From: an uncultured Candidatus Saccharibacteria bacterium
Lineage (GTDB): Bacteria > Patescibacteriota > Dojkabacteria > JAOAGR01
Direction: 5' to 3'
NCBI GenBank assembly: GCA_964503755.1
Contig: CAZDBO010000003.1
Span: 32,686 to 96,685 of the forward strand
DNA length: 64,000 nt
The notes beneath the pieces are model-generated. The model had not been told where the DNA came from. It did not search any database and saw nothing but the letters and a program-made list of their open reading frames with translations. Shown one piece after another: positions 1 through 64,000 of this stretch (positions within the stretch are counted from its first letter, which is position 1; each line of letters opens with the position of its first letter). Position numbers and translations under genes: made by a program.

Positions 1-215
1 GCTTTATCAAGACTCAATATATTATTATAATCCAACGCATTTTGTACATTAGAATTATTCAATAAAGTTTTAACAACGTTGTCGTTTTGGTATTCTTGTT
101 TTTGTTGTACATTGTATAAAGCATTAGATCCGTATTGAGGGGTTGTATTGTTCGAATTATTTTGTACATTACCTGAACCTACGATGACCGGAATGTTATT
201 TCGAATGTTAGGCAT
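1..215 (-). CDS. Partial hypothetical protein (N-terminal 71 aa, N/Q-rich); runs off the window start
   Basis: ATG is the reverse complement of cat at 213-215; open reading to position 1 on the - strand (MPNIRNNIPVIVGSGNVQNN...); not in the ORF track because no stop lies inside the window. Confidence 0.3.
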   Translation of the reverse strand, partial: MPNIRNNIPVIVGSGNVQNNSNNTTPQYGSNALYNVQQKQEYQNDNVVKTLLNNSNVQNALDYNNILSLDK

Positions 216-314
216 ATAATAAGTTTAATAAAAATTTTTAGTATTATCCATTCATAAATTGTAATCTTAAAAGTATTTACAAAAACAATCTGTCTTTGTT
301 AAACTTAGCTTGAT

Positions 315-390
315 GCCAGAGTAGCTCAGTGGGTAGAGCAGCGGTTTTGTAAACCGCCGGTCGTGGGTTCAAGTCCCTCCTCTGGCTCCA
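315..390 (+). tRNA. tRNA-Thr (anticodon TGT)
   Basis: Cloverleaf read directly: acceptor GCCAGAG/CTCTGGC, D arm TAGCTCAGTGGGTAGAGCA, anticodon loop TTTGTAA, T arm GGTTCAAGTCC, encoded CCA. Confidence 0.85.
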
Positions 391-391
391 T

Positions 392-478
392 GCAAGTGTG
401 GCGGAGTGGTCAAACGCACCAGACTGTAAATCTGGCGGCATTATGCCTACGGTGGTTCAAATCCACCCGCTTGCACCA
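392..478 (+). tRNA. tRNA-Tyr (anticodon GTA), long variable arm
   Basis: Acceptor GCAAGTG/CGCTTGC, anticodon stem-loop CCAGA-CTGTAAA-TCTGG, long variable arm, GGTTCAAATCC T arm, CCA; starts 2 nt after tRNA-Thr. Confidence 0.85.
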
Positions 479-686
479 ACTTTCATTTGTTTTTATCGAA
501 TCCACAATTTAATAAATTTAATTTGACTAGATTTATTTAGAATTAATTTAGAAATAATAACACCATAAGAGTAACAAAGGTTCATTTATTTAATATTGAT
601 TTTTTATAAACACATTTTGAACTATATTAATTTCGTTTTTACAATAAAATATAAATTTATTGATAAAATAACCAAAAACAGAAAAA

Positions 687-762
<76 letters not shown>

Positions 763-833
763 TTATATATTATTTAATGATACTAAATGTTTTACATTTT
801 GTCATTATTCAAAAAATACATTATAATTTAAGT

Positions 834-1025
834 ATGGCATCAAAAGGTAAGAAGAAAAAAAGAATATTAGTAAAACTTCATTCAACAGGAGTGAAGTCTG
901 ATGGACAACCCACAGGATATATCTATTACACATTTAAAAATCCTAGAAAGACTGAAGGTAAACTTGAATTAATGAAATATGATCCTATAATTCGCAAACA
1001 CGTTAAGTTCGTAGAAAAGAAATGA
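834..1025 (+). CDS. rpmG: 50S ribosomal protein L33
   Basis: [59 protein letters not shown] matches the L33 family (TTKNKR..EKLELKK.DP..R.HV); ATG at 834 inside the longer ORF-track call; TGA stop overlaps the next ATG (ATGA). Confidence 0.85.
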
Positions 1026-1624
1026 ATTCATATTCGGGTATATTATCAATTCTTGTTATTATACTAATAGGTCTTTTATTAGGATCTTACGGAAATAAGC
1101 TATTTAGATTTGCATTTCCAATATTTATTTTTGTTTTAACTATATATATTGTTTTATATTGGTTTAATTTTGATATAAATGTTCTATCTGTTATATCTGC
1201 ATTAATAATCGCTTCTATACTTATTGCAATAGGTGTACTTTTATACGATGTAGGCTTGCTTATTATAAGCGGATTAATTGGCTACATGATATCAATATCT
1301 ATATCAGGAATTTTATTTCCAAATGCCGATCAAAATGTTGTGTTTATTGTGAATATTGCTATCGCAGTTTTATTTGCAGCCATACCAGTTATCTTCAAAT
1401 TAAAAGATTGGATAGTTATTATTCTTACATCAATACTTGGTAGCTGGTTCATATCATTTTGTTTGATTTTCATAGTACCAAATACGGGTATCACACTGGG
1501 AATGATAAATATTACAAACGATCCTCTACCCTACCTTACAAATATTGGTAAGATAATATTTCTACTTTCTAACTTAATATTTACTATTTTATTCATATAT
1601 ATTCAGAAAAAGAGATTGAAATAA
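1022..1624 (+). CDS. Hypothetical polytopic membrane protein
   Basis: 200-aa ORF, at least 5 hydrophobic helices, translationally coupled to rpmG. Confidence 0.5.
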
Positions 1625-1630
1625 AAATAT

Positions 1631-1707
1631 TGGTGACTCTGCGGGGAATCGAACCCCGGTCCCCGGACTGAAAACCCGGTGTACTAACCGCTGTACTACA
1701 GAGCCAC
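1631..1707 (-). tRNA. tRNA-Glu (anticodon TTC)
   Basis: Reverse complement GTGGCTCTGTAGTACAGCGGTTAGTACACCGGGTTTTCAGTCCGGGGACCGGGGTTCGATTCCCCGCAGAGTCACCA; anticodon loop TTTTCAG. Confidence 0.75.
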
Positions 1708-1770
1708 AATCAACATTGTAATAATATTGCAGTTTTACGTATTTGTCAATCTATAAAACTAACTTTTACC

Positions 1771-2850
1771 TTATCTTATTTTTTTAGAATATTGAGCAGC
1801 GTAAATTTCTAAAGTTGTTACAACAACAATCATCACTATGGGTCCATAAATAAAACCAAGAGGACCAAAAAAACTTAAACCAGCCATTATTCCAAGCAGA
1901 GTTAAAAATTCAGGCAATTTTGATTCTTTTGATACAAGCTTTGGACGCAATACATTGTCTATAATTGATATTACAAAGGTTTGTACTAGAATTAGAAAAA
2001 TAGCTCCAACTATATTACCCGAGAAAAACATTATCACAGCAATAGGTATAGTTACTACAAATCCACCCAAAACAGGTATAACACAAGCAACAAAATATAA
2101 AAGAGTTAAAAGAGCAACGTATGGTACATCTAAAATCAATAAAGTAATCATAGCGATAGCTGATTGAACAAAAGCAACTATAAATGTACCATTAACCATA
2201 GATTTTGCCATTGCGGTAGTACGAGTAATATATTTTTCGTCTATTTTTTTTTCAAAAGGACTTACCTCTATAAATCTTTCCCTTAATTTATCTTGATTTG
2301 GAAACAAATACGCAAGCAAAATCACATACAGAATTAGATTTGCAATAATAGTTGGTATTTGCTGTGCAACAGGGGTAATAAAACTCAACAGAAGCTGACC
2401 TGAATTTTCATAGGCATTTGTAATAAATTTATCAACATCTTCATCAGAAACTCTATAAGTTACATATGGTATGGATTCAAGCACGGAATTTAGTTTACTT
2501 CGAGTAAAACTTTTGATCTCTTCTATATTCAAATTACCTTCGTTATTTGTAATCAAAAAATCTGAAGCTATACTTCTTATTTGAAAAAAACCAATCATCC
2601 CAACAATAAAAATCGGTAGTATTAAAGATACAAAAATTGTCGTAATTACAAAGAAAGTCGCTATATTACTTCTCTTAAATACCTTTAGAAAAAATCGATA
2701 CACTGGATTATAAACCATTACAGTTAACAATCCTAAAGATAAAACACCAAAATAATCCCTCAAAAATATTACAGACATAATAAGAATAAGTACAGAAAAA
2801 AACAAAAAAACATACCTCTTATTTTGATCAAACTGAATTTCTTTTTTCAT
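1771..2850 (-). CDS. AI-2E family transporter-like membrane protein (UPF0118/PerM-like)
   Basis: About 8 TM helices and 360 aa, consistent with the AI-2E family; start trimmed to MKKEIQF (ATG 2848-2850) because the longer ORF would overlap tRNA-Trp. Confidence 0.5.
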   Translation of the reverse strand: MKKEIQFDQNKRYVFLFFSVLILIMSVIFLRDYFGVLSLGLLTVMVYNPVYRFFLKVFKRSNIATFFVITTIFVSLILPIFIVGMIGFFQIRSIASDFLITNNEGNLNIEEIKSFTRSKLNSVLESIPYVTYRVSDEDVDKFITNAYENSGQLLLSFITPVAQQIPTIIANLILYVILLAYLFPNQDKLRERFIEVSPFEKKIDEKYITRTTAMAKSMVNGTFIVAFVQSAIAMITLLILDVPYVALLTLLYFVACVIPVLGGFVVTIPIAVIMFFSGNIVGAIFLILVQTFVISIIDNVLRPKLVSKESKLPEFLTLLGIMAGLSFFGPLGFIYGPIVMIVVVTTLEIYAAQYSKKIR

Positions 2851-2865
2851 AGTTAAAACAATTTG

Positions 2866-2936
2866 CGAGGGTGGAGAGAATCGAACTCCCATTGGCGGTT
2901 TTGGAGACCGCAGTCCTACCATTGAACGACACCCCC
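2866..2936 (-). tRNA. tRNA-Trp (anticodon CCA)
   Basis: Reverse complement GGGGGTGTCGTTCAATGGTAGGACTGCGGTCTCCAAAACCGCCAATGGGAGTTCGATTCTCTCCACCCTCG; resembles E. coli tRNA-Trp; CCA not encoded. Confidence 0.8.
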
Positions 2937-2993
2937 AATTGTTCATATTTTATCAGAAAATGATATATTTAGCATATTTTAGACAAAATAATT

Positions 2994-3545
2994 ATGATTG
3001 ATTTTTTAGCTATATTAGATACATTGATAAAATTCTTTTTAATTTTTAGTTTTATATTTATAATTATTTTAGCTACAAAAGAAGCAATCTCAGGTGAAGC
3101 TCCCTATATTCCATCAAGATTTAGAACTGTACGAAAAATGATTGATATTGCAGGAGATCTAAAAGACAAAATTGTTTTAGATTTAGGATCTGGTGATGGA
3201 CGTATCTTATTTTTGTGTGCAAAAAAAGGAGCCAAAAAATGCATCGGAATTGAAAAAAACTTTTTTTTATATCTATTTAGTAGTCTTTTTGCTCGAATTT
3301 TCTTTAAGAACAAAGTTAAAATTATACATGGAAACATTTGGAACTATTCTATAAAAAACGCTGACGTTTTATTTGTTTATTTACTTCCTAATACCATAAG
3401 CAAACTAGAAAAGAAAATATTAAAAGAATTGAAAAAAGAGAAAATGATAATAATTTCTAATAGATTTAAATTTCCGCACTTATCTCCCATTACAATTGAC
3501 GAAAAATTGCATATTTACAAATATATTGTCACAAGATCAAACTAG
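2994..3545 (+). CDS. Class I SAM-dependent methyltransferase with N-terminal TM helix
   Basis: SAM-binding motif I VLDLGSGDGRILF, post-I acidic CIGIEKN; hydrophobic N-terminus. Confidence 0.6.
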   Translation: MIDFLAILDTLIKFFLIFSFIFIIILATKEAISGEAPYIPSRFRTVRKMIDIAGDLKDKIVLDLGSGDGRILFLCAKKGAKKCIGIEKNFFLYLFSSLFARIFFKNKVKIIHGNIWNYSIKNADVLFVYLLPNTISKLEKKILKELKKEKMIIISNRFKFPHLSPITIDEKLHIYKYIVTRSN

Positions 3546-4747
3546 AATATCTTTGGTTCAGATATCTTATCAAGATCTAAACTTTCTATATTTCGGAATG
3601 AGTTACCTAAGATACCTTGTAAATCACCGACAATACTAACTGTAGAATTTGTCATCCTTAAAATCTCCTTTTCTCTTTTAGCCCATATCCTAAGCATAGC
3701 TCTCTTTTCAGCTTCTAGATCTTCACGCATTGTTCTAAAACTTTCTACGATAGATACAATTTTATTTCTAAATTCATCAGAAACAATATATCTATATAGT
3801 TCTGAACTCTTAAGATCGCGATTGTTATACAATCGTTCAATCCTTTTTTGTTCTATAAGCTGTATTCGTAAAGCAATAGCTAAAGGAATGTATGCATCAA
3901 ACGAACATATCCATACTCCATCAATATAACCGAATTCATTAATCTCATCAGGTAATGTTGTACTTATTATTATACCAATATTTCCTCTAGATTTTATTAC
4001 ATCATCTTTCAGTTTTTTTATCCAATCTCTACTAAAACTTTTAGTTCTCTTTACTTCCCATACCAATGTTCCGCAATATACGGACTTAAAATAAACTTTC
4101 TGTATTATGTCTGCACCAGTAACCCCTTTTGACACTTCTTCTATCATATCTTCTGGAAACGTTTTTGCCAGTTCATTTTGTATACTTATCTCAGCAACTT
4201 CACCTTTTAACCTCTCTGATGTAGAAGAAGCACGCATCTGAGCCTCTTCTAAACTTTTATTCAAAAGTCTAATACGTTCTTCATACTCACTACGCATCTG
4301 TTCAAATTTTTGATTAAATTTTACATTGTAACTTTTTATCAATTCTTCTCTTTCCTTCTCTAATTGCGAACGAATTCTATCTTCAAGTAATTTTTCTTTT
4401 TCTTTCATTGCGATTTTCAGTTGTTTTAGCTGTTCTTCTTGTTTTTTTATTTCTTTTATCTTATTCCATGCCTCCTCTAATTTTGCCTCATATAATTGTA
4501 CTTGATTTGAGAATTGTTCTTCTAATTCTCTTTTTAAATCTTCTATCTCTTTGTTTTTTTCTTCTGCTAACTTTAATTTTACTTCTTCAGACAATTTTTT
4601 TGTTTTTTCTTGATATTCTAATTCGATTTGTTTCTGTAACACTTCTTTTTGCTCTTTTAAATATTCACTCAATTCTTGCGCAATAACTTCGCTTATTGAC
4701 AATTCATATTCGCATTTAGGACACTTTATTTTTGTTGGTAATTTCAT
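3542..4747 (-). CDS. DUF2130-like coiled-coil protein with N-terminal CxxC zinc ribbon
   Basis: N-terminal CPKC, about 200 aa of E/K-rich coiled coil, conserved C-terminal globular domain; start MKLPTK (ATG 4745-4747). Confidence 0.55.
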   Translation of the reverse strand: MKLPTKIKCPKCEYELSISEVIAQELSEYLKEQKEVLQKQIELEYQEKTKKLSEEVKLKLAEEKNKEIEDLKRELEEQFSNQVQLYEAKLEEAWNKIKEIKKQEEQLKQLKIAMKEKEKLLEDRIRSQLEKEREELIKSYNVKFNQKFEQMRSEYEERIRLLNKSLEEAQMRASSTSERLKGEVAEISIQNELAKTFPEDMIEEVSKGVTGADIIQKVYFKSVYCGTLVWEVKRTKSFSRDWIKKLKDDVIKSRGNIGIIISTTLPDEINEFGYIDGVWICSFDAYIPLAIALRIQLIEQKRIERLYNNRDLKSSELYRYIVSDEFRNKIVSIVESFRTMREDLEAEKRAMLRIWAKREKEILRMTNSTVSIVGDLQGILGNSFRNIESLDLDKISEPKIF

Positions 4748-4800
4748 AGTTAAATAATAACATGACAAAAACAAAATTACATGATATAATTTGTACACTT

Positions 4801-4875
4801 TGCGGGGTGGAGCAGTGGCAGCTCGTCAGGCTCATAACCTGAAGGTCGGTGGTTCGAATCCACCCCCCGCGACCA
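4801..4875 (+). tRNA. tRNA-Met (anticodon CAT), initiator-like
   Basis: Close to E. coli tRNA-fMet: (T)GCGGGGTGGAGCAG...GCTCGTCAGGCTCATAACCTGAAGGTCGGTGGTTCGAATCCACCCCCCGCGACCA; position 1:72 is not a Watson-Crick pair. Confidence 0.8.
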
Positions 4876-4943
4876 GTAGTTGACTATTTCCTTGATGAAA
4901 GATTTTCAAATTGTTAGACTGTTTGTTGTTTTGTAGCCTAATT

Positions 4944-6095
4944 ATGAAGAAACGGATCTTGATATTTAATCATAGAGGAGCTTTTGGCAATGTTTTTGAA
5001 CCAAATAGTTATGATGCAATACTATTTTCTTTAGAAGCGGAGTCAAATTATGAATCTGCAGAATGTGATCTTGTACTAACGAAAGATGGATATGGGATTA
5101 TTGCTCATGATCCTATTGACGAAAATGCAAATGAAATAAATAAAAAGTATAAAACTTTAATATCTTATGATAGTCTATTAAAACTCCTATCCTACAAAAA
5201 ATACAGAAAAAAAAGACTTTACCTAGATATAAAAATTCCACATCATAAATTAAACATAGCTGCTTTATTAAAATCAATCTCAAAATTTGGAAAGAGAATT
5301 TTTATAGGCGTTAATGGATATACATATTTACGTGAGATAATTCTATGGACTAACATATTAGAACTAACAGATAAAAAATACAAAAGACCGATATTTGTGC
5401 AAGGCATACCACAACCAATCAGATCAGCTATTTTAGGACCTAAAAGTAAGCCAAAATATATGCAAATGGATTTTATTGATAACTTTCTAAGTATTAATAA
5501 ATTAGATCATTTAAGAAAAGAAATGCACGAATATAAACTAAAACATCCAGAAAAATTTGCTCCTGACTATCTTCATGCTTATTTCAATCATCACATCATA
5601 ATGCTAATTTTAAATGAAGGAAAAATAGGCCCTTTCAAATTCGGAATTTCTCGTGGAAACAGACTTGATTATCAAGATCTCATACACATGCACAGTCCAG
5701 ATATTGATGAAAATCGAATACTCTACAAGTTTATATCCTCTGTACCCCACATTCCAATCATAAAATATATACAGAAAATGTGGTTATATCGTTTTTTTTA
5801 CTTATCACCTAAAAAAGGATACAAAGTTATAGCGCCATCTGATTCATCGCGGAAAGAAATGATGGACTACATTAATGAAGGAAAAGTAGATGGCATAATG
5901 CCTAATATACCAGAAATACCACATATGGATATCCCGCTACATAATCAAAAACTTCACAGATTAAAAGAGATGGCATTTGAAAAGAATCCATATTTATACT
6001 TAGGTAAAATAGTAGATCACATTGAAAAAAGAAAAAAACAACTGAAAGCGAAAGGATTTGATCAGTTTATATTTACCACTAACCTAGCAAAATAA
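4944..6095 (+). CDS. Glycerophosphodiester phosphodiesterase (GDPD) family protein with C-terminal extension
   Basis: GDPD signatures HRGA...E.D...TKDG..I.HD in the first 60 aa; start taken at MKKRILIFNHRG. Confidence 0.6.
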   Translation: MKKRILIFNHRGAFGNVFEPNSYDAILFSLEAESNYESAECDLVLTKDGYGIIAHDPIDENANEINKKYKTLISYDSLLKLLSYKKYRKKRLYLDIKIPHHKLNIAALLKSISKFGKRIFIGVNGYTYLREIILWTNILELTDKKYKRPIFVQGIPQPIRSAILGPKSKPKYMQMDFIDNFLSINKLDHLRKEMHEYKLKHPEKFAPDYLHAYFNHHIIMLILNEGKIGPFKFGISRGNRLDYQDLIHMHSPDIDENRILYKFISSVPHIPIIKYIQKMWLYRFFYLSPKKGYKVIAPSDSSRKEMMDYINEGKVDGIMPNIPEIPHMDIPLHNQKLHRLKEMAFEKNPYLYLGKIVDHIEKRKKQLKAKGFDQFIFTTNLAK

Positions 6096-6098
6096 AAT

Positions 6099-6124
6099 GG
6101 GAGGCTAACTATATAGTAGCCTCC
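6099..6124. terminator. Perfect 8-bp hairpin (GGAGGCTA/TAGCCTCC); T-run on the - strand side
   Basis: ggaggcta-actatatag-tagcctcc immediately after the GDPD stop; on the - strand it is followed by cattttatttt, so it is a likely terminator for the - strand degraded gene and possibly also for GDPD. Confidence 0.45.
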
Positions 6125-6299
6125 AAACCATTCTGATAACTAAGATATAAATCTCAAGCTTGTGCTAGCACCCAACTAAACCCTATTTCTCTTCTTCTAT
6201 CGTAATAATAAGCATTAGATGTTACTGACTCATACATGTATTTCCCAGGTCTTGTCTCATCATCGGTCACTCTACAAGTTTTCAATAGAATAGAACAAT

Positions 6300-6867
6300 T
6301 CATAGCGTTAGATTGTTGATCATAACCCCAAATATAAAATTTAAGAATGCAGCATCTACGGAATTTCTGATGAAATGTTCTTCCAATAGACTAAATTCTA
6401 ACTCTACGAATTGTTCCTCAGTAAAGTTTGGATCAAGTGAAAAGTTTTTTACCCAACCATAACTATTTACCTGTCCGTTTGTATAAGGAGCTAAACTCGT
6501 AAACATAGTCACTTGATTGTTCTTTTGAGCAAAATCTGGAACAACTCGTCTAAGAGACATATCTTCCGTACTTAAAATACTCTTTATATCTAACTGGTTT
6601 CAAATAACCCACATAATTTTGTACTCCTGGTTTAGCACGCATCTTCAGTTTAAATACAATATTACCTTGGTTTGTGTCTTTAAATTGATACCAAAAATGA
6701 ACTGAGGATGCCCCACCTAAAAGGAGCAGCTTATCATTTCGTATTACTGAATTATCATTAGATCTATAAAGATCAATAAGCAAATTATTTTTCACCAATC
6801 TAGAAGAATCCAGACATACAGGTTTTGTATAAGGACTTGTCCAATCTATTTTTATTCTATTTTCCAT
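6300..6867 (-). pseudogene. Frameshifted ORF pair of unknown function (possible degraded gene)
   Basis: Two - strand ORFs (6550-6867, 6300-6560) overlap by 11 nt in different frames; further ORF fragments lie down to about 6130; no recognisable family. Confidence 0.3.
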
Positions 6868-6939
6868 AATATTGTAACAATTATAGTTTTTATCGTTATA
6901 AGAATATACTCAACTACTGTAATAAAAGAAACATTCCAT

Positions 6940-8772
6940 ATTGAAACAAAACCTGTATTGCTTGGACCGATTACGTTTCTTTTGCTTTCTAAACAATACG
7001 AACGAAATGAGTGGCGCAAACATCTCGCCCCGTTAGTTCCTGTTTATGTAGAATTATTCAAACAACTAAGCGAAGCGGGCGTGTCATTCGTACAAATTGA
7101 TGAACCAATTCTCGTTCAACATATAGATGACGACATAGTCGATGCATTTCGTGATGTATATGAAGTTTTTCATCGCGATGTACCAAATATAAACCTTATT
7201 TTACAAACATATTTTGATAGCGTATCGCATTATCGTGAAATCGTTGCTTTACCTGTCGCAGGCATTGGGCTTGATTTCGTGCATGACGATGGCGAAAACG
7301 TCAAACATATAAACATACATGGATTTCCAAAAGACAAAATATTAGTTGCTGGGATTGTAGACGGTCGCAATGTATGGAAAAGCTCGCTTGCACAAAAAGC
7401 AACGCTCCTTCATCATTTAGCAGGCGTTGCGGAACAACTCATCATTCAACCGTCTTGCAGCTTACTGCACGTCCCTGTCACGACAAAACATGAACATGCC
7501 TTGCCAACGGAACTTGTCCATACGTTATCGTTCCCTGATGAGAAATTAGATGAGATACGTATGCTTACAGAATATATGAAAGGAAACGCAACAATCGACG
7601 ACCTAATCAAATACGATGAACAAACAAACGCTTATTTTACTAAGTTCCGTGAACAACAAAGACAAACAAACGACATCACCACCGTTCCGTTAAGCCGAAC
7701 ACCTTACAACGAAAGAAAAAAAGTACAACAAGCACATTTGCAGCTTCCACTGTTGCCGACAACGACGATTGGCAGCTTCCCGCAAACAAACGACGTGCGC
7801 CAAGCTCGGATGAGGTGGAAAAAAGGCGAATGGAACGATAACCAATACAAGTCGTTTATAAAGAAAGAAATTGCAAAATGGATCAAGATTCAAGAGCAGC
7901 TACAGCTTGATGTACTTGTTCACGGCGAATTTGAACGCACAGATATGGTTGAATTTTTCGGGGAAAAATTACAAGGAATGGCATGCACAACAAACGGTTG
8001 GGTACAATCATACGGATCACGTTGTGTTCGTCCACCCATTATTTTTAGCCATATTGCCTATCAACAACCGATGACCGTAGAAGAAACCGTGTATGCTCAG
8101 TCGCTGACGAATAAACCTGTTAAAGGAATGCTGACAGGTCCTGTAACCATTTTAAACTGGTCGTTCGTTCGCGACGATATTTCACCAAAACATGTGCTGA
8201 TGCAGCTCGCCCTCGCCATTCGTGGGGAAGTATTGCAGTTAGAAAAGGAAGGCATACGCATCATTCAAGTCGATGAGCCAGCGTTACGGGAAGGATTGCC
8301 GCTCAAAAAAGAGAAGCATGCATCATATTGGGAAGATGCCGTTATGGCGTTTCGTCTCGCTACCTCATCGGTGAAAGAGGAAACGCAAATTCATACACAT
8401 ATGTGCTATTCCCAGTTTGAACATATGATGCATATCATTGATGAGCTTGATGCGGATGTCATCTCCATTGAACCGTCGCGAAGCCACGGTGAACTTGTTT
8501 CATCATTTGAAACATATGAGTATCAAAAGGAAATTGGCTTAGGGGTGTATGACATTCATAGTCCGGGCATTCCGACAAAAGAAGAAATACGTGAGCAAAT
8601 CGAACGTGCACTTCGCGTTCTTCGTCCAGAACAATTTTGGGTCAATCCCGATTGTGGATTAAAAACGCGAAAAGAAAAAGAAGCTATCGATGGACTCAAA
8701 GCGATGGTGGAAGCCGCACACGAATATCGCCAGCAACTCTTGGCTTATGGAGGGATGAAAGCATGGAAGTGA
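6940..8772 (+). CDS. metE: 5-methyltetrahydropteroyltriglutamate--homocysteine methyltransferase, 5'-truncated (N-terminal about 150 aa missing), Bacillaceae-like
   Basis: ...IETKPVLLGPITFLLLSK... through the C-terminal catalytic domain (HTHMCYS, SIE, WVNPDCGLKTR); upstream in-frame sequence is unrelated to MetE and hits a stop at 6898; GC about 45-50%. Confidence 0.85.
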   Translation: METKPVLLGPITFLLLSKQYERNEWRKHLAPLVPVYVELFKQLSEAGVSFVQIDEPILVQHIDDDIVDAFRDVYEVFHRDVPNINLILQTYFDSVSHYREIVALPVAGIGLDFVHDDGENVKHINIHGFPKDKILVAGIVDGRNVWKSSLAQKATLLHHLAGVAEQLIIQPSCSLLHVPVTTKHEHALPTELVHTLSFPDEKLDEIRMLTEYMKGNATIDDLIKYDEQTNAYFTKFREQQRQTNDITTVPLSRTPYNERKKVQQAHLQLPLLPTTTIGSFPQTNDVRQARMRWKKGEWNDNQYKSFIKKEIAKWIKIQEQLQLDVLVHGEFERTDMVEFFGEKLQGMACTTNGWVQSYGSRCVRPPIIFSHIAYQQPMTVEETVYAQSLTNKPVKGMLTGPVTILNWSFVRDDISPKHVLMQLALAIRGEVLQLEKEGIRIIQVDEPALREGLPLKKEKHASYWEDAVMAFRLATSSVKEETQIHTHMCYSQFEHMMHIIDELDADVISIEPSRSHGELVSSFETYEYQKEIGLGVYDIHSPGIPTKEEIREQIERALRVLRPEQFWVNPDCGLKTRKEKEAIDGLKAMVEAAHEYRQQLLAYGGMKAWK

Positions 8773-9212
8773 GCGTCGAGCAGTCGAAAACGATTCAAAC
8801 ACGGCTCGTATTGCCTTCTGATACGAACCATCTCGGGACGATTTTTGGCGGTACGGTTTTAGCGTATATTGATGAAATTGCGGCAATATCCGCCATGCGC
8901 CATGCGCGAAAAGCAGTCGTCACCGTTTCGATCGACAAAGTTGATTTCATTTCATCCGCGAAAGTAGGCGATATTTTAAAACTCGAAGCATTCGTCTACT
9001 CAACCGGACGCACATCCATGAAAGTATTCGTCAAAGTCGAAACAGAAGATTTATTTACAGGCGAACATCACTTAACAACCACATGCTTTTTAACAATGGT
9101 CGCCATCGATCAAAACAAAAAACCGACCCCTGTTCCGAAAGTCATCATTCGTGAACAGGAGAAACAAATGGTACAACTGTATCAACAAAACAAACGAAAC
9201 AATAAGGCATAA
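8763..9212 (+). CDS. Acyl-CoA thioesterase (hotdog fold, YkhA/4HBT-like)
   Basis: MEVSVEQSKTIQTRLVLPSDTNHLGTIFGGTVLAYIDEIAAISAMRHA is the typical hotdog thioesterase core; ATG overlaps the metE stop. Confidence 0.75.
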   Translation: MEVSVEQSKTIQTRLVLPSDTNHLGTIFGGTVLAYIDEIAAISAMRHARKAVVTVSIDKVDFISSAKVGDILKLEAFVYSTGRTSMKVFVKVETEDLFTGEHHLTTTCFLTMVAIDQNKKPTPVPKVIIREQEKQMVQLYQQNKRNNKA

Positions 9213-9230
9213 AATATTTACATGAAAAAA

Positions 9231-9277
9231 CACACGTCCGATTACATACAGGTAATCTATGACGTGTGTGTTTTATT
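9231..9277. terminator. Bidirectional rho-independent terminator between the thioesterase and convergent glmS
   Basis: CACACGTCC-GATTAC..GTAATC-..GACGTGTG nested hairpin flanked by AAAAAA (5') and TTTTATT (3'). Confidence 0.7.
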
Positions 9278-9292
9278 ACTCCATTCTACGCT

Positions 9293-11095
9293 TTACTCCA
9301 CCGTTACCGACTTCGCTAAGTTGCGCGGTTTGTCGACGTCGCAGCCACGGTGTAATGCTGCATAGTAAGCAATTAATTGCAATGGCACGACAGACGCAAG
9401 CGGTGTGAGCATCGGATGAACGGCTGGGATGACGAAACGATCGTCTTCCATGTCTAATCCTTTCATCGAAATGATGCACGGATTTGCGCCGCGAGCGACA
9501 ACTTCTTTTACGTTCCCGCGAATGCTTAAGTTGACATGTTCTTGTGTCGCTAGGGCAATCACTGGTGTGCCGTTTTCAATTAAGGCGATTGTGCCGTGCT
9601 TCAATTCTCCACCCGCAAAGCCTTCTGCTTGAATATAAGAAATTTCTTTTAGCTTTAATGCGCCTTCTAATACAACATAATAGTCAACGGCGCGACCGAT
9701 GAAGAAGCAGTTGCGTGTTGTTGCTAAATACTCGCGCGCAATTTGCTCCATTTCATGTTTTGCGTCGCAAAGTGCTTCCATCGCATTTGCAACAATGCCA
9801 AGCTCTTTCGTCACATCAACATCTAGCGCCATTCCTTTCGCTTTAGCAGCTACCGCAGCTAACATGGCAAGCACCGCAATTTGTGCTGTATATGCTTTCG
9901 TTGATGCAACCGCGATTTCCGGTCCTGCATGAAGAAGAAGCGTATAGTCTACCTCGCGCGATAATGTCGAACCTGGTACGTTCGTAATCGTTAACGATTT
10001 ATAGCCAAGCTCTTTTGTGCGCACAAGCACCGCGCGGCTGTCCGCTGTTTCTCCACTTTGTGAAATATAAATAAATAACGGTTTTTCCGATAAAAGCGGC
10101 ATGTTGTAAGAAAACTCGCTGGCGATATGCACTTCCACAGGGATTTTCGCCCAGTTTTCAATCAATTGTTTACCGACTAAACCAGCGTGATAGCTCGTGC
10201 CGCAAGCAACGATATATAAACGATCCGCTTCATTCACTGCTTGCACGATTTCTTCGTCAATCGCCAATTCGCCTTGTTCGTTGCGATATTTTTCAATTAA
10301 ACGGCGAATGACGAGCGGTTGTTCGTCAATTTCTTTTAACATGTAGTAAGGATATGTTCCTTTTTCAATGTCGCTTGCATCCAATTCCGCTACATATGGT
10401 GCACGCTCTACTACTTCACCATTTAACTTTTTAATTGTCACACTTTCTTTTGTGACAATGACAATTTCTTTATCCATGAGCTCGACATATTGGTTTGTCA
10501 CTTGTAACATCGCTAATGCGTCGCTGGCGACTACATTAAATCCTTCGCCTAATCCAGCTAAAAGCGGGCTTTTGTTTTTCGCCGCATAAATGACACCATC
10601 ATTTTCTGCATCAATTAAAGCAATCGCATATGAACCTTTCAATAACGAAAGGGCCTTACGAAACGCTTCTTCTACCGATAATCCGTCGTTTACAAACGTT
10701 TCAATTAACTGCACAATGACTTCTGTATCCGTATCACTTTTAAACGACACGTGAGCTAAATAATCACGTTTTAACAACTCGTAGTTTTCAATTACCCCAT
10801 TGTGCACAAGCGTAAAGCGGCCTGATGCACTTTGGTGTGGATGGGCGTTGACGCGGTTCGGTACGCCATGTGTTGCCCAACGTGTATGACCGATGCCAAG
10901 CGGTGCGTCTACATCTTCTGCGACAATCGCACGCAAATGAGCAATTCGTCCTTTTTCTTTAAACACATGTACTCCTGTTTCGTTTAGTAAAGCAATTCCC
11001 GCAGAGTCATAGCCACGGTATTCTAACTTTTCTAATCCGTACAATAAAATTTCTTTTGATGGTTGTTCACCAATATAACCAACGATTCCGCACAT
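9293..11095 (-). CDS. glmS: Glutamine--fructose-6-phosphate aminotransferase (isomerising)
   Basis: 600 aa, N-terminal MCGIVGY class-II amidotransferase, two SIS domains, C-terminal ...[12 protein letters not shown]; Bacillaceae-like composition. Confidence 0.95.
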
Positions 11096-11104
11096 AACAA
11101 GTCC

Positions 11105-11320
11105 TCCCTAATCATAGGGGCAAGAAGGGGATCTTGGCCCTTAAATAATTGATGAAATGGCGATGAACGTTCTTTCCTTTCTGCAAAGAGTCGCCTCTTT
11201 GTTTTAAGAAAGAACTTGCGGCTGTCATCGCATCAGCCGGGAGGCATCCGCCGAACACTCGATAAACCTCCTCCTCGTCAACTAAGCTTTTTTCCGTCCA
11301 AAGCTTAGTCCAGGCGCTTT
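11105..11320 (-). ncRNA. glmS ribozyme (GlcN6P-responsive self-cleaving riboswitch) in the glmS 5' UTR
   Basis: - strand reads AGCGCCTGGACTAAGC...GTTGACGAGGAGGAGGTTTATCGAGTGTTCGGCGGATGCCTCCCGGCTGATGCGATGACAGCCGCAAG..., matching the conserved core of the Bacillus glmS ribozyme (AGCGCC...GUUGACGAGGAGGAGGUUUAUCGA...CGGCGGAUGCCUCCCGGCUG...ACAGCCG). Confidence 0.85.
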
Positions 11321-11488
11321 TATACAGTTATTTTCCGCTATCCTCCTTTCATGTAAGATGTCAAACAACAATAGTTTACAACAACAAAGAGGCAAACGTA
11401 AATGTGTATCGCTTACCCCTGTATAAACAAAATATGCATAAATGGAATAAATGGTTCCATTTATGCATATCGTTTACCGAGCATATCA

Positions 11489-12477
11489 TTATGCGCCAAA
11501 TCGTTCGCGAATAACAGACGCAATGCGCTCGACGTATTGATCGCAAAGTTCATTTGTTGGCGCTTCTGCCATCACGCGAACGAGCGGCTCCGTACCAGAC
11601 GTACGAACGAGAATGCGACCGTTTCCAGCCATCTCTTCTTCTACTTCGCGAATGACACGCTGCATCTCTTCATTCGCAATCGCCTCATGTTTGTCTGTTA
11701 CTTTCACATTCACTAATTTTTGTGGATATTTTTTCATTTCCCCCGCTAGCTCAGAAAGCGGCTTTTTCGTGATTTTCATAATTTTGACAAGCTGTAACGC
11801 CGTCAGTAGCCCGTCGCCTGTCGTATTGTAATCGAGGAAAATAATATGCCCCGATTGTTCTCCACCTAAATTGTAGCCGTTCTTTTTCATTTCTTCGACG
11901 ACGTAACGGTCGCCAACTGCTGTTTGTACGCTTTTGATTCCTTGCGCTTCAAGCGCTTTATAAAAACCAATGTTGCTCATCACCGTCGAAACGACCGTTT
12001 GATGTTTCAAGCGACCTTGTTCGTGTAAATATTTTGCGCAAATGCACATAATTTGATCGCCATCAACGATTTGACCGTTTTCATCAACTGCAATTAATCG
12101 GTCGCCATCGCCATCGAACGCTAAACCTACATCTGCTCCTTTTTCCTTCACAAACGCAGCCAACACCTCTGGATGTGTCGAACCGACACCTTCGTTAATG
12201 TTTAATCCGTTTGGAGATGCGCCCATCGTAGACACATCGGCATCTAAATCAGCAAATAAATGTGTCGCTAATGACGACGTCGCACCGTGCGCACAATCAA
12301 GTGCAACGTGAATGCCTGAAAAATCTTTGTCCACTGTTTGCTTTAAATATTGTAAATATTTTTGTCCGCCTTCAAAGTAATCGTTTACTTGCCCTAAATC
12401 TTTCCCAATCGGACGTGGTAACGTATCTTGTTCACTATCGAGAAGCGCTTCAATTTGAATTTTGTTCTTGTGGATAT
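11489..12477 (-). CDS. glmM: Phosphoglucosamine mutase, 5'-truncated (C-terminal about 320 aa present)
   Basis: ...[63 protein letters not shown]...[10 protein letters not shown]... aligns with the central and C-terminal GlmM; N-terminal region with the active-site Ser loop is absent; the frame closes at TAA 12475-12477 at the composition boundary. Confidence 0.85.
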
Positions 12478-12963
12478 TGACTTCTTAAAAAATCCATATA
12501 ATTTTTTATATAAGACACATTATATTTTCTCTTCTCCGTTTCCCAATCTCGATCAATTGCCGAAGTATTATTTCGTGATAGATTATTATTTCCAACAAAG
12601 CTAAAACAACCAAAACTACACCAGTGAATACTACGGCTGTAGCCAGCGTTATAACTACAACAAATCTTCGCTTCGATTTTTATTTGTTATTAAATCCCTA
12701 CCCAAATAAAATATTTGTAAATTTGAATTATTTATTCTTGGCGTTACCTTTGCCTTTATATTTTCCAAAAAAAAACACTAAACCATTTAAATAATTGATT
12801 TACAGGAAAACCTCTCCTATTATCTCTTTTATCTGATTTATGATGGGCTTGCTTGTAACCAGATACAATACATTACTTTATTAAAATACCGTTACATTGT
12901 CAACAGAATCAAATCAAAATTTGTTTTTTGTCAAGTCTCATAACTGTTTATAATTTATTTGTA

Positions 12964-12993
12964 TTGACAAATAACGCATCAGTGAGTTACAAT
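12964..12993 (+). promoter_or_regulatory. Sigma70-like promoter (TTGACA-18-TACAAT); TSS predicted at the ATG of the DUF11 giant protein (leaderless)
   Basis: -35 TTGACA 12964-12969, -10 TACAAT 12988-12993, ATG at 13000 (7 nt downstream). Confidence 0.45.
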
Positions 12994-12999
12994 TTATAC

Positions 13000-15900
13000 A
13001 TGGAAAGGCCTACCAAATTATTAACAACAACAAGAAAAAATAATTATCAAGTTCTGATTTCTCTGATTGGACTAATAATTTTTGGTTTATTCTTTATAGT
13101 TTACCTCGTATCGGTGATCAGCAACAATGACAATCAAGCCAATATAAACTCTAAAGCTTATGCTTTTTCTGCAGAATGGATATACGACGGTGGAAATGGT
13201 CGCGCAAATCGCAACTGTAGATATCAAACAGGTGGTGGTAAATGTGCATTATCAGAATTTAGAGGATGCAATCCCGGTCCAGACACAATTTGTGTTTGTA
13301 ATAAAGATATAATCGTAAACAACGAACAAAGCTTAACCTATGGTAATTTTTCACTCATGCCTGTATCACAATATATTGAATGTGGCATTGATACGAGCAT
13401 CTGTAATAATCCAAATGTACCAGGTGAAACACTTCCTGATGGAAGCCGTATGGTCATAGGAGTAGCTTCTGTTTGCCAAAATCCTTATGCTATTAAATGT
13501 CCACCAAGACAGACACCTAGTCCAAGACGCGCAAGTGTAAACTTAGAAGTTGTATGTGTTGATGGAAATGACCGTACAGGTAATTTTACTATCACAGCTT
13601 CCGCTGTCAGAAGTTCTGATGGGCGAGGACTGGCAGTCCAAACTTTCAATAACGTCAGACCAAATTCTAGCGTACAAAGATATACAATAAATTTTGACTA
13701 TTTTGCAGATACGGATTTACCTGTCCGCCTTAATTTGGATAATTCTCCAACATCAGATAACGGTGTATATGTATCTAGAAATACATGTGCTGGATTAGAC
13801 TTACGAGATGGTGAAACTTGTAGACTCGAATATAGCGGCTGTCGTATACCCACAACACCACCACCTTCATCAACATCTATAAACGTTGGTGCAAGATGTG
13901 TGACAGAAGATGGCAGAAATGAAATCTTCAAAATATCAGGAATAAGATATCAGGCTTCCGTGAATGCACAAACACAAAGTGGAACTACTGGCAACAATCT
14001 TAATACCCATACATTCAATGGAGTAGGAAATGTTACTGTAACATTAGCTTCAAATCTTGATGAAATAAAAAGATTGCCACAACTTCAAAGATTTACACAA
14101 CTAAGACAATTGAGTCCAAACAGCATTACGGTTTCCAATGGAGGGGAAGCTATATTTAATTTTACAAATTGCTATATACCAATAACAGCACAATGTACTT
14201 CATTACGAATCGAATATACCGACACAAACAATCAACAAAAAACAATAAACGTTACATCCACAAATTCAGTTAATGTGGCTGATGGTTTACCAAAACCCGG
14301 TACACAATTGAGACTAATTGCAACAGGTGGAGATGCAAACACATTATTTAGAACTTTCTGGATGAAACCAATTAATGCTGATTCATCACAAGGATGTAAT
14401 TTTTATCTGATCCACAACGGTACAGTGAATACAACAATTAACTCTTCTGGTAACACAACAACCGCGACATTTACTCTACCAAACAATTATTTGACAGAAT
14501 TATCACGTGGTGACGCAGGACAAGATAAACTTGGACAATGTAATAATAAATTAGATTTTAGACAGGGTATCATGTTTGGTGTAAATTATCATGCTGAATG
14601 GATTGAAGGTATGAGATTTTGTAGAAATGTGTCTGGTCGTACAGAAGGTGGAGATTTAATTGAGGTCTACTGCGTAAATAGAGATAACAATGGAAATTGT
14701 ACTAGAGTAGACTGGAGACCAATCAATCAACGATGTGACAACATATGTATTGCTAACGCTAGACCAGCACAAACAGAAACGCCAAGATGTACAGGTTTAG
14801 AAATAACAAATTTAAGAAATAACAATACATGCAATGGCTCAAATCCTGCTGCTTGTAATTTGAATAGAGGTGATAGACTAAGAGTAACCATAAGGTATTC
14901 GGGTAATCCAAGAGAATACATTTCTGAAGAAACAGCCATATTTTATGGTACACGTGGTCCATTATCTGCATCACGAACATTAAATAGTCCAACTTTTGAA
15001 GTAAATGTAAATAACGATAATGATTTAAGAACATTCAGAATACGAGGAGACGTAAATCCTGGATCAAACAGTCAAAACAATCAATGTACTGTAGAATTCA
15101 ACTTCGCTCAAATTACAAATCAATCGATAAATGTTGAGGCTGTATGTAGAGATAATAATCAAAATATCAGACTTGGCGGCATAAACTATAGAATCACCGC
15201 ACAAGACAATTCTACACAAACTGGTACTACAGATAGCAACTCCGCAAGAACTCATAATTTCCTATCGAATCAAATGCCAGTAAGAGTTGAAATAACCGAT
15301 GAGATCGAAAGAATAAGACAAATTACAAGTTATCCAAATTTAGAGTTTGTAGATCCACCTGGCAGAACTATTAATAACGTGAATAATGGTCAAACTGCAA
15401 CATTCGTATTTAGAAATTGTGTAAGACAGACACTGAATCCGCAAATCACTATAGAAAAAAGACTTATTGAAGGAAATTATCAAAATGTTGGAAATAATGT
15501 TGTATTTGACATTGTAGTCAGAAATACAGGAAATGTGGATATCCGATCATTCAATTTATCAGATGAATTTGATAATAGATATCTTAAATTTATTGATGCA
15601 ACATATCGAAATGTAAATCTGGCACCAACAACTAGAATTGGTCCAAACAACAATTTAATAACTCTGAGATGGGATGATATGCCTCCAAAATCAGGAAATA
15701 TAACTGGTGAAGATGGAATCCTTACTATTAATGAAACATTTGTTTTGAGAGTAAGATTTAGAACACTAAATTCGACAGAAAATCTACCACAAAATGCCAG
15801 AGAAAATGATAACTGTGGATTAATAAACACTATAAGATTTGTAAATGATAGAAACGAAACAGAAATAAGAACTGTTGATCTGAGAAGTTGTGATGAGTTC

Positions 15901-16476
15901 TTCACACGTACACCTAGACCGCTCACAGTACAAATAAGTAAAAATGCTATAACAACCGAAGTAAATATTACTCAAGAAGCAAGATTCAGAATTACGATAA
16001 CAAATAACGACCCTGAAAGAAGAACATACACAGATATAGACTTTGTCGATACTTATGATGTTAGATTCTTAAAACCAATAAGAGCTCGTATTACAGCACC
16101 AAATGGTAGAGCGGCAGAGATCACAAATGTTCCTCATGTAAGTCCGTGGAGAATAGAAAACATACAAGAACTACAAAGTATAACTGGTGCCGGTCCTTTA
16201 GGAAATTTGGAATACAATCAATCATATGTAATAGAGCTTGTATACCAAGCATTAGCAGGTACAAATAGTACATGCGACACGGTCTATGCAGATGTTAGAT
16301 CAAGTGACAATAACGGAGCACGCAGTAATAATGCAGAAGCCTGTGTCAAAATAGTAGTACCACCATCCAAAGACACAGGTGCTGATGGATTTATACAATT
16401 GGTCCTACCAGGATTATTATCAACTGCTGCATATGTTGTGATGAGATTTGTTAGAAGAGAGGAGTACCTAGCTTAA
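13000..16476 (+). CDS. Giant surface protein: N-terminal signal-anchor TM, Cys-rich region, DUF11 (conserved repeat domain) repeats, C-terminal TM anchor with basic tail
   Basis: N-terminal TM YQVLISLIGLIIFGLFFIVYLVSVI; many Cys in residues about 90-560; DUF11-like repeats (NVVFDIVVRNTGNVDIRSFNLSDEFDNRYLKFIDATY; ARFRITITNNDPERRTYTDIDFVDTYDVRFLKP); C-terminus ...FIQLVLPGLLSTAAYVVMRFVRREEYLA. Confidence 0.7.
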   Translation: MERPTKLLTTTRKNNYQVLISLIGLIIFGLFFIVYLVSVISNNDNQANINSKAYAFSAEWIYDGGNGRANRNCRYQTGGGKCALSEFRGCNPGPDTICVCNKDIIVNNEQSLTYGNFSLMPVSQYIECGIDTSICNNPNVPGETLPDGSRMVIGVASVCQNPYAIKCPPRQTPSPRRASVNLEVVCVDGNDRTGNFTITASAVRSSDGRGLAVQTFNNVRPNSSVQRYTINFDYFADTDLPVRLNLDNSPTSDNGVYVSRNTCAGLDLRDGETCRLEYSGCRIPTTPPPSSTSINVGARCVTEDGRNEIFKISGIRYQASVNAQTQSGTTGNNLNTHTFNGVGNVTVTLASNLDEIKRLPQLQRFTQLRQLSPNSITVSNGGEAIFNFTNCYIPITAQCTSLRIEYTDTNNQQKTINVTSTNSVNVADGLPKPGTQLRLIATGGDANTLFRTFWMKPINADSSQGCNFYLIHNGTVNTTINSSGNTTTATFTLPNNYLTELSRGDAGQDKLGQCNNKLDFRQGIMFGVNYHAEWIEGMRFCRNVSGRTEGGDLIEVYCVNRDNNGNCTRVDWRPINQRCDNICIANARPAQTETPRCTGLEITNLRNNNTCNGSNPAACNLNRGDRLRVTIRYSGNPREYISEETAIFYGTRGPLSASRTLNSPTFEVNVNNDNDLRTFRIRGDVNPGSNSQNNQCTVEFNFAQITNQSINVEAVCRDNNQNIRLGGINYRITAQDNSTQTGTTDSNSARTHNFLSNQMPVRVEITDEIERIRQITSYPNLEFVDPPGRTINNVNNGQTATFVFRNCVRQTLNPQITIEKRLIEGNYQNVGNNVVFDIVVRNTGNVDIRSFNLSDEFDNRYLKFIDATYRNVNLAPTTRIGPNNNLITLRWDDMPPKSGNITGEDGILTINETFVLRVRFRTLNSTENLPQNARENDNCGLINTIRFVNDRNETEIRTVDLRSCDEFFTRTPRPLTVQISKNAITTEVNITQEARFRITITNNDPERRTYTDIDFVDTYDVRFLKPIRARITAPNGRAAEITNVPHVSPWRIENIQELQSITGAGPLGNLEYNQSYVIELVYQALAGTNSTCDTVYADVRSSDNNGARSNNAEACVKIVVPPSKDTGADGFIQLVLPGLLSTAAYVVMRFVRREEYLA

Positions 16477-16483
16477 GCAAAAA

Positions 16484-16810
16484 TTGCAAATTCATATTAT
16501 CCAGGACATAATAGATGATATGTCCTGGATTTTATTTTTAATTATTACAATTTCCAGTATAGGTATAATAATAATATTAAATTTTGTACCTCCCTACTCT
16601 ACAAATAATGAAATAAACATAATACCTGTATTTTTTCTTAGTTTGTTTTTTGGTTCCTGTACCGCTTCAATATTTTACTTTTTATATAGTGTATTAACAA
16701 AAAAGAACAAAAATATAAGAATCTTTTGGAATAAACAACTCGGATATTTAAGCTTTTTTGTCGGGATAATTTTTGCGATCACCTTATTTATTAAAATTCT
16801 ATATTTCTAA
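16484..16810 (+). CDS. Small hypothetical membrane protein (3 TM)
   Basis: 108-aa hydrophobic ORF 7 nt after the giant gene. Confidence 0.4.
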   Translation: MQIHIIQDIIDDMSWILFLIITISSIGIIIILNFVPPYSTNNEINIIPVFFLSLFFGSCTASIFYFLYSVLTKKNKNIRIFWNKQLGYLSFFVGIIFAITLFIKILYF

Positions 16811-16867
16811 TAATTTGCAAATTTCACAAAAATTGATAACATAAGCTTGGTAGGCCTCTTTTACCAA

Positions 16868-16903
16868 GCCCTTTCTAGAAATAGAAAGGGTTTTTATTTT
16901 TTT
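16868..16903 (+). terminator. Rho-independent terminator (preceded by a second hairpin at 16845-16869)
   Basis: GCCCTTTCT-agaaata-GAAAGGG followed by TTTTTATTTTTTT; upstream hairpin GCTTGGTA..TACCAAGC. Confidence 0.75.
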
Positions 16904-16938
16904 ATCAACTTGCTAATATATCATTAAAAACTGCCCAA

Positions 16939-17415
16939 ATGACAATTAGAAATTCTATTGTTATAAATTTAGATAAAGTTCGTACTGGCATTAAGTCTAA
17001 GTTATCTAATGTAGTTTTTTATATCATTTATTTTGTAATAATCTTCAGTACAATACTCTTTGTTTCTAACGAAATACTGGCTAGTATAATCAATAAATCC
17101 AACATAGAAGAAAAAGTCAGAATTTATGAAGAACAAATTGAAAAATTAAAAAACGAAAATAAGCGTTTACAGATAGTCAAGGAGCAGATTTTTAGTCAAT
17201 TTTATCTTGAAGGCGAAGCACGTAATATGGGAATGATAAAAGATGGGGAAATTTTATATAAACTCAATCAAAACAGTAATATCAATGATTCTAATTCTAC
17301 AATTCAGACGACAGGTAATATAACCATGATTGAAAATGAACAAAGAAAGAATCTTAATAACGAAAAGAATAATAGTAGCTACATTATACAGTGGTTAGAA
17401 TTAATTTTTAATTAA
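16939..17415 (+). CDS. Membrane-anchored coiled-coil protein (FtsB/DivIC-like septum protein?)
   Basis: N-terminal TM followed by heptad coiled coil IEEKVRIYEEQIEKLKNENKRLQIVKEQ. Confidence 0.35.
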   Translation: MTIRNSIVINLDKVRTGIKSKLSNVVFYIIYFVIIFSTILFVSNEILASIINKSNIEEKVRIYEEQIEKLKNENKRLQIVKEQIFSQFYLEGEARNMGMIKDGEILYKLNQNSNINDSNSTIQTTGNITMIENEQRKNLNNEKNNSSYIIQWLELIFN

Positions 17416-18284
17416 TACGTTTTAGGTTTGACCAAAACAAAAAATGTGTAGTTTTCTTTGTTATCCTCTAAGTTTGTCTCTACTATATCAAGATTAAAAA
17501 TTCCAGCTAGCAAGCTCGAACCCATCACAGCAATATTATCTGGAAGTTCGCCACTAGCCAATAATTCTGCAACTTTTGAATGAGTTATCATCTCACCCTC
17601 ACCTGAGATTTGACGTAAATTTGGATACTTTTTAGCCATTGTATCTTTTGTCTGTAAAAATACTTGGGGGTGAGCCATTACTGTATCTATTTTTTCTAAT
17701 GTTACTCCTTTCTTTTTCATCAAAGCATGAGAAATACGAGTCTTATATGAACTAACATATTCAAAGTTATACTTACCAACATTTACAATAGTTTCCTCAA
17801 CAACTCCTCCTAGTACATTAAATAGTGCAAATTGACCATAGTCTATTTCATGTACGCTTAATGCATGTAATACATTTTCTGTTGCGTATAAATATACAAT
17901 CTCTATCTCTTTATCACCAAATATTTTCTCTTTATTTTCAAATAAAGCCTGTTCATTAAAGCTTCCTTGTCCTCCTTGTATGCCAACACGTATTTTATCA
18001 CCTGTACTTTTAACTAATGCCTTTTGATTTTGTATAGAATATGAATGAAAAATATCAAATATATCTTTCACAAATCTATCAGAAAGATCTGGACAGTTAT
18101 CAATGACATACTTTATTTTTTGCTCTATGAGTTCTGCCCATCTATCCTTATCGTAAAATTTTTTACCAGTTTTAATTTTATAAATCCCTATTTCTTTTAC
18201 TACTGTAAAACGTTCTTCCAACAGATTAAGTAATTGCTTATCAATTTCATCTATTTTTTTTCTTAAATCATTTATATTATTCAT
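17412..18284 (-). CDS. pheA: Bifunctional chorismate mutase / prephenate dehydratase (no ACT domain)
   Basis: N-terminal AroQ chorismate mutase helix pattern (LRKKIDEIDKQLLNLLEERFTVVKEIGIYK) followed by a PDT domain (IRVGIQGGQGSFNEQA ... TFFVLV). Confidence 0.7.
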   Translation of the reverse strand: MNNINDLRKKIDEIDKQLLNLLEERFTVVKEIGIYKIKTGKKFYDKDRWAELIEQKIKYVIDNCPDLSDRFVKDIFDIFHSYSIQNQKALVKSTGDKIRVGIQGGQGSFNEQALFENKEKIFGDKEIEIVYLYATENVLHALSVHEIDYGQFALFNVLGGVVEETIVNVGKYNFEYVSSYKTRISHALMKKKGVTLEKIDTVMAHPQVFLQTKDTMAKKYPNLRQISGEGEMITHSKVAELLASGELPDNIAVMGSSLLAGIFNLDIVETNLEDNKENYTFFVLVKPKTY

Positions 18285-18816
18285 AAAATGTGAAGTATGA
18301 TTGGAAATTATACAACATAAAACTTAGAAAATATTTGTAAAAATGAGAAAACACAAAAACTAACTGTGTCTTTTGGACAAAATCCGAACTTTCTTCCGCG
18401 AAAATTCTGACACTAACTTCTGAAGTTTTACGCTCGGAGGCAAAAAGGAAGGAAGTTGGCAGGAAGGAATTTTTACCCGACCTCTCTTTCCGCCACCGAA
18501 TTTTGTATTTCACTCTGCGAATGCACTGCCATAATTCACTCGATTATTTTGTAGTATAACAATAAAGTAAGCTTCTTTTTCACTACTGTTATACTGCTAA
18601 AACTTTATTTATATGACAAATGAAAAATTATTAGCAAAAATATTAAGAAATTCCATGCTAAACTTGACTTAACATAATGTGATTTAGCCAAGAAAGCGAT
18701 GTAAAATATACAACACTGACGAAAATAGAAAATGGCGAGGTTAATACAAACTATGGCGAAAATCGCCAAAGCACTTGATGTTTCAATAGAAGATTTGATA
18801 AAAAAGAAAAAAGTAT

Positions 18817-19852
18817 ATGGAAAAAATTTTGATTGACATTGGTTCGTCAACAGTAAAAGTTTATAAACATTCACCGAAAGGGTTGAAACTTTTGATCCAA
18901 AGAAGCGTCGCTTTCAAAGAAGGATTTGATCCAGAAGGAGGAAATTTCTACCTTGTCAAAAAGAGAACTTTTCGAATTAATAGCTTCTGTCAAAAAGGAA
19001 AACAAAGAATGTCTCATAAAAACTTATGCTACAAGTATTTTTAGAAGCCTAACTCCTGAAGCAAGAATTGCTTTTATTGATGAGTTTTTTATCCGAACCG
19101 GTTTATTTTTTAATATTATTAGCGAAGATTTGGAAAACTTTTATTTGAAAATGGCTTTAGTTAGCAAATGCTTACTTAATGAGCCTGTTTTGTTGATAAA
19201 TATTGGCGGAGGTTCTACTGAATTCGTGGTTATATATGGCAAGGAAGCTGTGGAAAGAAAAAATATCAATTTAGGTGTGGGCACTATAAATACAAACTTT
19301 CCCAAAATTAACGAAGAAATCTCAAAAGTATCATTACAAGAAGTAGTAGATTTTGTTAAAGAAAACCTACCTGACTTGTCTAATAAAGTTAGAATTACTT
19401 TTTATACTGGCGGAGAGTTAAATTACATGCGATTGGCAAATTATGCGTTAAAGCCGAACAAATTGTTCGAAGATCCCGATCATCCATTTATGATATCAAC
19501 AACTGATTTTGTCAAACGAAATGAAGATATTTTCAAAAAAATTTCATTAAAAGAACTAGAATCTCTTATGCCCGATAATCCAAAATGGATGCACGGTAGA
19601 AGAGGTTGCTCGACAATGGCTCAAGCTATTTGTCAAAAGTATCAAGTTAAAACAATTATACCTTCAAATTCAAATCTGATAAATGGTGTTATAAGACAAG
19701 AATTTAGATATGTCACGATAAACGGTAGTTTTAGAAAACATTATTACATTTTGGATATTAAGAAGAAATTAGAGGCTCAAGGTACGAAGGTCCTTAGTCT
19801 AAGATTTACAGAGCCTAAAAATCCGGGAGAAGAATTTGTAATTTTCAGTTGA
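18817..19852 (+). pseudogene. Ppx/GppA-family phosphatase with apparent +1 frameshift near 18930-18960 (possible pseudogene or sequencing error)
   Basis: N-terminal MEKILIDIGSSTVKVYK (actin-like fold motif 1) is in frame 1; LLINIGGGSTEFVV (motif 2) and the rest are in frame 2; the ORFs overlap 18926-19044. Confidence 0.5.
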
Positions 19853-19861
19853 GAAGAAGAA

Positions 19862-20065
19862 TTGAATCCTCTTGAGTTGGAAAGACATCATTTAAATTCA
19901 ATCTCTAAATCTGACGCCTTGATTGTTTGTGATCCTGAGTGTTATGTTGGTGCCTCAACTTTGTTGGAAATAGGATTTGCAAACGCAATCGACAAAAGAA
20001 TCATATTCGTGGAAAAACCGAAAGAGTTTATACTTAATACTTTACCAATGGAAATTGGAATATAA
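19862..20065 (+). CDS. Small ORF in frame with and directly downstream of the Ppx-like ORF (separated by TGA); nucleoside 2-deoxyribosyltransferase-like C-terminal motif
   Basis: SDALIVCDPECYVGASTLLEIGFANAIDKRIIFV resembles the C-terminal half of a PF05014-like Rossmann domain; TTG start; in-frame TGA at 19850. Confidence 0.3.
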   Translation: MNPLELERHHLNSISKSDALIVCDPECYVGASTLLEIGFANAIDKRIIFVEKPKEFILNTLPMEIGI

Positions 20066-20131
20066 ATTGCTGGCGGTGCGCTAGCCTCACTTGCAAAAAA
20101 TTTGGCAGCAGGAAAAAGAAACTTTACAAAC

Positions 20132-20205
20132 TGGCTGCCAGACTAGGATTCGAACCTAGACTAAGGGATCCAGAGTCCCCTGTCCTACCATTAGACGATC
20201 TGGCA
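20132..20205 (-). tRNA. tRNA-Gln (anticodon CTG)
   Basis: Reverse complement TGCCAGATCGTCTAATGGTAGGACAGGGGACTCTGGATCCCTTAGTCTAGGTTCGAATCCTAGTCTGGCAGCCA; U1:A72, G73 typical of tRNA-Gln. Confidence 0.8.
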
Positions 20206-20246
20206 ACGATAATATTATATTATAGTATTCAGTAAATATTCAATGT

Positions 20247-22010
<1,764 letters not shown>

Positions 22011-22044
22011 TTTTGAACTAGGAATCGATTTATAAAAACTAAGC

Positions 22045-22500
22045 TTATCTATTGAATATTTTAATATTATTCAACAATGGAATATTAAGGTGTTCTCCCG
22101 AATAGGCCTTAATTATACCCATAACTACAAATACAAAGTAACCAATATACCATAAACACCCGACCACCGTGACTAACAACCCAGCAACGATGTCCGGATT
22201 AGAAATCATGTTTCCGTTACTTAAAACAGTAAAAAAAGATAAAACAAATGAAATAAAAAATGTAATTACAGTATTCAAACAACAGAAAAACAAGACATTT
22301 GTAATCTGCAAAATAAACGCATTATTTACATGATGTCTTGCAAACGAATTGATTCTTATATCCGGTACCAAAAGCGGTACAAAAAATAAAATATATGCTA
22401 GAGCTGATAGCAAACGTACATTTCTTTGAGATGTTTGATTTGATTGAAAAATATTCGTACCATATTCTTTATGATTTAGATTGTTTTGATCCATAAACAA
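22045..22500 (-). CDS. Hypothetical membrane protein (4 TM)
   Basis: 151-aa hydrophobic ORF. Confidence 0.4.
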   Translation of the reverse strand: MFMDQNNLNHKEYGTNIFQSNQTSQRNVRLLSALAYILFFVPLLVPDIRINSFARHHVNNAFILQITNVLFFCCLNTVITFFISFVLSFFTVLSNGNMISNPDIVAGLLVTVVGCLWYIGYFVFVVMGIIKAYSGEHLNIPLLNNIKIFNR

Positions 22501-22543
22501 TTACTACCAAAAATTAAACCAATACGCAATACCCAAAATTTCT

Positions 22544-23080
22544 TTATATTTTAGCTATTTGTGTAACGTCCAGTTCAACAGGCACTTCTCTACCAAGTAT
22601 AAATAAAAGTAATTGAACTTTTCCATTATTGTAATTGATACTTATAATCTTACCCTTTGAATCTTTTAAATCACCTGATACTACTTGTACCAAATCTCCC
22701 TCAGCAAAGTTGATTTTATAAGATGATTGTGTTTCTGATAATGAATCTTTTATTTTTTGAACCTCTTCATTTGAAATTGGTATTGGTTTTTTACCTGTAC
22801 CCACAAAATTTACAACACCCTTAGTATCACGCACTAATGGCCATGTATGATCATTCAAAACCATTTTAACCAATATATAACCCTTTATAGGTTTTTCATA
22901 AACCTCTACCTTTTCTCCTTTTTTATTTAAAATTATTTTTTTTTGTTTTGGTATATATATCTCTTCAAAAAATTCCCAAAGTCCTGCGTTTTGAGCTCTT
23001 ACCTTCAGTAACCCAGCTACACTATCTTCATAGCCTGAAGTTGTGTATATGATGTACCACTTATATTTATTTCCTTCCAT
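22544..23080 (-). CDS. nusG: Transcription termination/antitermination factor NusG
   Basis: NGN domain KWYIIYTTSGYEDSVAGLL, KOW motif GDLVQVVSGDLKDSKGKI; adjacent to secE; start at MEGNKYKWY (ATG 23078-23080). Confidence 0.85.
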   Translation of the reverse strand: MEGNKYKWYIIYTTSGYEDSVAGLLKVRAQNAGLWEFFEEIYIPKQKKIILNKKGEKVEVYEKPIKGYILVKMVLNDHTWPLVRDTKGVVNFVGTGKKPIPISNEEVQKIKDSLSETQSSYKINFAEGDLVQVVSGDLKDSKGKIISINYNNGKVQLLLFILGREVPVELDVTQIAKI

Positions 23081-23087
23081 AGTCAAA

Positions 23088-23384
23088 TTATATCTTAATA
23101 ATATAGCTTGTGATAGTTGAAACAACAGTATCTATGCCCAAAAATATTATTGAAGCAACAACAAGGAAGAACACAATCAATATTGTGTATTTAATTACAG
23201 AAGATATTTTTATCCACTCAACGTTATTTAATTCCTTTATTGCACCACCATAAATAGCAAAATTAAACAACCATATTAGAAAAAATATCACAACAGCAAC
23301 AAAAGCAACAAACAAATTTGAATAGAATGGAGGTAGTTGACGCCCACCAAGTATAAACTTTGTTATTTCAACAGTCCAATCCAT
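23088..23384 (-). CDS. secE: Preprotein translocase subunit SecE
   Basis: 98 aa, three TM helices, classic secE-nusG arrangement. Confidence 0.7.
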   Translation of the reverse strand: MDWTVEITKFILGGRQLPPFYSNLFVAFVAVVIFFLIWLFNFAIYGGAIKELNNVEWIKISSVIKYTILIVFFLVVASIIFLGIDTVVSTITSYIIKI

Positions 23385-23469
23385 AAATATATACTAAAGA
23401 AGTATAGCATGCTTTAATTTCTTTACAACATATCTTTACATAAATGCTAAAAAAATCTATTATTTTCAT

Positions 23470-24267
23470 ATGAAAAAATTTGAACTACCTCAATTAACAT
23501 ACGGATATCAGTATTTTGAACCATTTGTAGATGCTGTAACAATGGAAATCCATCACACAAGACATCACGCTGGATATATTAACAAGTTAAACGAATTAGT
23601 AGAAGAAAACAAAGTTCTGCAAAAATACAAAACTGCATCAAAAATCTTACGTAAATTTTCAAAACTCCCACCCGGTGTTCAAGATGGAGTAAGAAAATTT
23701 GCTGGTGGTCACTGGAATCATCTATTTTTTTGGACAATACTTTCTGCTGCAGACCAAGAACCAGCAAAGCACGGTCCAACAATATATAAAGCAATATTAG
23801 AAAACTTCGGCTCATTTGAAAATTTCAAAGAACAATTCACAAGTGCTGGAATGTCACTTTTTGGATCAGGATGGGTTTGGCTTGTTGCTCTGGATTATTC
23901 TTTGGATTTGGAAATAATAACAACACCAAATCAAGATTCACCGTTGATGGATATTTATCCTAATATCTATCGACCCATTATCGGATTAGATTTATGGGAA
24001 CACTCTTATTATTTACGTCATCAGAATAGAAGAGACCAATATATTTCTCATTTTTGGAGATTTATAGACTGGATGCAGGCTGATCTAAATTTTTTAAGTC
24101 TTACTGGTTATCGCATTTCCATGGGAAAGAGAGCTTTTAATGATTTGCTTGACAAATCAGCAAAAATGCATGTTGATGAATTTATAAGAGAAGAAAAGAA
24201 AAGGCTAGCCAGAAAGCTCAAAGAAAAATATAGTACAGATATAGATGAAAGTTGGTTAAATCCGTAA
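23470..24267 (+). CDS. sodA: Fe/Mn superoxide dismutase with C-terminal extension of about 60 aa
   Basis: HHTRHH, FAGGHWNHLFFW, DLWEHSYYL metal-ligand motifs. Confidence 0.9.
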   Translation: MKKFELPQLTYGYQYFEPFVDAVTMEIHHTRHHAGYINKLNELVEENKVLQKYKTASKILRKFSKLPPGVQDGVRKFAGGHWNHLFFWTILSAADQEPAKHGPTIYKAILENFGSFENFKEQFTSAGMSLFGSGWVWLVALDYSLDLEIITTPNQDSPLMDIYPNIYRPIIGLDLWEHSYYLRHQNRRDQYISHFWRFIDWMQADLNFLSLTGYRISMGKRAFNDLLDKSAKMHVDEFIREEKKRLARKLKEKYSTDIDESWLNP

Positions 24268-24558
24268 ACTCTATTCAGTATAAACAATTAGAATTTGTCT
24301 AAATATAAACTCTTTTTATTTTTAATGTGAATACAGTAATCAGCAGATTAAGACCTCCTCGCTTTTTCTGGAAATAAATACATTGCAAAATAACTATTAA
24401 AATTCAAAAAATAACTTTTCTTTATATATAGAAATATTTACAAAGATGAAAATCTCGTTAATTTTATTATAGAATTATTTATTAGATTATATAATTTAAT
24501 AAATCGAACCAAAAAACATTGAGAACTCAACCTAAAATAACATTTTCAAATTATTTAA

Positions 24559-25218
24559 TTAATTATATACTTTATTAAATAACGAAGTCACTTTTTCCTT
24601 GTTCAAATATAAAAGCAATAACAAAATTAAAACTCCAAAAATATAAAAATAATCTTCCATACTTTTCAGGTATTCTATCGCAACATTTATATTATCTTTA
24701 AAGTACCAACCAATAAAAATATAAACAGCATTTCTTATCGTGCCACCCAAAAAAAATATAATCAGAAATCTTAAAAAGTTGTATCTTATTGCACCACTCG
24801 TCAAAGCTATTAAAATACTCGGCACTATAGGAAAAACTCTAATTAAAAAAAGATAAATTTCATCACGATAGTTATTATTTAATTTGCTTTGGAACTCTTC
24901 TATCCTACTCCATCTAATACCAGTAAGCCACGAAGTCTTATCGACAATCCATTTACCACCAAAATAAGCAGCAAAATACCAAAACAATGCACCTAAAGTT
25001 GCGCCAATGGACGCTATAAAAGACAAAAATAATAATTCTAAAAAGAAATTAGCATCAAAACTATTATACTTAAACATTACAATTGCCCCTGTCATCAATA
25101 AAACAACAGCTGATGGTATAGGAGCAATCAATTCTTCTAACAAACTACCAAAAAAGACAAATGGATATCCATAAATCCTTATATTCTCAACAACAAAATC
25201 AGTAATCTTAGAAAACAT
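24559..25218 (-). CDS. DedA/SNARE-associated (TVP38) family membrane protein
   Basis: 219 aa; GYPFVFFGSLLEELIAPIPSAVVLLMTGA re-entrant loop region typical of DedA. Confidence 0.5.
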   Translation of the reverse strand: MFSKITDFVVENIRIYGYPFVFFGSLLEELIAPIPSAVVLLMTGAIVMFKYNSFDANFFLELLFLSFIASIGATLGALFWYFAAYFGGKWIVDKTSWLTGIRWSRIEEFQSKLNNNYRDEIYLFLIRVFPIVPSILIALTSGAIRYNFLRFLIIFFLGGTIRNAVYIFIGWYFKDNINVAIEYLKSMEDYFYIFGVLILLLLLYLNKEKVTSLFNKVYN

Positions 25219-25221
25219 TAC

Positions 25222-25617
25222 TTATAAATTTGATTTAATCATTTGGCATACAGTTTGTAATTCTTCATCAGTAGCTTTCGTTCCCTTTTTCTCTGCGTCA
25301 GATGGAGTCATTGTAGGTATTAAATGTACGTGCAAATGATTTACCAAATATCCTTCTATCATCAGAACGATCCTGTTACAATCAAAAGTTTTTTTTAACA
25401 CCCTTGAAATATTTTTCACAACTTTCATTACTTCAATATAAACATTGTCTTCACATTCAATAAAATCAGAATAATGATCTTTAGGAATCACTAAAACATG
25501 GCCGCGTGTCTTTGGAAATATATCTAGAAAAACCTTTACAAATTCATTTTCAAATACAGTATAAGATTTAATTTCACTTGATACAATTTTGCAAAATAAA
25601 CAATCTTTTTGTATCAT
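25222..25617 (-). CDS. HIT (histidine triad) family nucleotide hydrolase
   Basis: HLHVHLIP histidine triad, CLFCKI N-terminal motif. Confidence 0.85.
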   Translation of the reverse strand: MIQKDCLFCKIVSSEIKSYTVFENEFVKVFLDIFPKTRGHVLVIPKDHYSDFIECEDNVYIEVMKVVKNISRVLKKTFDCNRIVLMIEGYLVNHLHVHLIPTMTPSDAEKKGTKATDEELQTVCQMIKSNL

Positions 25618-25626
25618 ACTCTACTC

Positions 25627-26034
25627 TTATTTTAGTTTATTAAGTAAAAAATTTAAAACTTCCTCTGGTACAGGCATACAGGAAAGTCTTGGATTTTTAA
25701 CTAAAAGAAATTTAAGATTTTGTGATTTAACAAAATTTTTTATCTCAGATAATGTAACGAATCTATCATATTTTTTTACAAATTCCACATCAACTACCCA
25801 CGAATATCTAGTATCATCAGTATTTTGATAAGGTTCAGATATAACTCTAGCTAAACCAACTATGGCTTTATCGCTTTGAGAATGGTAAATAAAAACCATA
25901 TCTCCAATTTGCATACTTTTAATAACATTAATTGCTTGATAATTGTGCACTCCATCCCATCGTGTGACACAATCTTTCTGTAAATGATTTATGCTATATG
26001 TATCCGGATCTGTTTTAAATAGATAATATTTCAT
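25627..26034 (-). CDS. EVE (PUA-like) domain protein
   Basis: YYLFKTDPDTYSI...WDGVHNYQAIN...GDMVFIYHS pattern of the EVE/Thy28 family. Confidence 0.7.
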   Translation of the reverse strand: MKYYLFKTDPDTYSINHLQKDCVTRWDGVHNYQAINVIKSMQIGDMVFIYHSQSDKAIVGLARVISEPYQNTDDTRYSWVVDVEFVKKYDRFVTLSEIKNFVKSQNLKFLLVKNPRLSCMPVPEEVLNFLLNKLK

Positions 26035-26086
26035 ATATTTCTAAAGAGTAATATAATACAGCTGATTTATCAAGATTTTAAAAATC

Positions 26087-27559
26087 ATGCAAACCAAATC
26101 TAAACTAAATCCAGAAACAAAATATAAAAAATGGGAAAAGATTTTTAACTATGTATTTTCACCCATTCTTTTAATAGCTTTATTGATATTAACTTTTTTC
26201 TATGCACAAGGACTTAGATACGATAATGAAGAAAGAAAACTGACCCCTATCGGCAGCATAAAGACACAAGATGTAAATGATGCTGAAATATTTATAAATG
26301 ATGAAAAATATGGTGACACAAATAAAATAATTGAATCAACTAAAATTGATGCAGATGATCCCCCAATCAAAATTAATATCAAAAAACAAGGAAGAAAAAC
26401 TTGGGAAAAATATATAAAACCAAGATCTGGATATATGATAAGCATATATCCAATCTTATATCCCGAAACTGCTAATTTCTCACCTATCTCTGAAGCACGT
26501 AAATTCTATCCTTCAAAAGATAATGCTAATTTTTTAATTTATGAAAGAATAATTGAAGATAAAATATATCTTACAAAATATAGCGTTATCACCCAATTAA
26601 TATTTTCTCGACAAGAAGAAACACCTATAGCTGAGATAACTGATTTAATACTAGAAAGAGAAAATGAACTAATAAAAGAAAACAAATACAATCTTTTTAT
26701 ATCAAACACTGGAAACTACTTTGTTTTACATAATTTAGATAAAAACAAAATTTATTTCATTAGTGATAACAATATAAAAGAAATACAAAATATAATACCA
26801 GCAAATCTCAGTGATATTACCTGGAGTCCCGACGATAAATATATAATTTTAAAATTTGCTAACGAAATCTTTACTTACGATCATGCACAGAACAGATTTT
26901 TTGTACTTTATAAATCTACTATTCCAGCAGATATAATATTTGTGGGGTCTGATGGACTAATTATTAGTTATAAGGAAAATAATCAACCTCAAAAATCTTT
27001 TATCGAATTAACATATGATGGTAGTAAGCAAAATGTATTAAAAGAGAATTTATTCATTAATCAGGATACAAGAAAAATCTATCAGATAGGCAAAAAGTAT
27101 ATATCCGAATTAGCAAACAAAATTTTGTATGGCGATATAGAAAAAAATCGTATTATCAGAGAATTTCAATTTAACAACAGCAACATCTTCAAAATAGATT
27201 CGATGAATGAAATATTAATTATCAAACAAAATGAAAAATTATTATTTTTTGATTTGAAAAACGAGATGAATACAGAATATTCAATTGAATACTCCGACAT
27301 CACACTATTTAATAACAGTTATTCGGCTTTTTATTTTAATGATAAATTCCTTCATTTTTTTGATACTGATGGAACAAATATTTATACATATACTCTAGAT
27401 AAAGAAGTCCTGTCAGCTCATGCCATCAAAAATAGAGATAATGTAACTTTTTTTATTATACAAGAAAAAACAATTTCACCTAATCCAGATGAAATTTTAG
27501 TCATTGATGCAAAAAAGATTAATATTTATGAAATAAAGAGGTTTGATTTTAAAAATTAG
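26087..27559 (+). CDS. Hypothetical N-terminally anchored protein with PEGA-like segment and beta-propeller-like repeats
   Basis: N-terminal TM; QDVNDAEIFINDEKYGDT resembles the PEGA motif; repeated ITWSPDDKYII / FVGSDGLII style blades. Confidence 0.4.
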   Translation: MQTKSKLNPETKYKKWEKIFNYVFSPILLIALLILTFFYAQGLRYDNEERKLTPIGSIKTQDVNDAEIFINDEKYGDTNKIIESTKIDADDPPIKINIKKQGRKTWEKYIKPRSGYMISIYPILYPETANFSPISEARKFYPSKDNANFLIYERIIEDKIYLTKYSVITQLIFSRQEETPIAEITDLILERENELIKENKYNLFISNTGNYFVLHNLDKNKIYFISDNNIKEIQNIIPANLSDITWSPDDKYIILKFANEIFTYDHAQNRFFVLYKSTIPADIIFVGSDGLIISYKENNQPQKSFIELTYDGSKQNVLKENLFINQDTRKIYQIGKKYISELANKILYGDIEKNRIIREFQFNNSNIFKIDSMNEILIIKQNEKLLFFDLKNEMNTEYSIEYSDITLFNNSYSAFYFNDKFLHFFDTDGTNIYTYTLDKEVLSAHAIKNRDNVTFFIIQEKTISPNPDEILVIDAKKINIYEIKRFDFKN

Positions 27560-27779
27560 ACTTATTAAAACTTGCTACAAATTCTTCATTCTCATCTAAT
27601 TTAAAAATTATCATATTTTTCGATACAAGACCTTACAAATTGTAGATTATATAAGTAATATAGGTACAAAGAAAATTTTTATAATTTTTATAGTACAAAA
27701 AAATTTTCTAAAATTTTTTAATTTTTTAATTTATTAAGGATCTTTATTGAAAAAATAGAAAAAGTAATATTTATATAAA

Positions 27780-28478
27780 TTATTTTGTACTAAACGCAAC
27801 CAAACGTCCTCTTACCACTAATCTATGAGTATCAAAACCAGGAGGATAACATGTTTGCAGTGTAGCAAATCTACCATCCTCATCGACATTAAAATAACTA
27901 CGATCGTCCGCTTCTATTATTCGAATAGAGTCGACGAAATAATCATATTGCCTGCCTTGATAAAAAACAGTAAACAGATCTCCTCTTTCCAACTTTGATA
28001 AAAGTGTAAACTGTGCATTGTATCTCCACATATCTTGTACATTTCTTGTGGAATGAGAGAAAAAGAATGCATTACCATAATCACCGGGTACCGCTGAACC
28101 ACGTGCCCAAGCTATTCCCTTTTTCATAGCTTCCTCTGATTCAGCATCGTTATTTATATCATTCACAACAAATACAATATCATTAACACCAATTTTGGGT
28201 ATAACAAGTCCAAAATCACGATTTTTAGGGTTATCGACATTATGTATAGGATATGCTTTTACTTCTGGTATATCTTCAACTCTTCTTTTTGCTAAAAGAT
28301 CTTCAAATTTGGGCGCATTACGCGATCTTTCATCGAAAATCTGCATAAAAGCATATCTAATTTCATGATAAAATATAGGACCATAAAAAAGTATTATCCA
28401 AAAAATGCCTAAAATCATTATAGTATTTAAAGTTATCAGGATAACCGTTTTTTTTCTTTTTTTATTGGCTTTTATCAC
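27780..28478 (-). CDS. Sortase family transpeptidase (N-terminal TM anchor)
   Basis: LERGDLFTVFYQGRQYDYFVDSIRII (beta6/beta7 region), catalytic ATLQTCYP (TLxTC) and downstream conserved Arg (HRLVVRGRL). Confidence 0.75.
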   Translation of the reverse strand: MIKANKKRKKTVILITLNTIMILGIFWIILFYGPIFYHEIRYAFMQIFDERSRNAPKFEDLLAKRRVEDIPEVKAYPIHNVDNPKNRDFGLVIPKIGVNDIVFVVNDINNDAESEEAMKKGIAWARGSAVPGDYGNAFFFSHSTRNVQDMWRYNAQFTLLSKLERGDLFTVFYQGRQYDYFVDSIRIIEADDRSYFNVDEDGRFATLQTCYPPGFDTHRLVVRGRLVAFSTK

Positions 28479-28537
28479 AATATAAATTATACCATCTTCA
28501 ATGTATTTGATATAATATGTTGAATCAATAAATGAAG

Positions 28538-28613
28538 CGCATGTAGCTCAGTTGGATAGAGCAAGGCACTCCTAACGCCTAGGTCGTAGGTTCGAGTCCT
28601 ACCTTGCGCGCCA
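28538..28613 (+). tRNA. tRNA-Arg (anticodon CCT)
   Basis: GCGCATGTAGCTCAGTTGGATAGAGCAAGGCACTCCTAACGCCTAGGTCGTAGGTTCGAGTCCTACCTTGCGCGCCA; one U.U mismatch in the acceptor stem. Confidence 0.75.
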
Positions 28614-29610
28614 TACTATCATTTATATTATCCAGTAGAATAAATATTCTTTTTGTTGTAATTACTAAACTTTTTATTGTATAAAGAATTGTTTCGTCAT
28701 TATCTAATTCTTCGTTTCTAATGAGAAGATTTGTTTTTAAAAAATTTATTTGATTTAAAATTTGATTCGACACCAAAATAGATATACTATTAGAAAAATT
28801 TTTATCAACATTTTGCAAGCTAAGTAATGAAAAAATTATTCTTTCAATATTTATAAGATATTTATAAATTTCAAACAAAAATATTATATTTGAGTCAGCA
28901 AAAACATATTTAAATTTTAAGGTATAAGACATAAATAAACTATTTTCCAGATCTTCAAAAAAGTTCTCTGAATAGTTATTATGTAAACTATTACTTTTCA
29001 CTGGTATTAAATAATTTAATTTTTCTAGATGCTTTAGAGAATCATTAATCTGAATAAAAATCTGCTCAACCTCGCCCACATTGTCTCTTTCAGAATTGTT
29101 TGATACGTATATTGATTTGTATTTTTCTGTTGTATACTTGAACACCTCAACTAATTCATTAATGTTTTTATAGAGGAATAAATATCCGACAACAATAAGA
29201 ATATGGTTAACTCTCAAAAACTTTAATACACTTTCCAAGCTTGTTGTTTTTTTATCTTTTTTATCTTTATGTCCTACAAATTGAATAAACTTTGATGGAT
29301 TATGCGGAAATTCAATTTCGTCATAATTTGACTTGTTCACAAGAGATTTTATTATTTCAAAAATAAATTCAAAATATAGATCTTGCAAATCTGATGATAA
29401 CCAAAGTTTCGTAATGTGATTTAGATATTTATTATTTTTCATTAATTTATCTATTGATAAAATGAGAATTGATGCCGTTACCGAATCTATATTCCCATGC
29501 AACAGAAGAACCCTAATATACAACTTTAGTATATTTAGATGATTAATAATCATATTTTCACGTATAAAATATCTCAATTTTTTATCTTTCATTAACTTAG
29601 AATATAACAA
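28579..29610 (-). CDS. Hypothetical all-helical protein (orphan); 3' end as called overlaps tRNA-Arg on the opposite strand
   Basis: 343-aa ORF; the last 11 codons (...ARKVGLEPTT) are the antisense of the tRNA, so the true C-terminus is uncertain. Confidence 0.35.
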   Translation of the reverse strand: MLYSKLMKDKKLRYFIRENMIINHLNILKLYIRVLLLHGNIDSVTASILILSIDKLMKNNKYLNHITKLWLSSDLQDLYFEFIFEIIKSLVNKSNYDEIEFPHNPSKFIQFVGHKDKKDKKTTSLESVLKFLRVNHILIVVGYLFLYKNINELVEVFKYTTEKYKSIYVSNNSERDNVGEVEQIFIQINDSLKHLEKLNYLIPVKSNSLHNNYSENFFEDLENSLFMSYTLKFKYVFADSNIIFLFEIYKYLINIERIIFSLLSLQNVDKNFSNSISILVSNQILNQINFLKTNLLIRNEELDNDETILYTIKSLVITTKRIFILLDNINDSMARKVGLEPTT

Positions 29611-29670
29611 TATATCTTTATTATCAATTTAGTTTGATTTATTGAATTGATATGATATTATTCAGTCGTA

Positions 29671-30525
29671 ATGGCATTATCAATAAAACCAGAGGTATTA
29701 TTTAGTATTGGCAATTTTGAAGTCACAAATTCGTTTATATCTTATATTTTTATAATTTTATTAACTTCATTTGTTTATATTCTTATTTCAAAAAAGATAT
29801 CTATTTATCCTAAATCTAAATTAGGTTTAGGATCAGAGATTATTATTGAATCATTAAAAAAGACATGCGAGGATGTCGTGGGCTCAAAAATAACTAAAGA
29901 AATATTTGCCTTCATTTTCTCATTCTTTGTATTGATATTATTTTCAAATCTATTTGGTCTCATGCCATTTACTGGCTCTATCGGTATCGCTCATCCCAAA
30001 GACGACTCAAAATCAGTATCTTTAGGATCCGTATATGTAATCGAACTAGAAAATACTAGTCATATTAGTGAAGAAAAAAATAAGTTTGAAATTATTCCAT
30101 TTTTTAGATCACCTTCTGCTGATTTAAATTTCACAGTATCAATGGGTATAGTTACATTTTTACTAATACAAATCACAGCATTAAAACATGCAAAAATCGA
30201 GTATTTGAAAAAATTTTTTGATTTAAGAGTACCGATATATAATGGAATCAAAATAGTACTTACTCCAATAATGTTTGTTATTAATATATTTTGGCGATTA
30301 TTAGAAACGATACTAGAACTTTCAAAACTTATTTCTTTTTCATTCCGTCTCTTTGGAAGTATATTTGCAGGAGAAGTACTGTTGTTTGTTATTACTTCCT
30401 TAACATTAGGTATAGGTACTTTGCTAATATTTCCAATAGAAATATTTGTATCTTTTATTCAGGCATTTGTTTTTATATTTCTGACAGTGGTATTCATTAA
30501 GGTAGGTATAGATACTCACCATTAA
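29671..30525 (+). CDS. atpB: F0F1 ATP synthase subunit a
   Basis: Conserved RLFGSIFAGE (essential Arg helix) and 5-6 TM helices. Confidence 0.85.
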   Translation: MALSIKPEVLFSIGNFEVTNSFISYIFIILLTSFVYILISKKISIYPKSKLGLGSEIIIESLKKTCEDVVGSKITKEIFAFIFSFFVLILFSNLFGLMPFTGSIGIAHPKDDSKSVSLGSVYVIELENTSHISEEKNKFEIIPFFRSPSADLNFTVSMGIVTFLLIQITALKHAKIEYLKKFFDLRVPIYNGIKIVLTPIMFVINIFWRLLETILELSKLISFSFRLFGSIFAGEVLLFVITSLTLGIGTLLIFPIEIFVSFIQAFVFIFLTVVFIKVGIDTHH

Positions 30526-30578
30526 TGATGCGTAAATAAATATTTGCACATAAACAATTAATTGATAAAATACGAGCG

Positions 30579-30803
30579 ATGGAAGAATTAAAATATATAG
30601 CAATAGCATTAGCGATCGGACTTGGTACACTTGGTCCAGGTATAGGCTTAGGTTTAACAGCATCAAAAGCTGTTGAGGCCTTGGGCAGAAACCCTGAAGT
30701 AGAAAATAAAATAAGAACCTTAATGATCTTGGGTATGGGTTTGATTGAAGTTTTGGCTATTTTTGCATTGGTCATAGCTTTCTTGATCGCCTTCGTACTA
30801 TAA
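30579..30803 (+). CDS. atpE: F0F1 ATP synthase subunit c
   Basis: 74-aa hairpin proteolipid, GxGxGxG N-terminal helix, conserved carboxylate in GLIEVLAIF. Confidence 0.9.
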   Translation: MEELKYIAIALAIGLGTLGPGIGLGLTASKAVEALGRNPEVENKIRTLMILGMGLIEVLAIFALVIAFLIAFVL

Positions 30804-30823
30804 AAATAAGAATTAAATAAAAC

Positions 30824-31312
30824 ATGGAAGCACTTGGATTAAATTTAGTACAAATAGTTAGTTATACTGTCATATTTTTACTGTTTTATATAATTTCAAA
30901 AAGATTTATTAATAACTTTTTTAAGGTTGTTGAAGAACGTCAATCAAGTATTAGAGAAGGATTAGAGAATGCACAAAAAGCTAAAGTATTAAAAGAAGAG
31001 ATAGTCTCAGAAGCACAGAAAGAAAGTCAAAAAATATTAGAACAAGCTTATCTAGAAGCCAAAAATATTATTAACAACGCAAAAGAAAAAGAGCAAAAAA
31101 TAATTGCTGAAGCTGAAAAAAAATATGAAGGCATCATCCTACATGCACGTGATGATATAGAAAAAATGAAAGAAAAAGCTAAACAAGAAGGTCTAAAAGA
31201 AGCCGAATCAATTATTAAGTATGCCATAAATCAAGCTTTTAGAGAGATACAATTAACTGAAGAACAACATAAAGAATTTATTAAAAAGTCATTAGATTTG
31301 ATTAAAAAATGA
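30824..31312 (+). CDS. atpF: F0F1 ATP synthase subunit b
   Basis: Single N-terminal TM plus long charged helix (EEAQKESQKILEQAYLEAKN...). Confidence 0.8.
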   Translation: MEALGLNLVQIVSYTVIFLLFYIISKRFINNFFKVVEERQSSIREGLENAQKAKVLKEEIVSEAQKESQKILEQAYLEAKNIINNAKEKEQKIIAEAEKKYEGIILHARDDIEKMKEKAKQEGLKEAESIIKYAINQAFREIQLTEEQHKEFIKKSLDLIKK

Positions 31313-31509
31313 AAGCATATATTTATTCTAAAATCGAATTAGATAGTGAAACAAAGTCATTAGTACAAAGTTTTATTAAAGATAAATATCAGATAAATGA
31401 ATTTCAATACGAAATCGACCAAGAAATAACAGCAGGTATAAAAATAAAAATTGGGGGAAAAGTAATTGACCTTACTTCTAATTTAATACTAGAAAATATA
31501 CTATCATAA
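31309..31509 (+). CDS. atpH: F0F1 ATP synthase subunit delta, truncated (C-terminal domain only, 66 aa)
   Basis: ...ITAGIKIKIGGKVIDLTSNLILENILS matches the delta C-terminal signature (LIGG..IR.GD.VIDGS....L..L); ATGA overlap with atpF; no N-terminal helical bundle. Confidence 0.55.
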   Translation: MKAYIYSKIELDSETKSLVQSFIKDKYQINEFQYEIDQEITAGIKIKIGGKVIDLTSNLILENILS

Positions 31510-31516
31510 ATAGTTT

Positions 31517-33049
31517 ATGTTACTTGAGAAAATAAAAAAGGAAAAAAATCAAGCCAGTCCAAACATTGTCTATTCTGAAGGAAAAATTATCAAATGTTAT
31601 GATGGAATCATAATTGCTGATGGACTAGATACTGTAGGATATTTTGAGATTGTCAAAATTTATCTAAATGAAAACGAATTTGTCAAAGGTATAGCAGTTG
31701 ATCTCAGACAAGATGAAGTGGGAATTATTCCCTTAGAAGATACTACAAATGTCAAAATAGGATTAAGAGTAGTTACCACAGGCCAAAAATATACTATCCC
31801 CTGTTCTCAAGCATTTCTTGGAAGAATTATTGATATATTAGGCAATCCTATTGATGGAAATGGAGATATTTTACATACAGATCCCAAATACCAACTTGTT
31901 GAAAGAAAAGCACACGGTGTTATAGAAAGAAAATCTGTTAATGTACCATTATTGACTGGCATTACAGCAATAGATGCTCTAGTACCAATCGGTAGAGGTC
32001 AACGTGAATTAATAATAGGTGATAGGCAAACAGGAAAAACATCTCTTGCAATAGATATAATTATTAATCAAGCTAAGATCAATAATAAAATAGAAAACGG
32101 CGAAGAAAATGGTAAAAAAGTTTATAGCATATATGTCGCTGTTGGACAAAAAAGATCTAAATTAGTACAAATTGTAAATACTTTGAGAAAATTTGATGCG
32201 TTGAAATATACAATTATTGTTGCTGCCACAGCATCAGAACCTGCACAAAAGCAGTTTTTAGCACCATTTGTAGGTACCGCAATAAGTGAATACTTCATGG
32301 AAAACGGAAATGATGCTCTTATTGTTTATGATGATCTGACAAAACATGCCAAAGCTTATCGACAGATATCTCTACTTTTACGCAGACCACCAGGTCGTGA
32401 AGCTTACCCTGGAGATATTTTTTATTTACATTCAAGACTTTTAGAACGTTCTGCAAGATTGTCAGATGAACTTGGTGGCGGATCTTTAACAGCATTACCG
32501 ATCATCGAGACACAGGCAGGTGATGTATCTGCTTATATTCCTACAAATGTGATTTCTATTACTGATGGACAGATATATCTTAAATCTGAATTGTTCAATT
32601 CGGGCCAGAAACCTGCTGTCGATGTAGGTCTATCTGTATCAAGAGTCGGTGGTTCTGCTCAATATAAAGCCATAAAACAAGTAGCAGGTTCTTTACGTAT
32701 TACTTTAGCTCAATTTAGAGAACTTATTAGTTTTGTTCAGTTTGGAGTTGAGGTAGACAAAATTACTCAAAGCCGTATTGATATGGGGTTAAAATATACA
32801 GAAGCATTAAAACAAGGATTGCATGAATTATTTTCTATGCCAGAACAAGTAGTAATTTTATGGGCAATGAAAAATGGCTATTCTAATGATATAGAAAAAA
32901 GTCAAACACAGTCTTGGGTTCGACGTCTTTTAGAATTTATCAATGACCATTATCAAGAACAAATAATCAACAAAATAAATACAGAAAAGTCAATCACTGA
33001 CGAAATAGAAAATAATTTACATCAAGCCTTAAAAAATTTTAAATTTTAA
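31517..33049 (+). CDS. atpA: F0F1 ATP synthase subunit alpha
   Basis: P-loop GDRQTGKTS, conserved alpha catalytic-site residues; contains an insertion of about 20 aa (KINNKIENGEENGKKVYS). Confidence 0.95.
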   Translation: MLLEKIKKEKNQASPNIVYSEGKIIKCYDGIIIADGLDTVGYFEIVKIYLNENEFVKGIAVDLRQDEVGIIPLEDTTNVKIGLRVVTTGQKYTIPCSQAFLGRIIDILGNPIDGNGDILHTDPKYQLVERKAHGVIERKSVNVPLLTGITAIDALVPIGRGQRELIIGDRQTGKTSLAIDIIINQAKINNKIENGEENGKKVYSIYVAVGQKRSKLVQIVNTLRKFDALKYTIIVAATASEPAQKQFLAPFVGTAISEYFMENGNDALIVYDDLTKHAKAYRQISLLLRRPPGREAYPGDIFYLHSRLLERSARLSDELGGGSLTALPIIETQAGDVSAYIPTNVISITDGQIYLKSELFNSGQKPAVDVGLSVSRVGGSAQYKAIKQVAGSLRITLAQFRELISFVQFGVEVDKITQSRIDMGLKYTEALKQGLHELFSMPEQVVILWAMKNGYSNDIEKSQTQSWVRRLLEFINDHYQEQIINKINTEKSITDEIENNLHQALKNFKF

Positions 33050-33051
33050 AA

Positions 33052-33930
33052 GTGTCAGCATTACTCAATATTCAAAATAAAATAAGGGCGACGAAAAATA
33101 CAGCACAGCTCACTAAGGCTTTGGAAATGATATCTGTAACCAAGCAAAAAAAAGCCCGTGAATATATGATTTTCAATTCTGCACTTAGAGATGGTATTAG
33201 GAAGATAATTAATCAATTATACTTTCAAGAGAAATTAAAGAATTTAGGCAATGAAATATTACCAAAATATTTTCGAAAAAAATTAGAATCAAACAGACAT
33301 TTAGTAATTTTGATAATGTCCCAAAGGGGACTTTGTGGGAGCATAAATACACAATTGATCCAAAAGTTAATAAATTACAAAAAACACATACTTAGTGAAA
33401 ACAAAAATATTGAATTCGATATAATCACGGTAAATAAATATGCTCAAAAAATTTCCAAATCGTTAGACTATAATATAATAGCCTACTTTGACAGTATAAA
33501 GGATCTTCCATCAATCGAGGATACACTACCCATATCTGATTTAATAAAAAAACTATACGATGAATACGAGACTATACATATAGCATATACCCAATTTGTT
33601 AAACCTGCACGGACAACACCAACGGTAAGACCTATATTACCAATCAGTGTATCTACAGGATGGAAAGAAAATGATCTATCCTCTACTCCATACGTAATTG
33701 AACCAAATCCTATCACCGTGTTAGAAGAAATAGTAAGATTATATATTGATTTGGAAATCCATTATGCTATTCTAACATCACAAGCTTCAGAGCACACTTC
33801 ACGTATGATTGCTATGAAAAAAGCTTCGGACAATACCAAAAACTTAGTAAAAAATTTAACACTTTTGTATAACAAGGAGCGACAAGCTAAAATTACTAAA
33901 CAAACTATTGAAATCACATCATCTATATGA
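33052..33930 (+). CDS. atpG: F0F1 ATP synthase subunit gamma
   Basis: N-terminal IRATKNTAQLTKALEMISVTK and C-terminal ...ITKQTIEI helices typical of gamma. Confidence 0.85.
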   Translation: MSALLNIQNKIRATKNTAQLTKALEMISVTKQKKAREYMIFNSALRDGIRKIINQLYFQEKLKNLGNEILPKYFRKKLESNRHLVILIMSQRGLCGSINTQLIQKLINYKKHILSENKNIEFDIITVNKYAQKISKSLDYNIIAYFDSIKDLPSIEDTLPISDLIKKLYDEYETIHIAYTQFVKPARTTPTVRPILPISVSTGWKENDLSSTPYVIEPNPITVLEEIVRLYIDLEIHYAILTSQASEHTSRMIAMKKASDNTKNLVKNLTLLYNKERQAKITKQTIEITSSI

Positions 33931-34523
33931 GATTAATAAGCAACTATGATATTTCAATTTTTGTATCTATTTTAGGATTAATTTTTTCAATATTAGGGAT
34001 ATTAGTATCTTTTATTTTATCCTTAGAATATCTAACAATCTTATCAAATCAAACTAAAACTTTAAGCTGTGATATCAATGCACAGATCAGCTGTAGCAGT
34101 GTCATGTTATCAAATCAAGCTAGAGTATTTTTTAACATACCAAATACATATTTCGGATTTATATTTTACTCTATAATGCTTACTTTTTTTATAATAAATA
34201 TATTTGAGAAGATTAACAATAGGATTTTAAATTCAATTTTTTTTCTAATTAGTCTAATAGGAATTATATTTTCTGCATGGTTGATGCAACAAAGTATATT
34301 TGCAATCGGTTCTTTGTGTCCATACTGTATTGTGTCATTTATTTCGGCCTCTTGTATATTTTTTGCAGCTTTATATTTAACTATAAAAAATCTAAAAACA
34401 TCATTACCGCTTGTATTAAAAACACAAGACTTTCTATTCGATAAAAAATGGATATTTTTCTTTATTTTTGCTTGGTTCTTCGTTTGGACATTAATAATTT
34501 TTATTAAATATAGAACACTTTAA
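33927..34523 (+). CDS. Vitamin K epoxide reductase (VKOR) family membrane protein (DsbB analogue)
   Basis: Loop cysteine pair LSCDINAQISCSSV plus TM CxxC (SLCPYCIVSF) in a 5-TM protein. Confidence 0.65.
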   Translation: MRLISNYDISIFVSILGLIFSILGILVSFILSLEYLTILSNQTKTLSCDINAQISCSSVMLSNQARVFFNIPNTYFGFIFYSIMLTFFIINIFEKINNRILNSIFFLISLIGIIFSAWLMQQSIFAIGSLCPYCIVSFISASCIFFAALYLTIKNLKTSLPLVLKTQDFLFDKKWIFFFIFAWFFVWTLIIFIKYRTL

Positions 34524-34603
34524 CCTATTGAAATTAATGTAACTCATATATACAATATATTTGGCAGACAAAAACAAAGTCTGCTAAAACAATACGTCGG
34601 CCT

Positions 34604-35041
34604 ATGAAAAGAGGACTAAAAATAATAAATCCATGGATCAACAGGGATCCATTTAGCATATTTAATGAACTAGTTGGTGCAAGCATTGCACCGATGTCAT
34701 CTGATGATGACACATACACATCAATTCTTCCATTAAATCTGGAAGAAAAAGAAGATAGATACATAGTTACCGTTCACGTTCCTGGTATACCAGTAGAAAA
34801 TATAGATATTTCTCTCAACAACAACGTCTTGACGATATCTGCTCACTATAAAGAGGAAAATGAAGAAAACTCAAAATATCACATTAGAGAGATATATGAA
34901 TCATCTTTTGTGAGATCAATTGTACTACCAGGAAAAGTGAACGAAGAAAAAATAGAAGCAAGTTGCAAAGATGGAGTTTTAAAGGTAGTATTACCGAAGT
35001 ATCAACAAGACAGTATAAAGAAGATCAAGATTAACTCATAA
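34604..35041 (+). CDS. Hsp20/alpha-crystallin family small heat-shock protein
   Basis: Alpha-crystallin domain DRYIVTVHVPGIPVENIDISLNNNVLTISA...SFVRSIVLP. Confidence 0.85.
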   Translation: MKRGLKIINPWINRDPFSIFNELVGASIAPMSSDDDTYTSILPLNLEEKEDRYIVTVHVPGIPVENIDISLNNNVLTISAHYKEENEENSKYHIREIYESSFVRSIVLPGKVNEEKIEASCKDGVLKVVLPKYQQDSIKKIKINS

Positions 35042-35066
35042 TCATAACAAAAATAATATTGAAATA

Positions 35067-35096
35067 CGACCTCCTCGTAAGAGGAGGTTTTATTTT
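35067..35096 (+). terminator. Rho-independent terminator after hsp20
   Basis: GACCTCCTC-gtaa-GAGGAGGTT followed by TTATTTT. Confidence 0.75.
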
Positions 35097-37425
35097 ATAT
35101 ATTGAAGAATCTTGTGTACATCATTGGTTCCTCAAACTTACCAAGTTGGACTATATTTTGCCAAATATTCTCTGTTACAAAGGGGACGAAAGGATGCAAC
35201 ATATACAGATATTTTTTCAAAATAAAATATATAGATGTCTGTGTCGCACGTCTGATATCTTCGCTAACTTTATAATTACCTGTATTTCTATCCTTTAGTA
35301 ATCTATTTTTTGTATCTTCGATATATTTATCACAAAATTCATGCCAAAAACCCTGATAAAGCTCTTCTGTCAAAATACCAAACCTATATTTAGAAAATAA
35401 ACTATGATAGCGATTCTCAAATTGATCTATATAATCTAGAAATTCGTTATCTTTTGAATCTAGATTCCATCCTTTATCCGAAATAAACTTTTTTAGTTCT
35501 GATACATTATTAATGTTATTTAATTCATCAAAATACTGATAATCCTCCAAATTCATACTGACAAACTTACTAGCATTCCAAATCTTATTATTAAAATTTC
35601 TGAATATGGTCAACTTATCATACGTAATAGCATAAGATCTTCCTGCTTTATTTTGATAAAAACAACAAAGCCGAAAAGAATCAATCCCATAATTTTGAAT
35701 TATTTCATCTAATGAGACTGTATTTCCTCTAGACTTACTCATTTTTTGTCCATCCGTACCTTTCACAAGTCCCGTCAGATATAAGTTACGAAAAGGAACA
35801 TCGCGATACTTCGCCCAACTAAAGAGCATCATTGTCAGATCCCATTTGACCAACAGATCACTTCCTGACACTAGCACATCTGTGGGATAATTAGTGTCAA
35901 AAAGACCATAAGTTCTAAGCGTCAAATATGGCCATTGTCCCGAAGAAAACCAAGTATCCAATATATCATCATCTTGTTTCCATCCATCACCCGGCGAATC
36001 AATCTGCACTCTCATATGATCTGGATTTTTAGGATCAAAATCATGCCATTCATTATTAATATTTATCAATACTTTAACATGCCCATCACCATCGATTGTT
36101 TCTTTTAAATCACCAGCATACCATACCGGAAGCCTATATCCCCACCACAAATTACGTGATATAGCCCAATCGCGCATCTTATTTACCCAATCATAGAAAC
36201 GTCCCAACATATTTTGAGGATGTACATCTACAGCCTTGGTACGAACCATATCTCTTAATGAATCTTTAAACTCAGAAACATCCATAAACCACTGTGAAGT
36301 AATCATCGGCTCTATAATCGCTTTCGTTCTATCCGAAATAACAACATTCTGTTCTACCTCTTCAATTTTTTCTATATGTCCTTTTTCATGCAACTCATTT
36401 ATTAGTTCATCTATGACCGAATATACACTTTTTCCCTTATAATGAGATGGAACACAACCACAATAACACAATTCTTTGTCAATGACATTCACAATATCAA
36501 TTTTTTTATCAGGATTTTCACGATTCCATTCAGTCATTATCTCCCAATCCTCATTAGCATGTGCCGGTGTTACTTTTAATATTCCAGTGCCAAAATCTTT
36601 AACTACTCTTTTAGATGATATTATTGGAATTCTTTTGTTTGTTATTGGGATTCTAATATACTTTCCAATAAGATGCCTGTATCTGTCGTCATCAGGATTT
36701 ATTGCAACAGCAGTATCCGCAAAAATAGTCTCTGGTCGAGTAGTTGCTATTACTAAGAAATCGCTACTACCACTGTTTGCATCATATAAGTAATATTTTA
36801 TGTAATATAGTTTAGCTCTTCTTGTTTTTCTCGCACATTGATTGTCAGGTATTGTGGACTTTGCAACAGGATCCCAATTAACAATTCTGACCCCTTTATA
36901 TATCAATCCGCGATTATAAAGCTCTATAAAAGTCTCCAATACCATATTTACAACTCGCTGATCCAATGTATATAGATCTTTCTCAAAATCTGCGGACAAG
37001 CCTACTCTTTTCTCATCTTCTTGTATAATCTTCTGAAACTTTGCCTGATGTTCCCATACCATTTGATAAAACTCATCTCTAGAAAAATCAAATTTACTTT
37101 TACCTTGTTTATCCAAAACATCTTTAATAAAAGTAGCTTCACCCTCCAATCCAGCATGATCTTTGCCTGTAATCATAACTACATGTTTACCAATCATTCT
37201 GTTATATCGAGCCATCGCATCCATATAAGCATAACCAGATAGATTACCAATATGAGGACGATCATATGCATTTGGTGGTGGACAAATCAAAGTCCATGAA
37301 CCATTAAATGGAATGTTATTTTTAGGTTTATATTCCGTTGAAAAAAAGTTTTTAGAGTGCCAAAAATTTAATATTTGTTCTTCAGAATTTTGATAGTCGT
37401 ATTGCCCTTTTGGTAAAATTTTCAT
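35095..37425 (-). CDS. valS: Valyl-tRNA synthetase lacking the C-terminal coiled-coil domain; HIGH motif reads HIGN
   Basis: PPPNA...HIGN, TGKDHAGL, LIYKGVRIVNWDP, VIATTRPETIFADTAVAINPDD, WAISRNLWWGYRLPVWY, DTWFSSGQWPY, GQKMSKSRGN all align with ValRS; 776 aa. Confidence 0.9.
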   Translation of the reverse strand: MKILPKGQYDYQNSEEQILNFWHSKNFFSTEYKPKNNIPFNGSWTLICPPPNAYDRPHIGNLSGYAYMDAMARYNRMIGKHVVMITGKDHAGLEGEATFIKDVLDKQGKSKFDFSRDEFYQMVWEHQAKFQKIIQEDEKRVGLSADFEKDLYTLDQRVVNMVLETFIELYNRGLIYKGVRIVNWDPVAKSTIPDNQCARKTRRAKLYYIKYYLYDANSGSSDFLVIATTRPETIFADTAVAINPDDDRYRHLIGKYIRIPITNKRIPIISSKRVVKDFGTGILKVTPAHANEDWEIMTEWNRENPDKKIDIVNVIDKELCYCGCVPSHYKGKSVYSVIDELINELHEKGHIEKIEEVEQNVVISDRTKAIIEPMITSQWFMDVSEFKDSLRDMVRTKAVDVHPQNMLGRFYDWVNKMRDWAISRNLWWGYRLPVWYAGDLKETIDGDGHVKVLININNEWHDFDPKNPDHMRVQIDSPGDGWKQDDDILDTWFSSGQWPYLTLRTYGLFDTNYPTDVLVSGSDLLVKWDLTMMLFSWAKYRDVPFRNLYLTGLVKGTDGQKMSKSRGNTVSLDEIIQNYGIDSFRLCCFYQNKAGRSYAITYDKLTIFRNFNNKIWNASKFVSMNLEDYQYFDELNNINNVSELKKFISDKGWNLDSKDNEFLDYIDQFENRYHSLFSKYRFGILTEELYQGFWHEFCDKYIEDTKNRLLKDRNTGNYKVSEDIRRATQTSIYFILKKYLYMLHPFVPFVTENIWQNIVQLGKFEEPMMYTRFFNI

Positions 37426-37456
37426 AAACTTAGTATATTAAATCAAAATAGATATA

Positions 37457-38140
37457 TCAATATTTATGGCTAGTTAATTTTGTATATATTTCTTTATAAT
37501 TTTCAATTTTAAAATCTGCTAAATGAGATTTTTTCTTACCAACCAGACAGGTTATAACATTACTTTTCTTACCTGCCAAGATACCGAAGGTACTATCATC
37601 AAAAAGTATAGTCGAACTATTTTCTACGTTCGTAATATCTAAAATCTTATTTATTCCCTCAGGATCAGGTTTTGTATTAATAACATCATCACCTGTAATA
37701 ACAACATCAAAATATCTGTTCCACCCTAGATGACCAAGAATCATATTCGTAATTTTTTTATTACTGCGTGTAAATAATGCGATTTTTTTTTGATTGATCT
37801 TTAAGTATTCGATAAATTCTCTCGCAAAAACTGAAGTAGGTATATTTTCTGAAGTAAATATTTTATTTGTAATATAATAATCAAAAAATGTTTTTAATTT
37901 GGTAAAATCTATTTCGACACCTTTATGAACTAAATATCTTTGTAAAGCGGCAAAGACATCATTTAAATCTGAGTATCTAATTATTTTAACAGCATTTTTA
38001 TAATTTATCTTTATTTCTAACTCATTTATCAATAAAGTTTTAACGATGGCCACACCAAACCATCTCGGTCTTACTAAAGTACCATTTAGATCAAATATAA
38101 AAAGCTTAGAATCCTCAATACAAGATATAAAAGATTTCAT
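37457..38140 (-). CDS. HAD-superfamily hydrolase (phosphatase)
   Basis: Motif I FIFDLNGTLV, motif III K (KKIALFTRS), motif IV GDDVINTKPDP. Confidence 0.7.
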   Translation of the reverse strand: MKSFISCIEDSKLFIFDLNGTLVRPRWFGVAIVKTLLINELEIKINYKNAVKIIRYSDLNDVFAALQRYLVHKGVEIDFTKLKTFFDYYITNKIFTSENIPTSVFAREFIEYLKINQKKIALFTRSNKKITNMILGHLGWNRYFDVVITGDDVINTKPDPEGINKILDITNVENSSTILFDDSTFGILAGKKSNVITCLVGKKKSHLADFKIENYKEIYTKLTSHKY

Positions 38141-38323
38141 TCTTAATATTATAAATTATACACTCCTGTAACTTTAAATTTTCACATTTCTAAGTTAAAA
38201 AATTTTAGCTAATACTCAATTATAAGATTTAATATATAATTTTTTAACTTTAAACATTAATCTACAAAATTAGTAACATAATCTGAATATTTAATGCATA
38301 AACAAAAGTATTTAAAATAAATT

Positions 38324-38638
38324 ATGACTTCCAACAGTCGTCAGAGAGTTTACGAAATAGTTAAGCTTATTCCAAAAGGAAAAATCATGTCATTTAGTCA
38401 GATCGGCAGGCTCACCGGTCTACATCCTCGTACAGTAGGAAATATTCTCACCACCATGCAAAGTGAAGATTTAGAAAAAATACCATGGCATCGTGTTGTA
38501 AATAATAAAGGATATATTAGCTCAATAAAACTTGGTCTAAAGGGAAAAATACAAGAGAATTTACTTAGAAAAGAAGGTCTAAAGATAATAGACTATCAAA
38601 TCATAGACTATGAAAAATATTGGCATCAAATTGACTAA
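38324..38638 (+). CDS. Alkyltransferase-like protein (MGMT/Ogt DNA-binding domain with Trp replacing the active-site Cys)
   Basis: HTH region plus PWHRVV in place of PCHRV. Confidence 0.7.
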   Translation: MTSNSRQRVYEIVKLIPKGKIMSFSQIGRLTGLHPRTVGNILTTMQSEDLEKIPWHRVVNNKGYISSIKLGLKGKIQENLLRKEGLKIIDYQIIDYEKYWHQID

Positions 38639-38937
38639 TCTTCAGGATAAATTCTTACCCAAGTACCGTCTTCATATTTTTCAACAATAATTGCAAGTAC
38701 TGGACAAACCATTGCAGATTTTTTCAACCTCTCAAGACCTCTTTCCGTAACCAATACTTCTACCCACTCTCCATCTCTAGCTTTAGCAACCACATCATCA
38801 ATATTCACAGTATCATTTGGTATCGCTTTGCCATCATCATCTAAAATATATAATTCTGGTTCTACTGCAATACAGGTCATTGCAGGTACACATAAGTTTT
38901 TATCTACTTTATATCTGCATCTGATATTAGCCTCCAT
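38635..38937 (-). CDS. Small single-cluster ferredoxin
   Basis: Cys spacing C-x4-C-x4-C ... C-P (CRYKVDKNLCVPAMTC ... MVCPVLAI) as in Pyrococcus-type 4Fe/3Fe ferredoxins. Confidence 0.55.
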   Translation of the reverse strand: MEANIRCRYKVDKNLCVPAMTCIAVEPELYILDDDGKAIPNDTVNIDDVVAKARDGEWVEVLVTERGLERLKKSAMVCPVLAIIVEKYEDGTWVRIYPED

Positions 38938-38942
38938 AGCTA

Positions 38943-39413
38943 TTATTCTAATTTATTAGATTCATTTTTACCAACAGATTGTACCATTTCATAAATTTTA
39001 CCTAATATTCCGGCAACTTTTTTTGTATATATATCCGCACCAAAATCTCTCAAAAGCTCGATAGCTTCATCCACTGCTACCTTTGGTGGAGTTATGCAAG
39101 CATCGAATCCTTCATATATAGCCAATCTTAAAACAACCAAACTAAGATGATCTAAATCTTTTGATTTTACAGGTGAAGAGTACGTATCAATATAAGAATC
39201 AAGTCGATCTTTTCTGTCTTTTAATCCATTTAATAATTTTTCAACCAATTTTTTGGAATAGTTAATATTCTGTGTTGAACTAGTTTTTTCCAAGATTTGT
39301 AATATCTCTGGAAAAGTGAATTCTCCATATCCCAAATTATAGTAAAAATTCTGATACAAAAACATTACACATAAAATCCTAGATACATGTCTTGGATCGC
39401 TTAGAGAACGCAT
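38943..39413 (-). CDS. nusB: Transcription antitermination factor NusB
   Basis: All-helical, about 150 aa; LDHLSLVVLRLAIYE and R-rich N-terminus typical of NusB. Confidence 0.65.
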   Translation of the reverse strand: MRSLSDPRHVSRILCVMFLYQNFYYNLGYGEFTFPEILQILEKTSSTQNINYSKKLVEKLLNGLKDRKDRLDSYIDTYSSPVKSKDLDHLSLVVLRLAIYEGFDACITPPKVAVDEAIELLRDFGADIYTKKVAGILGKIYEMVQSVGKNESNKLE

Positions 39414-39415
39414 AA

Positions 39416-39604
39416 TTAAATAGCTTTTCTAACAAGCAGACCTTTATAATAACCACAATTAGAACATACTCTGTGAGGTTTTTTGAGTGACCCGCAATTA
39501 GGACATTTTGATAAACTAACTAATTCTTTTGCAATCCTTACGTGGTGTGATCTCCTATTATTTCTTCTAGACTTACTATGTCTTTTTTTTGGTAATGCAG
39601 CCAT
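39416..39604 (-). CDS. rpmF: 50S ribosomal protein L32
   Basis: MAALPKKRHSKSRRNNRRSHH...CPNCG...CSNCGYYKG zinc ribbon. Confidence 0.9.
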   Translation of the reverse strand: MAALPKKRHSKSRRNNRRSHHVRIAKELVSLSKCPNCGSLKKPHRVCSNCGYYKGLLVRKAI

Positions 39605-39705
39605 AATTACTAAACTAAATAAATGTCAATGGATTTTAACACACTAAATCTTAATTTCCAATTTTTATATTAAAACAAAATTTTTAATAATCAAAATATT
39701 TCTAT

Positions 39706-40398
39706 TTAAAAACCACAGACTTCTTTCTTTCCCGCAAGATAACTTGCTATTTTATTTTTATCATTTATTTCGAAAGCGATAGCAACCTGAGATGTACAAC
39801 CTTGTTTTGAGCCACTTCCTAACCTTTTTTTGCAAACTAAAACATTTGATTCTTTAAAACCCTCAACAACCCCAGTCTTCGAGTACATATCATTAAATAA
39901 ATACATATCATAGTATTCAATAGAACATTGATATCCTCTTGATTCTAAAGCCATTCTTACTTTTTGAGGATCGAATTCAAATCTATCCAATTCTATACCT
40001 TTCAATATTTTTGAAGCTAGCTCTTCCCTAGAGGATGCAGCAAGAAGCTCTCTTTCGTTTGCGCCATTTATCAAGTTATAAACAAGAAATCCACCTCCTA
40101 TACATAAAGCAACCAATATACAAAATACAAACACTCCAATAAGAACATAAAACATAGTTTCATTATTACCTTTCATTAAATCATTAAATGAATTAGAAAA
40201 ACTCTTTGTGGGCACTGTTTGGGTTGTCTGCATCATATTCGTAAATTGGCTTTGTGATTCCAAATAACCTGTATTACTAAACCCTGTTTGTGGATTTGGA
40301 TTCATTTGCGTTGTCTGTTGCATTGTGAACTCTTGTCCACTATTCATTGGAACAGTACTTGGTGCGCCCTGATTATTTATTGCATTTTGATTGTCCAT
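39706..40398 (-). CDS. Hypothetical protein: Q/N/T-rich disordered N-terminus, single TM, Cys-containing C-terminal domain
   Basis: 230-aa ORF; no recognisable family. Confidence 0.4.
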   Translation of the reverse strand: MDNQNAINNQGAPSTVPMNSGQEFTMQQTTQMNPNPQTGFSNTGYLESQSQFTNMMQTTQTVPTKSFSNSFNDLMKGNNETMFYVLIGVFVFCILVALCIGGGFLVYNLINGANERELLAASSREELASKILKGIELDRFEFDPQKVRMALESRGYQCSIEYYDMYLFNDMYSKTGVVEGFKESNVLVCKKRLGSGSKQGCTSQVAIAFEINDKNKIASYLAGKKEVCGF

Positions 40399-40403
40399 AT
40401 ATA

Positions 40404-42899
40404 CTATTGTATAAAATTTAAATTACTTTTCAAAGGGGTACCTACAACCTTATCTTTTAGTATCAGTATTCCATCACTTTGTTCTACATTTAATCCAAGT
40501 TCTTTTGCTGAACACAACATTCCATAAGACATAACACCCCTGATTTCTGTTGGTTTTATTTCAATAATTTCGCCAGTCTTGTGAGAAAACAATTTAGCAC
40601 CTGGTAAAGCAACAGGGACTAATACGTCTTCCATTCCTACTATTATATTACTCGCACCTGTTACTATCTGAACAATATTAGTTTTATCTATATCTGACCG
40701 AATATTAATATATTTATCTCCTAGATCAACTGTGCAAATAACTAATCTATCAGCATTTGGATGTTTCTCTACATTTACTATCTTTCCAACTACAATATGT
40801 TCAGTATCGTCGATAGGATCAAACATATTAACATTACTAGAATAATTTTCTCTTCCTCTTATTTGTGCTTGATATTTTGATATCAATAAATTTTCAATAG
40901 CAATATGTAAAGCATTTACCTCATCAAGTGTCAAAGTACGATCTTTAGCTTGATAAAATATACGAAACAAAATTGATCTTTTCTGCTCATCATATTCGTA
41001 TACATCGTTTATTTCGATAGAACGAACATATTCGTGGTCAAACCTTCTTATCTCATCTAACAATTCATCAGCAACAATTGCTTTTGAAACAAGAACTGAC
41101 ATATCAAGCCATGCACCAGGATATTGTGAATATTTTCCATATGAATATGTTTTTCTCTCTATCTGAGCCAACTTATTAAGATCTAGATCGAAACCAACTA
41201 CCAAGCTATCAATATCAAAATTTCTAACAAGCATAACAGTATCAAAAATACCTATATGTCCCAAAAAAATATCTTTTACATAAATATCTGCACTAAGTTC
41301 AAAAAAAGTTCTCTCTGATTTTACATACTTTATCTCTGTATATCCCAAATTTGTTAATAAAGAGTGTAATACACCTTTTAGATAATAAAACAAATATTCA
41401 TGATTATTTTTCTTAGTTATATCAACATAAACCGCTCCCAATTTTGTGATTTCTCTGTACGGAAATTCTTCATTCGAATTTTTATCTTGATAATAAATTT
41501 TTCCTACTTCAAAAAAATTAACTTCCTTATCACCTCGATCGACAACTCGCTTCAAAGAATATAAAAGCTGTACATAAATATTTGTACGCATATGTGTATG
41601 CTCTGATGTGGGTGGATTTAAGATCCCTACAGCCGAGTCAACTAAAGGATCTTTCATATTAACAAAATCTTCATGCTTGGCCATCGGCACGGTAATCAGT
41701 TCATTGAATCCAAGTGAGATCATTAAGTCCTTAATATCCTCTGATAATTGTAATATGGGCAATTTTATTTCTTTGGGTACTTCGCTTTTCAAAAAACGAT
41801 TTGGTATTTTTTCATAGCCATAAATTCTTAGTATTTCCTCAACAATATCTGCTGACTGCGCAACATCTGTACGAAAATATGGTACCGTAAGGCTAATAAA
41901 TCGACCTTGTTCAACAGAATTTATCTCAAAAGACAATTTTTTAAGAATATTTAGTATAGTATCTAAATCTATCTTGATTCCTCCAAGTCTTTCAACTTCA
42001 TATGTATCAAAAATAAAAGAAATATTACTTTGTTTTTGTGGGTATATATCATCAACATACTCAATAACAAAATTTTCTCCACTTGCATATTCAGACAGTA
42101 AATCTAAGGCTCTTGCTAAAGCATAATCACATCCCTCAGGAGAGATATCATGGGAGTGTCTTTTGGCAGCTTCGGTAAACAGATTATGCCTCAACATCGA
42201 TTTTCTAATGGTTGCATATTCATAAGCAGCACATTCCAAGATAATCTCTTTTGTATCACCAATGATTCCAGAATTTCTACCCCCTATGAGTCCTGGCATA
42301 CCTAGTATTTCTTTTCCATCTGAAAATACAAGATCCTCTTCTGTTAGTTCTATCGATGTTCCATCAAAAGTCTCTAAAACCTCACCTTTAACTGCGTTTC
42401 GTATAGAAACATTACCTCCCAACTTAGATGCATCAAAAGCGTGCATCGGCATACCTGTTTCAACCATTACAAAATTTGTTATATCGACAATATTATTTAT
42501 CGTTGATATTCCATACAGTGATAGATACTTTTTTATCCAATCTGGTGATTCTTTTACAGTGACTCCTTTTACTTTTGCATACTTAAATCTCTTCAAAGAA
42601 TTTGTTTGTGAAAAGAAACGGATAGATAAACTTTCTTTATCCTCGTTTGTTTGATAGTTGTTTACAGAAGGAACTCGTAACTCACGATCAAAAGATACGG
42701 CTACTTCTCTAGCTATTCCCAGAATAGAATAACAATCCGGTCTATTAAATCTAAGTTCTAAATCCACAACCACCTCTCCATCAACTTCAAATTTCTTATC
42801 AAGCATGTGACCTATCATCGAAAGCTTATCGGTCAACTCAGAAATCGATATATTTTCTATATCGACATAATCTTTTAGCCAAATTATTGGTACATTCAT
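40404..42899 (-). CDS. pheT: Phenylalanyl-tRNA synthetase beta subunit with permuted architecture (no N-terminal OB domain; tRNA-binding OB domain appended after FDX-ACB)
   Basis: N-terminus goes straight into B3/4 (LRFNRPDCYSILGIAREVA); core B5/catalytic-like region; FDX-ACB (RSILFRIFYQAKDRTLTLDEV); last about 130 aa KHPNADRLVICTVDLGD...GMLCSAKELGL is a Myf/EMAP-type tRNA-binding domain. Confidence 0.85.
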   Translation of the reverse strand: MNVPIIWLKDYVDIENISISELTDKLSMIGHMLDKKFEVDGEVVVDLELRFNRPDCYSILGIAREVAVSFDRELRVPSVNNYQTNEDKESLSIRFFSQTNSLKRFKYAKVKGVTVKESPDWIKKYLSLYGISTINNIVDITNFVMVETGMPMHAFDASKLGGNVSIRNAVKGEVLETFDGTSIELTEEDLVFSDGKEILGMPGLIGGRNSGIIGDTKEIILECAAYEYATIRKSMLRHNLFTEAAKRHSHDISPEGCDYALARALDLLSEYASGENFVIEYVDDIYPQKQSNISFIFDTYEVERLGGIKIDLDTILNILKKLSFEINSVEQGRFISLTVPYFRTDVAQSADIVEEILRIYGYEKIPNRFLKSEVPKEIKLPILQLSEDIKDLMISLGFNELITVPMAKHEDFVNMKDPLVDSAVGILNPPTSEHTHMRTNIYVQLLYSLKRVVDRGDKEVNFFEVGKIYYQDKNSNEEFPYREITKLGAVYVDITKKNNHEYLFYYLKGVLHSLLTNLGYTEIKYVKSERTFFELSADIYVKDIFLGHIGIFDTVMLVRNFDIDSLVVGFDLDLNKLAQIERKTYSYGKYSQYPGAWLDMSVLVSKAIVADELLDEIRRFDHEYVRSIEINDVYEYDEQKRSILFRIFYQAKDRTLTLDEVNALHIAIENLLISKYQAQIRGRENYSSNVNMFDPIDDTEHIVVGKIVNVEKHPNADRLVICTVDLGDKYINIRSDIDKTNIVQIVTGASNIIVGMEDVLVPVALPGAKLFSHKTGEIIEIKPTEIRGVMSYGMLCSAKELGLNVEQSDGILILKDKVVGTPLKSNLNFIQ

Positions 42900-42911
42900 A
42901 ATTTATTTTAT

Positions 42912-43910
42912 TTAAATTAAAGTTCCGTTATATAAATCTCTAATATCACTAATACCATACTTTTGCATTACAATACGATCAAGACCCATTCCCCAAGCAA
43001 AGCCGGTGTATTTATTTGGATCGATATTAAAAATACGAAGTGAGTTTGGATGAACCATTCCGGCCCCCAACATCTCCATCCACCCACGATATTTACAAAC
43101 CTGACAACCACTACCGTTACAGTGCAAACAACTAATATCTACTCCCGCACCTGGCTCAACTTGAGGATAGTACTTAGCTCTAAATCTAGTCTTTACATTT
43201 TCTCCAAAAAATTCTTTTACAAATCTATCTAATACTCCCTTCAAATCAGCCATAGTCAGATCTTCAGCTATAGCCAAACCTTCATATTGGAAAAATGCAA
43301 AATGATTTGTAGCATTAAGATCTTCATATCTATAAACCCTTCCAGGTACGACGATTCTCAAAGGAATGGATTCATTTTGCATTGCTCTACCTTCTACAGA
43401 TGATGTATGAGAGCGCAATATTACTTCAGGATCGTTTATAACCAAAGTATCCTGTAAAGATCTTGCTGGATGATTTTTAGGTAAATTCATAACCTCAAAT
43501 ACATAGTAATCAGTCTCAATCTCAGGCCCAGCATACACAGAAAATCCCATATTCCTAAAAATTGAATTCATTTCTCTAATAACAAGTGTCACAGGATGCA
43601 ATCGGCCAATTTTAAATTTATATCCAGGCAAGGTAACGTCAAAATAGTCATATTTACCTTTGGAAAAGGAATTAATTTGTTTCACTTGTGAATAAAATTC
43701 TTCTGCTTTTTTTCTCAGCGTATTAGCTCTTTTTCCTACAATCGATCGTTTGTCTTGTGGTAAATCTTTTATGGTTGATAAAATACGAGATAGTGAGGAT
43801 TCCTTTGATAAAAACGTCTCTTTTAATTCATAATAATCTTTATCCTGTTCTATTTGAACAAATTTATTTTCCAAAGTTTCCAATTCTTTCAAAATTAGAT
43901 CTACATTCAT
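42912..43910 (-). CDS. pheS: Phenylalanyl-tRNA synthetase alpha subunit
   Basis: Class II motifs (HPARSLQDTL, FFQYEGL, GAGMVHPNSL, GFAWGMGLDRIVM). Confidence 0.95.
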   Translation of the reverse strand: MNVDLILKELETLENKFVQIEQDKDYYELKETFLSKESSLSRILSTIKDLPQDKRSIVGKRANTLRKKAEEFYSQVKQINSFSKGKYDYFDVTLPGYKFKIGRLHPVTLVIREMNSIFRNMGFSVYAGPEIETDYYVFEVMNLPKNHPARSLQDTLVINDPEVILRSHTSSVEGRAMQNESIPLRIVVPGRVYRYEDLNATNHFAFFQYEGLAIAEDLTMADLKGVLDRFVKEFFGENVKTRFRAKYYPQVEPGAGVDISCLHCNGSGCQVCKYRGWMEMLGAGMVHPNSLRIFNIDPNKYTGFAWGMGLDRIVMQKYGISDIRDLYNGTLI

Positions 43911-43976
43911 AAACTGATTTTGATTTTAGTACAGCAATCATATAAACACAATACAAATAGAATATAATACTAATAG

Positions 43977-44744
43977 ATGCCTTCTGAAAAATACATAAAA
44001 TTTGAAAACCAAATATTACATTATTTTTTGTTTGAAAATGGCTCTAATAGAATATACTATGTTATGCTTCATGGATGGGGACTCGAATCAAAAGTCTGGA
44101 TAGATATTGGCAAATATATTCATGAACAAAAAAAAACAAACGTAATACTACTAGATCTTCCTGGATTTGGCGAAAGTAGTAAATTAAAAAATAAATATTC
44201 GTTTTTCGAATACTGTGAAATGGTTGAAAAAATAATAAATAAAATATGCGTAAGCAATGTAGAAATTGTATTAATAGGTCACTCATTTGGTGGAAAAATA
44301 AGTTCCGTATTAGCTTACAGAAAACAGTTTAACATAAAAAAAATAATTCTTATCGATTCAGCTGCTTTCACAGATAATTCCTTTAAGACTCAGATTATCA
44401 AATTATTTTCAAAAATAATACCAAAACAGATCAAGGATATTTTTTTTCTCAGAAAAATCACACAAAAACTCAGAACATCTGACTACAATCAAATAAACGA
44501 TGAAAACAAGAAATTCTTATTTCTATCAACTATAGAAACAGATATATCTGAAATTTTGAAAAAGATTCCAACTGAAGTAAATATCATTTGGGGTGAAGAC
44601 GATGAGATTACTCCACTCCCTCAAGCAATCAAACTTCAACAATTAGTAAATACAAAAAATCTTTTTATTATAAGAAACGCAAAACATTTACCATTTTTAG
44701 AGAATAAAAATGAATTTTTACAATATTTAAATCAAATATTATGA
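43977..44744 (+). CDS. Alpha/beta hydrolase fold protein
   Basis: Nucleophile elbow GHSFGG, HGWG oxyanion region. Confidence 0.7.
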   Translation: MPSEKYIKFENQILHYFLFENGSNRIYYVMLHGWGLESKVWIDIGKYIHEQKKTNVILLDLPGFGESSKLKNKYSFFEYCEMVEKIINKICVSNVEIVLIGHSFGGKISSVLAYRKQFNIKKIILIDSAAFTDNSFKTQIIKLFSKIIPKQIKDIFFLRKITQKLRTSDYNQINDENKKFLFLSTIETDISEILKKIPTEVNIIWGEDDEITPLPQAIKLQQLVNTKNLFIIRNAKHLPFLENKNEFLQYLNQIL

Positions 44745-46174
44745 AACTGAAAAATCTAGCAAGAGAAATTTATCTTTTCCAACTTGAATATTATGATATA
44801 AAAAGATATTTGAAAGCATCAAAAAACGTAAAAGAAGTTTTCTTTGAAAAAAAGATAGATTTTACCACAAAATTAATTTTTGTTCTTATAGCATCGACTT
44901 TACCCTTTTTTTTAATCGCTTTAATAAATTATCTAATTTTTGGAATGACTTTAACATTTGTTTTATTAATACTTCTTTATATCTTTATCTATATTTTTTT
45001 ATTTAAATACTTTCTTATAATTGGAAACTTTATCGTCCATCCTGTTGAATTAAGTATAAAAAATCTTATTTATTTGATAGCAAAATTGAAACTTAAAAGA
45101 TACAAAAATCTTATTGTTATAGGTGTTGCAGGAAGTTATGGAAAAACATCTACAAAAAATATAGTCTCATACTTACTTGAACAAAAATACAACGTTCTTA
45201 AAACAGACAAATCTATTAATACCCCACTTGGGATAAGTAAAATAATACTTAAAGAATTAAATGACAAACATGATTTTTTTGTTGTTGAAATAGGAGAATA
45301 TAAAAAAGGTGATGTAAAAGAGATTGTAGAAATTGCAGAACCACACATTGGCATAATAACTGGTATCAATGAAGCCCATAATGAACGTATGGGAGGGATA
45401 AAAAACGCCATCGAAACAATATTTGAGATTACAGAATCAAAAAAAATTCAAGAAATTTATATAAATATAGACGATACTAATATCAAAAACTCATATAAAA
45501 AATATGAATCTAAAAACTATCAATTTATTCCCTACTCTTCATCCAAAACTGATGATTTTTCTATCGAAGAATTAGAATTTGATACAGATGGCAATGGGCA
45601 AAAATGGAAATTACAAGATTTTAAATTAAATCAAACAATAATTGGAAAAACGAAATTAATAGCAGAATATGCTCTAGGTCCGATAATGCTTTGCTATCTT
45701 CTTAACAAAAGATTCGACGTCATTTCAATTAATCAATTTACCAAAATAATTGAACACTACAAAGGTACACCGCATCGCTTATATGTAATAAAAAATAGCA
45801 AAAATGTAATCATTATTGATGATAGCTATAACTCAAATCCCAATGGTGCAAAAGAGGCAATAAAAACACTCGCGAAATTCAAAAATCGTAGAAAAATATA
45901 TATTACTCCAGGAATGGTAGAACTAGGTGATTTATCGTATGAAAAACATTTTTATATAGGTGAATTGCTAGCAAGTTATGGTATAGACGTAATATTACTT
46001 ATAGAAAATTCTAATATAAAAGGTATCATAGACGGAGCTTTATCCAAAGGATTTAGAAAAGAAAACATAATAATTTTTAGAAATAGATCAGAACTACATA
46101 AAAATATCGAAAAATTCACTGAACCTGGTGATGTGTTATTATTTCAGAACGACGTTACAGAAAACTATTTTTAA
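44741..46174 (+). CDS. Mur ligase family protein (MurF-like) with N-terminal TM region of about 110 aa
   Basis: ATP-binding GVAGSYGKTSTK, later Mur ligase central/C-terminal motifs (TPGMVELG, HRLYVI); hydrophobic N-terminus in place of the usual N-domain. Confidence 0.7.
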   Translation: MKLKNLAREIYLFQLEYYDIKRYLKASKNVKEVFFEKKIDFTTKLIFVLIASTLPFFLIALINYLIFGMTLTFVLLILLYIFIYIFLFKYFLIIGNFIVHPVELSIKNLIYLIAKLKLKRYKNLIVIGVAGSYGKTSTKNIVSYLLEQKYNVLKTDKSINTPLGISKIILKELNDKHDFFVVEIGEYKKGDVKEIVEIAEPHIGIITGINEAHNERMGGIKNAIETIFEITESKKIQEIYINIDDTNIKNSYKKYESKNYQFIPYSSSKTDDFSIEELEFDTDGNGQKWKLQDFKLNQTIIGKTKLIAEYALGPIMLCYLLNKRFDVISINQFTKIIEHYKGTPHRLYVIKNSKNVIIIDDSYNSNPNGAKEAIKTLAKFKNRRKIYITPGMVELGDLSYEKHFYIGELLASYGIDVILLIENSNIKGIIDGALSKGFRKENIIIFRNRSELHKNIEKFTEPGDVLLFQNDVTENYF

Positions 46175-46177
46175 TTT

Positions 46178-47845
46178 ATGGAAAAAACGCAAGAAAAAGA
46201 TAGAAGTCTAAATTTCGTAATAGGTGTAATGATTTTGGGATCAATTTTAGCCAAGATCTCGGGTCTTATTAAAGTACAGATACTAACATGGGTATTTGGC
46301 ATTCAATCAAGAGATTTAGATCTATTTAACGCTGCAAATATAATACCAGAATTTATATTTTCAATCATTGTACTTGGTGGCCTAAATGCAATACTAATAC
46401 CATTATTTGTAAAAAATAAAAAACAAAAAGAACAATTTGAAAACACTTTTTTTACAATATTAAATCTCTTTCTAATATTTTTCACAAGCCTTTCGATTAT
46501 TACAATATTCTTCGCTAATCCGTTAATATTACTGCTAAATCAATTATTCAGTATCAATCTTTCGGCAGAAGAAATTAAAAAATTTGAAGAACTATTAAAA
46601 ATATTAATGTTATCCCCCATTTTTTTATCCATATCTAGTCTCATCACAAGTGTATTACAATCAAAAAAGAGATTTATTTTCACATCTATAACTACACTTG
46701 CTTACAATACAGGATTCATTTTAGGAATACTAATTGCCTACTACTATGAAAAAAATATAATTGTTGTAGCTTTGGGCACAGTGGCAGCATCCATGCTTCA
46801 TTTACTTATACAAATCCCTGAGCTGATTCGATATATTAATCATTACAGAACTATCATTGATTTTCATAACAAAGAATTAATTAACAGTTTAAAACAAATT
46901 TTACCAAGACTTGTCGGAATCTCCGCCGAATATTTGGGAATACTTTTTCAGAATTTTATAAGCTTAGGTTTAGCTTATGGATCACTAAATGTACTAAAAA
47001 TCGCAATTTCACTTCGTGATATGGCTATAGGAATTGTTGGAATCCCCATAGCACAATCAGTATTTCCTTTTTTATCAGAGGAGAAAGTCAAAAACGTACA
47101 CAATAATCAAAGTTTAATATATGGAATAAAAATACTTTTTATTCTCTTATTTCCCATCTTGTCTATCTTTATAGTACTTAACACACCAATCGTAATTTTT
47201 CTTTTCGGACTCAATGAATCAAATTACACAGGAATCAGTATAGTATCTTTACTTATAGAGATTTTAGCTATTACTATCCTTACTTCATCATTAAATGGAA
47301 TATTAAATCGCGTTTATTATGCTCTTGGCGATATAAAAACAACTACATATATTAGTATTTTTATTTTAATATTAAATATTATTTTGTCATTTTCACTTGT
47401 ACACATATTTAGGATTTTTGAATCACCGACTTTTAATATATTTTCAATGCAAATTAATTGGAATATAGAAACAACAGAGAGTCAAGTAGCGATAGCCGGT
47501 ATAGCTACTACAATATCAGCGTGTTCAATTATTAACAACATTTTATTGATATTTTTTTTAAAAAAGAAACATAAATTAGAACTAAAATTTTTATCATTAA
47601 TTTTGAAAAAAAAGTTAATAAATTTTTTTATAACAACATTATTCGGATTTTTATTATACATTTATACAAGCAGGTATGTTGAATCTGTATTTTTAGTTAT
47701 TTTAATAAATTCTATTTTTATTGTTCTATCTTTTTACACTATTTCTAAAATTATTAAAGATAATGACATTCTGATTATTGATAAATACATTGTACAAGCT
47801 TATTTTTACATAAATTCGAAAGCAAAATTAATAAAATTTAACTAG
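46178..47845 (+). CDS. murJ: Lipid II flippase MurJ (MviN)
   Basis: 14-TM MOP-family pattern, N-terminus ...ISGLIKVQILTWVFGIQSRDLDLFNAANIIPEFIFSIIVLGGLNAILIPLF. Confidence 0.75.
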   Translation: MEKTQEKDRSLNFVIGVMILGSILAKISGLIKVQILTWVFGIQSRDLDLFNAANIIPEFIFSIIVLGGLNAILIPLFVKNKKQKEQFENTFFTILNLFLIFFTSLSIITIFFANPLILLLNQLFSINLSAEEIKKFEELLKILMLSPIFLSISSLITSVLQSKKRFIFTSITTLAYNTGFILGILIAYYYEKNIIVVALGTVAASMLHLLIQIPELIRYINHYRTIIDFHNKELINSLKQILPRLVGISAEYLGILFQNFISLGLAYGSLNVLKIAISLRDMAIGIVGIPIAQSVFPFLSEEKVKNVHNNQSLIYGIKILFILLFPILSIFIVLNTPIVIFLFGLNESNYTGISIVSLLIEILAITILTSSLNGILNRVYYALGDIKTTTYISIFILILNIILSFSLVHIFRIFESPTFNIFSMQINWNIETTESQVAIAGIATTISACSIINNILLIFFLKKKHKLELKFLSLILKKKLINFFITTLFGFLLYIYTSRYVESVFLVILINSIFIVLSFYTISKIIKDNDILIIDKYIVQAYFYINSKAKLIKFN

Positions 47846-48896
47846 AATTTGCTATTTTAAATAAATATTTTTTTGTTTTCTCAATAATGTTTCTATCTTT
47901 TAACACTGCAGAAAATTCTATTGTTCCTACTAGTACACCAAAAATAGAAAGATTATGAGAACCGCATAAAAGTTCTTTGTTATCTTTTATTAGGATTTTC
48001 ATATGTATAGTTTTTTTTGTGTAATAGTGCTCAAATCTAAAAATAAATTTGAATATATTAAACAGCCAAAGAGCAAGAGAATAAGGAAATTTATTCATAT
48101 GATAATCTTTAGTATGTGGTGTTATACAAATAATTCTGATTGGAGGATTTAGAATTTTTTTAATTGCAAACAAAAAGAGAAAATCAGGTTCTGGTGGCAT
48201 TTGTTTTACGTAAATAATCTCTTCATTTGCTTGCCATATCATTTTTATCCCATCAAGAAAAGTACGTGATCTTAATGGTTTACCAATATCTAAATAATAA
48301 CGATCCTCTGCATATTCAAAAACAAAGTCATTTTTATATCTATTATAGTTTTTGTTAACCTCATAAATTTTATTAGCCAACTCCGCATCAGAAACTCGTA
48401 TCATAAAGTCATGAGATAGTCTTTTATTCCAATTTGTCGACCCAAAATAAGCGATTTTATCACCGTTTTTTTTATGAATAATTATGACTTTACGATGATC
48501 ACGCAAAGCAAAAGGAATAAATTTTTTATTAAAGTCAGACAATGGTCTTGTAAAATATACGTTAGCACCAACACTTTTCATTATTTCGAAAAACAATTCA
48601 TTCTTCTGCCTTAATTTTTTATATTTATTTGAGTTTTCTTCTTTTTTACTTATGTAGTAACCAAATTTATTTATCTTATGAATAGAAAACATTTCATCTA
48701 GCCAAAAATTAATTTTTACATTTTTATCACGTGCAAGATGATAAAGTATAAGCTGCATTTTATTACGTATATATCCATACTGAAACTTAAAATAAAAAAA
48801 ATCTATCTGAACAACATTTTCATCAGAAAAATCTTTTTTTAAACTATTAATAAAAGCTTTGTCGAACAATATCTTTATATTTTCATTATCTACCAT
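47838..48896 (-). CDS. Phospholipase D-like (HKD) family protein
   Basis: Perfect second HKD motif HMKILIKD-x6-GSHN; degenerate first copy (HKKNGDK...GSTNWN). Confidence 0.55.
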   Translation of the reverse strand: MVDNENIKILFDKAFINSLKKDFSDENVVQIDFFYFKFQYGYIRNKMQLILYHLARDKNVKINFWLDEMFSIHKINKFGYYISKKEENSNKYKKLRQKNELFFEIMKSVGANVYFTRPLSDFNKKFIPFALRDHRKVIIIHKKNGDKIAYFGSTNWNKRLSHDFMIRVSDAELANKIYEVNKNYNRYKNDFVFEYAEDRYYLDIGKPLRSRTFLDGIKMIWQANEEIIYVKQMPPEPDFLFLFAIKKILNPPIRIICITPHTKDYHMNKFPYSLALWLFNIFKFIFRFEHYYTKKTIHMKILIKDNKELLCGSHNLSIFGVLVGTIEFSAVLKDRNIIEKTKKYLFKIANSS

Positions 48897-48944
48897 AAAC
48901 CAAAATTATTATATGATATAATTTTCATAGAAATTTATATCAAG

Positions 48945-49703
48945 ATGCAAAATAAAATCAAATTATTAGTTCGGATTATTTTGTTCGTATTAGTTGTTTT
49001 TTCAATAATTTTCTTTAGTATAAAAACATACAACGATAATTTAGTTAAAAAAGAATTTGAAACAATAAAAGAACAAGTCGTAAAAATCTTAGATGTACTT
49101 AATCAGATTGTGAAAATATACAAAGGTACATCTGATAACATTAAACAAAAATTTAATAAACTAAAAGACTTATTTTTTTACTATAAAGAGAATTTACAGG
49201 AATTATTAAGAAGCAAATCCCATGAAGGTTTAATAAAATATAAAAATGTCGTAGCAAAATTAATACAAAAAGGAGAAGAATTTATATTATTTTTAGACGA
49301 ATATATCGATATCAATGAACTTTTTAATTTTATAAAAGATAAAATAGAAATTATTACTGTATATATTAAAAACATAGACTTTCAAACGATCAAAGATACT
49401 TACGAATCTATCAAATCAGAATTAGATGAATTAATGGAAAAATTAAATTCATCGAGCATTAGCTCATCAGCTAAAGAATTTTTTACAAAATTTAGTCAAG
49501 ATATGAAAAACTTTATAGATAATCTTATTTCAATCATACAATCTAAAGACCTAAATCTACTAAAAAATATTAAAGACCAAATCGAGGAATTTTTCTCTAA
49601 ATCAAAAGAAGAAATATCTACTTTCATGAAAAATTTGGTTGATAAAGGAAACAAATCAATCTATGAAATTAATTTAATCATCAATGAATTAGACAATTTT
49701 TAA
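48945..49703 (+). CDS. Hypothetical N-terminally anchored helical/coiled-coil protein
   Basis: 252-aa ORF, N-terminal TM, K/E-rich helices. Confidence 0.4.
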   Translation: MQNKIKLLVRIILFVLVVFSIIFFSIKTYNDNLVKKEFETIKEQVVKILDVLNQIVKIYKGTSDNIKQKFNKLKDLFFYYKENLQELLRSKSHEGLIKYKNVVAKLIQKGEEFILFLDEYIDINELFNFIKDKIEIITVYIKNIDFQTIKDTYESIKSELDELMEKLNSSSISSSAKEFFTKFSQDMKNFIDNLISIIQSKDLNLLKNIKDQIEEFFSKSKEEISTFMKNLVDKGNKSIYEINLIINELDNF

Positions 49704-49750
49704 ATTATTTAATTTTACTTGTTTAACTATATATATTTGATATTATTCAT

Positions 49751-52333
49751 TTGATGCGAGTTATATTAATTATCTGTACAATATTAGTTTGGATAACAGT
49801 TTGTAACTTTACTATTGGCCCTAAATACCATACATATACAAAAGCCGAACGAATAAGTGATGAAAAAAATAAAGATTCCCTAATTACCAAAACCGCATTA
49901 ATTTCTAAAACAGACAGTTATATTTCTGTAAAAAATTTAAATGGAAAAAAAATATTAGATAAAATACCAAAACATATAAAACTAAGTTTTAACACACAAA
50001 ATGATATTTATCCCAATTTTATAAGAAAGCCATTAAGTATTCCAAATGATCCTTTTTATAACAGCGTTGGTACTATCCTAACAGGTCAACCAGATCAATG
50101 GAACTTAAGACAAATCGATTTATTCCCAACTTCAGATACAAATTCAGCATGGAATATTAACACTGGAGCCGAAGAAACAATAATAGCCGTAATAGATACA
50201 GGTATAGATCTGACTCATCCAGATATTATTAACTATGACGAAGATGCAGACGCATATAACCCATCAAATCTTTGGATAAATCAAAATGAAATTCCAAATT
50301 CACTCAAAACAGTTCTTGACAACAATAGTGATAATTATATTGATACTGAGGAGATAATTACATATTACATAAATAACAATTTAGATTTAGATAATGACAC
50401 AGAAATCACTCTGAAAGATGTGTTACTATATAATTCTGATGCTCCTGTCGACATAATAGCTGATAATACAGATCAAGACAATAACAATATAAAAGATGAC
50501 ATCTTTGGTGCAAGATTTAACTACGGTAATGATAACAACAACATAAATCACATAGATAGTCACGGAACAAACGTTGCAGGTATCACAGGATTAGCAAAAT
50601 CTAATAATAATATTGGCATATCAGGCATATGCTTTTCCTGTAAAATAATGATCATTAATCCATTTCAAAATATTTCTGGGTTTGGAATAGGTGCATATGA
50701 TATAGATATAGTCAGAGGAATAGAATACGCTGTAAATAACGGAGCTGATATTATTAATTTAAGTCTTGGTGGTGAAGGATATAGTAGTCTTTTTGATGAA
50801 TATATAGCAGATGCTTGGGATCAAGGAGTACTAGTGGTTGCTGCAGCGGGCAATAGTAGTATGAGTGTAGATGAATTTACTCCCGCATCTAGTAACTATG
50901 TAATAACAGTTGGTGCTTCAAACTTTAATAAAACAAAATTATCTTTTTCAAATTATGGTACTCGCCTTGACATTATGGCTCCTGGGGGGAACGTACTAAC
51001 AACATCACCTCAAGTTTCGACATCATGCACGGGATCAAACAGTAAATACACTTGTGTATGGGGAACATCAATAGCTGCGCCACACGTTTCTGGAGTAGCT
51101 GGGTTGATACATAGCTACCAAAATAGTAATGGATGGAATGCCAAACAAATTAGAAAAGCAATACTTAAATCAGCCGAAGATCTCTCTACTTCAGGTTTTG
51201 ATACTCAAACAGGATATGGATTTTTAAGAGCAAAAGCCGCATTAGAATACAATTATGTCGCTGACACAACTTCTCCAACTTTATCAGTAACAGAACCAAG
51301 TGATAACGAAGTTTTATCATCCAATATCGTCATTAGAGGATCGGTAGATGACGATGATCTCTACAACGTAAGAGTAACCATACTAAATCTATCGAATTGG
51401 CCTGTATATAAAGAAACAAGAAAAGGTACTGTCAATAATGATGTAATATTTGATATCAATACAATCTCTAATTATATACTTGATGGTACATACAAAATAC
51501 GTATTGAAGCAGAGGATTTTGAGGGAAATATGACAGCAGAAGAACGAAATATAACAATCAGAAAGGGAGCTTATTTAGAAATTACCACACCTAATGGTCA
51601 ATTCTCAAATAATAAGAGACCTACTATTAACTGGAACGTACTTAATAATCCGAACCCAAGTTATACAAGATGGTATTTTGAAATTGAGGAAGTTGGTAGC
51701 ACATCAAACACATTTGTTATAAATGATGAAGAAGCTAGATCATTTACATTTCCAAATGATTTAGAATTTTTAAATCAAACAACTTCTATATCCATAACTT
51801 CTATTGTCTGCTTTGATGCCCCTTCGCAATGCCATGACTATGAAGAAGATTATCATACGATTAGTTACATCGCTGATACCATACCTCCATCACAACCTAA
51901 TGCAGAATTAGAAATAAATAGGAATAATATAAAACTGAAAAACTTTACATCTTCTGACAATTTATCAGGTATCAAAGAATATATTGTAACTTTTAATTCA
52001 TCGAATACAACTGTATCTCCAGGATATGAATACAATGCAAATAATCTTAACGACGGTAGTTATACAATCAGCGTAAAAGCAAAAGATAACGCTAACAACG
52101 AATCAACCTTAAACGAAATAACATTTGAAATAACTGCACTAAAAGATTTTCGTAAAACAAAGGCTGATTTTAATAATGATGGAATAGTAAACCTTTCTGA
52201 TTTGAGCATACTTGCAGCAAGATGGCTACAGGATAACAACGTTGCTGATGCAAATGGAGATAATAAAACAAATTTATCTGATCTAAGTATTCTAGCAGCC
52301 AACTGGCAGCGTAGATTTGATACTCTAGAATAA
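49751..52333 (+). CDS. Subtilisin-like S8 serine peptidase with Ig-like modules and C-terminal type-I dockerin
   Basis: Catalytic triad regions VIDTGID, HGTNVAG, GTSIAAPHVSG; C-terminal duplicated Ca-binding segments DFNNDGIVNLSDLSILAARW / DANGDNKTNLSDLSILAANW. Confidence 0.85.
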   Translation: MMRVILIICTILVWITVCNFTIGPKYHTYTKAERISDEKNKDSLITKTALISKTDSYISVKNLNGKKILDKIPKHIKLSFNTQNDIYPNFIRKPLSIPNDPFYNSVGTILTGQPDQWNLRQIDLFPTSDTNSAWNINTGAEETIIAVIDTGIDLTHPDIINYDEDADAYNPSNLWINQNEIPNSLKTVLDNNSDNYIDTEEIITYYINNNLDLDNDTEITLKDVLLYNSDAPVDIIADNTDQDNNNIKDDIFGARFNYGNDNNNINHIDSHGTNVAGITGLAKSNNNIGISGICFSCKIMIINPFQNISGFGIGAYDIDIVRGIEYAVNNGADIINLSLGGEGYSSLFDEYIADAWDQGVLVVAAAGNSSMSVDEFTPASSNYVITVGASNFNKTKLSFSNYGTRLDIMAPGGNVLTTSPQVSTSCTGSNSKYTCVWGTSIAAPHVSGVAGLIHSYQNSNGWNAKQIRKAILKSAEDLSTSGFDTQTGYGFLRAKAALEYNYVADTTSPTLSVTEPSDNEVLSSNIVIRGSVDDDDLYNVRVTILNLSNWPVYKETRKGTVNNDVIFDINTISNYILDGTYKIRIEAEDFEGNMTAEERNITIRKGAYLEITTPNGQFSNNKRPTINWNVLNNPNPSYTRWYFEIEEVGSTSNTFVINDEEARSFTFPNDLEFLNQTTSISITSIVCFDAPSQCHDYEEDYHTISYIADTIPPSQPNAELEINRNNIKLKNFTSSDNLSGIKEYIVTFNSSNTTVSPGYEYNANNLNDGSYTISVKAKDNANNESTLNEITFEITALKDFRKTKADFNNDGIVNLSDLSILAARWLQDNNVADANGDNKTNLSDLSILAANWQRRFDTLE

Positions 52334-52335
52334 AA

Positions 52336-53733
52336 ATGATAAGAAATAAAAATATGATAGTGAAAATACTAAATAAGTTTATTGTAACAATTTTTGTTTT
52401 CATTTTGTTTTTTTTTATATTTCAAACTAACAACACAATACAAGCCGCAGGTGTGATAATAATCACAGGACCAAATCAAGTATTCCCAAATCAAACCTTT
52501 GACATAACAGTATTTGTAACAAGAGATCAAGCTTACAATGCTGTAGATATATCAATCAATGTCGGTACATTTTCAATACAATCAGTTAGCCTAATTGGTG
52601 GATGGACACCAATAACAGGTCCAACAACAAGTGGTAACACCGTTTCTTTTTCCGGTGCAATTTTGGGCCAACAATTAAATGGACAAAAAGAAGTATTATC
52701 GATAAAATTGACATCTCCAAATGCATTACAAACCATAACTATAACAGGAAATGGCTCTGTAAGTGGAGAAGGATTTGGCACAGGTTCAGATAATATTTCA
52801 GGGTCTAAAACGATAAACATAATTCTAACTCCTACTCCATCACCAACGCCAATACCATCCCCCACCCCTACTCCTCGACCTAGACAAAACACACCAACTC
52901 CAACTCGTACTCCCACACCTAATCCACAAAATTTATTACCATCTATCACTTCGATAACTTCTATATCTCACCCCGAACCAAACAAATGGTATAACAATAA
53001 AAGTGTTACCGTCACATGGACAGCGAATAACAATGCTAATGGATTTAACTATGAATTCAGCAAAAATCCCACTGACAATCTTACAAATGAAATAAAGACT
53101 ACGTCTACAACAGTATCTTCAGAGTTAAGTGACGGTGAAAATTATTTCCACGTGAAAGCAAGAAATAATAATGGATGGGGACAGGCATCATCTTTTAAAA
53201 TAAATATCGACACAACACCACCAGAAGATTTTGTTATTACAATAAACCAAATAAATAATAACGAATATCAAATTAGTTTTAATACAACAGACTCGCTATC
53301 GGGTATAAACAAATACGAAGTCTATCTGGATAATGTGCTTTTATCAAGCAACACTTCACCAATAACAGTTCAAACATCATTTTCCGAAGCTAAAGTAATA
53401 GCATTTGACAATGCCGGAAACCAAAAAATATCAATTAAAAGGTTAAATTTATCACAAACTACTACACCGACTAATCTAAATAATAATAAATCTGATACTA
53501 ATACTATTTCTCATAACACAACGGATAATACTACAGCAAACAGTAAAAATGCTCAGCAAAATCAAAATAATTTAGGACAAATAGGATTAATTGCGTCACT
53601 CATTGTCAATATAATTTTATTAATTTATTCTGTCGTTATATCTTATCTCTACTTTTTCAAGAAAAAACCTAATGATATCCAAACTCCAAGCAAACAAGAA
53701 GAAAAATCTATATCTTCTGATAAAAATGATTAA
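52336..53733 (+). CDS. Membrane-anchored cohesin-like protein: signal/TM, cohesin-like beta-sandwich, Pro/Thr linker, Ig-like module, C-terminal TM
   Basis: Residues about 36-150 have cohesin-like strand pattern (VIIITGPNQVFPNQTFDITVFV...NAVDISINVGTFSIQSVSLIGGW...); linker TPTPSPTPIPSPTPTPRP; Ig-like module shares D-x-SGI / D-NAGN motifs with the protease; C-terminal TM LIASLIVNIILLIYSVVISYLYFF. Confidence 0.45.
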   Translation: MIRNKNMIVKILNKFIVTIFVFILFFFIFQTNNTIQAAGVIIITGPNQVFPNQTFDITVFVTRDQAYNAVDISINVGTFSIQSVSLIGGWTPITGPTTSGNTVSFSGAILGQQLNGQKEVLSIKLTSPNALQTITITGNGSVSGEGFGTGSDNISGSKTINIILTPTPSPTPIPSPTPTPRPRQNTPTPTRTPTPNPQNLLPSITSITSISHPEPNKWYNNKSVTVTWTANNNANGFNYEFSKNPTDNLTNEIKTTSTTVSSELSDGENYFHVKARNNNGWGQASSFKINIDTTPPEDFVITINQINNNEYQISFNTTDSLSGINKYEVYLDNVLLSSNTSPITVQTSFSEAKVIAFDNAGNQKISIKRLNLSQTTTPTNLNNNKSDTNTISHNTTDNTTANSKNAQQNQNNLGQIGLIASLIVNIILLIYSVVISYLYFFKKKPNDIQTPSKQEEKSISSDKND

Positions 53734-53835
53734 ATAAAGAATGAAAACTCAGAACCTGTTTTTACTTATGATCCAAGTCTCCATTAATAAATCATAAACC
53801 CAAAAAAGAAAACTGATACTTTGATATAATAAATC

Positions 53836-55026
53836 ATGAAAACAAAAAAAACAGTAGGAGTATTTTTTGGTAGTAAATCAGCCGAACATGAAATATCAGT
53901 TATCACAGGTCAGTTAGTTATTAATACTTTAAAAAAGTTAGGCTACAAAGTTATACCAGTCTATATAACAAAACAAGGTAAATGGATAATAGATGAAAAA
54001 CTATCAAACATTAGTTTTTTTACACAAAATCCTGATTTTATAGAGTCCCCAGAAAAATATATAAAATCCAACTTTAGTGTTGACTTCACAAATACCGGGA
54101 AAATAATAGTTAGAACATACGGAAAGCTTTTCCCTACTACTTATGAAATAGATATCGCATTTCCCGCGCTTCATGGGACCTTTGGCGAGGATGGTACGAT
54201 CCAAGGTATATTTGAGATGCTGAATGTACCATATGTGGGTTGTAATGTAACTTCTTCGGCAATAGCAATGGATAAATCTTTAACTAAAGAATTAATATCA
54301 TTTCACGGGATTCCTACTCCAGATTTCATTACATTTAATAAAGATGAATGGAAATTAGATAAAGACAAATTAATTCAAAAAATACAAAGTAAACTCAAAC
54401 TACCCGTTTTTGTAAAGCCCCCACATACTGGCTCTTCAATCGGTATTTCTAAAGTTAAATCTTGGAATGATCTAGAAAATGCAATAGAAGTTGGATTTTT
54501 TTATGATAATAAAATTTTGGTCGAGCAAGGTATAGAAAATACGTTAGATCTAACCTGTTGTGTAATCGGTGTAGATAAACCAATAGCCTCTCTTATCCAA
54601 CAATCAGAGTTCAAATCTGACCTTTTTGACTTTAATGAAAAATATATTAATGATGGCGGTGCCCAAACAGGAAACTCTACTAAAAATTTGATCATTCCAG
54701 CAAATATCGATTCTGAAACAACAGAAAAAATTCGAAATACTGCTATAAATGTATACAAGATTATAGGCACAACCGGTGTAGCTAGAGTTGATTTCGTAAT
54801 GGATAGTCAAACAAACGAATTTTTTGTTACCGAAGTTAACCCACTACCTGGCACCTTATATCACCATCTATGGAAAGCTAGCGGGATTGAAGTAGAAGAA
54901 TTAGTAGAAAATCTCATTGAATATGCTCTCCAAACTCACATGGAAAAAAATGAAATCGAATATACTTTTAAATCTGATGTTTTAAATAATCTAAAAGGAC
55001 AAAAGCTTAAAACTGTAACCGAATAA
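53836..55026 (+). CDS. ddl: D-alanine--D-alanine ligase
   Basis: N-terminal VGVFFGSKSAEHEISV, ATP-grasp KPPHTGSSIGISKV, ...EVNPLPG. Confidence 0.8.
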   Translation: MKTKKTVGVFFGSKSAEHEISVITGQLVINTLKKLGYKVIPVYITKQGKWIIDEKLSNISFFTQNPDFIESPEKYIKSNFSVDFTNTGKIIVRTYGKLFPTTYEIDIAFPALHGTFGEDGTIQGIFEMLNVPYVGCNVTSSAIAMDKSLTKELISFHGIPTPDFITFNKDEWKLDKDKLIQKIQSKLKLPVFVKPPHTGSSIGISKVKSWNDLENAIEVGFFYDNKILVEQGIENTLDLTCCVIGVDKPIASLIQQSEFKSDLFDFNEKYINDGGAQTGNSTKNLIIPANIDSETTEKIRNTAINVYKIIGTTGVARVDFVMDSQTNEFFVTEVNPLPGTLYHHLWKASGIEVEELVENLIEYALQTHMEKNEIEYTFKSDVLNNLKGQKLKTVTE

Positions 55027-55039
55027 GATTATTAAATCA

Positions 55040-56161
55040 ATGAAAATTCATAATATTTTTATATCTAAAGAAGCTCTTTTACATAATTTTCATTTATTCA
55101 AATCATACGTACACCACACTACAAAAATAGCATGCGTCGTAAAAGCTGATGCATATGGTCATGGTATAGAAAATATAGTACCAATCCTTGATCCGTATGC
55201 AGACATGTTCCAAGTTGATGACGTTAATGAACTTATTAAAATTCGCAAGTATACTTCTAAAAAAGTTTTAGTTCTTGGATTTGTAAGTGTAGAAGATATT
55301 GAAGAAATTGTCAAAAACAATGGCACACTAGGTGTATTTTCAAAAGAACAAATAATAGCACTAGAAAAAATTTTAGAAAAGCATAACAAATCAATAAATG
55401 TTCATTTAGCAGTAGATAGTCTAATGGGAAGAGAAGGATTGGTTTTTGAGTCAAGAGAATTTGACGAGATTCTAGATATAATAGCGCACAGTAAATTTAT
55501 AAAGCTAGAAGGAGTGTACTCTCATTTTAGTAATGCTGATGATCTTACATTACATCCGGAACATACCAAAAAACAATCAACATTGTATGAAAAGTTTTTG
55601 ATAAAAATTAGAAAACACGGATTCAAACACATAATGCGCCATATTTCATCTACAAGCGGCACTATAATTTATGACAAAAATTATGGAAAAAACGATATCG
55701 TAAGGATTGGTGCGGGATTATATGGGATATATCCTTCAGAAGATATAAAGTCATTTTTGAATGAAAAAAAATTGTATTTAAAACCAGTGCTATCTTGGAA
55801 AACATATATTGCACAAATCAAGACCGCACCTCCCAAAACACCAATTGGATACAACATGACTTATATAACAAATCGATTTACAAAAATTGCTGTAATACCG
55901 GTTGGATATAGCGATGGTTATGATAGAAGACTTTCAAATAAAGGTTATGTCTTGATTCATGGACAAAAGGCACCAATAATCGGCAGAATAAACATGAATA
56001 TGTTTACGGTAGATATTACAGATATTCATTCCCCTACTCCCAAACTAGAAGATGAAGTGGTATTAATAGGTGAACAAAAAAATGAAAAAATCACAGCTGC
56101 CGAACTTGCAAATTTATGTGGAACTATAGAATATGAAATATTATCCAGAATAAAAAGATAG
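55040..56161 (+). CDS. alr: Alanine racemase
   Basis: PLP-lysine motif VVKADAYGHG; C-terminal beta domain. Confidence 0.8.
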   Translation: MKIHNIFISKEALLHNFHLFKSYVHHTTKIACVVKADAYGHGIENIVPILDPYADMFQVDDVNELIKIRKYTSKKVLVLGFVSVEDIEEIVKNNGTLGVFSKEQIIALEKILEKHNKSINVHLAVDSLMGREGLVFESREFDEILDIIAHSKFIKLEGVYSHFSNADDLTLHPEHTKKQSTLYEKFLIKIRKHGFKHIMRHISSTSGTIIYDKNYGKNDIVRIGAGLYGIYPSEDIKSFLNEKKLYLKPVLSWKTYIAQIKTAPPKTPIGYNMTYITNRFTKIAVIPVGYSDGYDRRLSNKGYVLIHGQKAPIIGRINMNMFTVDITDIHSPTPKLEDEVVLIGEQKNEKITAAELANLCGTIEYEILSRIKR

Positions 56162-56577
56162 AACATTATAATTTTAATATACAGATTTTTCCAAAACATT
56201 TTTATATAAATCTTTGAACAATTACATTTATAATTTATTAAGTACAATTGTAGTATTTTACTCGAATAAATACTAATAATCTGATTTAATTTATTCCAAA
56301 AGTAAATTAATAACTGTTTGTTAATTTTTATACTAAATAGCCTTTGTAGTGCTTATTATTCTATCACATAGGAATATGTCAGTTTTGCTAGTGAAACTAG
56401 TATATTCAAAATTACACTTAAACAAAAGCCTATATTTATTTATTTTTTCAAAAGTTGTTATGATACTTAATATGATACTAATTATGTATCCTTTCAAACT
56501 GAGAATAATAAATATTATCAATAATAAAAAAAATTAATTCATATCAACCACTTTTACTTTTTCTGATTTTTCTTATC

Positions 56578-56605
56578 TTGACTTTATATAAATCACACCT
56601 ACAAT
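56578..56605 (+). promoter_or_regulatory. Sigma70-like promoter (TTGACT-16-TACAAT) giving a near-leaderless nrdJ transcript
   Basis: -35 56578-56583, -10 56600-56605, ATG at 56614. Confidence 0.4.
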
Positions 56606-56613
56606 TAGAATGC

Positions 56614-59145
56614 ATGACAGACATACAAACACAAAACAAAAAATATGATGATAATCTCGGCGGGGAAACACTGAACTTAACAGAAAATGGGCGAAAAGTA
56701 CTTATAGATAGATACTTACGCAAAGGTGAAGATGGAAAACCCATAGAAACTATCGAAGAGATGTACATGCGTGTTGCCCGTCACATCGCCCAAGTAGAAT
56801 CAATGCACGGTGACGATGTAAATAAAGCTACAGAAACATTTTATAAATTATTGACCGAATTTAGATTTTCTCCGAATTCACCAACATTTACAGGTGCTGG
56901 TACACCTCTTGGGCAATTGGCAGCATGTTTTGTATTGCCAATATCAGATGATTTGGGCAAAGAAAGCGATGGAATATTTCAAACCCTACGTGATGCAGCG
57001 TTGATCCAACAAACTGGTGGTGGAAATGGTTTTTCATTCTCAAGATTAAGACCAAAAGGAGACACAGTAAGAGGTAGTGCTGGAGTAGCATCTGGACCTG
57101 TAAGCTTTTTAAGAGCTTATGACATGGCATTTGGCGTAATAGCCCAGGGAGGTACTCGCAGAGGAGCCAATATGGGAGTTTTACGTGTCGATCATCCTGA
57201 TATTTACGAATTTATCAGTTGTAAAGCTAAAGAAGGAGAGATTGCTAATTTCAATATTTCTGTTGCAATAACTGATGAATTCATGTGCGCTGTAGAGGAA
57301 GATAAAATGTTTGAACTTGTTAATCCTAGAACAAAAGAAGTCACAAAAGTAGTAAAAGCACGTGATCTTTTTGACGAAATAATAAAATATGCCCATCTTA
57401 ATGGTGAACCAGGAGCACTTTTTATAGATAGAGCGAATGAAACAAATCCGGTACCACATTTATATGCTTTAGAAGCTACTAATCCATGTGGAGAACAGTG
57501 GCTTGGACCATATGAAAATTGCTGTTTGGGATCTATCAATTTAGCAAGACACGTAAAAAATGGTACCGTTGATTGGGAAGCACTCCAACGTACAATCGAA
57601 GAATCTACTCACTTTTTAGATAACGTTGTTTCTGCAAACAATTATGTACCCGCAGTTCCACAGCTTAAAGAAGCAGCACTAAGAGTACGCCGAATAGGTT
57701 TAGGTCTTATGGGTCTTGCCGATATGATGTATATGCTTGGTATTAGATACGGTTCTCAAGAAAGTCTAGAATTTGCATCCCAAATAATGGAATTTGTTAG
57801 ATATCATGCAATGCGTAAATCTATCGAGTTAGCAAAAACACGAGGAGCATTTCCAGCAATAAAAGGAAGTATCTATGATAAAGATAACTTCAGATGGCAA
57901 ATACCTACTCCTTTAGTACCATATACCAAAGATTGGGGCAGACCAGAATTAAATTGGGAGTCAATAAGAAATGATATTCTCACATATGGTATCAGAAACG
58001 GAGCACAGACAACTATTGCACCGACAGGAACTATCGCAACTGTTGTTGGTTGTGAAGGATATGGATGCGAACCGGTATTTGCACTAGCATACACACGTCA
58101 TGTCATAGATCATAAAATCGGAGAGAGAGAACAACTTCAGTATGTGAGTCCGTTATTTCAAAAAGCAATCGATGCATCACCTTTATCATATGATGTTAAA
58201 CAGCAAATTATTCAAAGAATAAATGAGGAGGGTACCTGCCAAAACATAGAAGAACTACCAGAAAATATACGAAATACATTCGTGGTGGCTTCTGATATAG
58301 CAGGAACCGAACACGTGATGATGCAAGCAGCACTACAAAGATTTGTAGATAATAGTATTTCTAAAACGATAAATTTTCCTGAGAGCACTACACAAGATGA
58401 AGTCAAAAATGCTTACTTTTTAGCTTGGAAAAAGGGATGTAAAGGCATCACAGTATATGTTGCAGGAACAAGACAAGTCGTGGTACTAGAAACTAAAAAA
58501 ACCGCCAAACAAAAAGGAGAAACTACTAATATCTCTCCAAACTCAGAAGACTCAGCTGAAACTGTACCAGCAAATAATTCAAATACTCAAACACATACAA
58601 TATCTGTAAAAGATTATCAGAAGCCCCGACCAAATAAATTAAGAGGCGAGACAATAAAAATAACGACCCCACTTGGTAAAGGTTATGTCACTATTAATCA
58701 AGATGAAAATGGCGATCCTTTTGAAGTATTTTTAAATATAGGTAAAGGGGGATCTGATCTTGATAGCATAAGTGAAGCTTTTGGTAGATTAATCACTTTT
58801 ATACTTAGATCAAATACCGGCATATCACAGAAACAAAAAGTAATGGGTATTATTGAAGAGCTTAAAGATATAGGAGGATCAAAAATAATAGGATTTGGGA
58901 ATGGAAAAGTTAAATCTCTTCCCGATGCAATAGCAAAAGCACTTAAAGAATATTTTGATGAACATTACTCAAACAATAATCATCAACAGACAACAGAAAG
59001 TAAAAATACTGAAGAACACAATGAAAAACTATCGAAAAGTTATGAACATGAACCTAAGGCACTGTGTTCTCAATGCGGTGAGTATGCTGTTGTAGAAATG
59101 GAAGGTTGCAATAGATGCTTAAACTGTGGTCATAGTGAATGCTAA
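56614..59145 (+). CDS. nrdJ: Class II (adenosylcobalamin-dependent) ribonucleotide reductase
   Basis: Monomeric class II RNR architecture; active-site NPCGEQ; C-terminal Zn ribbon [23 protein letters not shown]. Confidence 0.85.
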
Positions 59146-59229
59146 ATTAGTATTTAATAAGTAAACAATAAAAGCAAAAACTCACTGAAAAAAGGAGCTT
59201 TATTTTTTATATAGAACCTAATTAAAAAT

Positions 59230-61332
59230 TTACTTTGATTTACCCTTTATTATCTGTTCCTGAATATTCGCTGGTACTGGCGCATACTTACAAAATTCCA
59301 TAGATGGTGATCCACGTCCTGATGTAATGGAACGAATTTCAGTTGTGTACCCAAACATTTCTGCAAGAGGGACTTCGGCAAATAATACCGAAACGTTTCC
59401 TCTTTGCTCTGTTCCTAAAATCAATCCTCTTCTTGAAAGTATTGACCCCTGTACGGCTCCTTGATATTCTGTTGGAAATGTTACTTCTACTTTCATAATA
59501 GGCTCCAAAAGAACTGCCTGAGCAGCTGGTTGTTTCATACCATCTTTAAATGCCATAGAGGCTGCAATTTGAAATGCGGCATCAGAAGAGTCGACTTCGT
59601 GGAAAGACCCATCGAAAAGTCTAACTCTTACATTAACGACAGGATAACCTGCCAAAACGCCTGATTCAATTGCTTTTCTTATTCCTTTTTCAACTGATAG
59701 AATATATTCTTTTGGTATTGCACCACCAACAACCTCATTAACAAATTCGAAATCTTTTTGCGGACATGGTTCTATCTTGATTTTCACATGACCATACTGA
59801 CCTCTACCACCTGACTGACGAATATATTTTCCTTCTTGCTCGACAACACCTTGTATTGTTTCTCTATAAGCGACCTGCGGATTACCAGTATTCACATCAA
59901 CATTAAACTCTCTTTTTAATCTATCGATAATAATATCAAGGTGCAATTCCCCCATACCAGAAATTACTAACTGTCCAGTCTCTTGATCGGTATTTACCCG
60001 AAGTGTAGGATCTTCATCTGCTAGTTTACCTAAAGCTTCGCTTAATTTCTCTTGATCTGCTTTTGTTTTCGGTTCAACCGCCCTTGAAATAACAGGCTCA
60101 GCAAATTTTATACCTTCCAAGCGAATTGGATTTGATTCATCACACAAAGTATCACCCGTTTTTGTCACTTTTAGGCCAACCAAAGCCCCAATTTCACCTG
60201 CAGTTAATTCTGGTACTTCCTCTCTTTGATTCGCATGCAATAAGAAAATACGTGATATTCTTTCTTTTTCTCCTCTTGTAGAGTTGTAAACATAGCTACC
60301 TGACGTTATTTTACCCGAATAGACACGGAAAAATGTCAATCTACCAACATGTGGATCTACTGCAATCTTAAATGCGATGCCAGTTAAAGATTCGTTGACA
60401 TCAGGATTTCGTGTTATAAGTTCTTCTTCATTTGCTGGATTATGTCCAGTTACAGAACCCCTATCAAGAGGTGAAGGCAAAAGTAAAGCTATATAATCTA
60501 ATAATACCTGTGGTCCTTTGTTACTCAAAGCATCACCACAAAAAAGTGGGAAAAATTTTACCTGCAACACCCCCTTACGCATAGCCATCAAAATTTCCTG
60601 TTCTGTTAATTCTTCTCCAGCTAAATATTTCTCCATTACTGCGTCATCATACTCAGCAATTTGATCAATTAACTTTGCTCTATATTCTTTTGCCATTTCG
60701 ATCATGTCCTCTGGGATCTCTTCGATACGAACATCTTTACCTAAATCATCATAATATTTAATAGCTTTCATTTTTATCAAATCTACAACACCGCTGAATT
60801 CGGACTCAACTCCAATTGGTAATAAAACTGGGGCAAATCTTACTCCAAGTCTAGAACGAATTGAATCCATTGTTTTAAACAAATCACCTCCCATTTTGGC
60901 CAACTTATTGGCATAGATTAATCTTGGAACACCATATTTGTCCGCCTGTCGCCATACAGTTTCTGATTGTGGTTCTACACCTTGTGATGAGTCCAAAACA
61001 CAAACCGCACCATCTAGCACTCTCAATGAACGTTCTACCTCAGCGGTAAAATCTATGTGACCTGGTGTATCAATCAAGTTATAACGATAATCCACTCCAT
61101 TCACTGTCCAAAAACAGGTAGTAGCTGCCGATGTAATAGTAATACCTCTTTCTCTTTCCTGAGGCATCCAATCCATTGTAGCAGCACCTTCATGCACCTC
61201 GCCTAGCTTATAAATCTTACCTGTATAAAAAAGGATTCTCTCCGAAAGTGTCGTTTTACCTGCATCTATATGTGCGATAATTCCAAAATTCCTTACTTTA
61301 TCTAGCGTTACTTTTTTTCCTATTGCAGACAT
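59230..61332 (-). CDS. fusA: Elongation factor G
   Basis: 700 aa; G domain [21 protein letters not shown]; domains II-V conserved. Confidence 0.9.
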
Positions 61333-61412
61333 ATAAATTTTATTTCAAGCCGATTTTAGCATAAAAGTCTTGATTGTAAAAATATATTGAACTAACGAAT
61401 TAAAAGTCTAAA

Positions 61413-61769
61413 ATGTTATTTAGTATGACTTTTAATGAATATCAAAAGAAATCTAGAAAAACAGCCCTGTATACAAATATAGATAAAAACATTATCGGTA
61501 ATCATATCCTCTACCCTACTCTTGGTTTGGCTGGTGAAACCGGCGAGTTTATAGAAAAAATTAAGAAAATAATAAGAAACAAAAATGGAGTTTTTGATGA
61601 ACAAGACAAAGAAACATTAAAATATGAACTTGGGGATATACTGTGGTATCTTGCACAATTAGCAACAGATTTGGATCTAGGATTAGATGATATAGCAGAA
61701 TCTAACTTGAACAAACTTTTGTCACGTTTGCAAAGGAATACGATTAATTCTGAAGGGGATAATAGATAA
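61413..61769 (+). CDS. MazG-like nucleotide pyrophosphohydrolase
   Basis: EEXXE motifs: LAGETGEFIEKI ... ELGDILWYLAQLA. Confidence 0.7.
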   Translation: MLFSMTFNEYQKKSRKTALYTNIDKNIIGNHILYPTLGLAGETGEFIEKIKKIIRNKNGVFDEQDKETLKYELGDILWYLAQLATDLDLGLDDIAESNLNKLLSRLQRNTINSEGDNR

Positions 61770-62036
61770 AAACAGACTTATATTTTGGCTTCAAAATCTA
61801 CAGACATATAAAGTAAAAATTAGATTGGTTAATTATCTATTGTAAAAATGTCAGTTTGATTTAACAACCATTCAGAAACAAATTTAGTTTTTACAAAAGA
61901 ACAAATAAATCCGATATTTTAGAATGTCATATAACAACGTCCAATTGTATGATTAAATTAATTCCCCAAAAAAATACATATAAGTGGTAAAAGTTTAAAC
62001 AAAATCAAAACAAGTTTTTCCAAACAAATAAACAAG

Positions 62037-62507
62037 CTACCTCGTAAAATGAGCATATGTCTTATTAGCTTCTGCCATCTTGTGTACCTCATCTCTCTTC
62101 TTCAATACATCACCTTGATCGGTTAGTATATCAGCAAATTCTTTCAACAGATCTTTATCAAATGGTTGTCCTTTTCGTTTTCTTGCAAAATCGCGGATCC
62201 ATCTCATAGCTATCAAAAGTCCTTTTTGTCTCTCAACAGGGACAGGAACTTGTATATTTGCCCCTCCTACCCTTCTTGACTTAAGCATTACTGTAGGTCT
62301 AGATTTGTCTAAAATCTCTTCAAACAATTCTAAAGCGGGTTTATTTTGAGATTCTTCCAGTTGTTGTAATGCAGAATAAACAAGTTTTTGTGCAACTGTC
62401 TTTTTACCGTCACGCATTATTATATTTATAAACTTACTTACTAGTAAAGAGTTATATACTGGGTCCGGTTTGACTTCTCTTCTTTTTATATTGCTTTTTT
62501 TTCTCAT
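62037..62507 (-). CDS. rpsG: 30S ribosomal protein S7
   Basis: MRKKSNIKRREVKPDPVYNS...RDGKKTVAQKLVY... typical S7. Confidence 0.95.
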   Translation of the reverse strand: MRKKSNIKRREVKPDPVYNSLLVSKFINIIMRDGKKTVAQKLVYSALQQLEESQNKPALELFEEILDKSRPTVMLKSRRVGGANIQVPVPVERQKGLLIAMRWIRDFARKRKGQPFDKDLLKEFADILTDQGDVLKKRDEVHKMAEANKTYAHFTR

Positions 62508-62614
62508 ATTATTTTAATTTATTAGGTGCGTAAAAAATCACAAAACTTACTAAGCACCATTTTCTTCAGTTTTGCAGACGAATTATAACATAGAGAAATA
62601 GAATAATCCAATAA

Positions 62615-63259
62615 CTATTTTTCAAGAATATTTTTCTCAAAAGACTTTGATCTATTGTATAAGTACCAAGTTACCAAAATAAATACGAAAATTAATGTAG
62701 GTAAAAACATATCATTTATACCCGCATTTGGTGCTGTATTAGAAATATCCACACGAGCTTTAGTACAAATTTCTTCAGGTTCTATCAAACAAACCTCGTT
62801 TTCCGTATTTTGTCCCGGGTTATCTACTCTAACCTTGTAAGTAATGACTATACTTTGATTTGGATTTAGTTGTTGAATAGTATCCCCATCAAATTCCCAT
62901 CTAATAACGCTATCAGAATTAGTGACAGGCTCAAACGCTACCTCTTCACCTGAAGTTTTAATAAGTTTAGGTTCTCCACTATAAACAAATCCCTGAGGTA
63001 ATTTGTCCTCAACGATTTCCGGAGTTAAAGTTTCAGAAGTTGTAATATTTTTGATTGTTACAGAATAAATAACAGTACCTCCTCTAGCAACAGTTTGTGG
63101 TGAAACATTTTTCTCTATAGAAAATCTCGTTCCTGTAGCAAGGTCAGCATATGCGTAATAAGTACTAAACAAAAATAAAAATATCAAGATTAAAACAAAG
63201 AAAAATCGTTTTACAAAATCTATTTTATCAAATAAATCAATACCTAACATCACATTCAT
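62615..63259 (-). CDS. DUF11 (conserved repeat domain) surface protein with signal peptide and C-terminal TM anchor
   Basis: FSIEKNVSPQTVARGGTVIYSVTIKNITTSETLTPEIVEDKLPQGFVY is a classic DUF11 repeat; C-terminus ...FLPTLIFVFILVTWYLYNRSK. Confidence 0.7.
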   Translation of the reverse strand: MNVMLGIDLFDKIDFVKRFFFVLILIFLFLFSTYYAYADLATGTRFSIEKNVSPQTVARGGTVIYSVTIKNITTSETLTPEIVEDKLPQGFVYSGEPKLIKTSGEEVAFEPVTNSDSVIRWEFDGDTIQQLNPNQSIVITYKVRVDNPGQNTENEVCLIEPEEICTKARVDISNTAPNAGINDMFLPTLIFVFILVTWYLYNRSKSFEKNILEK

Positions 63260-63539
63260 ATTAGTATTTTTATAACTAAAAGTCTATAATATGCACAAAT
63301 CATGGAAATTCAAAAAATATTCAAAGAAAATAAAACAATAATCATTTCTGTATTTATATTTTTATTTCTTTAATTGTATTAGGTTTTTTGGTGGTATTTA
63401 TATTGTCAAACTACAAAGACAATCCAATATCCTCATTTTTTGGCCAAAATAATACATCCTCATTATTTAATGCAAATACAAACGTAGAGGTAGATGAAGA
63501 AAAAAAATATAACAACGCCTACAACAAAACCAAATTTAA

Positions 63540-64000
63540 ACATACCCAAGTGTTACACCAACCGTTAAAGAAAATACAATAACACCTACGACAGAATCAA
63601 ATTCCAATGATAATTTGAAGACTTCTTATAGTTTAAATTTGATGTTTAAATCAAAGAAAATCAATATTCAATATGATAAAGAGGCAGAATGGATATCAAA
63701 AGAGCCCAAAATAATCGTTGGTGACCAAGATGAGAAATTTTTGGATAAACAATACAACTTTATAGATATTGTCTATCTTCCAAGTGATGATACATACTAT
63801 TTCATCGACGTTTCTATCGTCAGATCTATTCGTCTAGTTGATACAGACTACAAATATCTTAATTCACCACAGACTATGCAATACACAAATCCCGCCGGCA
63901 CTGTAGAAATAAGCAAATGTACACCTGTCAAAACATTCTCTCAAAACATAAAAGCAGTTGAATGTGAATATTTCTATGTTCCCGTCAGTACAAACTCTCA
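63540..64000 (+). CDS. Partial hypothetical protein running off the window end
   Basis: Open frame from 63540 (first ATG 63642) to position 64000 without a stop; upstream 63388-63582 ORF is in another frame; the only A-run between them (A8 at 63504-63511) lies upstream of the downstream frame's in-frame stop at 63537-63539, so a simple homopolymer slip there does not join the two. Confidence 0.35.

Follow-up and report, generated by a model that had tools for sequence, protein, structure and literature searches.

How a 5.5-kb stretch of Bacillaceae-like genes came to lie in an AT-rich bacterial contig, with both of its ends inside genes, is the question raised by this locus, which we examined in a 64,000-nucleotide window of contig CAZDBO010000003.1 (assembly GCA_964503755.1). 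A sequence-only reading had taken the truncated genes as a sign of assembly chimerism or contaminant DNA. The foreign block measures 5,537 bp, and alignments place its borders at 6920 and 12456 rather than at the positions of about 6940 and 12470 first proposed. The GC step described at these borders is real on recomputation, with 43.2% in the block against 30.6% in the rest of the window, where other 5,537-bp segments reach a maximum of 35.9% (mean 30.3%, SD 2.4%); inside the block, 200-bp segments range from 37 to 52%, and not from 45 to 58% as originally given. The tetranucleotide profile, whose comparison with the remainder had been proposed as a check, is foreign: it correlates with the rest of the window at 0.58, versus at least 0.95 for the other segments sampled between 13000 and 58000.

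Anoxybacillus contigs carrying the genes glmM-glmS-4HBT-metE are collinear with the block and diverge from it by 1.6–2.8% at the nucleotide level. In blastn, the block is 98.0% identical to L099 (GCA_000346275.1, with one gap), 98.4% to L101, 98.1% to L103 and 97.2% to L097. Its GlmS and MetE belong to clusters, built at 90% identity or more, of named Anoxybacillus proteins and share 99.67% and 97.5% of their amino acids with Anoxybacillus GlmS WP_009362625.1 and MetE P0043, respectively; the rest of the GlmM cluster (L005, L006, and L007) consists of ordinary Anoxybacillus contigs from unrelated samples. Judged by these alignments, the donor is Anoxybacillus, a heat-loving relative of Bacillus, which bears out the Bacillaceae origin perceived at first, with up to 98.4% nucleotide identity. 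The near-identity to a Bacillaceae genome for which a BLASTN search had been proposed was found (97.2–98.4%), but the meaning attached to it, contamination or chimera, is not supported (see below).

The gene content read from the letters, namely part of metE, a hotdog thioesterase, glmS with its ribozyme and part of glmM, is matched by Pfam and Rfam (Table 1), and both borders indeed fall inside donor genes, metE and glmM. In donor coordinates, the metE fragment lacks the first 141 of 758 codons, close to the 150 or so claimed, and keeps about 81% of the gene rather than its C-terminal two-thirds; its longest open reading frame begins at a TTG (6958). The glmM fragment lacks the first 125 of 447 codons. 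The catalytic Ser of these enzymes normally resides in PGM domain I, which is among the missing parts, and the reported loss of the N-terminal catalytic-Ser region is borne out by the absence of a match to this domain. The thioesterase frame and the metE stop overlap by 10 nt, an arrangement shared with the donor, and an identical thioesterase protein is present on the Logan contig L001. GlmS retains its N-terminal Cys. The ribozyme occupies the 5′ leader of glmS on the same strand as the gene, which starts at 11095, and carries two lineage-specific changes (11181 and 11293). One falls in the loop region of P1 and the other within the internal loop of the final helix (P1/P4 labels are our own, read off the Rfam alignment), and both are outside the core helices. 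A promoter scan gave a site count no higher than in shuffled sequence and is thus uninformative on expression.

Table 1. Features of the block, its junctions and its flanks (window coordinates; an empty strand cell means that no strand applies)
Feature	Coordinates	Strand	Evidence and remarks
C-terminal remnant of the host large surface-protein gene	6154..6922	-	Pseudogene; ortholog of the L008 1,242-aa protein
Left junction	6918..6923		Host homology to ~6922 (CTGTAAT vs CTGCAAT in relatives); donor homology from 6920 (TAATAAAAG); overlap ~3-4 nt
Anoxybacillus-derived block	6920..12456		blastn; collinear with donor locus metE-4HBT-glmS(-)-ribozyme-glmM(-)
metE fragment	6920..8772	+	Pfam Meth_synt_1 from profile position 154; Meth_synt_2 complete
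4HBT (hotdog) thioesterase	8763..9212	+	Pfam PF03061; intact, 149 aa
glmS	9293..11095	-	Pfam GATase_6/7 and two SIS domains; intact, 600 aa
glmS ribozyme	11159..11329	-	Rfam RF00234, 139.9 bits (gathering score 37), model positions 1-167 of 167
Terminator-like hairpin	11431..11471	-	3′ of donor glmM, kept in the block; 17-pair stem, then T-rich tail
glmM fragment	11489..12456	-	In-frame translation; Pfam PGM_PMM domain II from profile position 20, then III and IV; domain I missing
Right junction	12451..12458		Donor homology to 12455/12456 (..GCGCTTCAATT); host homology again from ~12456-12458 (GAATTTTGTTC..); CTTCA microhomology possible
N-terminal remnant (aa 23-128) of the same host surface-protein gene	12456..12768	-	tblastn/blastp HSPs in three different frames

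The contig around the block encodes ValRS, ATP synthase beta and nearby proteins that cluster with proteins from Candidatus Dojkabacteria MAGs; by this clustering, the recipient contig is Candidatus Dojkabacteria (Patescibacteria/CPR). In relatives from two Dojkabacteria lineages (L008–L013 and L106), the block is absent and host-like gene sequence is found at its position. The gene order in L008–L013 is a 383-aa gene, a large minus-strand gene of about 1,242 aa and a gene of about 1,160 aa, while in L106 the large gene that follows the 383-aa gene is only partly covered and split. The two ends of this large gene flank the block in the window with order and orientation preserved, amino acids 998–1232 on the left and 23–128 on the right. 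In tblastn and blastp, residues 998–1232 of the L008 protein match window 6906–6193, with residues 1103–1183 aligned at 72% identity in a different frame, and at the right junction residues 80–128 match 12602–12456 in tblastn. The C-terminal remnant is made up of three open reading frames (6550–6867, 6300–6560, and 6154–6303) broken by two frameshifts. From these alignments, the block takes the place of approximately 2.6 kb (codons ~129–997) of one large host gene. The remnants contain at least four frameshifts in 1.1 kb whereas the block contains none, so that a transfer would have to be far more recent than the decay of the host gene, a requirement that counts against it. The near-identical relatives L008–L013 differ from one another at 0–7 sites, which is too few to derive a host mutation spectrum, and the substitutions between the window and L008 are saturated and cannot be polarised.

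Could the block nevertheless be DNA of an Anoxybacillus from the same sample, misjoined by graph mis-traversal, gap filling or chimeric library molecules into a host gene that is in truth uninterrupted? Donor genes cut at both ends, the lack of a mobile element and the virtual absence of amelioration (43.2% GC, 98% identity to isolates) are what such a misjoin would produce. It would, however, require two separate events about 2.6 kb apart in one host gene, with order and orientation correct in both. Alignment of the left junction with the donor (L099, L097, and L004) and with host relatives (L008, L009, and L106), together with that of the right junction, revealed no k-mer-length repeat common to donor and host at either site, leaving a de Bruijn assembler no route to cross, and frameshifted host remnants would be unexpected if the true gene were intact. 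The left junction is moreover reproduced by a different assembler from two runs: the Logan contigs L003 (SRR11582145, window 6250–7245) and L002 (SRR11582148, window 5724–6990) pass straight through it at 100% identity, and both reproduce the C-terminal host remnant at 100%. L003 joins the host flank to five block-specific variants, a haplotype unlike that of any Anoxybacillus compared and apparently less constrained. These contigs very likely stem from the read sets of the deposited assembly. They rule out an artefact of assembler or scaffolder at the left junction, but as samples they add nothing independent beyond the two runs.

The positions at which the same contigs stop speak for a misjoin. 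L002 ends exactly 30 nt past the block-specific G6960, a length equal to k minus 1 if the Logan k is, as presumed, 31, and the last base of L003 immediately precedes the polymorphic site 7246; from these end points, a second Anoxybacillus-like allele is probably present in the samples. The right junction, for its part, is known from the NCBI contig only. Exact-protein look-ups of the GlmM fragment, of the small open reading frames in 12262–12794 and of five alternative starts of the large neighbour gave no support for it outside that contig; the 281-aa GlmM fragment and a 1,170-aa form of the neighbour (12964–16476) are on record at NCBI only, and L105 (SRR11582145) covers only window 15957–18191. 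Scans of JGI metagenomes gave no match for the host 383-aa protein or for a 41-mer across the right junction. Bearing only indirectly on coverage, fragmentation of the Logan contigs is similar for host (1.0–2.2 kb) and block (4.2 kb). On balance, we consider an assembly chimera or contaminant unlikely: the one host gene on both flanks, the Logan contigs, the lack of a junction repeat, the frameshifted remnants and the distinct haplotype contradict the view that mid-gene truncation betrays an artefact.

The absence of an integrase, transposase, tRNA target or flanking direct repeats, already remarked on in the sequence-only reading, agrees with our Pfam, k-mer and tRNA results. No integrase, transposase or recombinase was found by Pfam in the four genes of the block or in the flanking open reading frames, and the block has no phage, att or terminal-repeat features. 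No direct repeat of at least 8 nt flanks it, the longest k-mer common to both junction neighbourhoods being 7 nt and away from the borders; no tRNA target lies at the borders, the nearest tRNA gene being a tRNA-Met (4801–4875) about 2 kb from the left junction. These results weigh against genuine transfer by a vehicle, be it generalized transduction, a gene-transfer-agent-like particle, conjugative DNA or a lost mobile element of the Tn7-like, glmS-targeting kind. A random chromosomal fragment of 5.5 kb would be consistent in size with small packaged DNA, a VirB4/TraG-like ATPase is encoded near the locus in the host's relatives (L008 3021–5240), and Tn7-like TnsA/TnsB genes lie 3′ of glmS in some Anoxybacillus strains (L098 and L100). 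The block, in contrast, has the Tn7-free arrangement collinear with the ordinary donor chromosome, and its borders lie within metE and glmM, away from the Tn7 attachment site 3′ of glmS. We regard a vehicle of this sort as very unlikely, and the delivery route has left no trace in the sequence. A Tn7/attTn7 origin as such, considered since the block holds glmS, is rejected in view of the Tn7-free donor arrangement and the borders in metE and glmM.

The explanation we favour, and judge probable, is a recent inter-phylum transfer from Anoxybacillus into the chromosome of a Dojkabacteria cell, by illegitimate recombination without a mobile element. A random fragment of about 5.5 kb of Anoxybacillus chromosome would have entered the cell, most plausibly by natural competence, and would have become part of the Candidatus Dojkabacteria chromosome through illegitimate end joining, with a very short microhomology at each side. 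Uptake of a random fragment followed by such recombination would itself give mid-gene truncation at both borders. The possible microhomology amounts to about 3–5 nt, (T)AAT at the left junction and perhaps CTTCA at the right one; what the host sequence was before the insertion can be read only from relatives at approximately 80% identity. In model transformable bacteria, foreign DNA very rarely integrates when no homologous anchor is present, which counts against transfer. The host gene may have been decaying already or have been inactivated by the insertion. The metE and glmM fragments, truncated on arrival, would be dead cargo in which decay is beginning, while the thioesterase and the glmS-plus-ribozyme unit would have arrived intact.

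After a transfer, relaxed selection and AT-biased change would be expected under the regime of the recipient. The haplotype of the block is distinct from all Anoxybacillus sequences compared, with 46 specific substitutions. Polarised by outgroup, nonsynonymous and synonymous changes stand at 17:18 in the block versus 13:35 in three Anoxybacillus lineages (p = 0.064, borderline), and at 7:3 in the glmM fragment; among the 14 non-coding columns that vary, 8 are specific to the block, and two of these 8 fall within the ribozyme. Changes from GC to AT and from AT to GC number 19:7 in the block and 23:22 in the references (p = 0.084, borderline), and transitions and transversions 19:16 versus 41:9 (p = 0.008). 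These statistics rest on 35–50 changes and lean towards relaxed constraint.

If the transfer is genuine, as we judge probable, the block shows the raw product of DNA capture ahead of selective trimming, with non-functional gene fragments still present and both breakpoints readable to within a few bases. One further reading, which we hold to be rather doubtful, is that the fragment records Dojkabacteria living on or beside Anoxybacillus, with competence-based uptake and occasional fixation of DNA, and that glmS with its ribozyme could be expressed and feed the peptidoglycan pathway of the recipient; the window also contains genes for a Mur ligase, MurJ, Ddl, and Alr. If true, the insertion would reveal which bacterium hosts an uncultured CPR lineage, and a Bacillota riboswitch-ribozyme would be at work in a CPR cell. 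The locus suggests Dojkabacteria and Anoxybacillus as a testable host-symbiont pairing; literature searches for the two together, for both run accessions and for the accession of the relative found nothing. For the curation of MAGs, a chimera should not be called merely because foreign genes are truncated and GC steps sharply; comparison of the site in related genomes decides.

The locus can be compared with several known systems. Illegitimate or microhomology-mediated integration during natural transformation, including homology-facilitated illegitimate recombination, has been described in Acinetobacter and Streptococcus. Random end points, concurrent loss of recipient DNA and the lack of a site-specific recombinase are common to those events and to the block, as may be microhomology of a few nucleotides; the block differs in having no homologous anchor visible on either side and would therefore represent double illegitimate recombination or end-joining capture. 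Chimeric MAG contigs likewise change composition abruptly and contain foreign genes truncated at either border; here, by contrast, the flanks come from one host gene, the left junction recurs in the assemblies of two runs and no repeat is found at the junctions. The ribozyme resembles the Bacillota glmS ribozyme-glmS unit (RF00234) in its full-length match, its place in the glmS 5′ leader and the terminator-like glmM hairpin that precedes it, just as in the donor; it differs by residing in a CPR genome and by its two lineage-specific changes, and its GlcN6P-dependent self-cleavage is a prediction. Patescibacteria have been described as naturally competent, by way of ComEC and pili, and as recipients of transferred genes (PMC12455944), and the block shares with the transfers surveyed there a CPR genome carrying genes of another phylum, atypical composition and relatives without them. 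The transferred gene pairs in that survey diverge by 3.9–34.5% (mean 23.7%), and recent transfers from other phyla into Patescibacteria were described as rare and difficult to catch in metagenomes and were not captured (PMC12455944), whereas the block lies only 1.6–2.8% from donor isolates and includes truncated genes.

The foreign block occupies positions 6920–12456 of the window (5,537 bp) and has a GC content of 43.2%, as compared with 30.6% for the remaining window and a maximum of 35.9% among other windows of 5,537 bp. The step is seen in 1-kb windows, where the GC fraction rises from 0.28–0.32 to 0.41–0.45 at 7–12 kb, and in 200-bp windows (0.37–0.52 inside the block, 0.26–0.35 immediately outside). 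The tetranucleotide profile is equally foreign, with a correlation of 0.58 to the rest of the window, versus at least 0.95 for the other sampled windows (13000–58000). An earlier sequence-only reading had noticed the rise and the fall in GC, which are real on recomputation, but its GC range of 45–58% was too high and its borders, 6940 and 12470, were 15–20 nt off.

On the recipient side, the ValRS, ATP synthase beta and neighbouring 383-aa protein of the window belong to clusters of at least 90% identity with MAG proteins of Candidatus Dojkabacteria, formerly named candidate division WS6. For the GlmS and MetE of the block, the cluster members are named Anoxybacillus proteins, with 99.67% identity between GlmS and WP_009362625.1 and up to 97.5% identity between the MetE fragment and Anoxybacillus MetE. 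The arrangement of the block, glmM-glmS-4HBT(−)-metE(−), is found in the Anoxybacillus contigs L097 (GCA_001651525.1) and L099 (GCA_000346275.1) and in L101 and L103, which are Logan contigs, produced by a different assembler from one sequencing run each. In a BLASTN-type comparison these four align with window positions 12456–6920 at 97.2–98.4% nucleotide identity, the alignment to L099 containing one gap, and on common columns the block-to-strain distance (1.7–2.7%) is close to the strain-to-strain distance (0.5–2.1%). The collinearity and the level of identity indicate that the block is an unrearranged segment of the Anoxybacillus core chromosome, which bears out the Bacillaceae origin proposed earlier.

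Other Anoxybacillus contigs show a variation of this locus. Downstream of glmS, L098 and L100 carry a type III restriction-modification pair and Tn7-like TnsA/TnsB genes in the position taken by 4HBT-metE in the donor type of the block, and the contig L102 breaks off early in the methyltransferase gene. The usual attachment site of Tn7 lies downstream of glmS, and the arrangement in L098 and L100 resembles a Tn7 insertion at this site.

Features of the block, of the disrupted site and of the compared contigs
Feature	Sequence	Position	Strand	Remarks
metE fragment	block			Pfam: Meth_synt_1 only from profile position 154; Meth_synt_2 complete
4HBT thioesterase	block			Pfam
glmS	block			Pfam: intact, 600 aa
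glmM fragment	block			Pfam: begins within PGM domain II
glmS ribozyme	window	11159–11329	minus	full-length; 139.9 bits
Large host protein, aa 998–1232	window	6906–6193	minus	directly left of block
Large host protein, aa 23–128	window	12768–12456	minus	directly right of block
Large host gene	L008	11197–14925	minus	
Large host gene, split	L010	1316–5046		1,133 + 110 aa
Large host gene, split	L106	1320–3747		239 + 182 + 395.. aa
DUF7507 protein	window	12964–16476	plus	1,170 aa
ATP synthase genes	window	20593–21972	minus	
Sortase	window	27780–28478		
ATP synthase genes	window	29671–33930	plus	
S8 subtilase	window	49751–52333	plus	Ig-like + dockerin domains
DUF11 protein	window	62615–63259	minus	
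Restriction-modification, TnsA/TnsB	L098	7291–13979		
Restriction-modification, TnsA/TnsB	L100	3455–10143		
Methyltransferase start	L102	7291–7878		
Adapter-like start	L006	1–22		

The gene content recognized by the sequence-only reading, i.e., parts of metE and glmM, a thioesterase gene and glmS with its ribozyme, was recovered by the Pfam and ribozyme searches. In donor coordinates, the first 141 metE codons and the first 125 glmM codons are missing; what is left of metE amounts to about 81% of the gene, not two-thirds. Peptidoglycan enzymes of the host are encoded within the window (a Mur ligase, MurJ, Ddl and Alr), and the host therefore has use for amino-sugar precursors. Two changes set the ribozyme apart from all the Anoxybacillus references compared. 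One is a C>G substitution (RNA sense) at 11181 that deviates from the ACA of the Rfam consensus and lies in the last helix, within its internal loop (P4 by our labelling of the Rfam alignment). The other is a 1-nt deletion at 11293, in what we read from the same alignment as the first (P1) hairpin region. With both changes it still matches at 139.9 bits.

The gene order around the site is common to the related Dojkabacteria contigs L008 (GCA_026415655.1), L009–L016 (Logan/ENA contigs, ~81% nucleotide identity) and L106 (~84%). In L008–L013 it comprises the gene of the 383-aa protein (+), a gene of ~1,242 codons (−), a gene for a protein of ~1,160 aa (+), DivIC and CM_2/PDT, of which L106 spans only the first two. 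Anoxybacillus sequence is absent from the site in all related Dojkabacteria contigs compared, and no Pfam family is on record for the L008–L013 orthologs of the large gene. Two remnants of this gene, in the expected order on the minus strand, directly flank the block, which indicates that the latter replaces ~2.6 kb (codons ~129–997) of a single host gene. The C-terminal remnant contains two frameshifts, with residues 1103–1183 aligning in another frame (72% identity), and the N-terminal remnant is spread over three reading frames. The large gene is also split in L010 and L106, which suggests that it decays or slips repeatedly in the group; across the lineages of Dojkabacteria it is either prone to frameshifting or has become a pseudogene more than once. 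The ~5 kb of coding sequence in the block contains no frameshift, whereas the host remnants, 1.1 kb in all, contain four or more; the insertion must therefore postdate the decay of the host gene by a wide margin.

The disrupted gene is divergent from that of the DUF7507 protein, one of the large secreted or surface proteins of the window together with the S8 subtilase and the DUF11 protein; a sortase gene is also present. The ATP synthase genes are divided: subunits a, b, alpha and gamma are together, followed by VKOR and Hsp20 genes, and the beta gene is found ~10 kb away on the opposite strand.

Both junctions can be read closely. On the left, homology to the donor contig L099 starts at 6920 with TAATAAAAG and host homology is traceable to ~6922 (CTGTAAT versus CTGCAAT in relatives), with a donor/host overlap of ~3–4 nt. 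On the right, donor homology stops at 12455/12456 (..GCGCTTCAATT) and host homology restarts at ~12456–12458 (GAATTTTGTTC..), with a possible CTTCA microhomology. Neither a shared stretch of k-mer length at the borders nor a direct repeat of at least 8 nt around them was found, Pfam detected no integrase or transposase at the block, and the closest tRNA gene is ~2 kb off, in agreement with the earlier description of borders lacking these elements and a tRNA target.

The same reading had favoured an assembly chimera or contaminant DNA over a genuine transfer. We consider a chimera, with Anoxybacillus DNA misjoined into a Dojkabacteria contig, unlikely. It would require two unrelated misjoins to fall within the same, coincidentally frameshifted host gene, at junctions where no repeat offers a crossing point, and the left junction turns up again when each of two runs is assembled with other software. 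Three Logan contigs are 100% identical to parts of the window: L001 and L003, both from SRR11582145, correspond to 7405–11604 and 6250–7245, and L002, from SRR11582148, to 5724–6990. The left junction is crossed by L003 and L002, and L003 joins the host flank, frameshifts included, to five block-specific variants. In these runs both the host contigs (1.0–2.2 kb) and the block contig (4.2 kb) are short, which argues against an abundant free-living strain identical to the block.

L002 ends exactly 30 nt past G6960 and L003 one base short of the polymorphic site 7246, the k of the Logan graph being presumably 31. Contig ends at these positions, where a graph with this k would fork at single-base differences, suggest that both runs also contain another Anoxybacillus allele that differs slightly, in which case the donor genus would co-occur with the recipient. 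Contig L006 (SRR28230092_17270) starts with an adapter-like sequence (..AGATGTGTATAAGAGACAG), which we take to be a Nextera adapter; untrimmed adapter appears to persist in some Logan contigs.

We regard a genuine integration as the probable origin of the block: a random Anoxybacillus fragment would have been inserted recently, through end joining or illegitimate recombination, into a locus that can be disrupted at no cost, and recipient DNA would have been lost in the process. Natural competence would be the most plausible uptake route; Patescibacteria have been reported to be competent by way of ComEC and pili and to undergo horizontal transfer (PMC12455944). Delivery itself has left no mark in the sequence.

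To score substitutions of the block lineage, we selected codons at which L097, L099 and L103 agree with one another and the window does not, and polarised the changes with more distant Anoxybacillus sequences. As compared with the three reference lineages pooled, the block shows nonsynonymous to synonymous changes of 17:18 versus 13:35 (Fisher p 0.064), transitions to transversions of 19:16 versus 41:9 (p 0.008) and GC-to-AT to AT-to-GC changes of 19:7 versus 23:22 (p 0.084). The nonsynonymous to synonymous counts are 7:3 in the glmM fragment, 7:8 in the metE fragment, with several changes to Pro or Gly, and 2:6 in the intact glmS. Of the 14 variable sites in 485 non-coding columns, eight have a derived state specific to the block, and two of these eight fall within the ribozyme. 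The trends, although based on small numbers, fit relaxed constraint and AT pressure following transfer. Over all 46 derived substitutions, transitions to transversions are 22:24; 35 lie at G:C pairs, 12 are C:G to G:C and none is A<->T. The C<->G share is 3/50 in the Anoxybacillus references and 3.7% in the host-against-relative divergence, and the excess in the block matches neither. One could speculate on DNA damage before uptake or on poor repair in the host.

The value of this block lies in a donor known to the genus, breakpoints readable to a few bases and an untrimmed cargo, and it suggests a possible association between Dojkabacteria and Anoxybacillus. Where a GC step coincides with truncated genes, the site should be compared in related genomes before being dismissed as contamination. 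Both horizontal transfer into CPR genomes and integration by illegitimate recombination have precedents; the block is a new, unusually fresh example and not a system of a new kind.

Follow-up and report, generated by a model that had tools for sequence, protein, structure and literature searches.

Could the largest open reading frame in a 64,000-nucleotide stretch of DNA from an uncultured member of the Dojkabacteria (CPR), here called the window, encode a protein for attachment to other cells? A life in attachment to other microbes is presumed for bacteria of the CPR, or Patescibacteria, and to our knowledge few CPR attachment proteins are known, none of them for Dojkabacteria. An earlier, sequence-only reading of this locus had proposed a large surface protein, exported and rich in Cys, that has a transmembrane (TM) helix at its N-terminus, an anchor at its C-terminus and domains of the DUF11 type; that core holds. 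Its separate observations fared unevenly: the open reading frame, the promoter, both hydrophobic ends and a VKOR gene stood, whereas the cysteine count and the DUF11 repeats did not. What emerges is a 1158-residue Cys-rich cell-surface protein that is probably an adhesin.

A constrained gene for a modular exported protein

The open reading frame was called at 12928..16476 (forward strand, like all features below unless stated). The open-reading-frame track and the starts of the orthologues together place the coding sequence at 13000..16476; from the ATG at 13000 it specifies 1158 residues plus a stop, in line with the giant protein of about 1160 residues described earlier as the product of the window's largest gene. 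The orthologues P0001 (87% identity) and P0002 (85%) both begin at the equivalent ATG, and orthologues are found in synteny in three other assemblies, one of them a Ca. Dojkabacteria MAG. Against two orthologues the coding sequence shows purifying selection (dN/dS 0.06-0.10, dS 0.8-1.4). The gene is real and under constraint. As had also been noted, it lies directly past a composition boundary: GC content is 43-45% at 7000-12400 against about 30% elsewhere in the window. This boundary reflects 5.5 kb of foreign or chimeric DNA, which breaks up the neighbouring gene and is unrelated to the surface-protein gene.

The product starts with a TM helix at its N-terminus and ends in a sortase-type tail. 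Between them lie six modules that match nothing in Pfam or the PDB, followed by two divergent domains of the CLIPPER (DUF11/DUF7507) kind. Missing TM segments had been named as grounds for abandoning the surface-protein reading, and hydropathy indicates one at each end. The proposed N-terminal signal anchor is a hydrophobic helix at aa 17-41 (13048..13122; Kyte-Doolittle mean up to 2.9) that follows a basic n-region (R3, K6, R12, K13) and coincides with the sole helix, H16-43, of an AF2 model that is otherwise unusable at full length (pLDDT 33.6). A conserved [AV]-x-A motif, recognised by comparison with the N-termini of the orthologues, stands 12-15 residues past this helix. The basic N-terminus and 25-residue hydrophobic helix would direct Sec-dependent export with the N-terminus inside, leaving about 1085 residues outside the membrane.

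At the other end, the tail (16360..16473) reads PPSKDTGADG, a hydrophobic segment at aa 1130-1148 (Kyte-Doolittle mean 1.68) and the basic RFVRREEYLA, the hydrophobic stretch and positively charged end that sortase substrates have. SKDTG stands 12 residues after a conserved Cys, at the same offset as PPKTG in P0006, PPNTG in P0009 and P0010, and APNTG in P0019; more distant relatives have LPRTG, LPPTG, LPPTA or LPDTN. Judged by these relatives' motifs, the tail is homologous to their PPxTG, APNTG and LPxTG sortase signals. It lacks the Pro expected at position 2 of an LPXTG-like pentapeptide, SKDTG keeping the TG and losing the Pro, in whose place each of the three orthologues has Lys, and the LPXTG-anchor model TIGR01167 has no match to the protein at E <= 1. 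The C-terminal anchor claimed earlier thus survives as a hydrophobic segment with a basic tail, but with SKDTG where relatives have [AP]PxTG, and sortase processing is uncertain for that reason. A candidate processing enzyme is encoded at 27780..28478 on the reverse strand, not adjacent to the surface-protein gene but 11 kb away (sortase family PF04203 at 70.4 bits); it is nearest to class C yet far below that cutoff (60 vs 160 bits), and no curated class fits. Genes for peptidoglycan synthesis, a Mur ligase and MurJ, lie at 44741-47845, so that a sortase and wall-building enzymes occur in the same organism. The tail may serve as a plain membrane anchor or be transferred by sortase to peptidoglycan; topology and anchoring mode are to this extent predictions.

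Ahead of the tail, at 15424..16359, come CL1 (aa 809-972) and CL2 (aa 973-1120), a pair of domains of the CLIPPER type (DUF7507/DUF11). CLIPPER_2/DUF7507 (PF24346) passes threshold (29.1 bits vs a cutoff of 27, aa 813-859), with the match covering only model positions 1-47 of 105, while DUF11 (PF01345; 13.5 bits vs 24.6) and TIGR01451 (16.1 bits vs 24) fall short. In P0006, P0009, P0013 and P0016 the homologous domains do clear the PF01345 threshold, and CL1 and CL2 match each other in jackhmmer. CLIPPER/DUF11 membership therefore rests on transitive homology, relatives passing where the protein's own scores lie below threshold. Of the DUF11 repeats claimed earlier, DUF11-type domains remain, as two divergent CLIPPER-type domains and not a repeat array. 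Each has one conserved Cys pair, and K820/D855 and K981/D1017, which are conserved in P0006, P0009, P0010 and P0015, occupy the Lys and Asp positions of a CnaA-type isopeptide triad. Assignment of the Asn partner is ambiguous (candidates are N938 in CL1 and N1089 or D1093 in CL2). Isopeptide bonds in CL1 and CL2 are accordingly put forward as predicted ones, and the two membrane-proximal domains, which evolve slowly (dN/dS 0.02-0.05), would form a rigid stalk that may carry them.

Cysteine-rich modules and a possible adhesin

Most of the protein, on the searches made here, is built from domain types without a match in the domain or structure libraries searched. The N module (aa 57-175, 13168..13524) was delimited by family alignment and has the signature CRYxTGGxxCAxSEFxGCNPGxxxxCxC...CG...C...CxNPYxxCP; eight of its nine cysteines are invariant across 11 sequences at 26-52% identity. 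It has no Pfam match, and its profile finds no credible match in the PDB, only six REV1 chains at E 0.23-0.54. Modules A1 (aa 176-283, 4 Cys) and A2 (aa 284-395, 2 Cys), together at 13525..14184, are all-beta units of ~105 residues with a Cys near either end. Module A3 (aa 706-808, 2 Cys; 15115..15423) is a copy of A2, recognised from an internal repeat (aa 290-380 vs 706-793, E 2e-9) and by jackhmmer, in which the link between A2 and A3 is strong and that to A1 weak; A1 also occurs in P0009, P0013 and P0010, and A2 in P0010. The central module (aa 396-596, 14185..14787) combines six invariant cysteines with a clade-specific insertion that brings exactly two more (C558, C567). Its signature is LPKPGT...FWM[KR]P...FT[LM]PN...L[DN]F[SR]xG[IV]xFG[VA]xY...CxN...CxNxC, and fold searches with it returned nothing beyond a generic Ig-like core. 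The B module (aa 597-705, 14788..15114; CxxLxITNxxNNxxCxxxNPxxCxVxxGDxLxV...C), with four invariant cysteines, is present singly or in tandem in P0005-P0008, P0011-P0013 and P0016, and again in a divergent neighbour gene of locus L002.

The cysteines are fewer than had been proposed. There are 33, not about 45 (an overestimate of roughly a third), and the first 560 residues, where they were said to concentrate, hold 20 of them, the first 620 hold 26 and the first 720 hold 28. The protein is nevertheless enriched, at 2.85% Cys against 0.75% in 44 other open reading frames. Lack of conservation of the cysteines would have told against the surface-protein reading; none of the 33 varies among the orthologues, and homologues of 25-40% identity keep most of them, including eight in the N module, six in the central module and four in the B module. 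Counted from N through A1, A2, central, B, A3 and CL1 to CL2 they number 9, 4, 2, 8, 4, 2, 2 and 2, even in seven of eight modules and odd in the N module only. The VKOR-family oxidoreductase noted earlier at 33927 is confirmed by a PF07884 match of 106.7 bits (33927..34523) and is a candidate disulfide-generating enzyme for exported proteins; no DsbA-like partner turned up in the window. Conserved, even-numbered extracytoplasmic cysteines in a genome that encodes such an enzyme are what disulfide-bonded exported proteins would be expected to show. They point to intramodule disulfides, and the ectodomain may be pictured as eight beta modules locked by them, probably with the help of the VKOR homologue.

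What would such a protein do? Its N-terminal 766 residues are similar to only 16 representative clusters among 1.84 billion. One of these sits in a type IV pilus cluster; the gene for P0003, in locus L004, has a response-regulator gene on one side and pilM on the other. Modules are shuffled among the relatives, and the N module is the fastest-evolving part of the ectodomain (dN/dS 0.13-0.16, about 3-5 times that of the stalk). Evolution of the protein looks adhesin-like because of this shuffling, because its distal N module changes faster than the stalk, and because its central module recurs in a secreted protein of a pilus cluster. Beside the stalk and anchor of a fibrillar adhesin a recognised ligand-binding domain would be expected; Pfam, NCBIfam and PDB sequence searches and the central-module fold searches gave no binding domain whose function is known. 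Any binding would fall to the six lineage-specific modules (N, A1, A2, central, B and A3), which would be held off the cell. The architecture suggests a role in adhesion or host interaction. The explanation as a whole, an envelope-anchored, extracellular, all-beta modular protein that is most likely an adhesin or host-contact protein, is judged to have a somewhat better than even chance of being right.

Could the protein instead be a structural component of the envelope, an abundant S-layer-like or wall-associated scaffold that covers or stiffens the surface and does not act as a ligand-binding adhesin? The near-consensus promoter, monocistronic unit and strong terminator of its own (see below) would fit high expression, the gene lies in a conserved housekeeping neighbourhood, and no adhesive domain was recognised. 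S-layer proteins, however, are usually Cys-poor, and a very rare family with shuffled modules suits variable ligand-binding proteins better than a core lattice. The faster evolution of the distal module and the sharing of the central module with a pilus-cluster protein also speak against a scaffold, which is considered unlikely.

The adhesin reading can be extended. The family would then be a CPR-restricted mosaic of disulfide-locked host-contact proteins whose modules represent four or more domain families not yet described (N, A, central and B); one and the same organism would present the central domain, as a unit for receptor binding, both on this stalk anchored in the envelope and on a protein associated with type IV pili; and the Dojkabacteria clade would have mutated an ancestral xPxTG to SKDTG. 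This combination, taken jointly, is speculative and has a rather small chance of being correct. If true, the motif change would mean a switch from wall-linked to membrane-tethered, or a sortase of altered specificity. The gene is in any case a concrete and well-delimited candidate attachment protein: strongly constrained, predicted to be extracellular, with fast-evolving distal modules and one module that recurs in a protein of a pilus cluster. New domain families could be built on its ~760 residues of unannotated modules with conserved cysteines. Current views are not overturned, and the relevance is moderate and for specialists.

Start site and plausible leaderless expression

How is the gene expressed? 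A sigma-70-type promoter (12964..12993) pairs TTGACA (12964-12969) with TACAAT (12988-12993) across an 18-nt spacer, and the latter ends 6 nt ahead of the ATG. Its score, 11 of 12, is the best within 12300-17000. Matches of at least 11 of 12 are not rare (four in the window vs 6.2 +/- 2.7 in shuffles), although all four lie upstream of genes. The promoter's weight comes from its position and conservation, the score by itself not being significant. The corresponding arrangement is TTTACA-18-TATAAT-7 nt-ATG in locus L001 and TTTACA-17-TAAAAT-7 nt-ATG in L002 and L005, while the in-frame upstream "codons" at the orthologous loci show no protein-level conservation. Both the promoter pair and its placement of the transcription start on or next to the ATG had been proposed earlier, as had the objection that a start at TTG 12928 swallows the promoter, and these proposals fit the comparison: in orthologous loci the -35/-10 pair stands at a conserved distance from the ATG, and any alternative start puts promoter sequence inside the N-terminus. 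A start at ATG 13000 is thus supported by sequence comparison, and transcription would begin at or within 1 nt of its A.

None of the 45 native open reading frames in the window is preceded by a Shine-Dalgarno (SD) motif, unlike the foreign glmS, which carries GGAGG. The earlier suggestion to look for other leaderless genes proved productive: a -10-like hexamer lies 4-9 nt ahead of the start in 18 of 45 window genes vs 6.5 +/- 2.3 in shuffles, none of 2000 shuffles reaching 18. Independent gene calls in related loci again give 18 genes with this geometry against 5.6 expected, the loci being partly orthologous to the window. The gene at ATG 13000 has the pattern of a leaderless gene, a -10 ending ~5-8 nt before the start and no SD. 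Since SD motifs are absent and -10 hexamers are enriched just before starts, leaderless expression is plausible, and the geometry looks like a general mode of this genome and not a peculiarity of this gene. The mRNA would be translated without an SD interaction, as seems usual for the genome. An intrinsic terminator (16499..16540; 12-bp stem, 8-nt loop, then UUUUAUUUUU) begins 23 nt past the stop codon; its hairpin (-19.9 kcal/mol, z -5.2, equalled by 0 of 200 shuffles) has both arms invariant in L001 and L002 and a differing loop, and would close a monocistronic unit.

Alternatively, transcription could start further upstream, with an SD-independent start at ATG 13000 or at an upstream TTG or GTG, the TTGACA/TACAAT pair being coincidental. 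Such high-scoring matches are indeed no commoner in the window than in shuffles, TTG 12928, TTG 12964 and GTG 12982 are in frame, L002 and L005 have an in-frame ATG 13 codons upstream, and further promoter-like sites occur upstream. However, the -35/-10 distance to the ATG is kept in three loci despite divergence of the intervening sequence and of the upstream "codons", independent gene calls pick the equivalent ATG, the same geometry is enriched genome-wide, and every alternative start would add promoter sequence to the N-terminus, in front of a basic n-region and TM helix that otherwise look typical. An mRNA with a leader is thus improbable. The leaderless reading suggests near-absent SD use and many leaderless mRNAs in these Dojkabacteria, which bears on gene calling and start-site prediction.

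Comparison with known systems

Mycobacterium tuberculosis reportedly has a leaderless transcriptome (Cortes et al. 2013, as cited in PMC12641261). As in leaderless mRNAs of Actinobacteria and Deinococcus, the -10 here stands 6-7 nt from an ATG start and the SD is absent. Unlike there, the organism is an AT-rich CPR bacterium, the pattern is read from DNA alone, and the SD is apparently absent even for genes without the -10 geometry.

Compared with Gram-positive LPXTG proteins, the tail is likewise tripartite (a motif ending in TG, ~19 hydrophobic residues, a basic end), the genome has sortase and peptidoglycan-synthesis genes, and relatives have LPRTG, LPPTG, PPNTG or APNTG at the homologous position. 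It departs from wall-anchored LPXTG proteins in SKDTG, with Lys for Pro and no match to the LPXTG-anchor HMM, and in an N-terminal hydrophobic region of TM length (~25 residues) in place of a typical cleavable signal peptide. A role as tip or accessory subunit in a pilus assembled by sortase, the class-C-like enzyme joining the protein to a shaft made of the 214-aa protein at 62615-63259 (RrgB-type isopeptide domain, APNAG sorting signal), is very improbable: the best score of the sortase is against class C, whose members polymerise pili, and the large protein has a sorting-signal-like tail, but the three genes lie 11-46 kb apart where sortase-pilus genes are normally clustered, the sortase falls far under the class C cutoff (60 vs 160 bits), the tail motif has no Pro and no pilin motif was identified.

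The Patescibacteria protein P0003, associated with type IV pili, differs in having a cleavable-looking signal peptide, neither CLIPPER domains nor a C-terminal anchor, and a place within a pilus operon, whereas the window gene stands alone among housekeeping genes. The two share the ~200-residue central module with its six conserved cysteines (38% identity by tblastn, up to 46% by phmmer).

CLIPPER domains typically build the stalks of fibrillar adhesins, and disulfides are reported in roughly 30-35% of them (Costa et al. 2025, PMC12617251). Unlike those adhesins, the present protein has only two CLIPPER-type domains, both divergent, the other ~760 ectodomain residues belong to no known family, a recognised adhesive domain is absent and the isopeptide Asn partner is ambiguous. 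Like them (PMC12617251), it is a long, exported, all-beta protein with CLIPPER-type domains beside a C-terminal sorting signal, a Cys pair in each of these domains that fits the reported disulfides, and non-stalk modules placed distally.

The gene, its promoter and its surroundings

The big gene is, as the sequence-only reading had it, the largest in the window: the longest ORF, entered in the ORF track at 12928..16476 (+) as 1182 aa from a TTG. It is a real gene, and comparison with its two orthologues gives a dN/dS of 0.06-0.10 at a dS of 0.8-1.4 (Nei-Gojobori). Its start codon is best placed at ATG 13000 (+), from which a 1158-aa product is translated. Independent gene calls in related contigs choose the equivalent ATG (MYKSTLL... 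and MYTSTLL..., against MERPTKLL... in the query), and 5' of it protein-level similarity is lost while promoter-like elements are kept in the related loci L001 and L002/L005. The promoter had been described exactly: TTGACA (12964-12969), 18 nt, TACAAT (12988-12993) and TTATAC precede the ATG on the forward strand, with TTTACA-18-TATAAT-7 nt-ATG in L001 and TTTACA-17-TAAAAT-7 nt-ATG in L002/L005. Because 6-7 nt separate the end of the -10 hexamer from the first base of the ATG, standard sigma-70 geometry leads us to expect transcription to start on the start codon or 1 nt before it. The window has four promoter matches of 11/12 or better, against 6.2 +/- 2.7 in composition-preserving shuffles, so that alone they are not significant; each of the four lies 5' of a correctly oriented gene (tRNA-Met, tRNA-Glu, ORF 1022 and the big gene).

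The proposed search for other leaderless genes in the genome came out positive, with further putative cases. Of the 45 native window ORFs, 18 carry a -10-like hexamer (5/6 matches or better, A2 and T6 required) whose end lies 4-9 nt 5' of the start codon, against 6.5 +/- 2.3 in shuffles, none of 2000 of which reaches 18; other offsets give 3-11 ORFs. Genes with such a hexamer include those for SOD, LeuRS, sortase, gyrA (in L004, a locus with a type IV pilus cluster) and ATP synthase beta. In the related loci, whose genes were called independently and in part are orthologues of those in the window, the geometry occurs 18 times where 5.6 are expected. It appears to be genome-wide and is therefore not special to the big gene. 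No GGAG, GAGG or AGGA lies 4-20 nt from the start of any native window ORF (0/45), and only 3/44 genes of the related loci have an SD-like tetramer. From these patterns, the Dojkabacteria studied here appear largely Shine-Dalgarno-independent and rich in leaderless genes; a literature search found no report of Shine-Dalgarno usage or leaderless genes in Dojkabacteria.

A terminator hairpin at 16499-16540 (+), 23 nt 3' of the stop codon, has a 12-bp stem followed by UUUUAUUUUU. It folds at -19.9 kcal/mol (z -5.2; 0/200 shuffles as stable), and its two arms are unchanged in L001 and L002, whereas the loop varies. With this conserved hairpin behind its stop, the big gene looks monocistronic. Within the 3' arm, in the 16499-16810 region, begins a conserved ORF for a small membrane protein (~96 aa; gene-called in L002 at 8704-8994), with its ATG at 16520; CATAAT spans the 5' arm and loop 7 nt before that codon. 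In read-through transcripts this start codon would be sequestered in the hairpin. The next 180 nt downstream are 92% identical among loci that are otherwise near saturation at synonymous sites.

Three Logan contigs carry close orthologues (P0001, P0002; 85-87% identity), and a further one is in a GenBank MAG listed as Candidatus Dojkabacteria bacterium (JAOAGR01). Synteny is kept downstream through a small TM ORF, DivIC, chorismate mutase-prephenate dehydratase and ATP synthase beta and epsilon. The composition boundary noted beside the gene does exist, but it falls inside the neighbouring gene and is unrelated to the big one. The odd stretch spans ~6905-12450 (5.5 kb; 43-45% GC against ~30% for the genome) and carries a 5'-truncated metE, a 4HBT thioesterase gene, glmS and a 5'-truncated glmM; its glmS is preceded by a GGAGG Shine-Dalgarno motif, unlike every native window gene. 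At the boundary position relatives have a single intact divergent surface-protein gene of 1242-1243 aa (L002 1316-5047; L005 6107-9835), whose 3' and 5' ends flank the odd DNA in the window, its middle replaced. Since both remnants of that one gene flank the stretch, it is either a chimera of the assembly or foreign DNA recently inserted into the neighbouring gene. A genomic island carrying the big gene is rejected: this gene is native, as is the synteny downstream of it, and it is the neighbour that the odd DNA interrupts.

Elsewhere in the window, the AI-2E transporter gene taken from its longest-ORF start (1771-2946, -) runs through tRNA-Trp(CCA) at 2865-2936 (-), so its true start must lie further downstream. 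The presence of tRNA-Trp CCA and normal stop-codon use argue against UGA recoding in this lineage.

A mosaic of cysteine-rich modules

An HMMER scan of aa 45-810 against 1.84 billion cluster representatives returned only 16 proteins at E <= 0.001. The matches looked up are singleton clusters, unnamed or called 'hypothetical protein' or 'uncharacterized repeat protein (TIGR01451 family)'. Within the family jackhmmer resolves eight modules: N (aa 57-175), A1 (176-283), A2 (284-395), central (396-596), B (597-705), A3 (706-808), CL1 (809-972) and CL2 (973-1120), followed by a sorting-signal-like tail (1121-1158). Relatives assemble them in differing combinations: P0006 reads N, B, B, CL1, CL2 and P0010 N, A1, A2, CL1, CL2, while P0012 has B three times, P0014 central twice, and P0017 and P0018 central flanked on both sides by other modules. 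B-like modules also occur in the divergent neighbour gene of L002; no contig carrying the gene for P0005 was located. These comparisons point to a family that is mosaic, rare and restricted to CPR, with undescribed distal modules.

The DUF11 repeats read from the sequence hold in part, in that DUF7507/CLIPPER_2 alone passes its curated cutoff, but DUF11 and TIGR01451 stay below threshold; homologous domains of P0006, P0009, P0013 and P0016 do pass the DUF11 cutoff. DUF11/CLIPPER and DUF7507/CLIPPER_2 are CnaA-like Ig domains, in which a Lys-Asp-Asn isopeptide bond is often present and a disulfide often too (Costa et al. 2025, PMC12617251). At the positions expected for the isopeptide Lys and Asp, the protein has conserved K820/D855 and K981/D1017; the Asn partner is ambiguous. 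The ~760 remaining ectodomain residues have no match in Pfam, NCBIfam or PDB sequences. Profile searches against PDB sequences gave no credible relative of the N and central modules (REV1, E 0.23, was rejected) or of the whole protein (3eby, E 0.2-0.8, likewise), and matches to Pfam CcmE, Pfam Clavanin and NCBIfam gp105 were set aside as noise (E ~0.2-0.7). Full-length AF2 from a 5-sequence alignment (pLDDT 33.6) is too poor for fold, disulfide or isopeptide geometry. The central module, for which fold searches gave only a generic Ig-like core, is predicted to form an elaborated Ig-like sandwich, and no known structure stands out as its relative.

The cysteine count needs correction: not about 45 but 33, of which 20 fall within the first 560 residues and 28 within the first 720. 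This is still a ~3.8-fold enrichment (2.85% against 0.75% in 44 other window ORFs). Conservation in homologues was upheld, all 33 being invariant in three orthologues, and in homologues of 24-52% identity the N, central and B modules keep 8, 6 and 4 of them invariant. From N to CL2 the modules hold 9, 4, 2, 8, 4, 2, 2 and 2, and the query-clade insertion in the central module brings exactly two extra. This pattern is the one that intramodule disulfides predict, the bonds themselves being inferred. A VKOR homologue is indeed encoded at 33927-34523. Its start at 33927 overlaps the atpG stop (33930) by 4 nt (33052-34523, +), so it appears co-transcribed with the ATP synthase genes and is possibly translationally coupled. 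The ATP synthase beta gene lies apart (20593-21972, -), with epsilon expected just downstream of it from the L001/L002 annotation.

Membrane anchors and the sortase

The N-terminal signal-anchor is supported by a strongly hydrophobic ~25-residue segment (aa 17-41; Kyte-Doolittle) after a basic N-terminus. At the C-terminus the anchor that had been proposed would be a second, weaker hydrophobic segment (aa 1130-1148, then RFVRREEYLA), but the Pro of the sortase motif is lost. Distant family members end in LPRTG, LPPTG, LPPTA or LPDTN, then a hydrophobic segment and basic tail. In the closest relatives the motif sits exactly 12 residues past the last conserved Cys, as PPKTG (P0006), PPNTG (P0009, P0010) or APNTG (P0019), and the query and both orthologues have SKDTG at the same offset, keeping Thr-Gly. 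This shared offset argues that the query tail is descended from a sortase signal. The hydrophobic segment would be a membrane anchor if the tail is no longer sortase-processed.

The sortase gene (27780-28478) matches class C best, far below cutoff, and peptidoglycan-synthesis genes are also encoded in the window. Cleavage of VVPPSKDTGADG by this sortase would support wall anchoring, and cleavage of APNTGAD only would support a membrane-tethered protein. Some 150 kb of Dojkabacteria DNA yield one clear further substrate candidate (APNAG), too few for a lineage motif. It is a 214-aa protein (62615-63259, -) with a signal sequence, a hydrophobic segment then basic tail after APNAG, and a DUF11/RrgB-type isopeptide domain (TIGR04226 32.8 bits, PF01345 33.1 bits), a candidate pilin or small wall-anchored protein. 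A 200-aa ORF at 1022-1624 (VPNTG) was rejected as a substrate, as it resembles a polytopic membrane protein.

At 49751-53733 (+) the window also encodes a secreted subtilase of 860 aa, which combines Ig-like domains with a dockerin-type module at its C-terminus; dockerins are uncommon among CPR genomes. The protein encoded next, of 465 aa, has an fn3-like domain and is TM-anchored at its C-terminus.

Possible roles at the cell surface

Constraint is graded along the protein, with a dN/dS of 0.13-0.16 in the distal N module against 0.02-0.05 in the CLIPPER pair. The central module recurs in P0003, a secreted protein of 1272 aa whose gene has a response-regulator gene on one side and pilM on the other, beside pilin-like genes. 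Architecture, module shuffling, constraint gradient and this recurrence would together fit a surface-exposed binding protein. The P0003 paralogue loci are L004 10001-13819 and L006 10001-10591 (Dojkabacteria MAG); the type IV pilus cluster in which it lies comprises a PilB-like ATPase, an N_methyl pilin, a response regulator and PilM, and L004 comes from the same sample as L002.

Could the protein instead be a structural component of the envelope? This is the main rival to a binding role. A part in a sortase-assembled pilus is the less probable alternative, given how scattered the candidate genes are. The sequence-only interpretation was broadly right and numerically loose. The reading that we prefer, from sequence comparison, is a surface protein resembling fibrillar adhesins, in which the stalk is of CLIPPER type and the anchor derives from a sortase signal; stalks of fibrillar adhesins are the typical role of CLIPPER domains (Costa et al. 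2025, PMC12617251).

Follow-up and report, generated by a model that had tools for sequence, protein, structure and literature searches.

A stand-alone CPR sortase and two dispersed candidate substrates with proposed degenerate LPXTG-type signals

The CPR/Patescibacteria are bacteria that live in attachment to other microbes, and little is known of the way in which they present proteins at their surface. The stretch of DNA analysed here (64,000 nucleotides, called the window below) encodes a sortase and two surface proteins that might be its substrates, and it raises the question of which signal, if any, the enzyme would recognize on them. A first-pass annotation of the sequence had pointed out that the candidate substrates carry no canonical LPXTG, and we found the same: no ORF in the window combines LPXTG with a hydrophobic segment and a basic tail. 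The pentapeptide VPNTG does occur in a 200-aa membrane protein (1022-1624), about 45 residues from the C-terminus and before another hydrophobic stretch, and we judged it coincidental. As a substitute signal, the annotation had proposed a tetrapeptide, LP[GT]L, found in both C-terminal tails. Our analysis favors a different element, a conserved pentapeptide 4-8 residues upstream of that tetrapeptide, which reads APNAG in the smaller protein and SKDTG in the larger (Table 1).

Table 1. Positions of the sortase, the two candidate substrates and their C-terminal elements in the window
Feature	Position	Strand	Basis
Sortase, 232 aa, GTG start	27780..28478	-	Pfam PF04203, catalytic triad
Sortase active-site TLQTC with C210	27849-27863	-	Alignment A2
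Giant Cys-rich surface protein, 1158 aa from ATG 13000 (ORF opens 12928)	13000..16476	+	DUF7507, orthologs
SKDTG, residues 1147-1151 (ORF numbering), possible degenerate pentapeptide	16366..16380	+	Alignment
Hydrophobic segment FIQLVLPGLLSTAAYVVM with LPGL, then RFVRREEYLA and stop	16390..16476	+	Sequence
Small surface protein, 214 aa	62615..63259	-	PF01345, TIGR04226
APNAG, residues 176-180, proposed sortase pentapeptide	62720..62734	-	Homolog alignment
Hydrophobic segment MFLPTLIFVFILVTWYLYN, contains LPTL	62654..62710	-	Sequence
Cytoplasmic tail RSKSFEKNILEK, basic cluster then conserved F-E	62618..62653	-	Alignment A3

The enzyme matches the Pfam Sortase model PF04203 with 70.4 bits (E=1.5e-19, cutoff 26.6) and full-length coverage of the model (positions 1-125). 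Its N-terminus holds a membrane anchor at about residues 10-35, the catalytic domain is extracytoplasmic, and an alignment (A2) of about 10-11 homologs with 29-46% identity shows no variation at H142, C210 or R219. Because the model match, the anchor and the invariant triad agree, the sortase call made earlier from the TLQTC active site and a conserved arginine is correct; the gene lies on the minus strand. Judged by its sequence, the window enzyme is a genuine sortase, predicted to act as a transpeptidase on sorting signals. With a GC content of 31.6%, the window is AT-rich, and a sortase 92% identical to this one is encoded on a contig of a MAG whose title gives Candidatus Dojkabacteria, a lineage of the CPR/Patescibacteria. 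NCBI also names Candidatus Dojkabacteria as the source of an ortholog, 79% identical, of one of the window's proteins.

No class C, D, E or F NCBIfam model reaches its cutoff on this protein. It scores 60.2 bits against class C (NF033745, cutoff 160), 42-45 bits against class D (cutoffs 140-165), 27 bits against class E (cutoff 160) and 25 bits against class F (cutoff 166), and the class A family is absent among the NCBIfam matches listed for it. The closest solved structures by sequence (PDB search, phmmer 2.5e-11) are class C sortases, as are the best Foldseek matches of an AF2 model with pLDDT 80 (E about 1e-11, TM about 0.5-0.6 over the catalytic barrel); the nearest examples are C. perfringens SrtC (6ixz), S. 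pneumoniae SrtC1 (3g66/2w1j) and GBS SrtC1 (3rbi). Unlike class C sortases, however, the window enzyme has no DP[WFY] lid motif in its sequence and no C-terminal membrane anchor, the protein stopping 13 residues past R219, and no pilin genes adjoin it in the window. Nor is there conservation ahead of beta-1 in alignment A2.

The position of the gene bears on its role. Its neighbors are ATP-synthase genes, an unknown ORF of 343 aa, a tRNA-Arg gene and a convergent gene for a membrane protein of 490 aa (PEGA-like in relatives). This order is kept in close Dojkabacteria relatives, and on contigs whose sortase is 37% identical the ATP-synthase operon ends directly before the sortase and a PEGA protein follows it. 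Since this synteny is conserved to 37% identity, a housekeeping enzyme fits better than a pilus-island enzyme. The window sortase resembles the SrtA-type housekeeping LPXTG system in being a Cys transpeptidase that is anchored in the membrane, has a His/Cys/Arg triad and TLxTC, and is encoded by a stand-alone gene. As in the SrtA-type system, too, peptidoglycan precursor genes are encoded: the window contains GlmS, a Mur ligase, MurJ, Ddl and Alr, and a peptidoglycan acceptor of the lipid II type is therefore plausible. Unlike that system, the enzyme falls below all class cutoffs.

The two proteins that the first-pass annotation put forward, both of DUF11 type, are the sole plausible sortase substrates within the window. 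The sortase lies 11-34 kb from both of their genes, so that there is no operon link between sortase and substrate in this genome. For the small protein the DUF11 label holds without difficulty: it scores 33.1 bits against PF01345 (DUF11, cutoff 24.6), and also 32.8 bits against TIGR04226, the model for isopeptide-forming domain-containing fimbrial proteins (cutoff 30). Its AF2 model (pLDDT 81) is Ig-like, and the Foldseek matches include the pilins EbpB, RrgB and BcpA together with the CLIPPER structure 9ifr. In its mature part the protein consists of one CLIPPER (DUF11) domain with an Ig-like fold. The isopeptide triad of CLIPPER domains is Lys/Asp/Asn (PMC12617251; PDB 9ifr); the family of the small protein keeps K50, D85 and N154 without exception (alignment A3), at a spacing comparable to that of K715, D748 and N806 in 9ifr, and an isopeptide bond is predicted. 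C157 and C165 are invariant as well, and the small protein shares with 9ifr a disulfide near the last strand. Unlike the CLIPPER fibrillar adhesins (PMC12617251), in which the domain is a tandem stalk repeat, one domain here makes up the whole mature protein.

The gene for the small protein stands directly upstream of rpsG-fusA, and this place is kept even in a 32%-identical Dojkabacteria relative, which suggests a core surface protein, possibly a highly expressed one. The chain of the small protein had been taken to end at ...NRSK; in fact it runs on for about ten residues as SFEKNILEK, and the complete end reads ...NRSKSFEKNILEK. We also considered the CPR 'Pam' pili (bioRxiv 10.64898/2026.03.03.709456) as a model for this protein and rejected them: a Pam pilin exceeds the small protein in size (38.7 and 55.3 kDa), is built of two domains and joins its neighbors by donor-strand exchange.

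The giant protein begins with a signal or anchor, has CLIPPER_2-type domains toward the C-terminus, and finishes with a hydrophobic segment followed by a basic tail; its end, ...VVPPSKDTGADGFIQLVLPGLLSTAAYVVMRFVRREEYLA, had been quoted correctly, as translation confirms. Here the DUF11 label is marginal, with 29.0 bits against DUF7507/CLIPPER_2 (cutoff 27) over residues 837-883 and 16 bits against the TIGR01451 repeat, below the cutoff of 24. The protein shows a distant collinear similarity to a 1,232-aa protein (P0134) that ends in LPRTG. A word-index homolog search returned two orthologs (P0170 and P0171) that are 85-87% identical, with PPSKDTGADG invariant, and one weak match; the orthologs are too close for the conservation of SKDTG to be separated from the background. 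The giant tail (VPPS...GLL...RR) was also considered as a PEP-CTERM signal for an exosortase; this was discarded, as no PEP-CTERM model matched and no exosortase family was present among the window ORFs scanned. Some 5.5 kb away from the sortase gene there is a gene for VKOR, in keeping with oxidative folding of these Cys-containing exported proteins.

Both window tails have the three-part architecture of LPXTG-type signals, namely a pentapeptide with G as its last residue, then about 15-20 hydrophobic residues, then basic residues at the very C-terminus, and in this they again resemble the substrates of SrtA-type systems. The small protein reads APNAG-IND-19 hydrophobic residues-RSK..., and the giant protein reads SKDTG-ADG-18 hydrophobic residues-RFVRR.... 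The L-P-x-T-G consensus itself is not satisfied: P and G are kept in APNAG, and T and G in SKDTG. Differences from the SrtA-type system are thus the lack of Leu in APNAG, the lack of both Leu and Pro in SKDTG, and the Ala at position 4 of APNAG.

The evidence that the pentapeptide matters comes from homologs of the small protein. APNAG is invariant in its three orthologs. In full-length homologs at 28-38% identity the same column reads NPNTG, IPNTG, SPQAG, TPDAG (twice), TPKSG and, in one case, NPNAS, and in longer proteins whose last domain is this one it reads QPNTG, LPNTG, LPNSG and LPRTG. P177 is among only 15 invariant columns of the small-protein family (alignment A3), in which the hydrophobic segment drifts freely. 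A MAFFT alignment of 26 C-termini puts APNAG and SKDTG in one column block with LPATG, LPPTG, LPRTG and QPNTG. Moreover, several of the homologs are recognized as LPXTG anchors by the curated model TIGR01167 (LPXTG_anchor, cutoff 15.9 bits): the tail with IPNTG (P0023) scores 17.0 bits, that with SPQAG (P0025) 18.7 bits, that with QPNTG (P0092) 20.5 bits and that with LPRTG (P0071) 23.0 bits. In these passing tails the pentapeptide is aligned at model positions 2-6, where the model has its LPXTG.

The window tails themselves are missed by such models. TIGR01167 and PF00746 gave zero matches to either tail, even at E<=10, which bears out the earlier statement that both DUF11-type proteins carry non-canonical signals. 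A profile that we built from 16 independent sortase-linked CPR signals scored the small tail at 1.2 bits (E=3), and the giant tail was not among its best 15 matches listed; the profile fails on the window tails because it is dominated by a VLGAST-E-LPATG context that the window proteins do not have. We conclude that the Dojkabacteria signal has drifted, as APNAG and SKDTG, past the reach of the TIGR01167 and PF00746 models tested. As far as homology of the C-termini can tell, the window tails are degenerate signals of the LPXTG class, recognizable through homology alone.

Sorting pentapeptides relaxed at position 1 or 2 have precedents in the NPXTG anchors (NF033846), NPQTN (SrtB), LAXTG (class E) and the (S/P)PXTG of C. 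difficile. The P0023 tail is a sub-threshold match to the NPXTG model (15.8 bits against 23.5). The cognate enzymes of these motifs are of other classes, however, the window sortase scoring only 27 bits against class E, and the window tails match none of these models. Pentapeptides without Pro, like SKDTG, also occur elsewhere: LQDTG (P0160) and LAQTG (P0086) stand at the ends of DUF11 proteins, each followed by LPALG, and MAGTG is a further example.

We examined the genes around related sortases in other CPR bacteria. A scan of genome contigs with the single sortase sequence as query gave 2 loci, and a scan of metagenomes with alignment A2 gave 80. Across these 80 loci, 111 ORFs end in a hydrophobic segment plus basic tail, and 18 of them carry [LM][PA]x[TA]G right before the hydrophobic segment; only 3 of the remaining 833 ORFs have such a pentapeptide in their last 45 residues. 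A gene of this kind is present in 14 of the 36 loci of at least 8 kb, mostly beginning directly after the sortase stop codon. According to Pfam, the sortase-adjoining proteins are of two types. The first (L019 and L028) is about 220 aa long, with a single DUF11 domain and LPPTG. The second is 1,400-2,000 aa long, its last domain being DUF11 or DUF7507 and followed by LPATG, LPPTG, LPGTG or LPAAG; most of the giant proteins scanned have SpaA/SdrD-type domains, and two have VWA. The occurrence of LPAAG in the giant protein of one locus (L008) means that Ala is found at position 4 within this clade.

These loci show that the sortase clade normally pairs with CLIPPER-domain adhesins of the LPXTG type. 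The window holds both substrate types, in dispersed positions. In the Dojkabacteria flanks (L001, L085, L089, L092 and L094) we found no extra candidate substrates. Meheust et al. (2019, PMC6744442) report a CPR sortase family, fam000526, from over half of the CPR genomes and from almost all Microgenomates; the part of that article on which we draw gives this distribution, and in it neither substrates nor a motif is named. The window sortase and its 80 metagenomic homologs plausibly belong to this family. Our search of the literature on CPR, Patescibacteria, Microgenomates and Saccharibacteria found no paper on the substrates or motifs of the CPR sortase family.

The reading that we favor, with a probability of roughly 0.6, is that this is a stand-alone CPR sortase of the housekeeping type with two dispersed substrates that carry degenerate LPXTG-type signals. 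Both the small and the giant protein would be exported by Sec and held in the membrane by the C-terminal hydrophobic segment and the basic tail. Cys210 would then cut after position 4 of the pentapeptide, between A179 and G180 in the small protein (APNA\|G) and possibly at SKDT\|G in the giant one. An amine of a peptidoglycan precursor would resolve the acyl-enzyme, so that the single-CLIPPER protein and the giant adhesin end up attached to the wall. In this scheme, the LP within the hydrophobic segment would be a part of the retention helix rather than a recognition site. The cleavage, its site, the peptidoglycan acceptor and the service of one sortase to both proteins are what we infer from this arrangement. 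The small protein is a probable substrate, and for the giant protein, with SKDTG, the odds are about even. Further sortases, or better substrates, may lie beyond the 64-kb window.

The strongest competitor, which we nonetheless consider unlikely, is that both proteins, or the giant one alone, are plain C-terminal membrane anchors that are never processed by a sortase, the true substrates lying outside the window; the first-pass annotation had named simple TM anchors as its alternative, and for the giant protein this may hold. Several observations are in its favor. The LPXTG-anchor HMMs are silent on both tails, SKDTG has neither Leu nor Pro, and neither candidate gene adjoins the sortase. In many CPR loci, moreover, other neighbors of the sortase have a hydrophobic segment and a basic tail with no pentapeptide. 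For the small protein, however, P177 and the xPx[TAS]G column are kept at 28-38% identity while the hydrophobic segment next to them drifts, and homologs with a pentapeptide in this same column are bona fide LPXTG anchors according to a curated model. In addition, the same two types of protein are operonic with homologs of the sortase elsewhere.

One further feature, the conserved cytoplasmic tail, makes better sense if the tail is kept, and so speaks for plain anchoring. In the small-protein family (about 205 aa) the tail follows the pattern [KR]x[ST]FE[EKQ]xx[LIV], in which F207 and E208 are invariant. In the classical sortase model the tail is discarded after cleavage, and the conserved F-E is therefore left unaccounted for; a conserved aromatic and acidic extension is likewise a point of difference from SrtA-type systems. 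Both window tails have an aromatic residue immediately past the basic cluster, and this counts in favor of the sortase reading: a basic-then-aromatic tail is found in 12 of 15 CPR sortase-linked signals, as compared with 1 of 13 other DUF11 LPXTG tails (Fisher p=1.7e-4, with orthologs that are non-independent).

A more specific proposal would take up this tail, and we put it forward tentatively, as something that is probably not the case. Dojkabacteria, and perhaps CPR bacteria more widely, may use a lineage-specific signal that LPXTG models miss, consisting of a Leu-less xP[NDQK][TAS]G and a cytoplasmic basic-aromatic/acidic determinant. The determinant would be [KR]xSFE in the small-protein family and KK[YH]AKN in giant adhesins. 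The tail would then be more than a stop-transfer charge: it might be read by the cytoplasmic or membrane part of the sortase or by another factor, or might act after cleavage. The single-CLIPPER protein, with its fixed place upstream of rpsG-fusA, would be the major wall-anchored surface protein of the lineage.

Much less likely is a pilus-polymerizing sortase similar to class C, with the small protein as the pilin of a covalent fiber and the giant protein perhaps as tip adhesin. Class C does come first by NCBIfam model, by PDB sequence search and by Foldseek; the small protein passes the fimbrial model TIGR04226 and resembles the pilins EbpB, RrgB and BcpA in fold; and the giant sortase-adjoining proteins of other CPR loci have VWA and SpaA domains, like tip pilins. 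However, the class C score of 60 bits is far under the cutoff of 160, and the lid, the C-terminal anchor and a pilin operon are all missing from this sortase. The candidate substrate also differs from those of class C enzymes. The small protein lacks a YPK pilin motif (YPKN type), and its family has a single invariant Lys, K50; covalent polymerization into a pilus is therefore unlikely. Since K50 is part of the intramolecular K50/D85/N154 triad, no conserved Lys is left to act as nucleophile.

The tetrapeptide proposed by the first-pass annotation fares worst. LP[GT]L is indeed present in both tails, but it sits inside the hydrophobic segment rather than at its edge. In about 19,000 aa of window ORFs it occurs in these two C-terminal tails only, where 0.6 occurrences would be expected from composition. 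The motif was defined after inspection of both sequences. Background rates come from C-terminal hydrophobic segments in 2,125 unrelated pairs, of which 50% have a tetrapeptide in common at 3 of 4 positions and at a similar offset, but only 1.1% have one that contains Pro. The post hoc definition and these background rates make the shared tetrapeptide a mild coincidence, not strong evidence.

Orthologs point the same way. The L-P dipeptide is kept in all six of the close Dojkabacteria orthologs, which speaks for the motif, as do its restriction to the two tails and the rarity of shared tetrapeptides with Pro. Positions 3 and 4 vary, however: the three small-protein orthologs (79-100% identity) have LPTL, LPTL and LPIL (P0003), and the three giant-protein orthologs have LPGL, LPGL and LPGV (P0171), so that the motif drifts at 79-87% identity. 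An exhaustive phmmer search found no Pro at the place of LPTL in the full-length small-protein homologs at 28-38% identity, including one named Dojkabacteria (P0027). An early Pro is frequent within the hydrophobic segment of such tails (22 of 80), and it also follows true LAQTG and LQDTG pentapeptides, as LPALG. Lying within the membrane-spanning stretch, LP[GT]L would be beyond reach of the sortase active site, and we regard it as a most improbable cognate sorting motif.

The stand-alone housekeeping-type sortase with two dispersed candidate substrates is a known sortase system in a modest lineage variant, and what is mildly novel about it is confined to the drifted signal, past the reach of LPXTG models, and to the conserved tail. 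The understanding of how sortases work is unchanged by it. Degenerate signals such as APNAG and SKDTG are useful for predicting surface proteomes and for choosing peptides for biochemistry.

We examined the cytoplasmic tails of the CPR sortase-linked signals, each a pentapeptide followed by a hydrophobic segment and a basic tail, and found that an aromatic residue directly after the basic cluster is conserved, as in KKYAKN, KKHAKN, RSKSFEKN and RREEYLA. This basic-then-aromatic tail was present in 12 of the 15 CPR sortase-linked signals, whereas it was present in only 1 of the 13 other DUF11 LPXTG tails. In the family of the small CLIPPER protein, F207 and E208 of the tail are invariant, in contrast to the removal of this tail by sortase that would be expected. 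The small Thr/Pro/Ala-rich proteins flanking some CPR sortase homologs end in MAGTG or MAKTG, a hydrophobic segment and a basic tail; that is, a Pro-less, LAXTG-like variant of the signal exists inside the clade of the window sortase. Coordinates of all features are collected in the table.

Features in the window and in related CPR contigs (L-numbers); P-numbers are small-protein homologs
Feature	Position	Strand	Remark
MetE-like ORF	6958-8772	+	604 aa
GlmM-like ORF	11489-12334	-	281 aa
ATP-synthase genes, two blocks	20247-21972; 29671-33930	-; +	
tRNA-Arg(CCT) gene	28537-28613	+	
343-aa ORF	28579-29610	-	just upstream of sortase, same strand
VKOR-family gene	33927-34523	+	
S8 subtilase and 465-aa protein	49751-53733	+	
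Small CLIPPER surface-protein gene upstream of rpsG-fusA	62037-63259	-	
Same arrangement in relatives	L089 7169-8393; L094 4923-6145; L095 10001-11423		
Conserved tail	62618-62653	-	also P0021-P0028 and sortase-adjacent ORFs of L005, L008, L016, L046, L054, L080
Thr/Pro/Ala-rich proteins	L010 5584-9415; L046 16981-17721; L082 7715-8353		flank sortase homologs

In all Dojkabacteria contigs seen, rpsG-fusA lies directly downstream of the small CLIPPER gene on the same strand, a placement kept down to 32% identity of the small protein; close relatives carry a MazG gene between rpsG and fusA. The CLIPPER gene takes roughly the spot before rpsG-fusA where rpsL is usually located, and a signature-pattern search of the window found no rpsL.

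The window also encodes a secreted S8 subtilase (860 aa) with Ig-like and dockerin-like domains and, starting three bases past its stop codon, a 465-aa protein. The latter has no Pfam match; it ends in a membrane segment and a charged tail of 27 residues, with no LPXTG-like pentapeptide.

The GlmM-like ORF spans only PGM/PMM domains II-IV, and domain I was not found in any frame in the 660 nt upstream; this ORF represents either a truncated gene or a pseudogene. The MetE-like ORF matches the Meth_synt_1 N-terminal domain only over model positions 154-311, which make up that domain's C-terminal half; the ORF may be shortened N-terminally.

Upstream of the sortase, the 343-aa ORF has no Pfam match, and its final 35 nt are antisense to the tRNA-Arg(CCT) gene. 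L001 has a conserved ORF of this size (342 aa) in the corresponding place. The window's beta and epsilon ATP-synthase genes lie approximately 8 kb from the a-c-b-alpha-gamma block, on the opposite strand. In L086 and L088, by contrast, where the sortase is 37% identical, the operon is unbroken and the sortase gene follows immediately after its end, which points to a rearrangement in the window's lineage.

The VKOR-family gene lies approximately 5.5 kb from the sortase and shares 4 nt with the end of the gamma subunit gene. PMC6744442 discusses a VKOR family next to a disulfide-forming protein family in CPR genomes, and cites work that connects machinery of this kind with pilus assembly by sortase in Actinomyces. 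The VKOR product may have a role in disulfide formation of the Cys-rich exported proteins.
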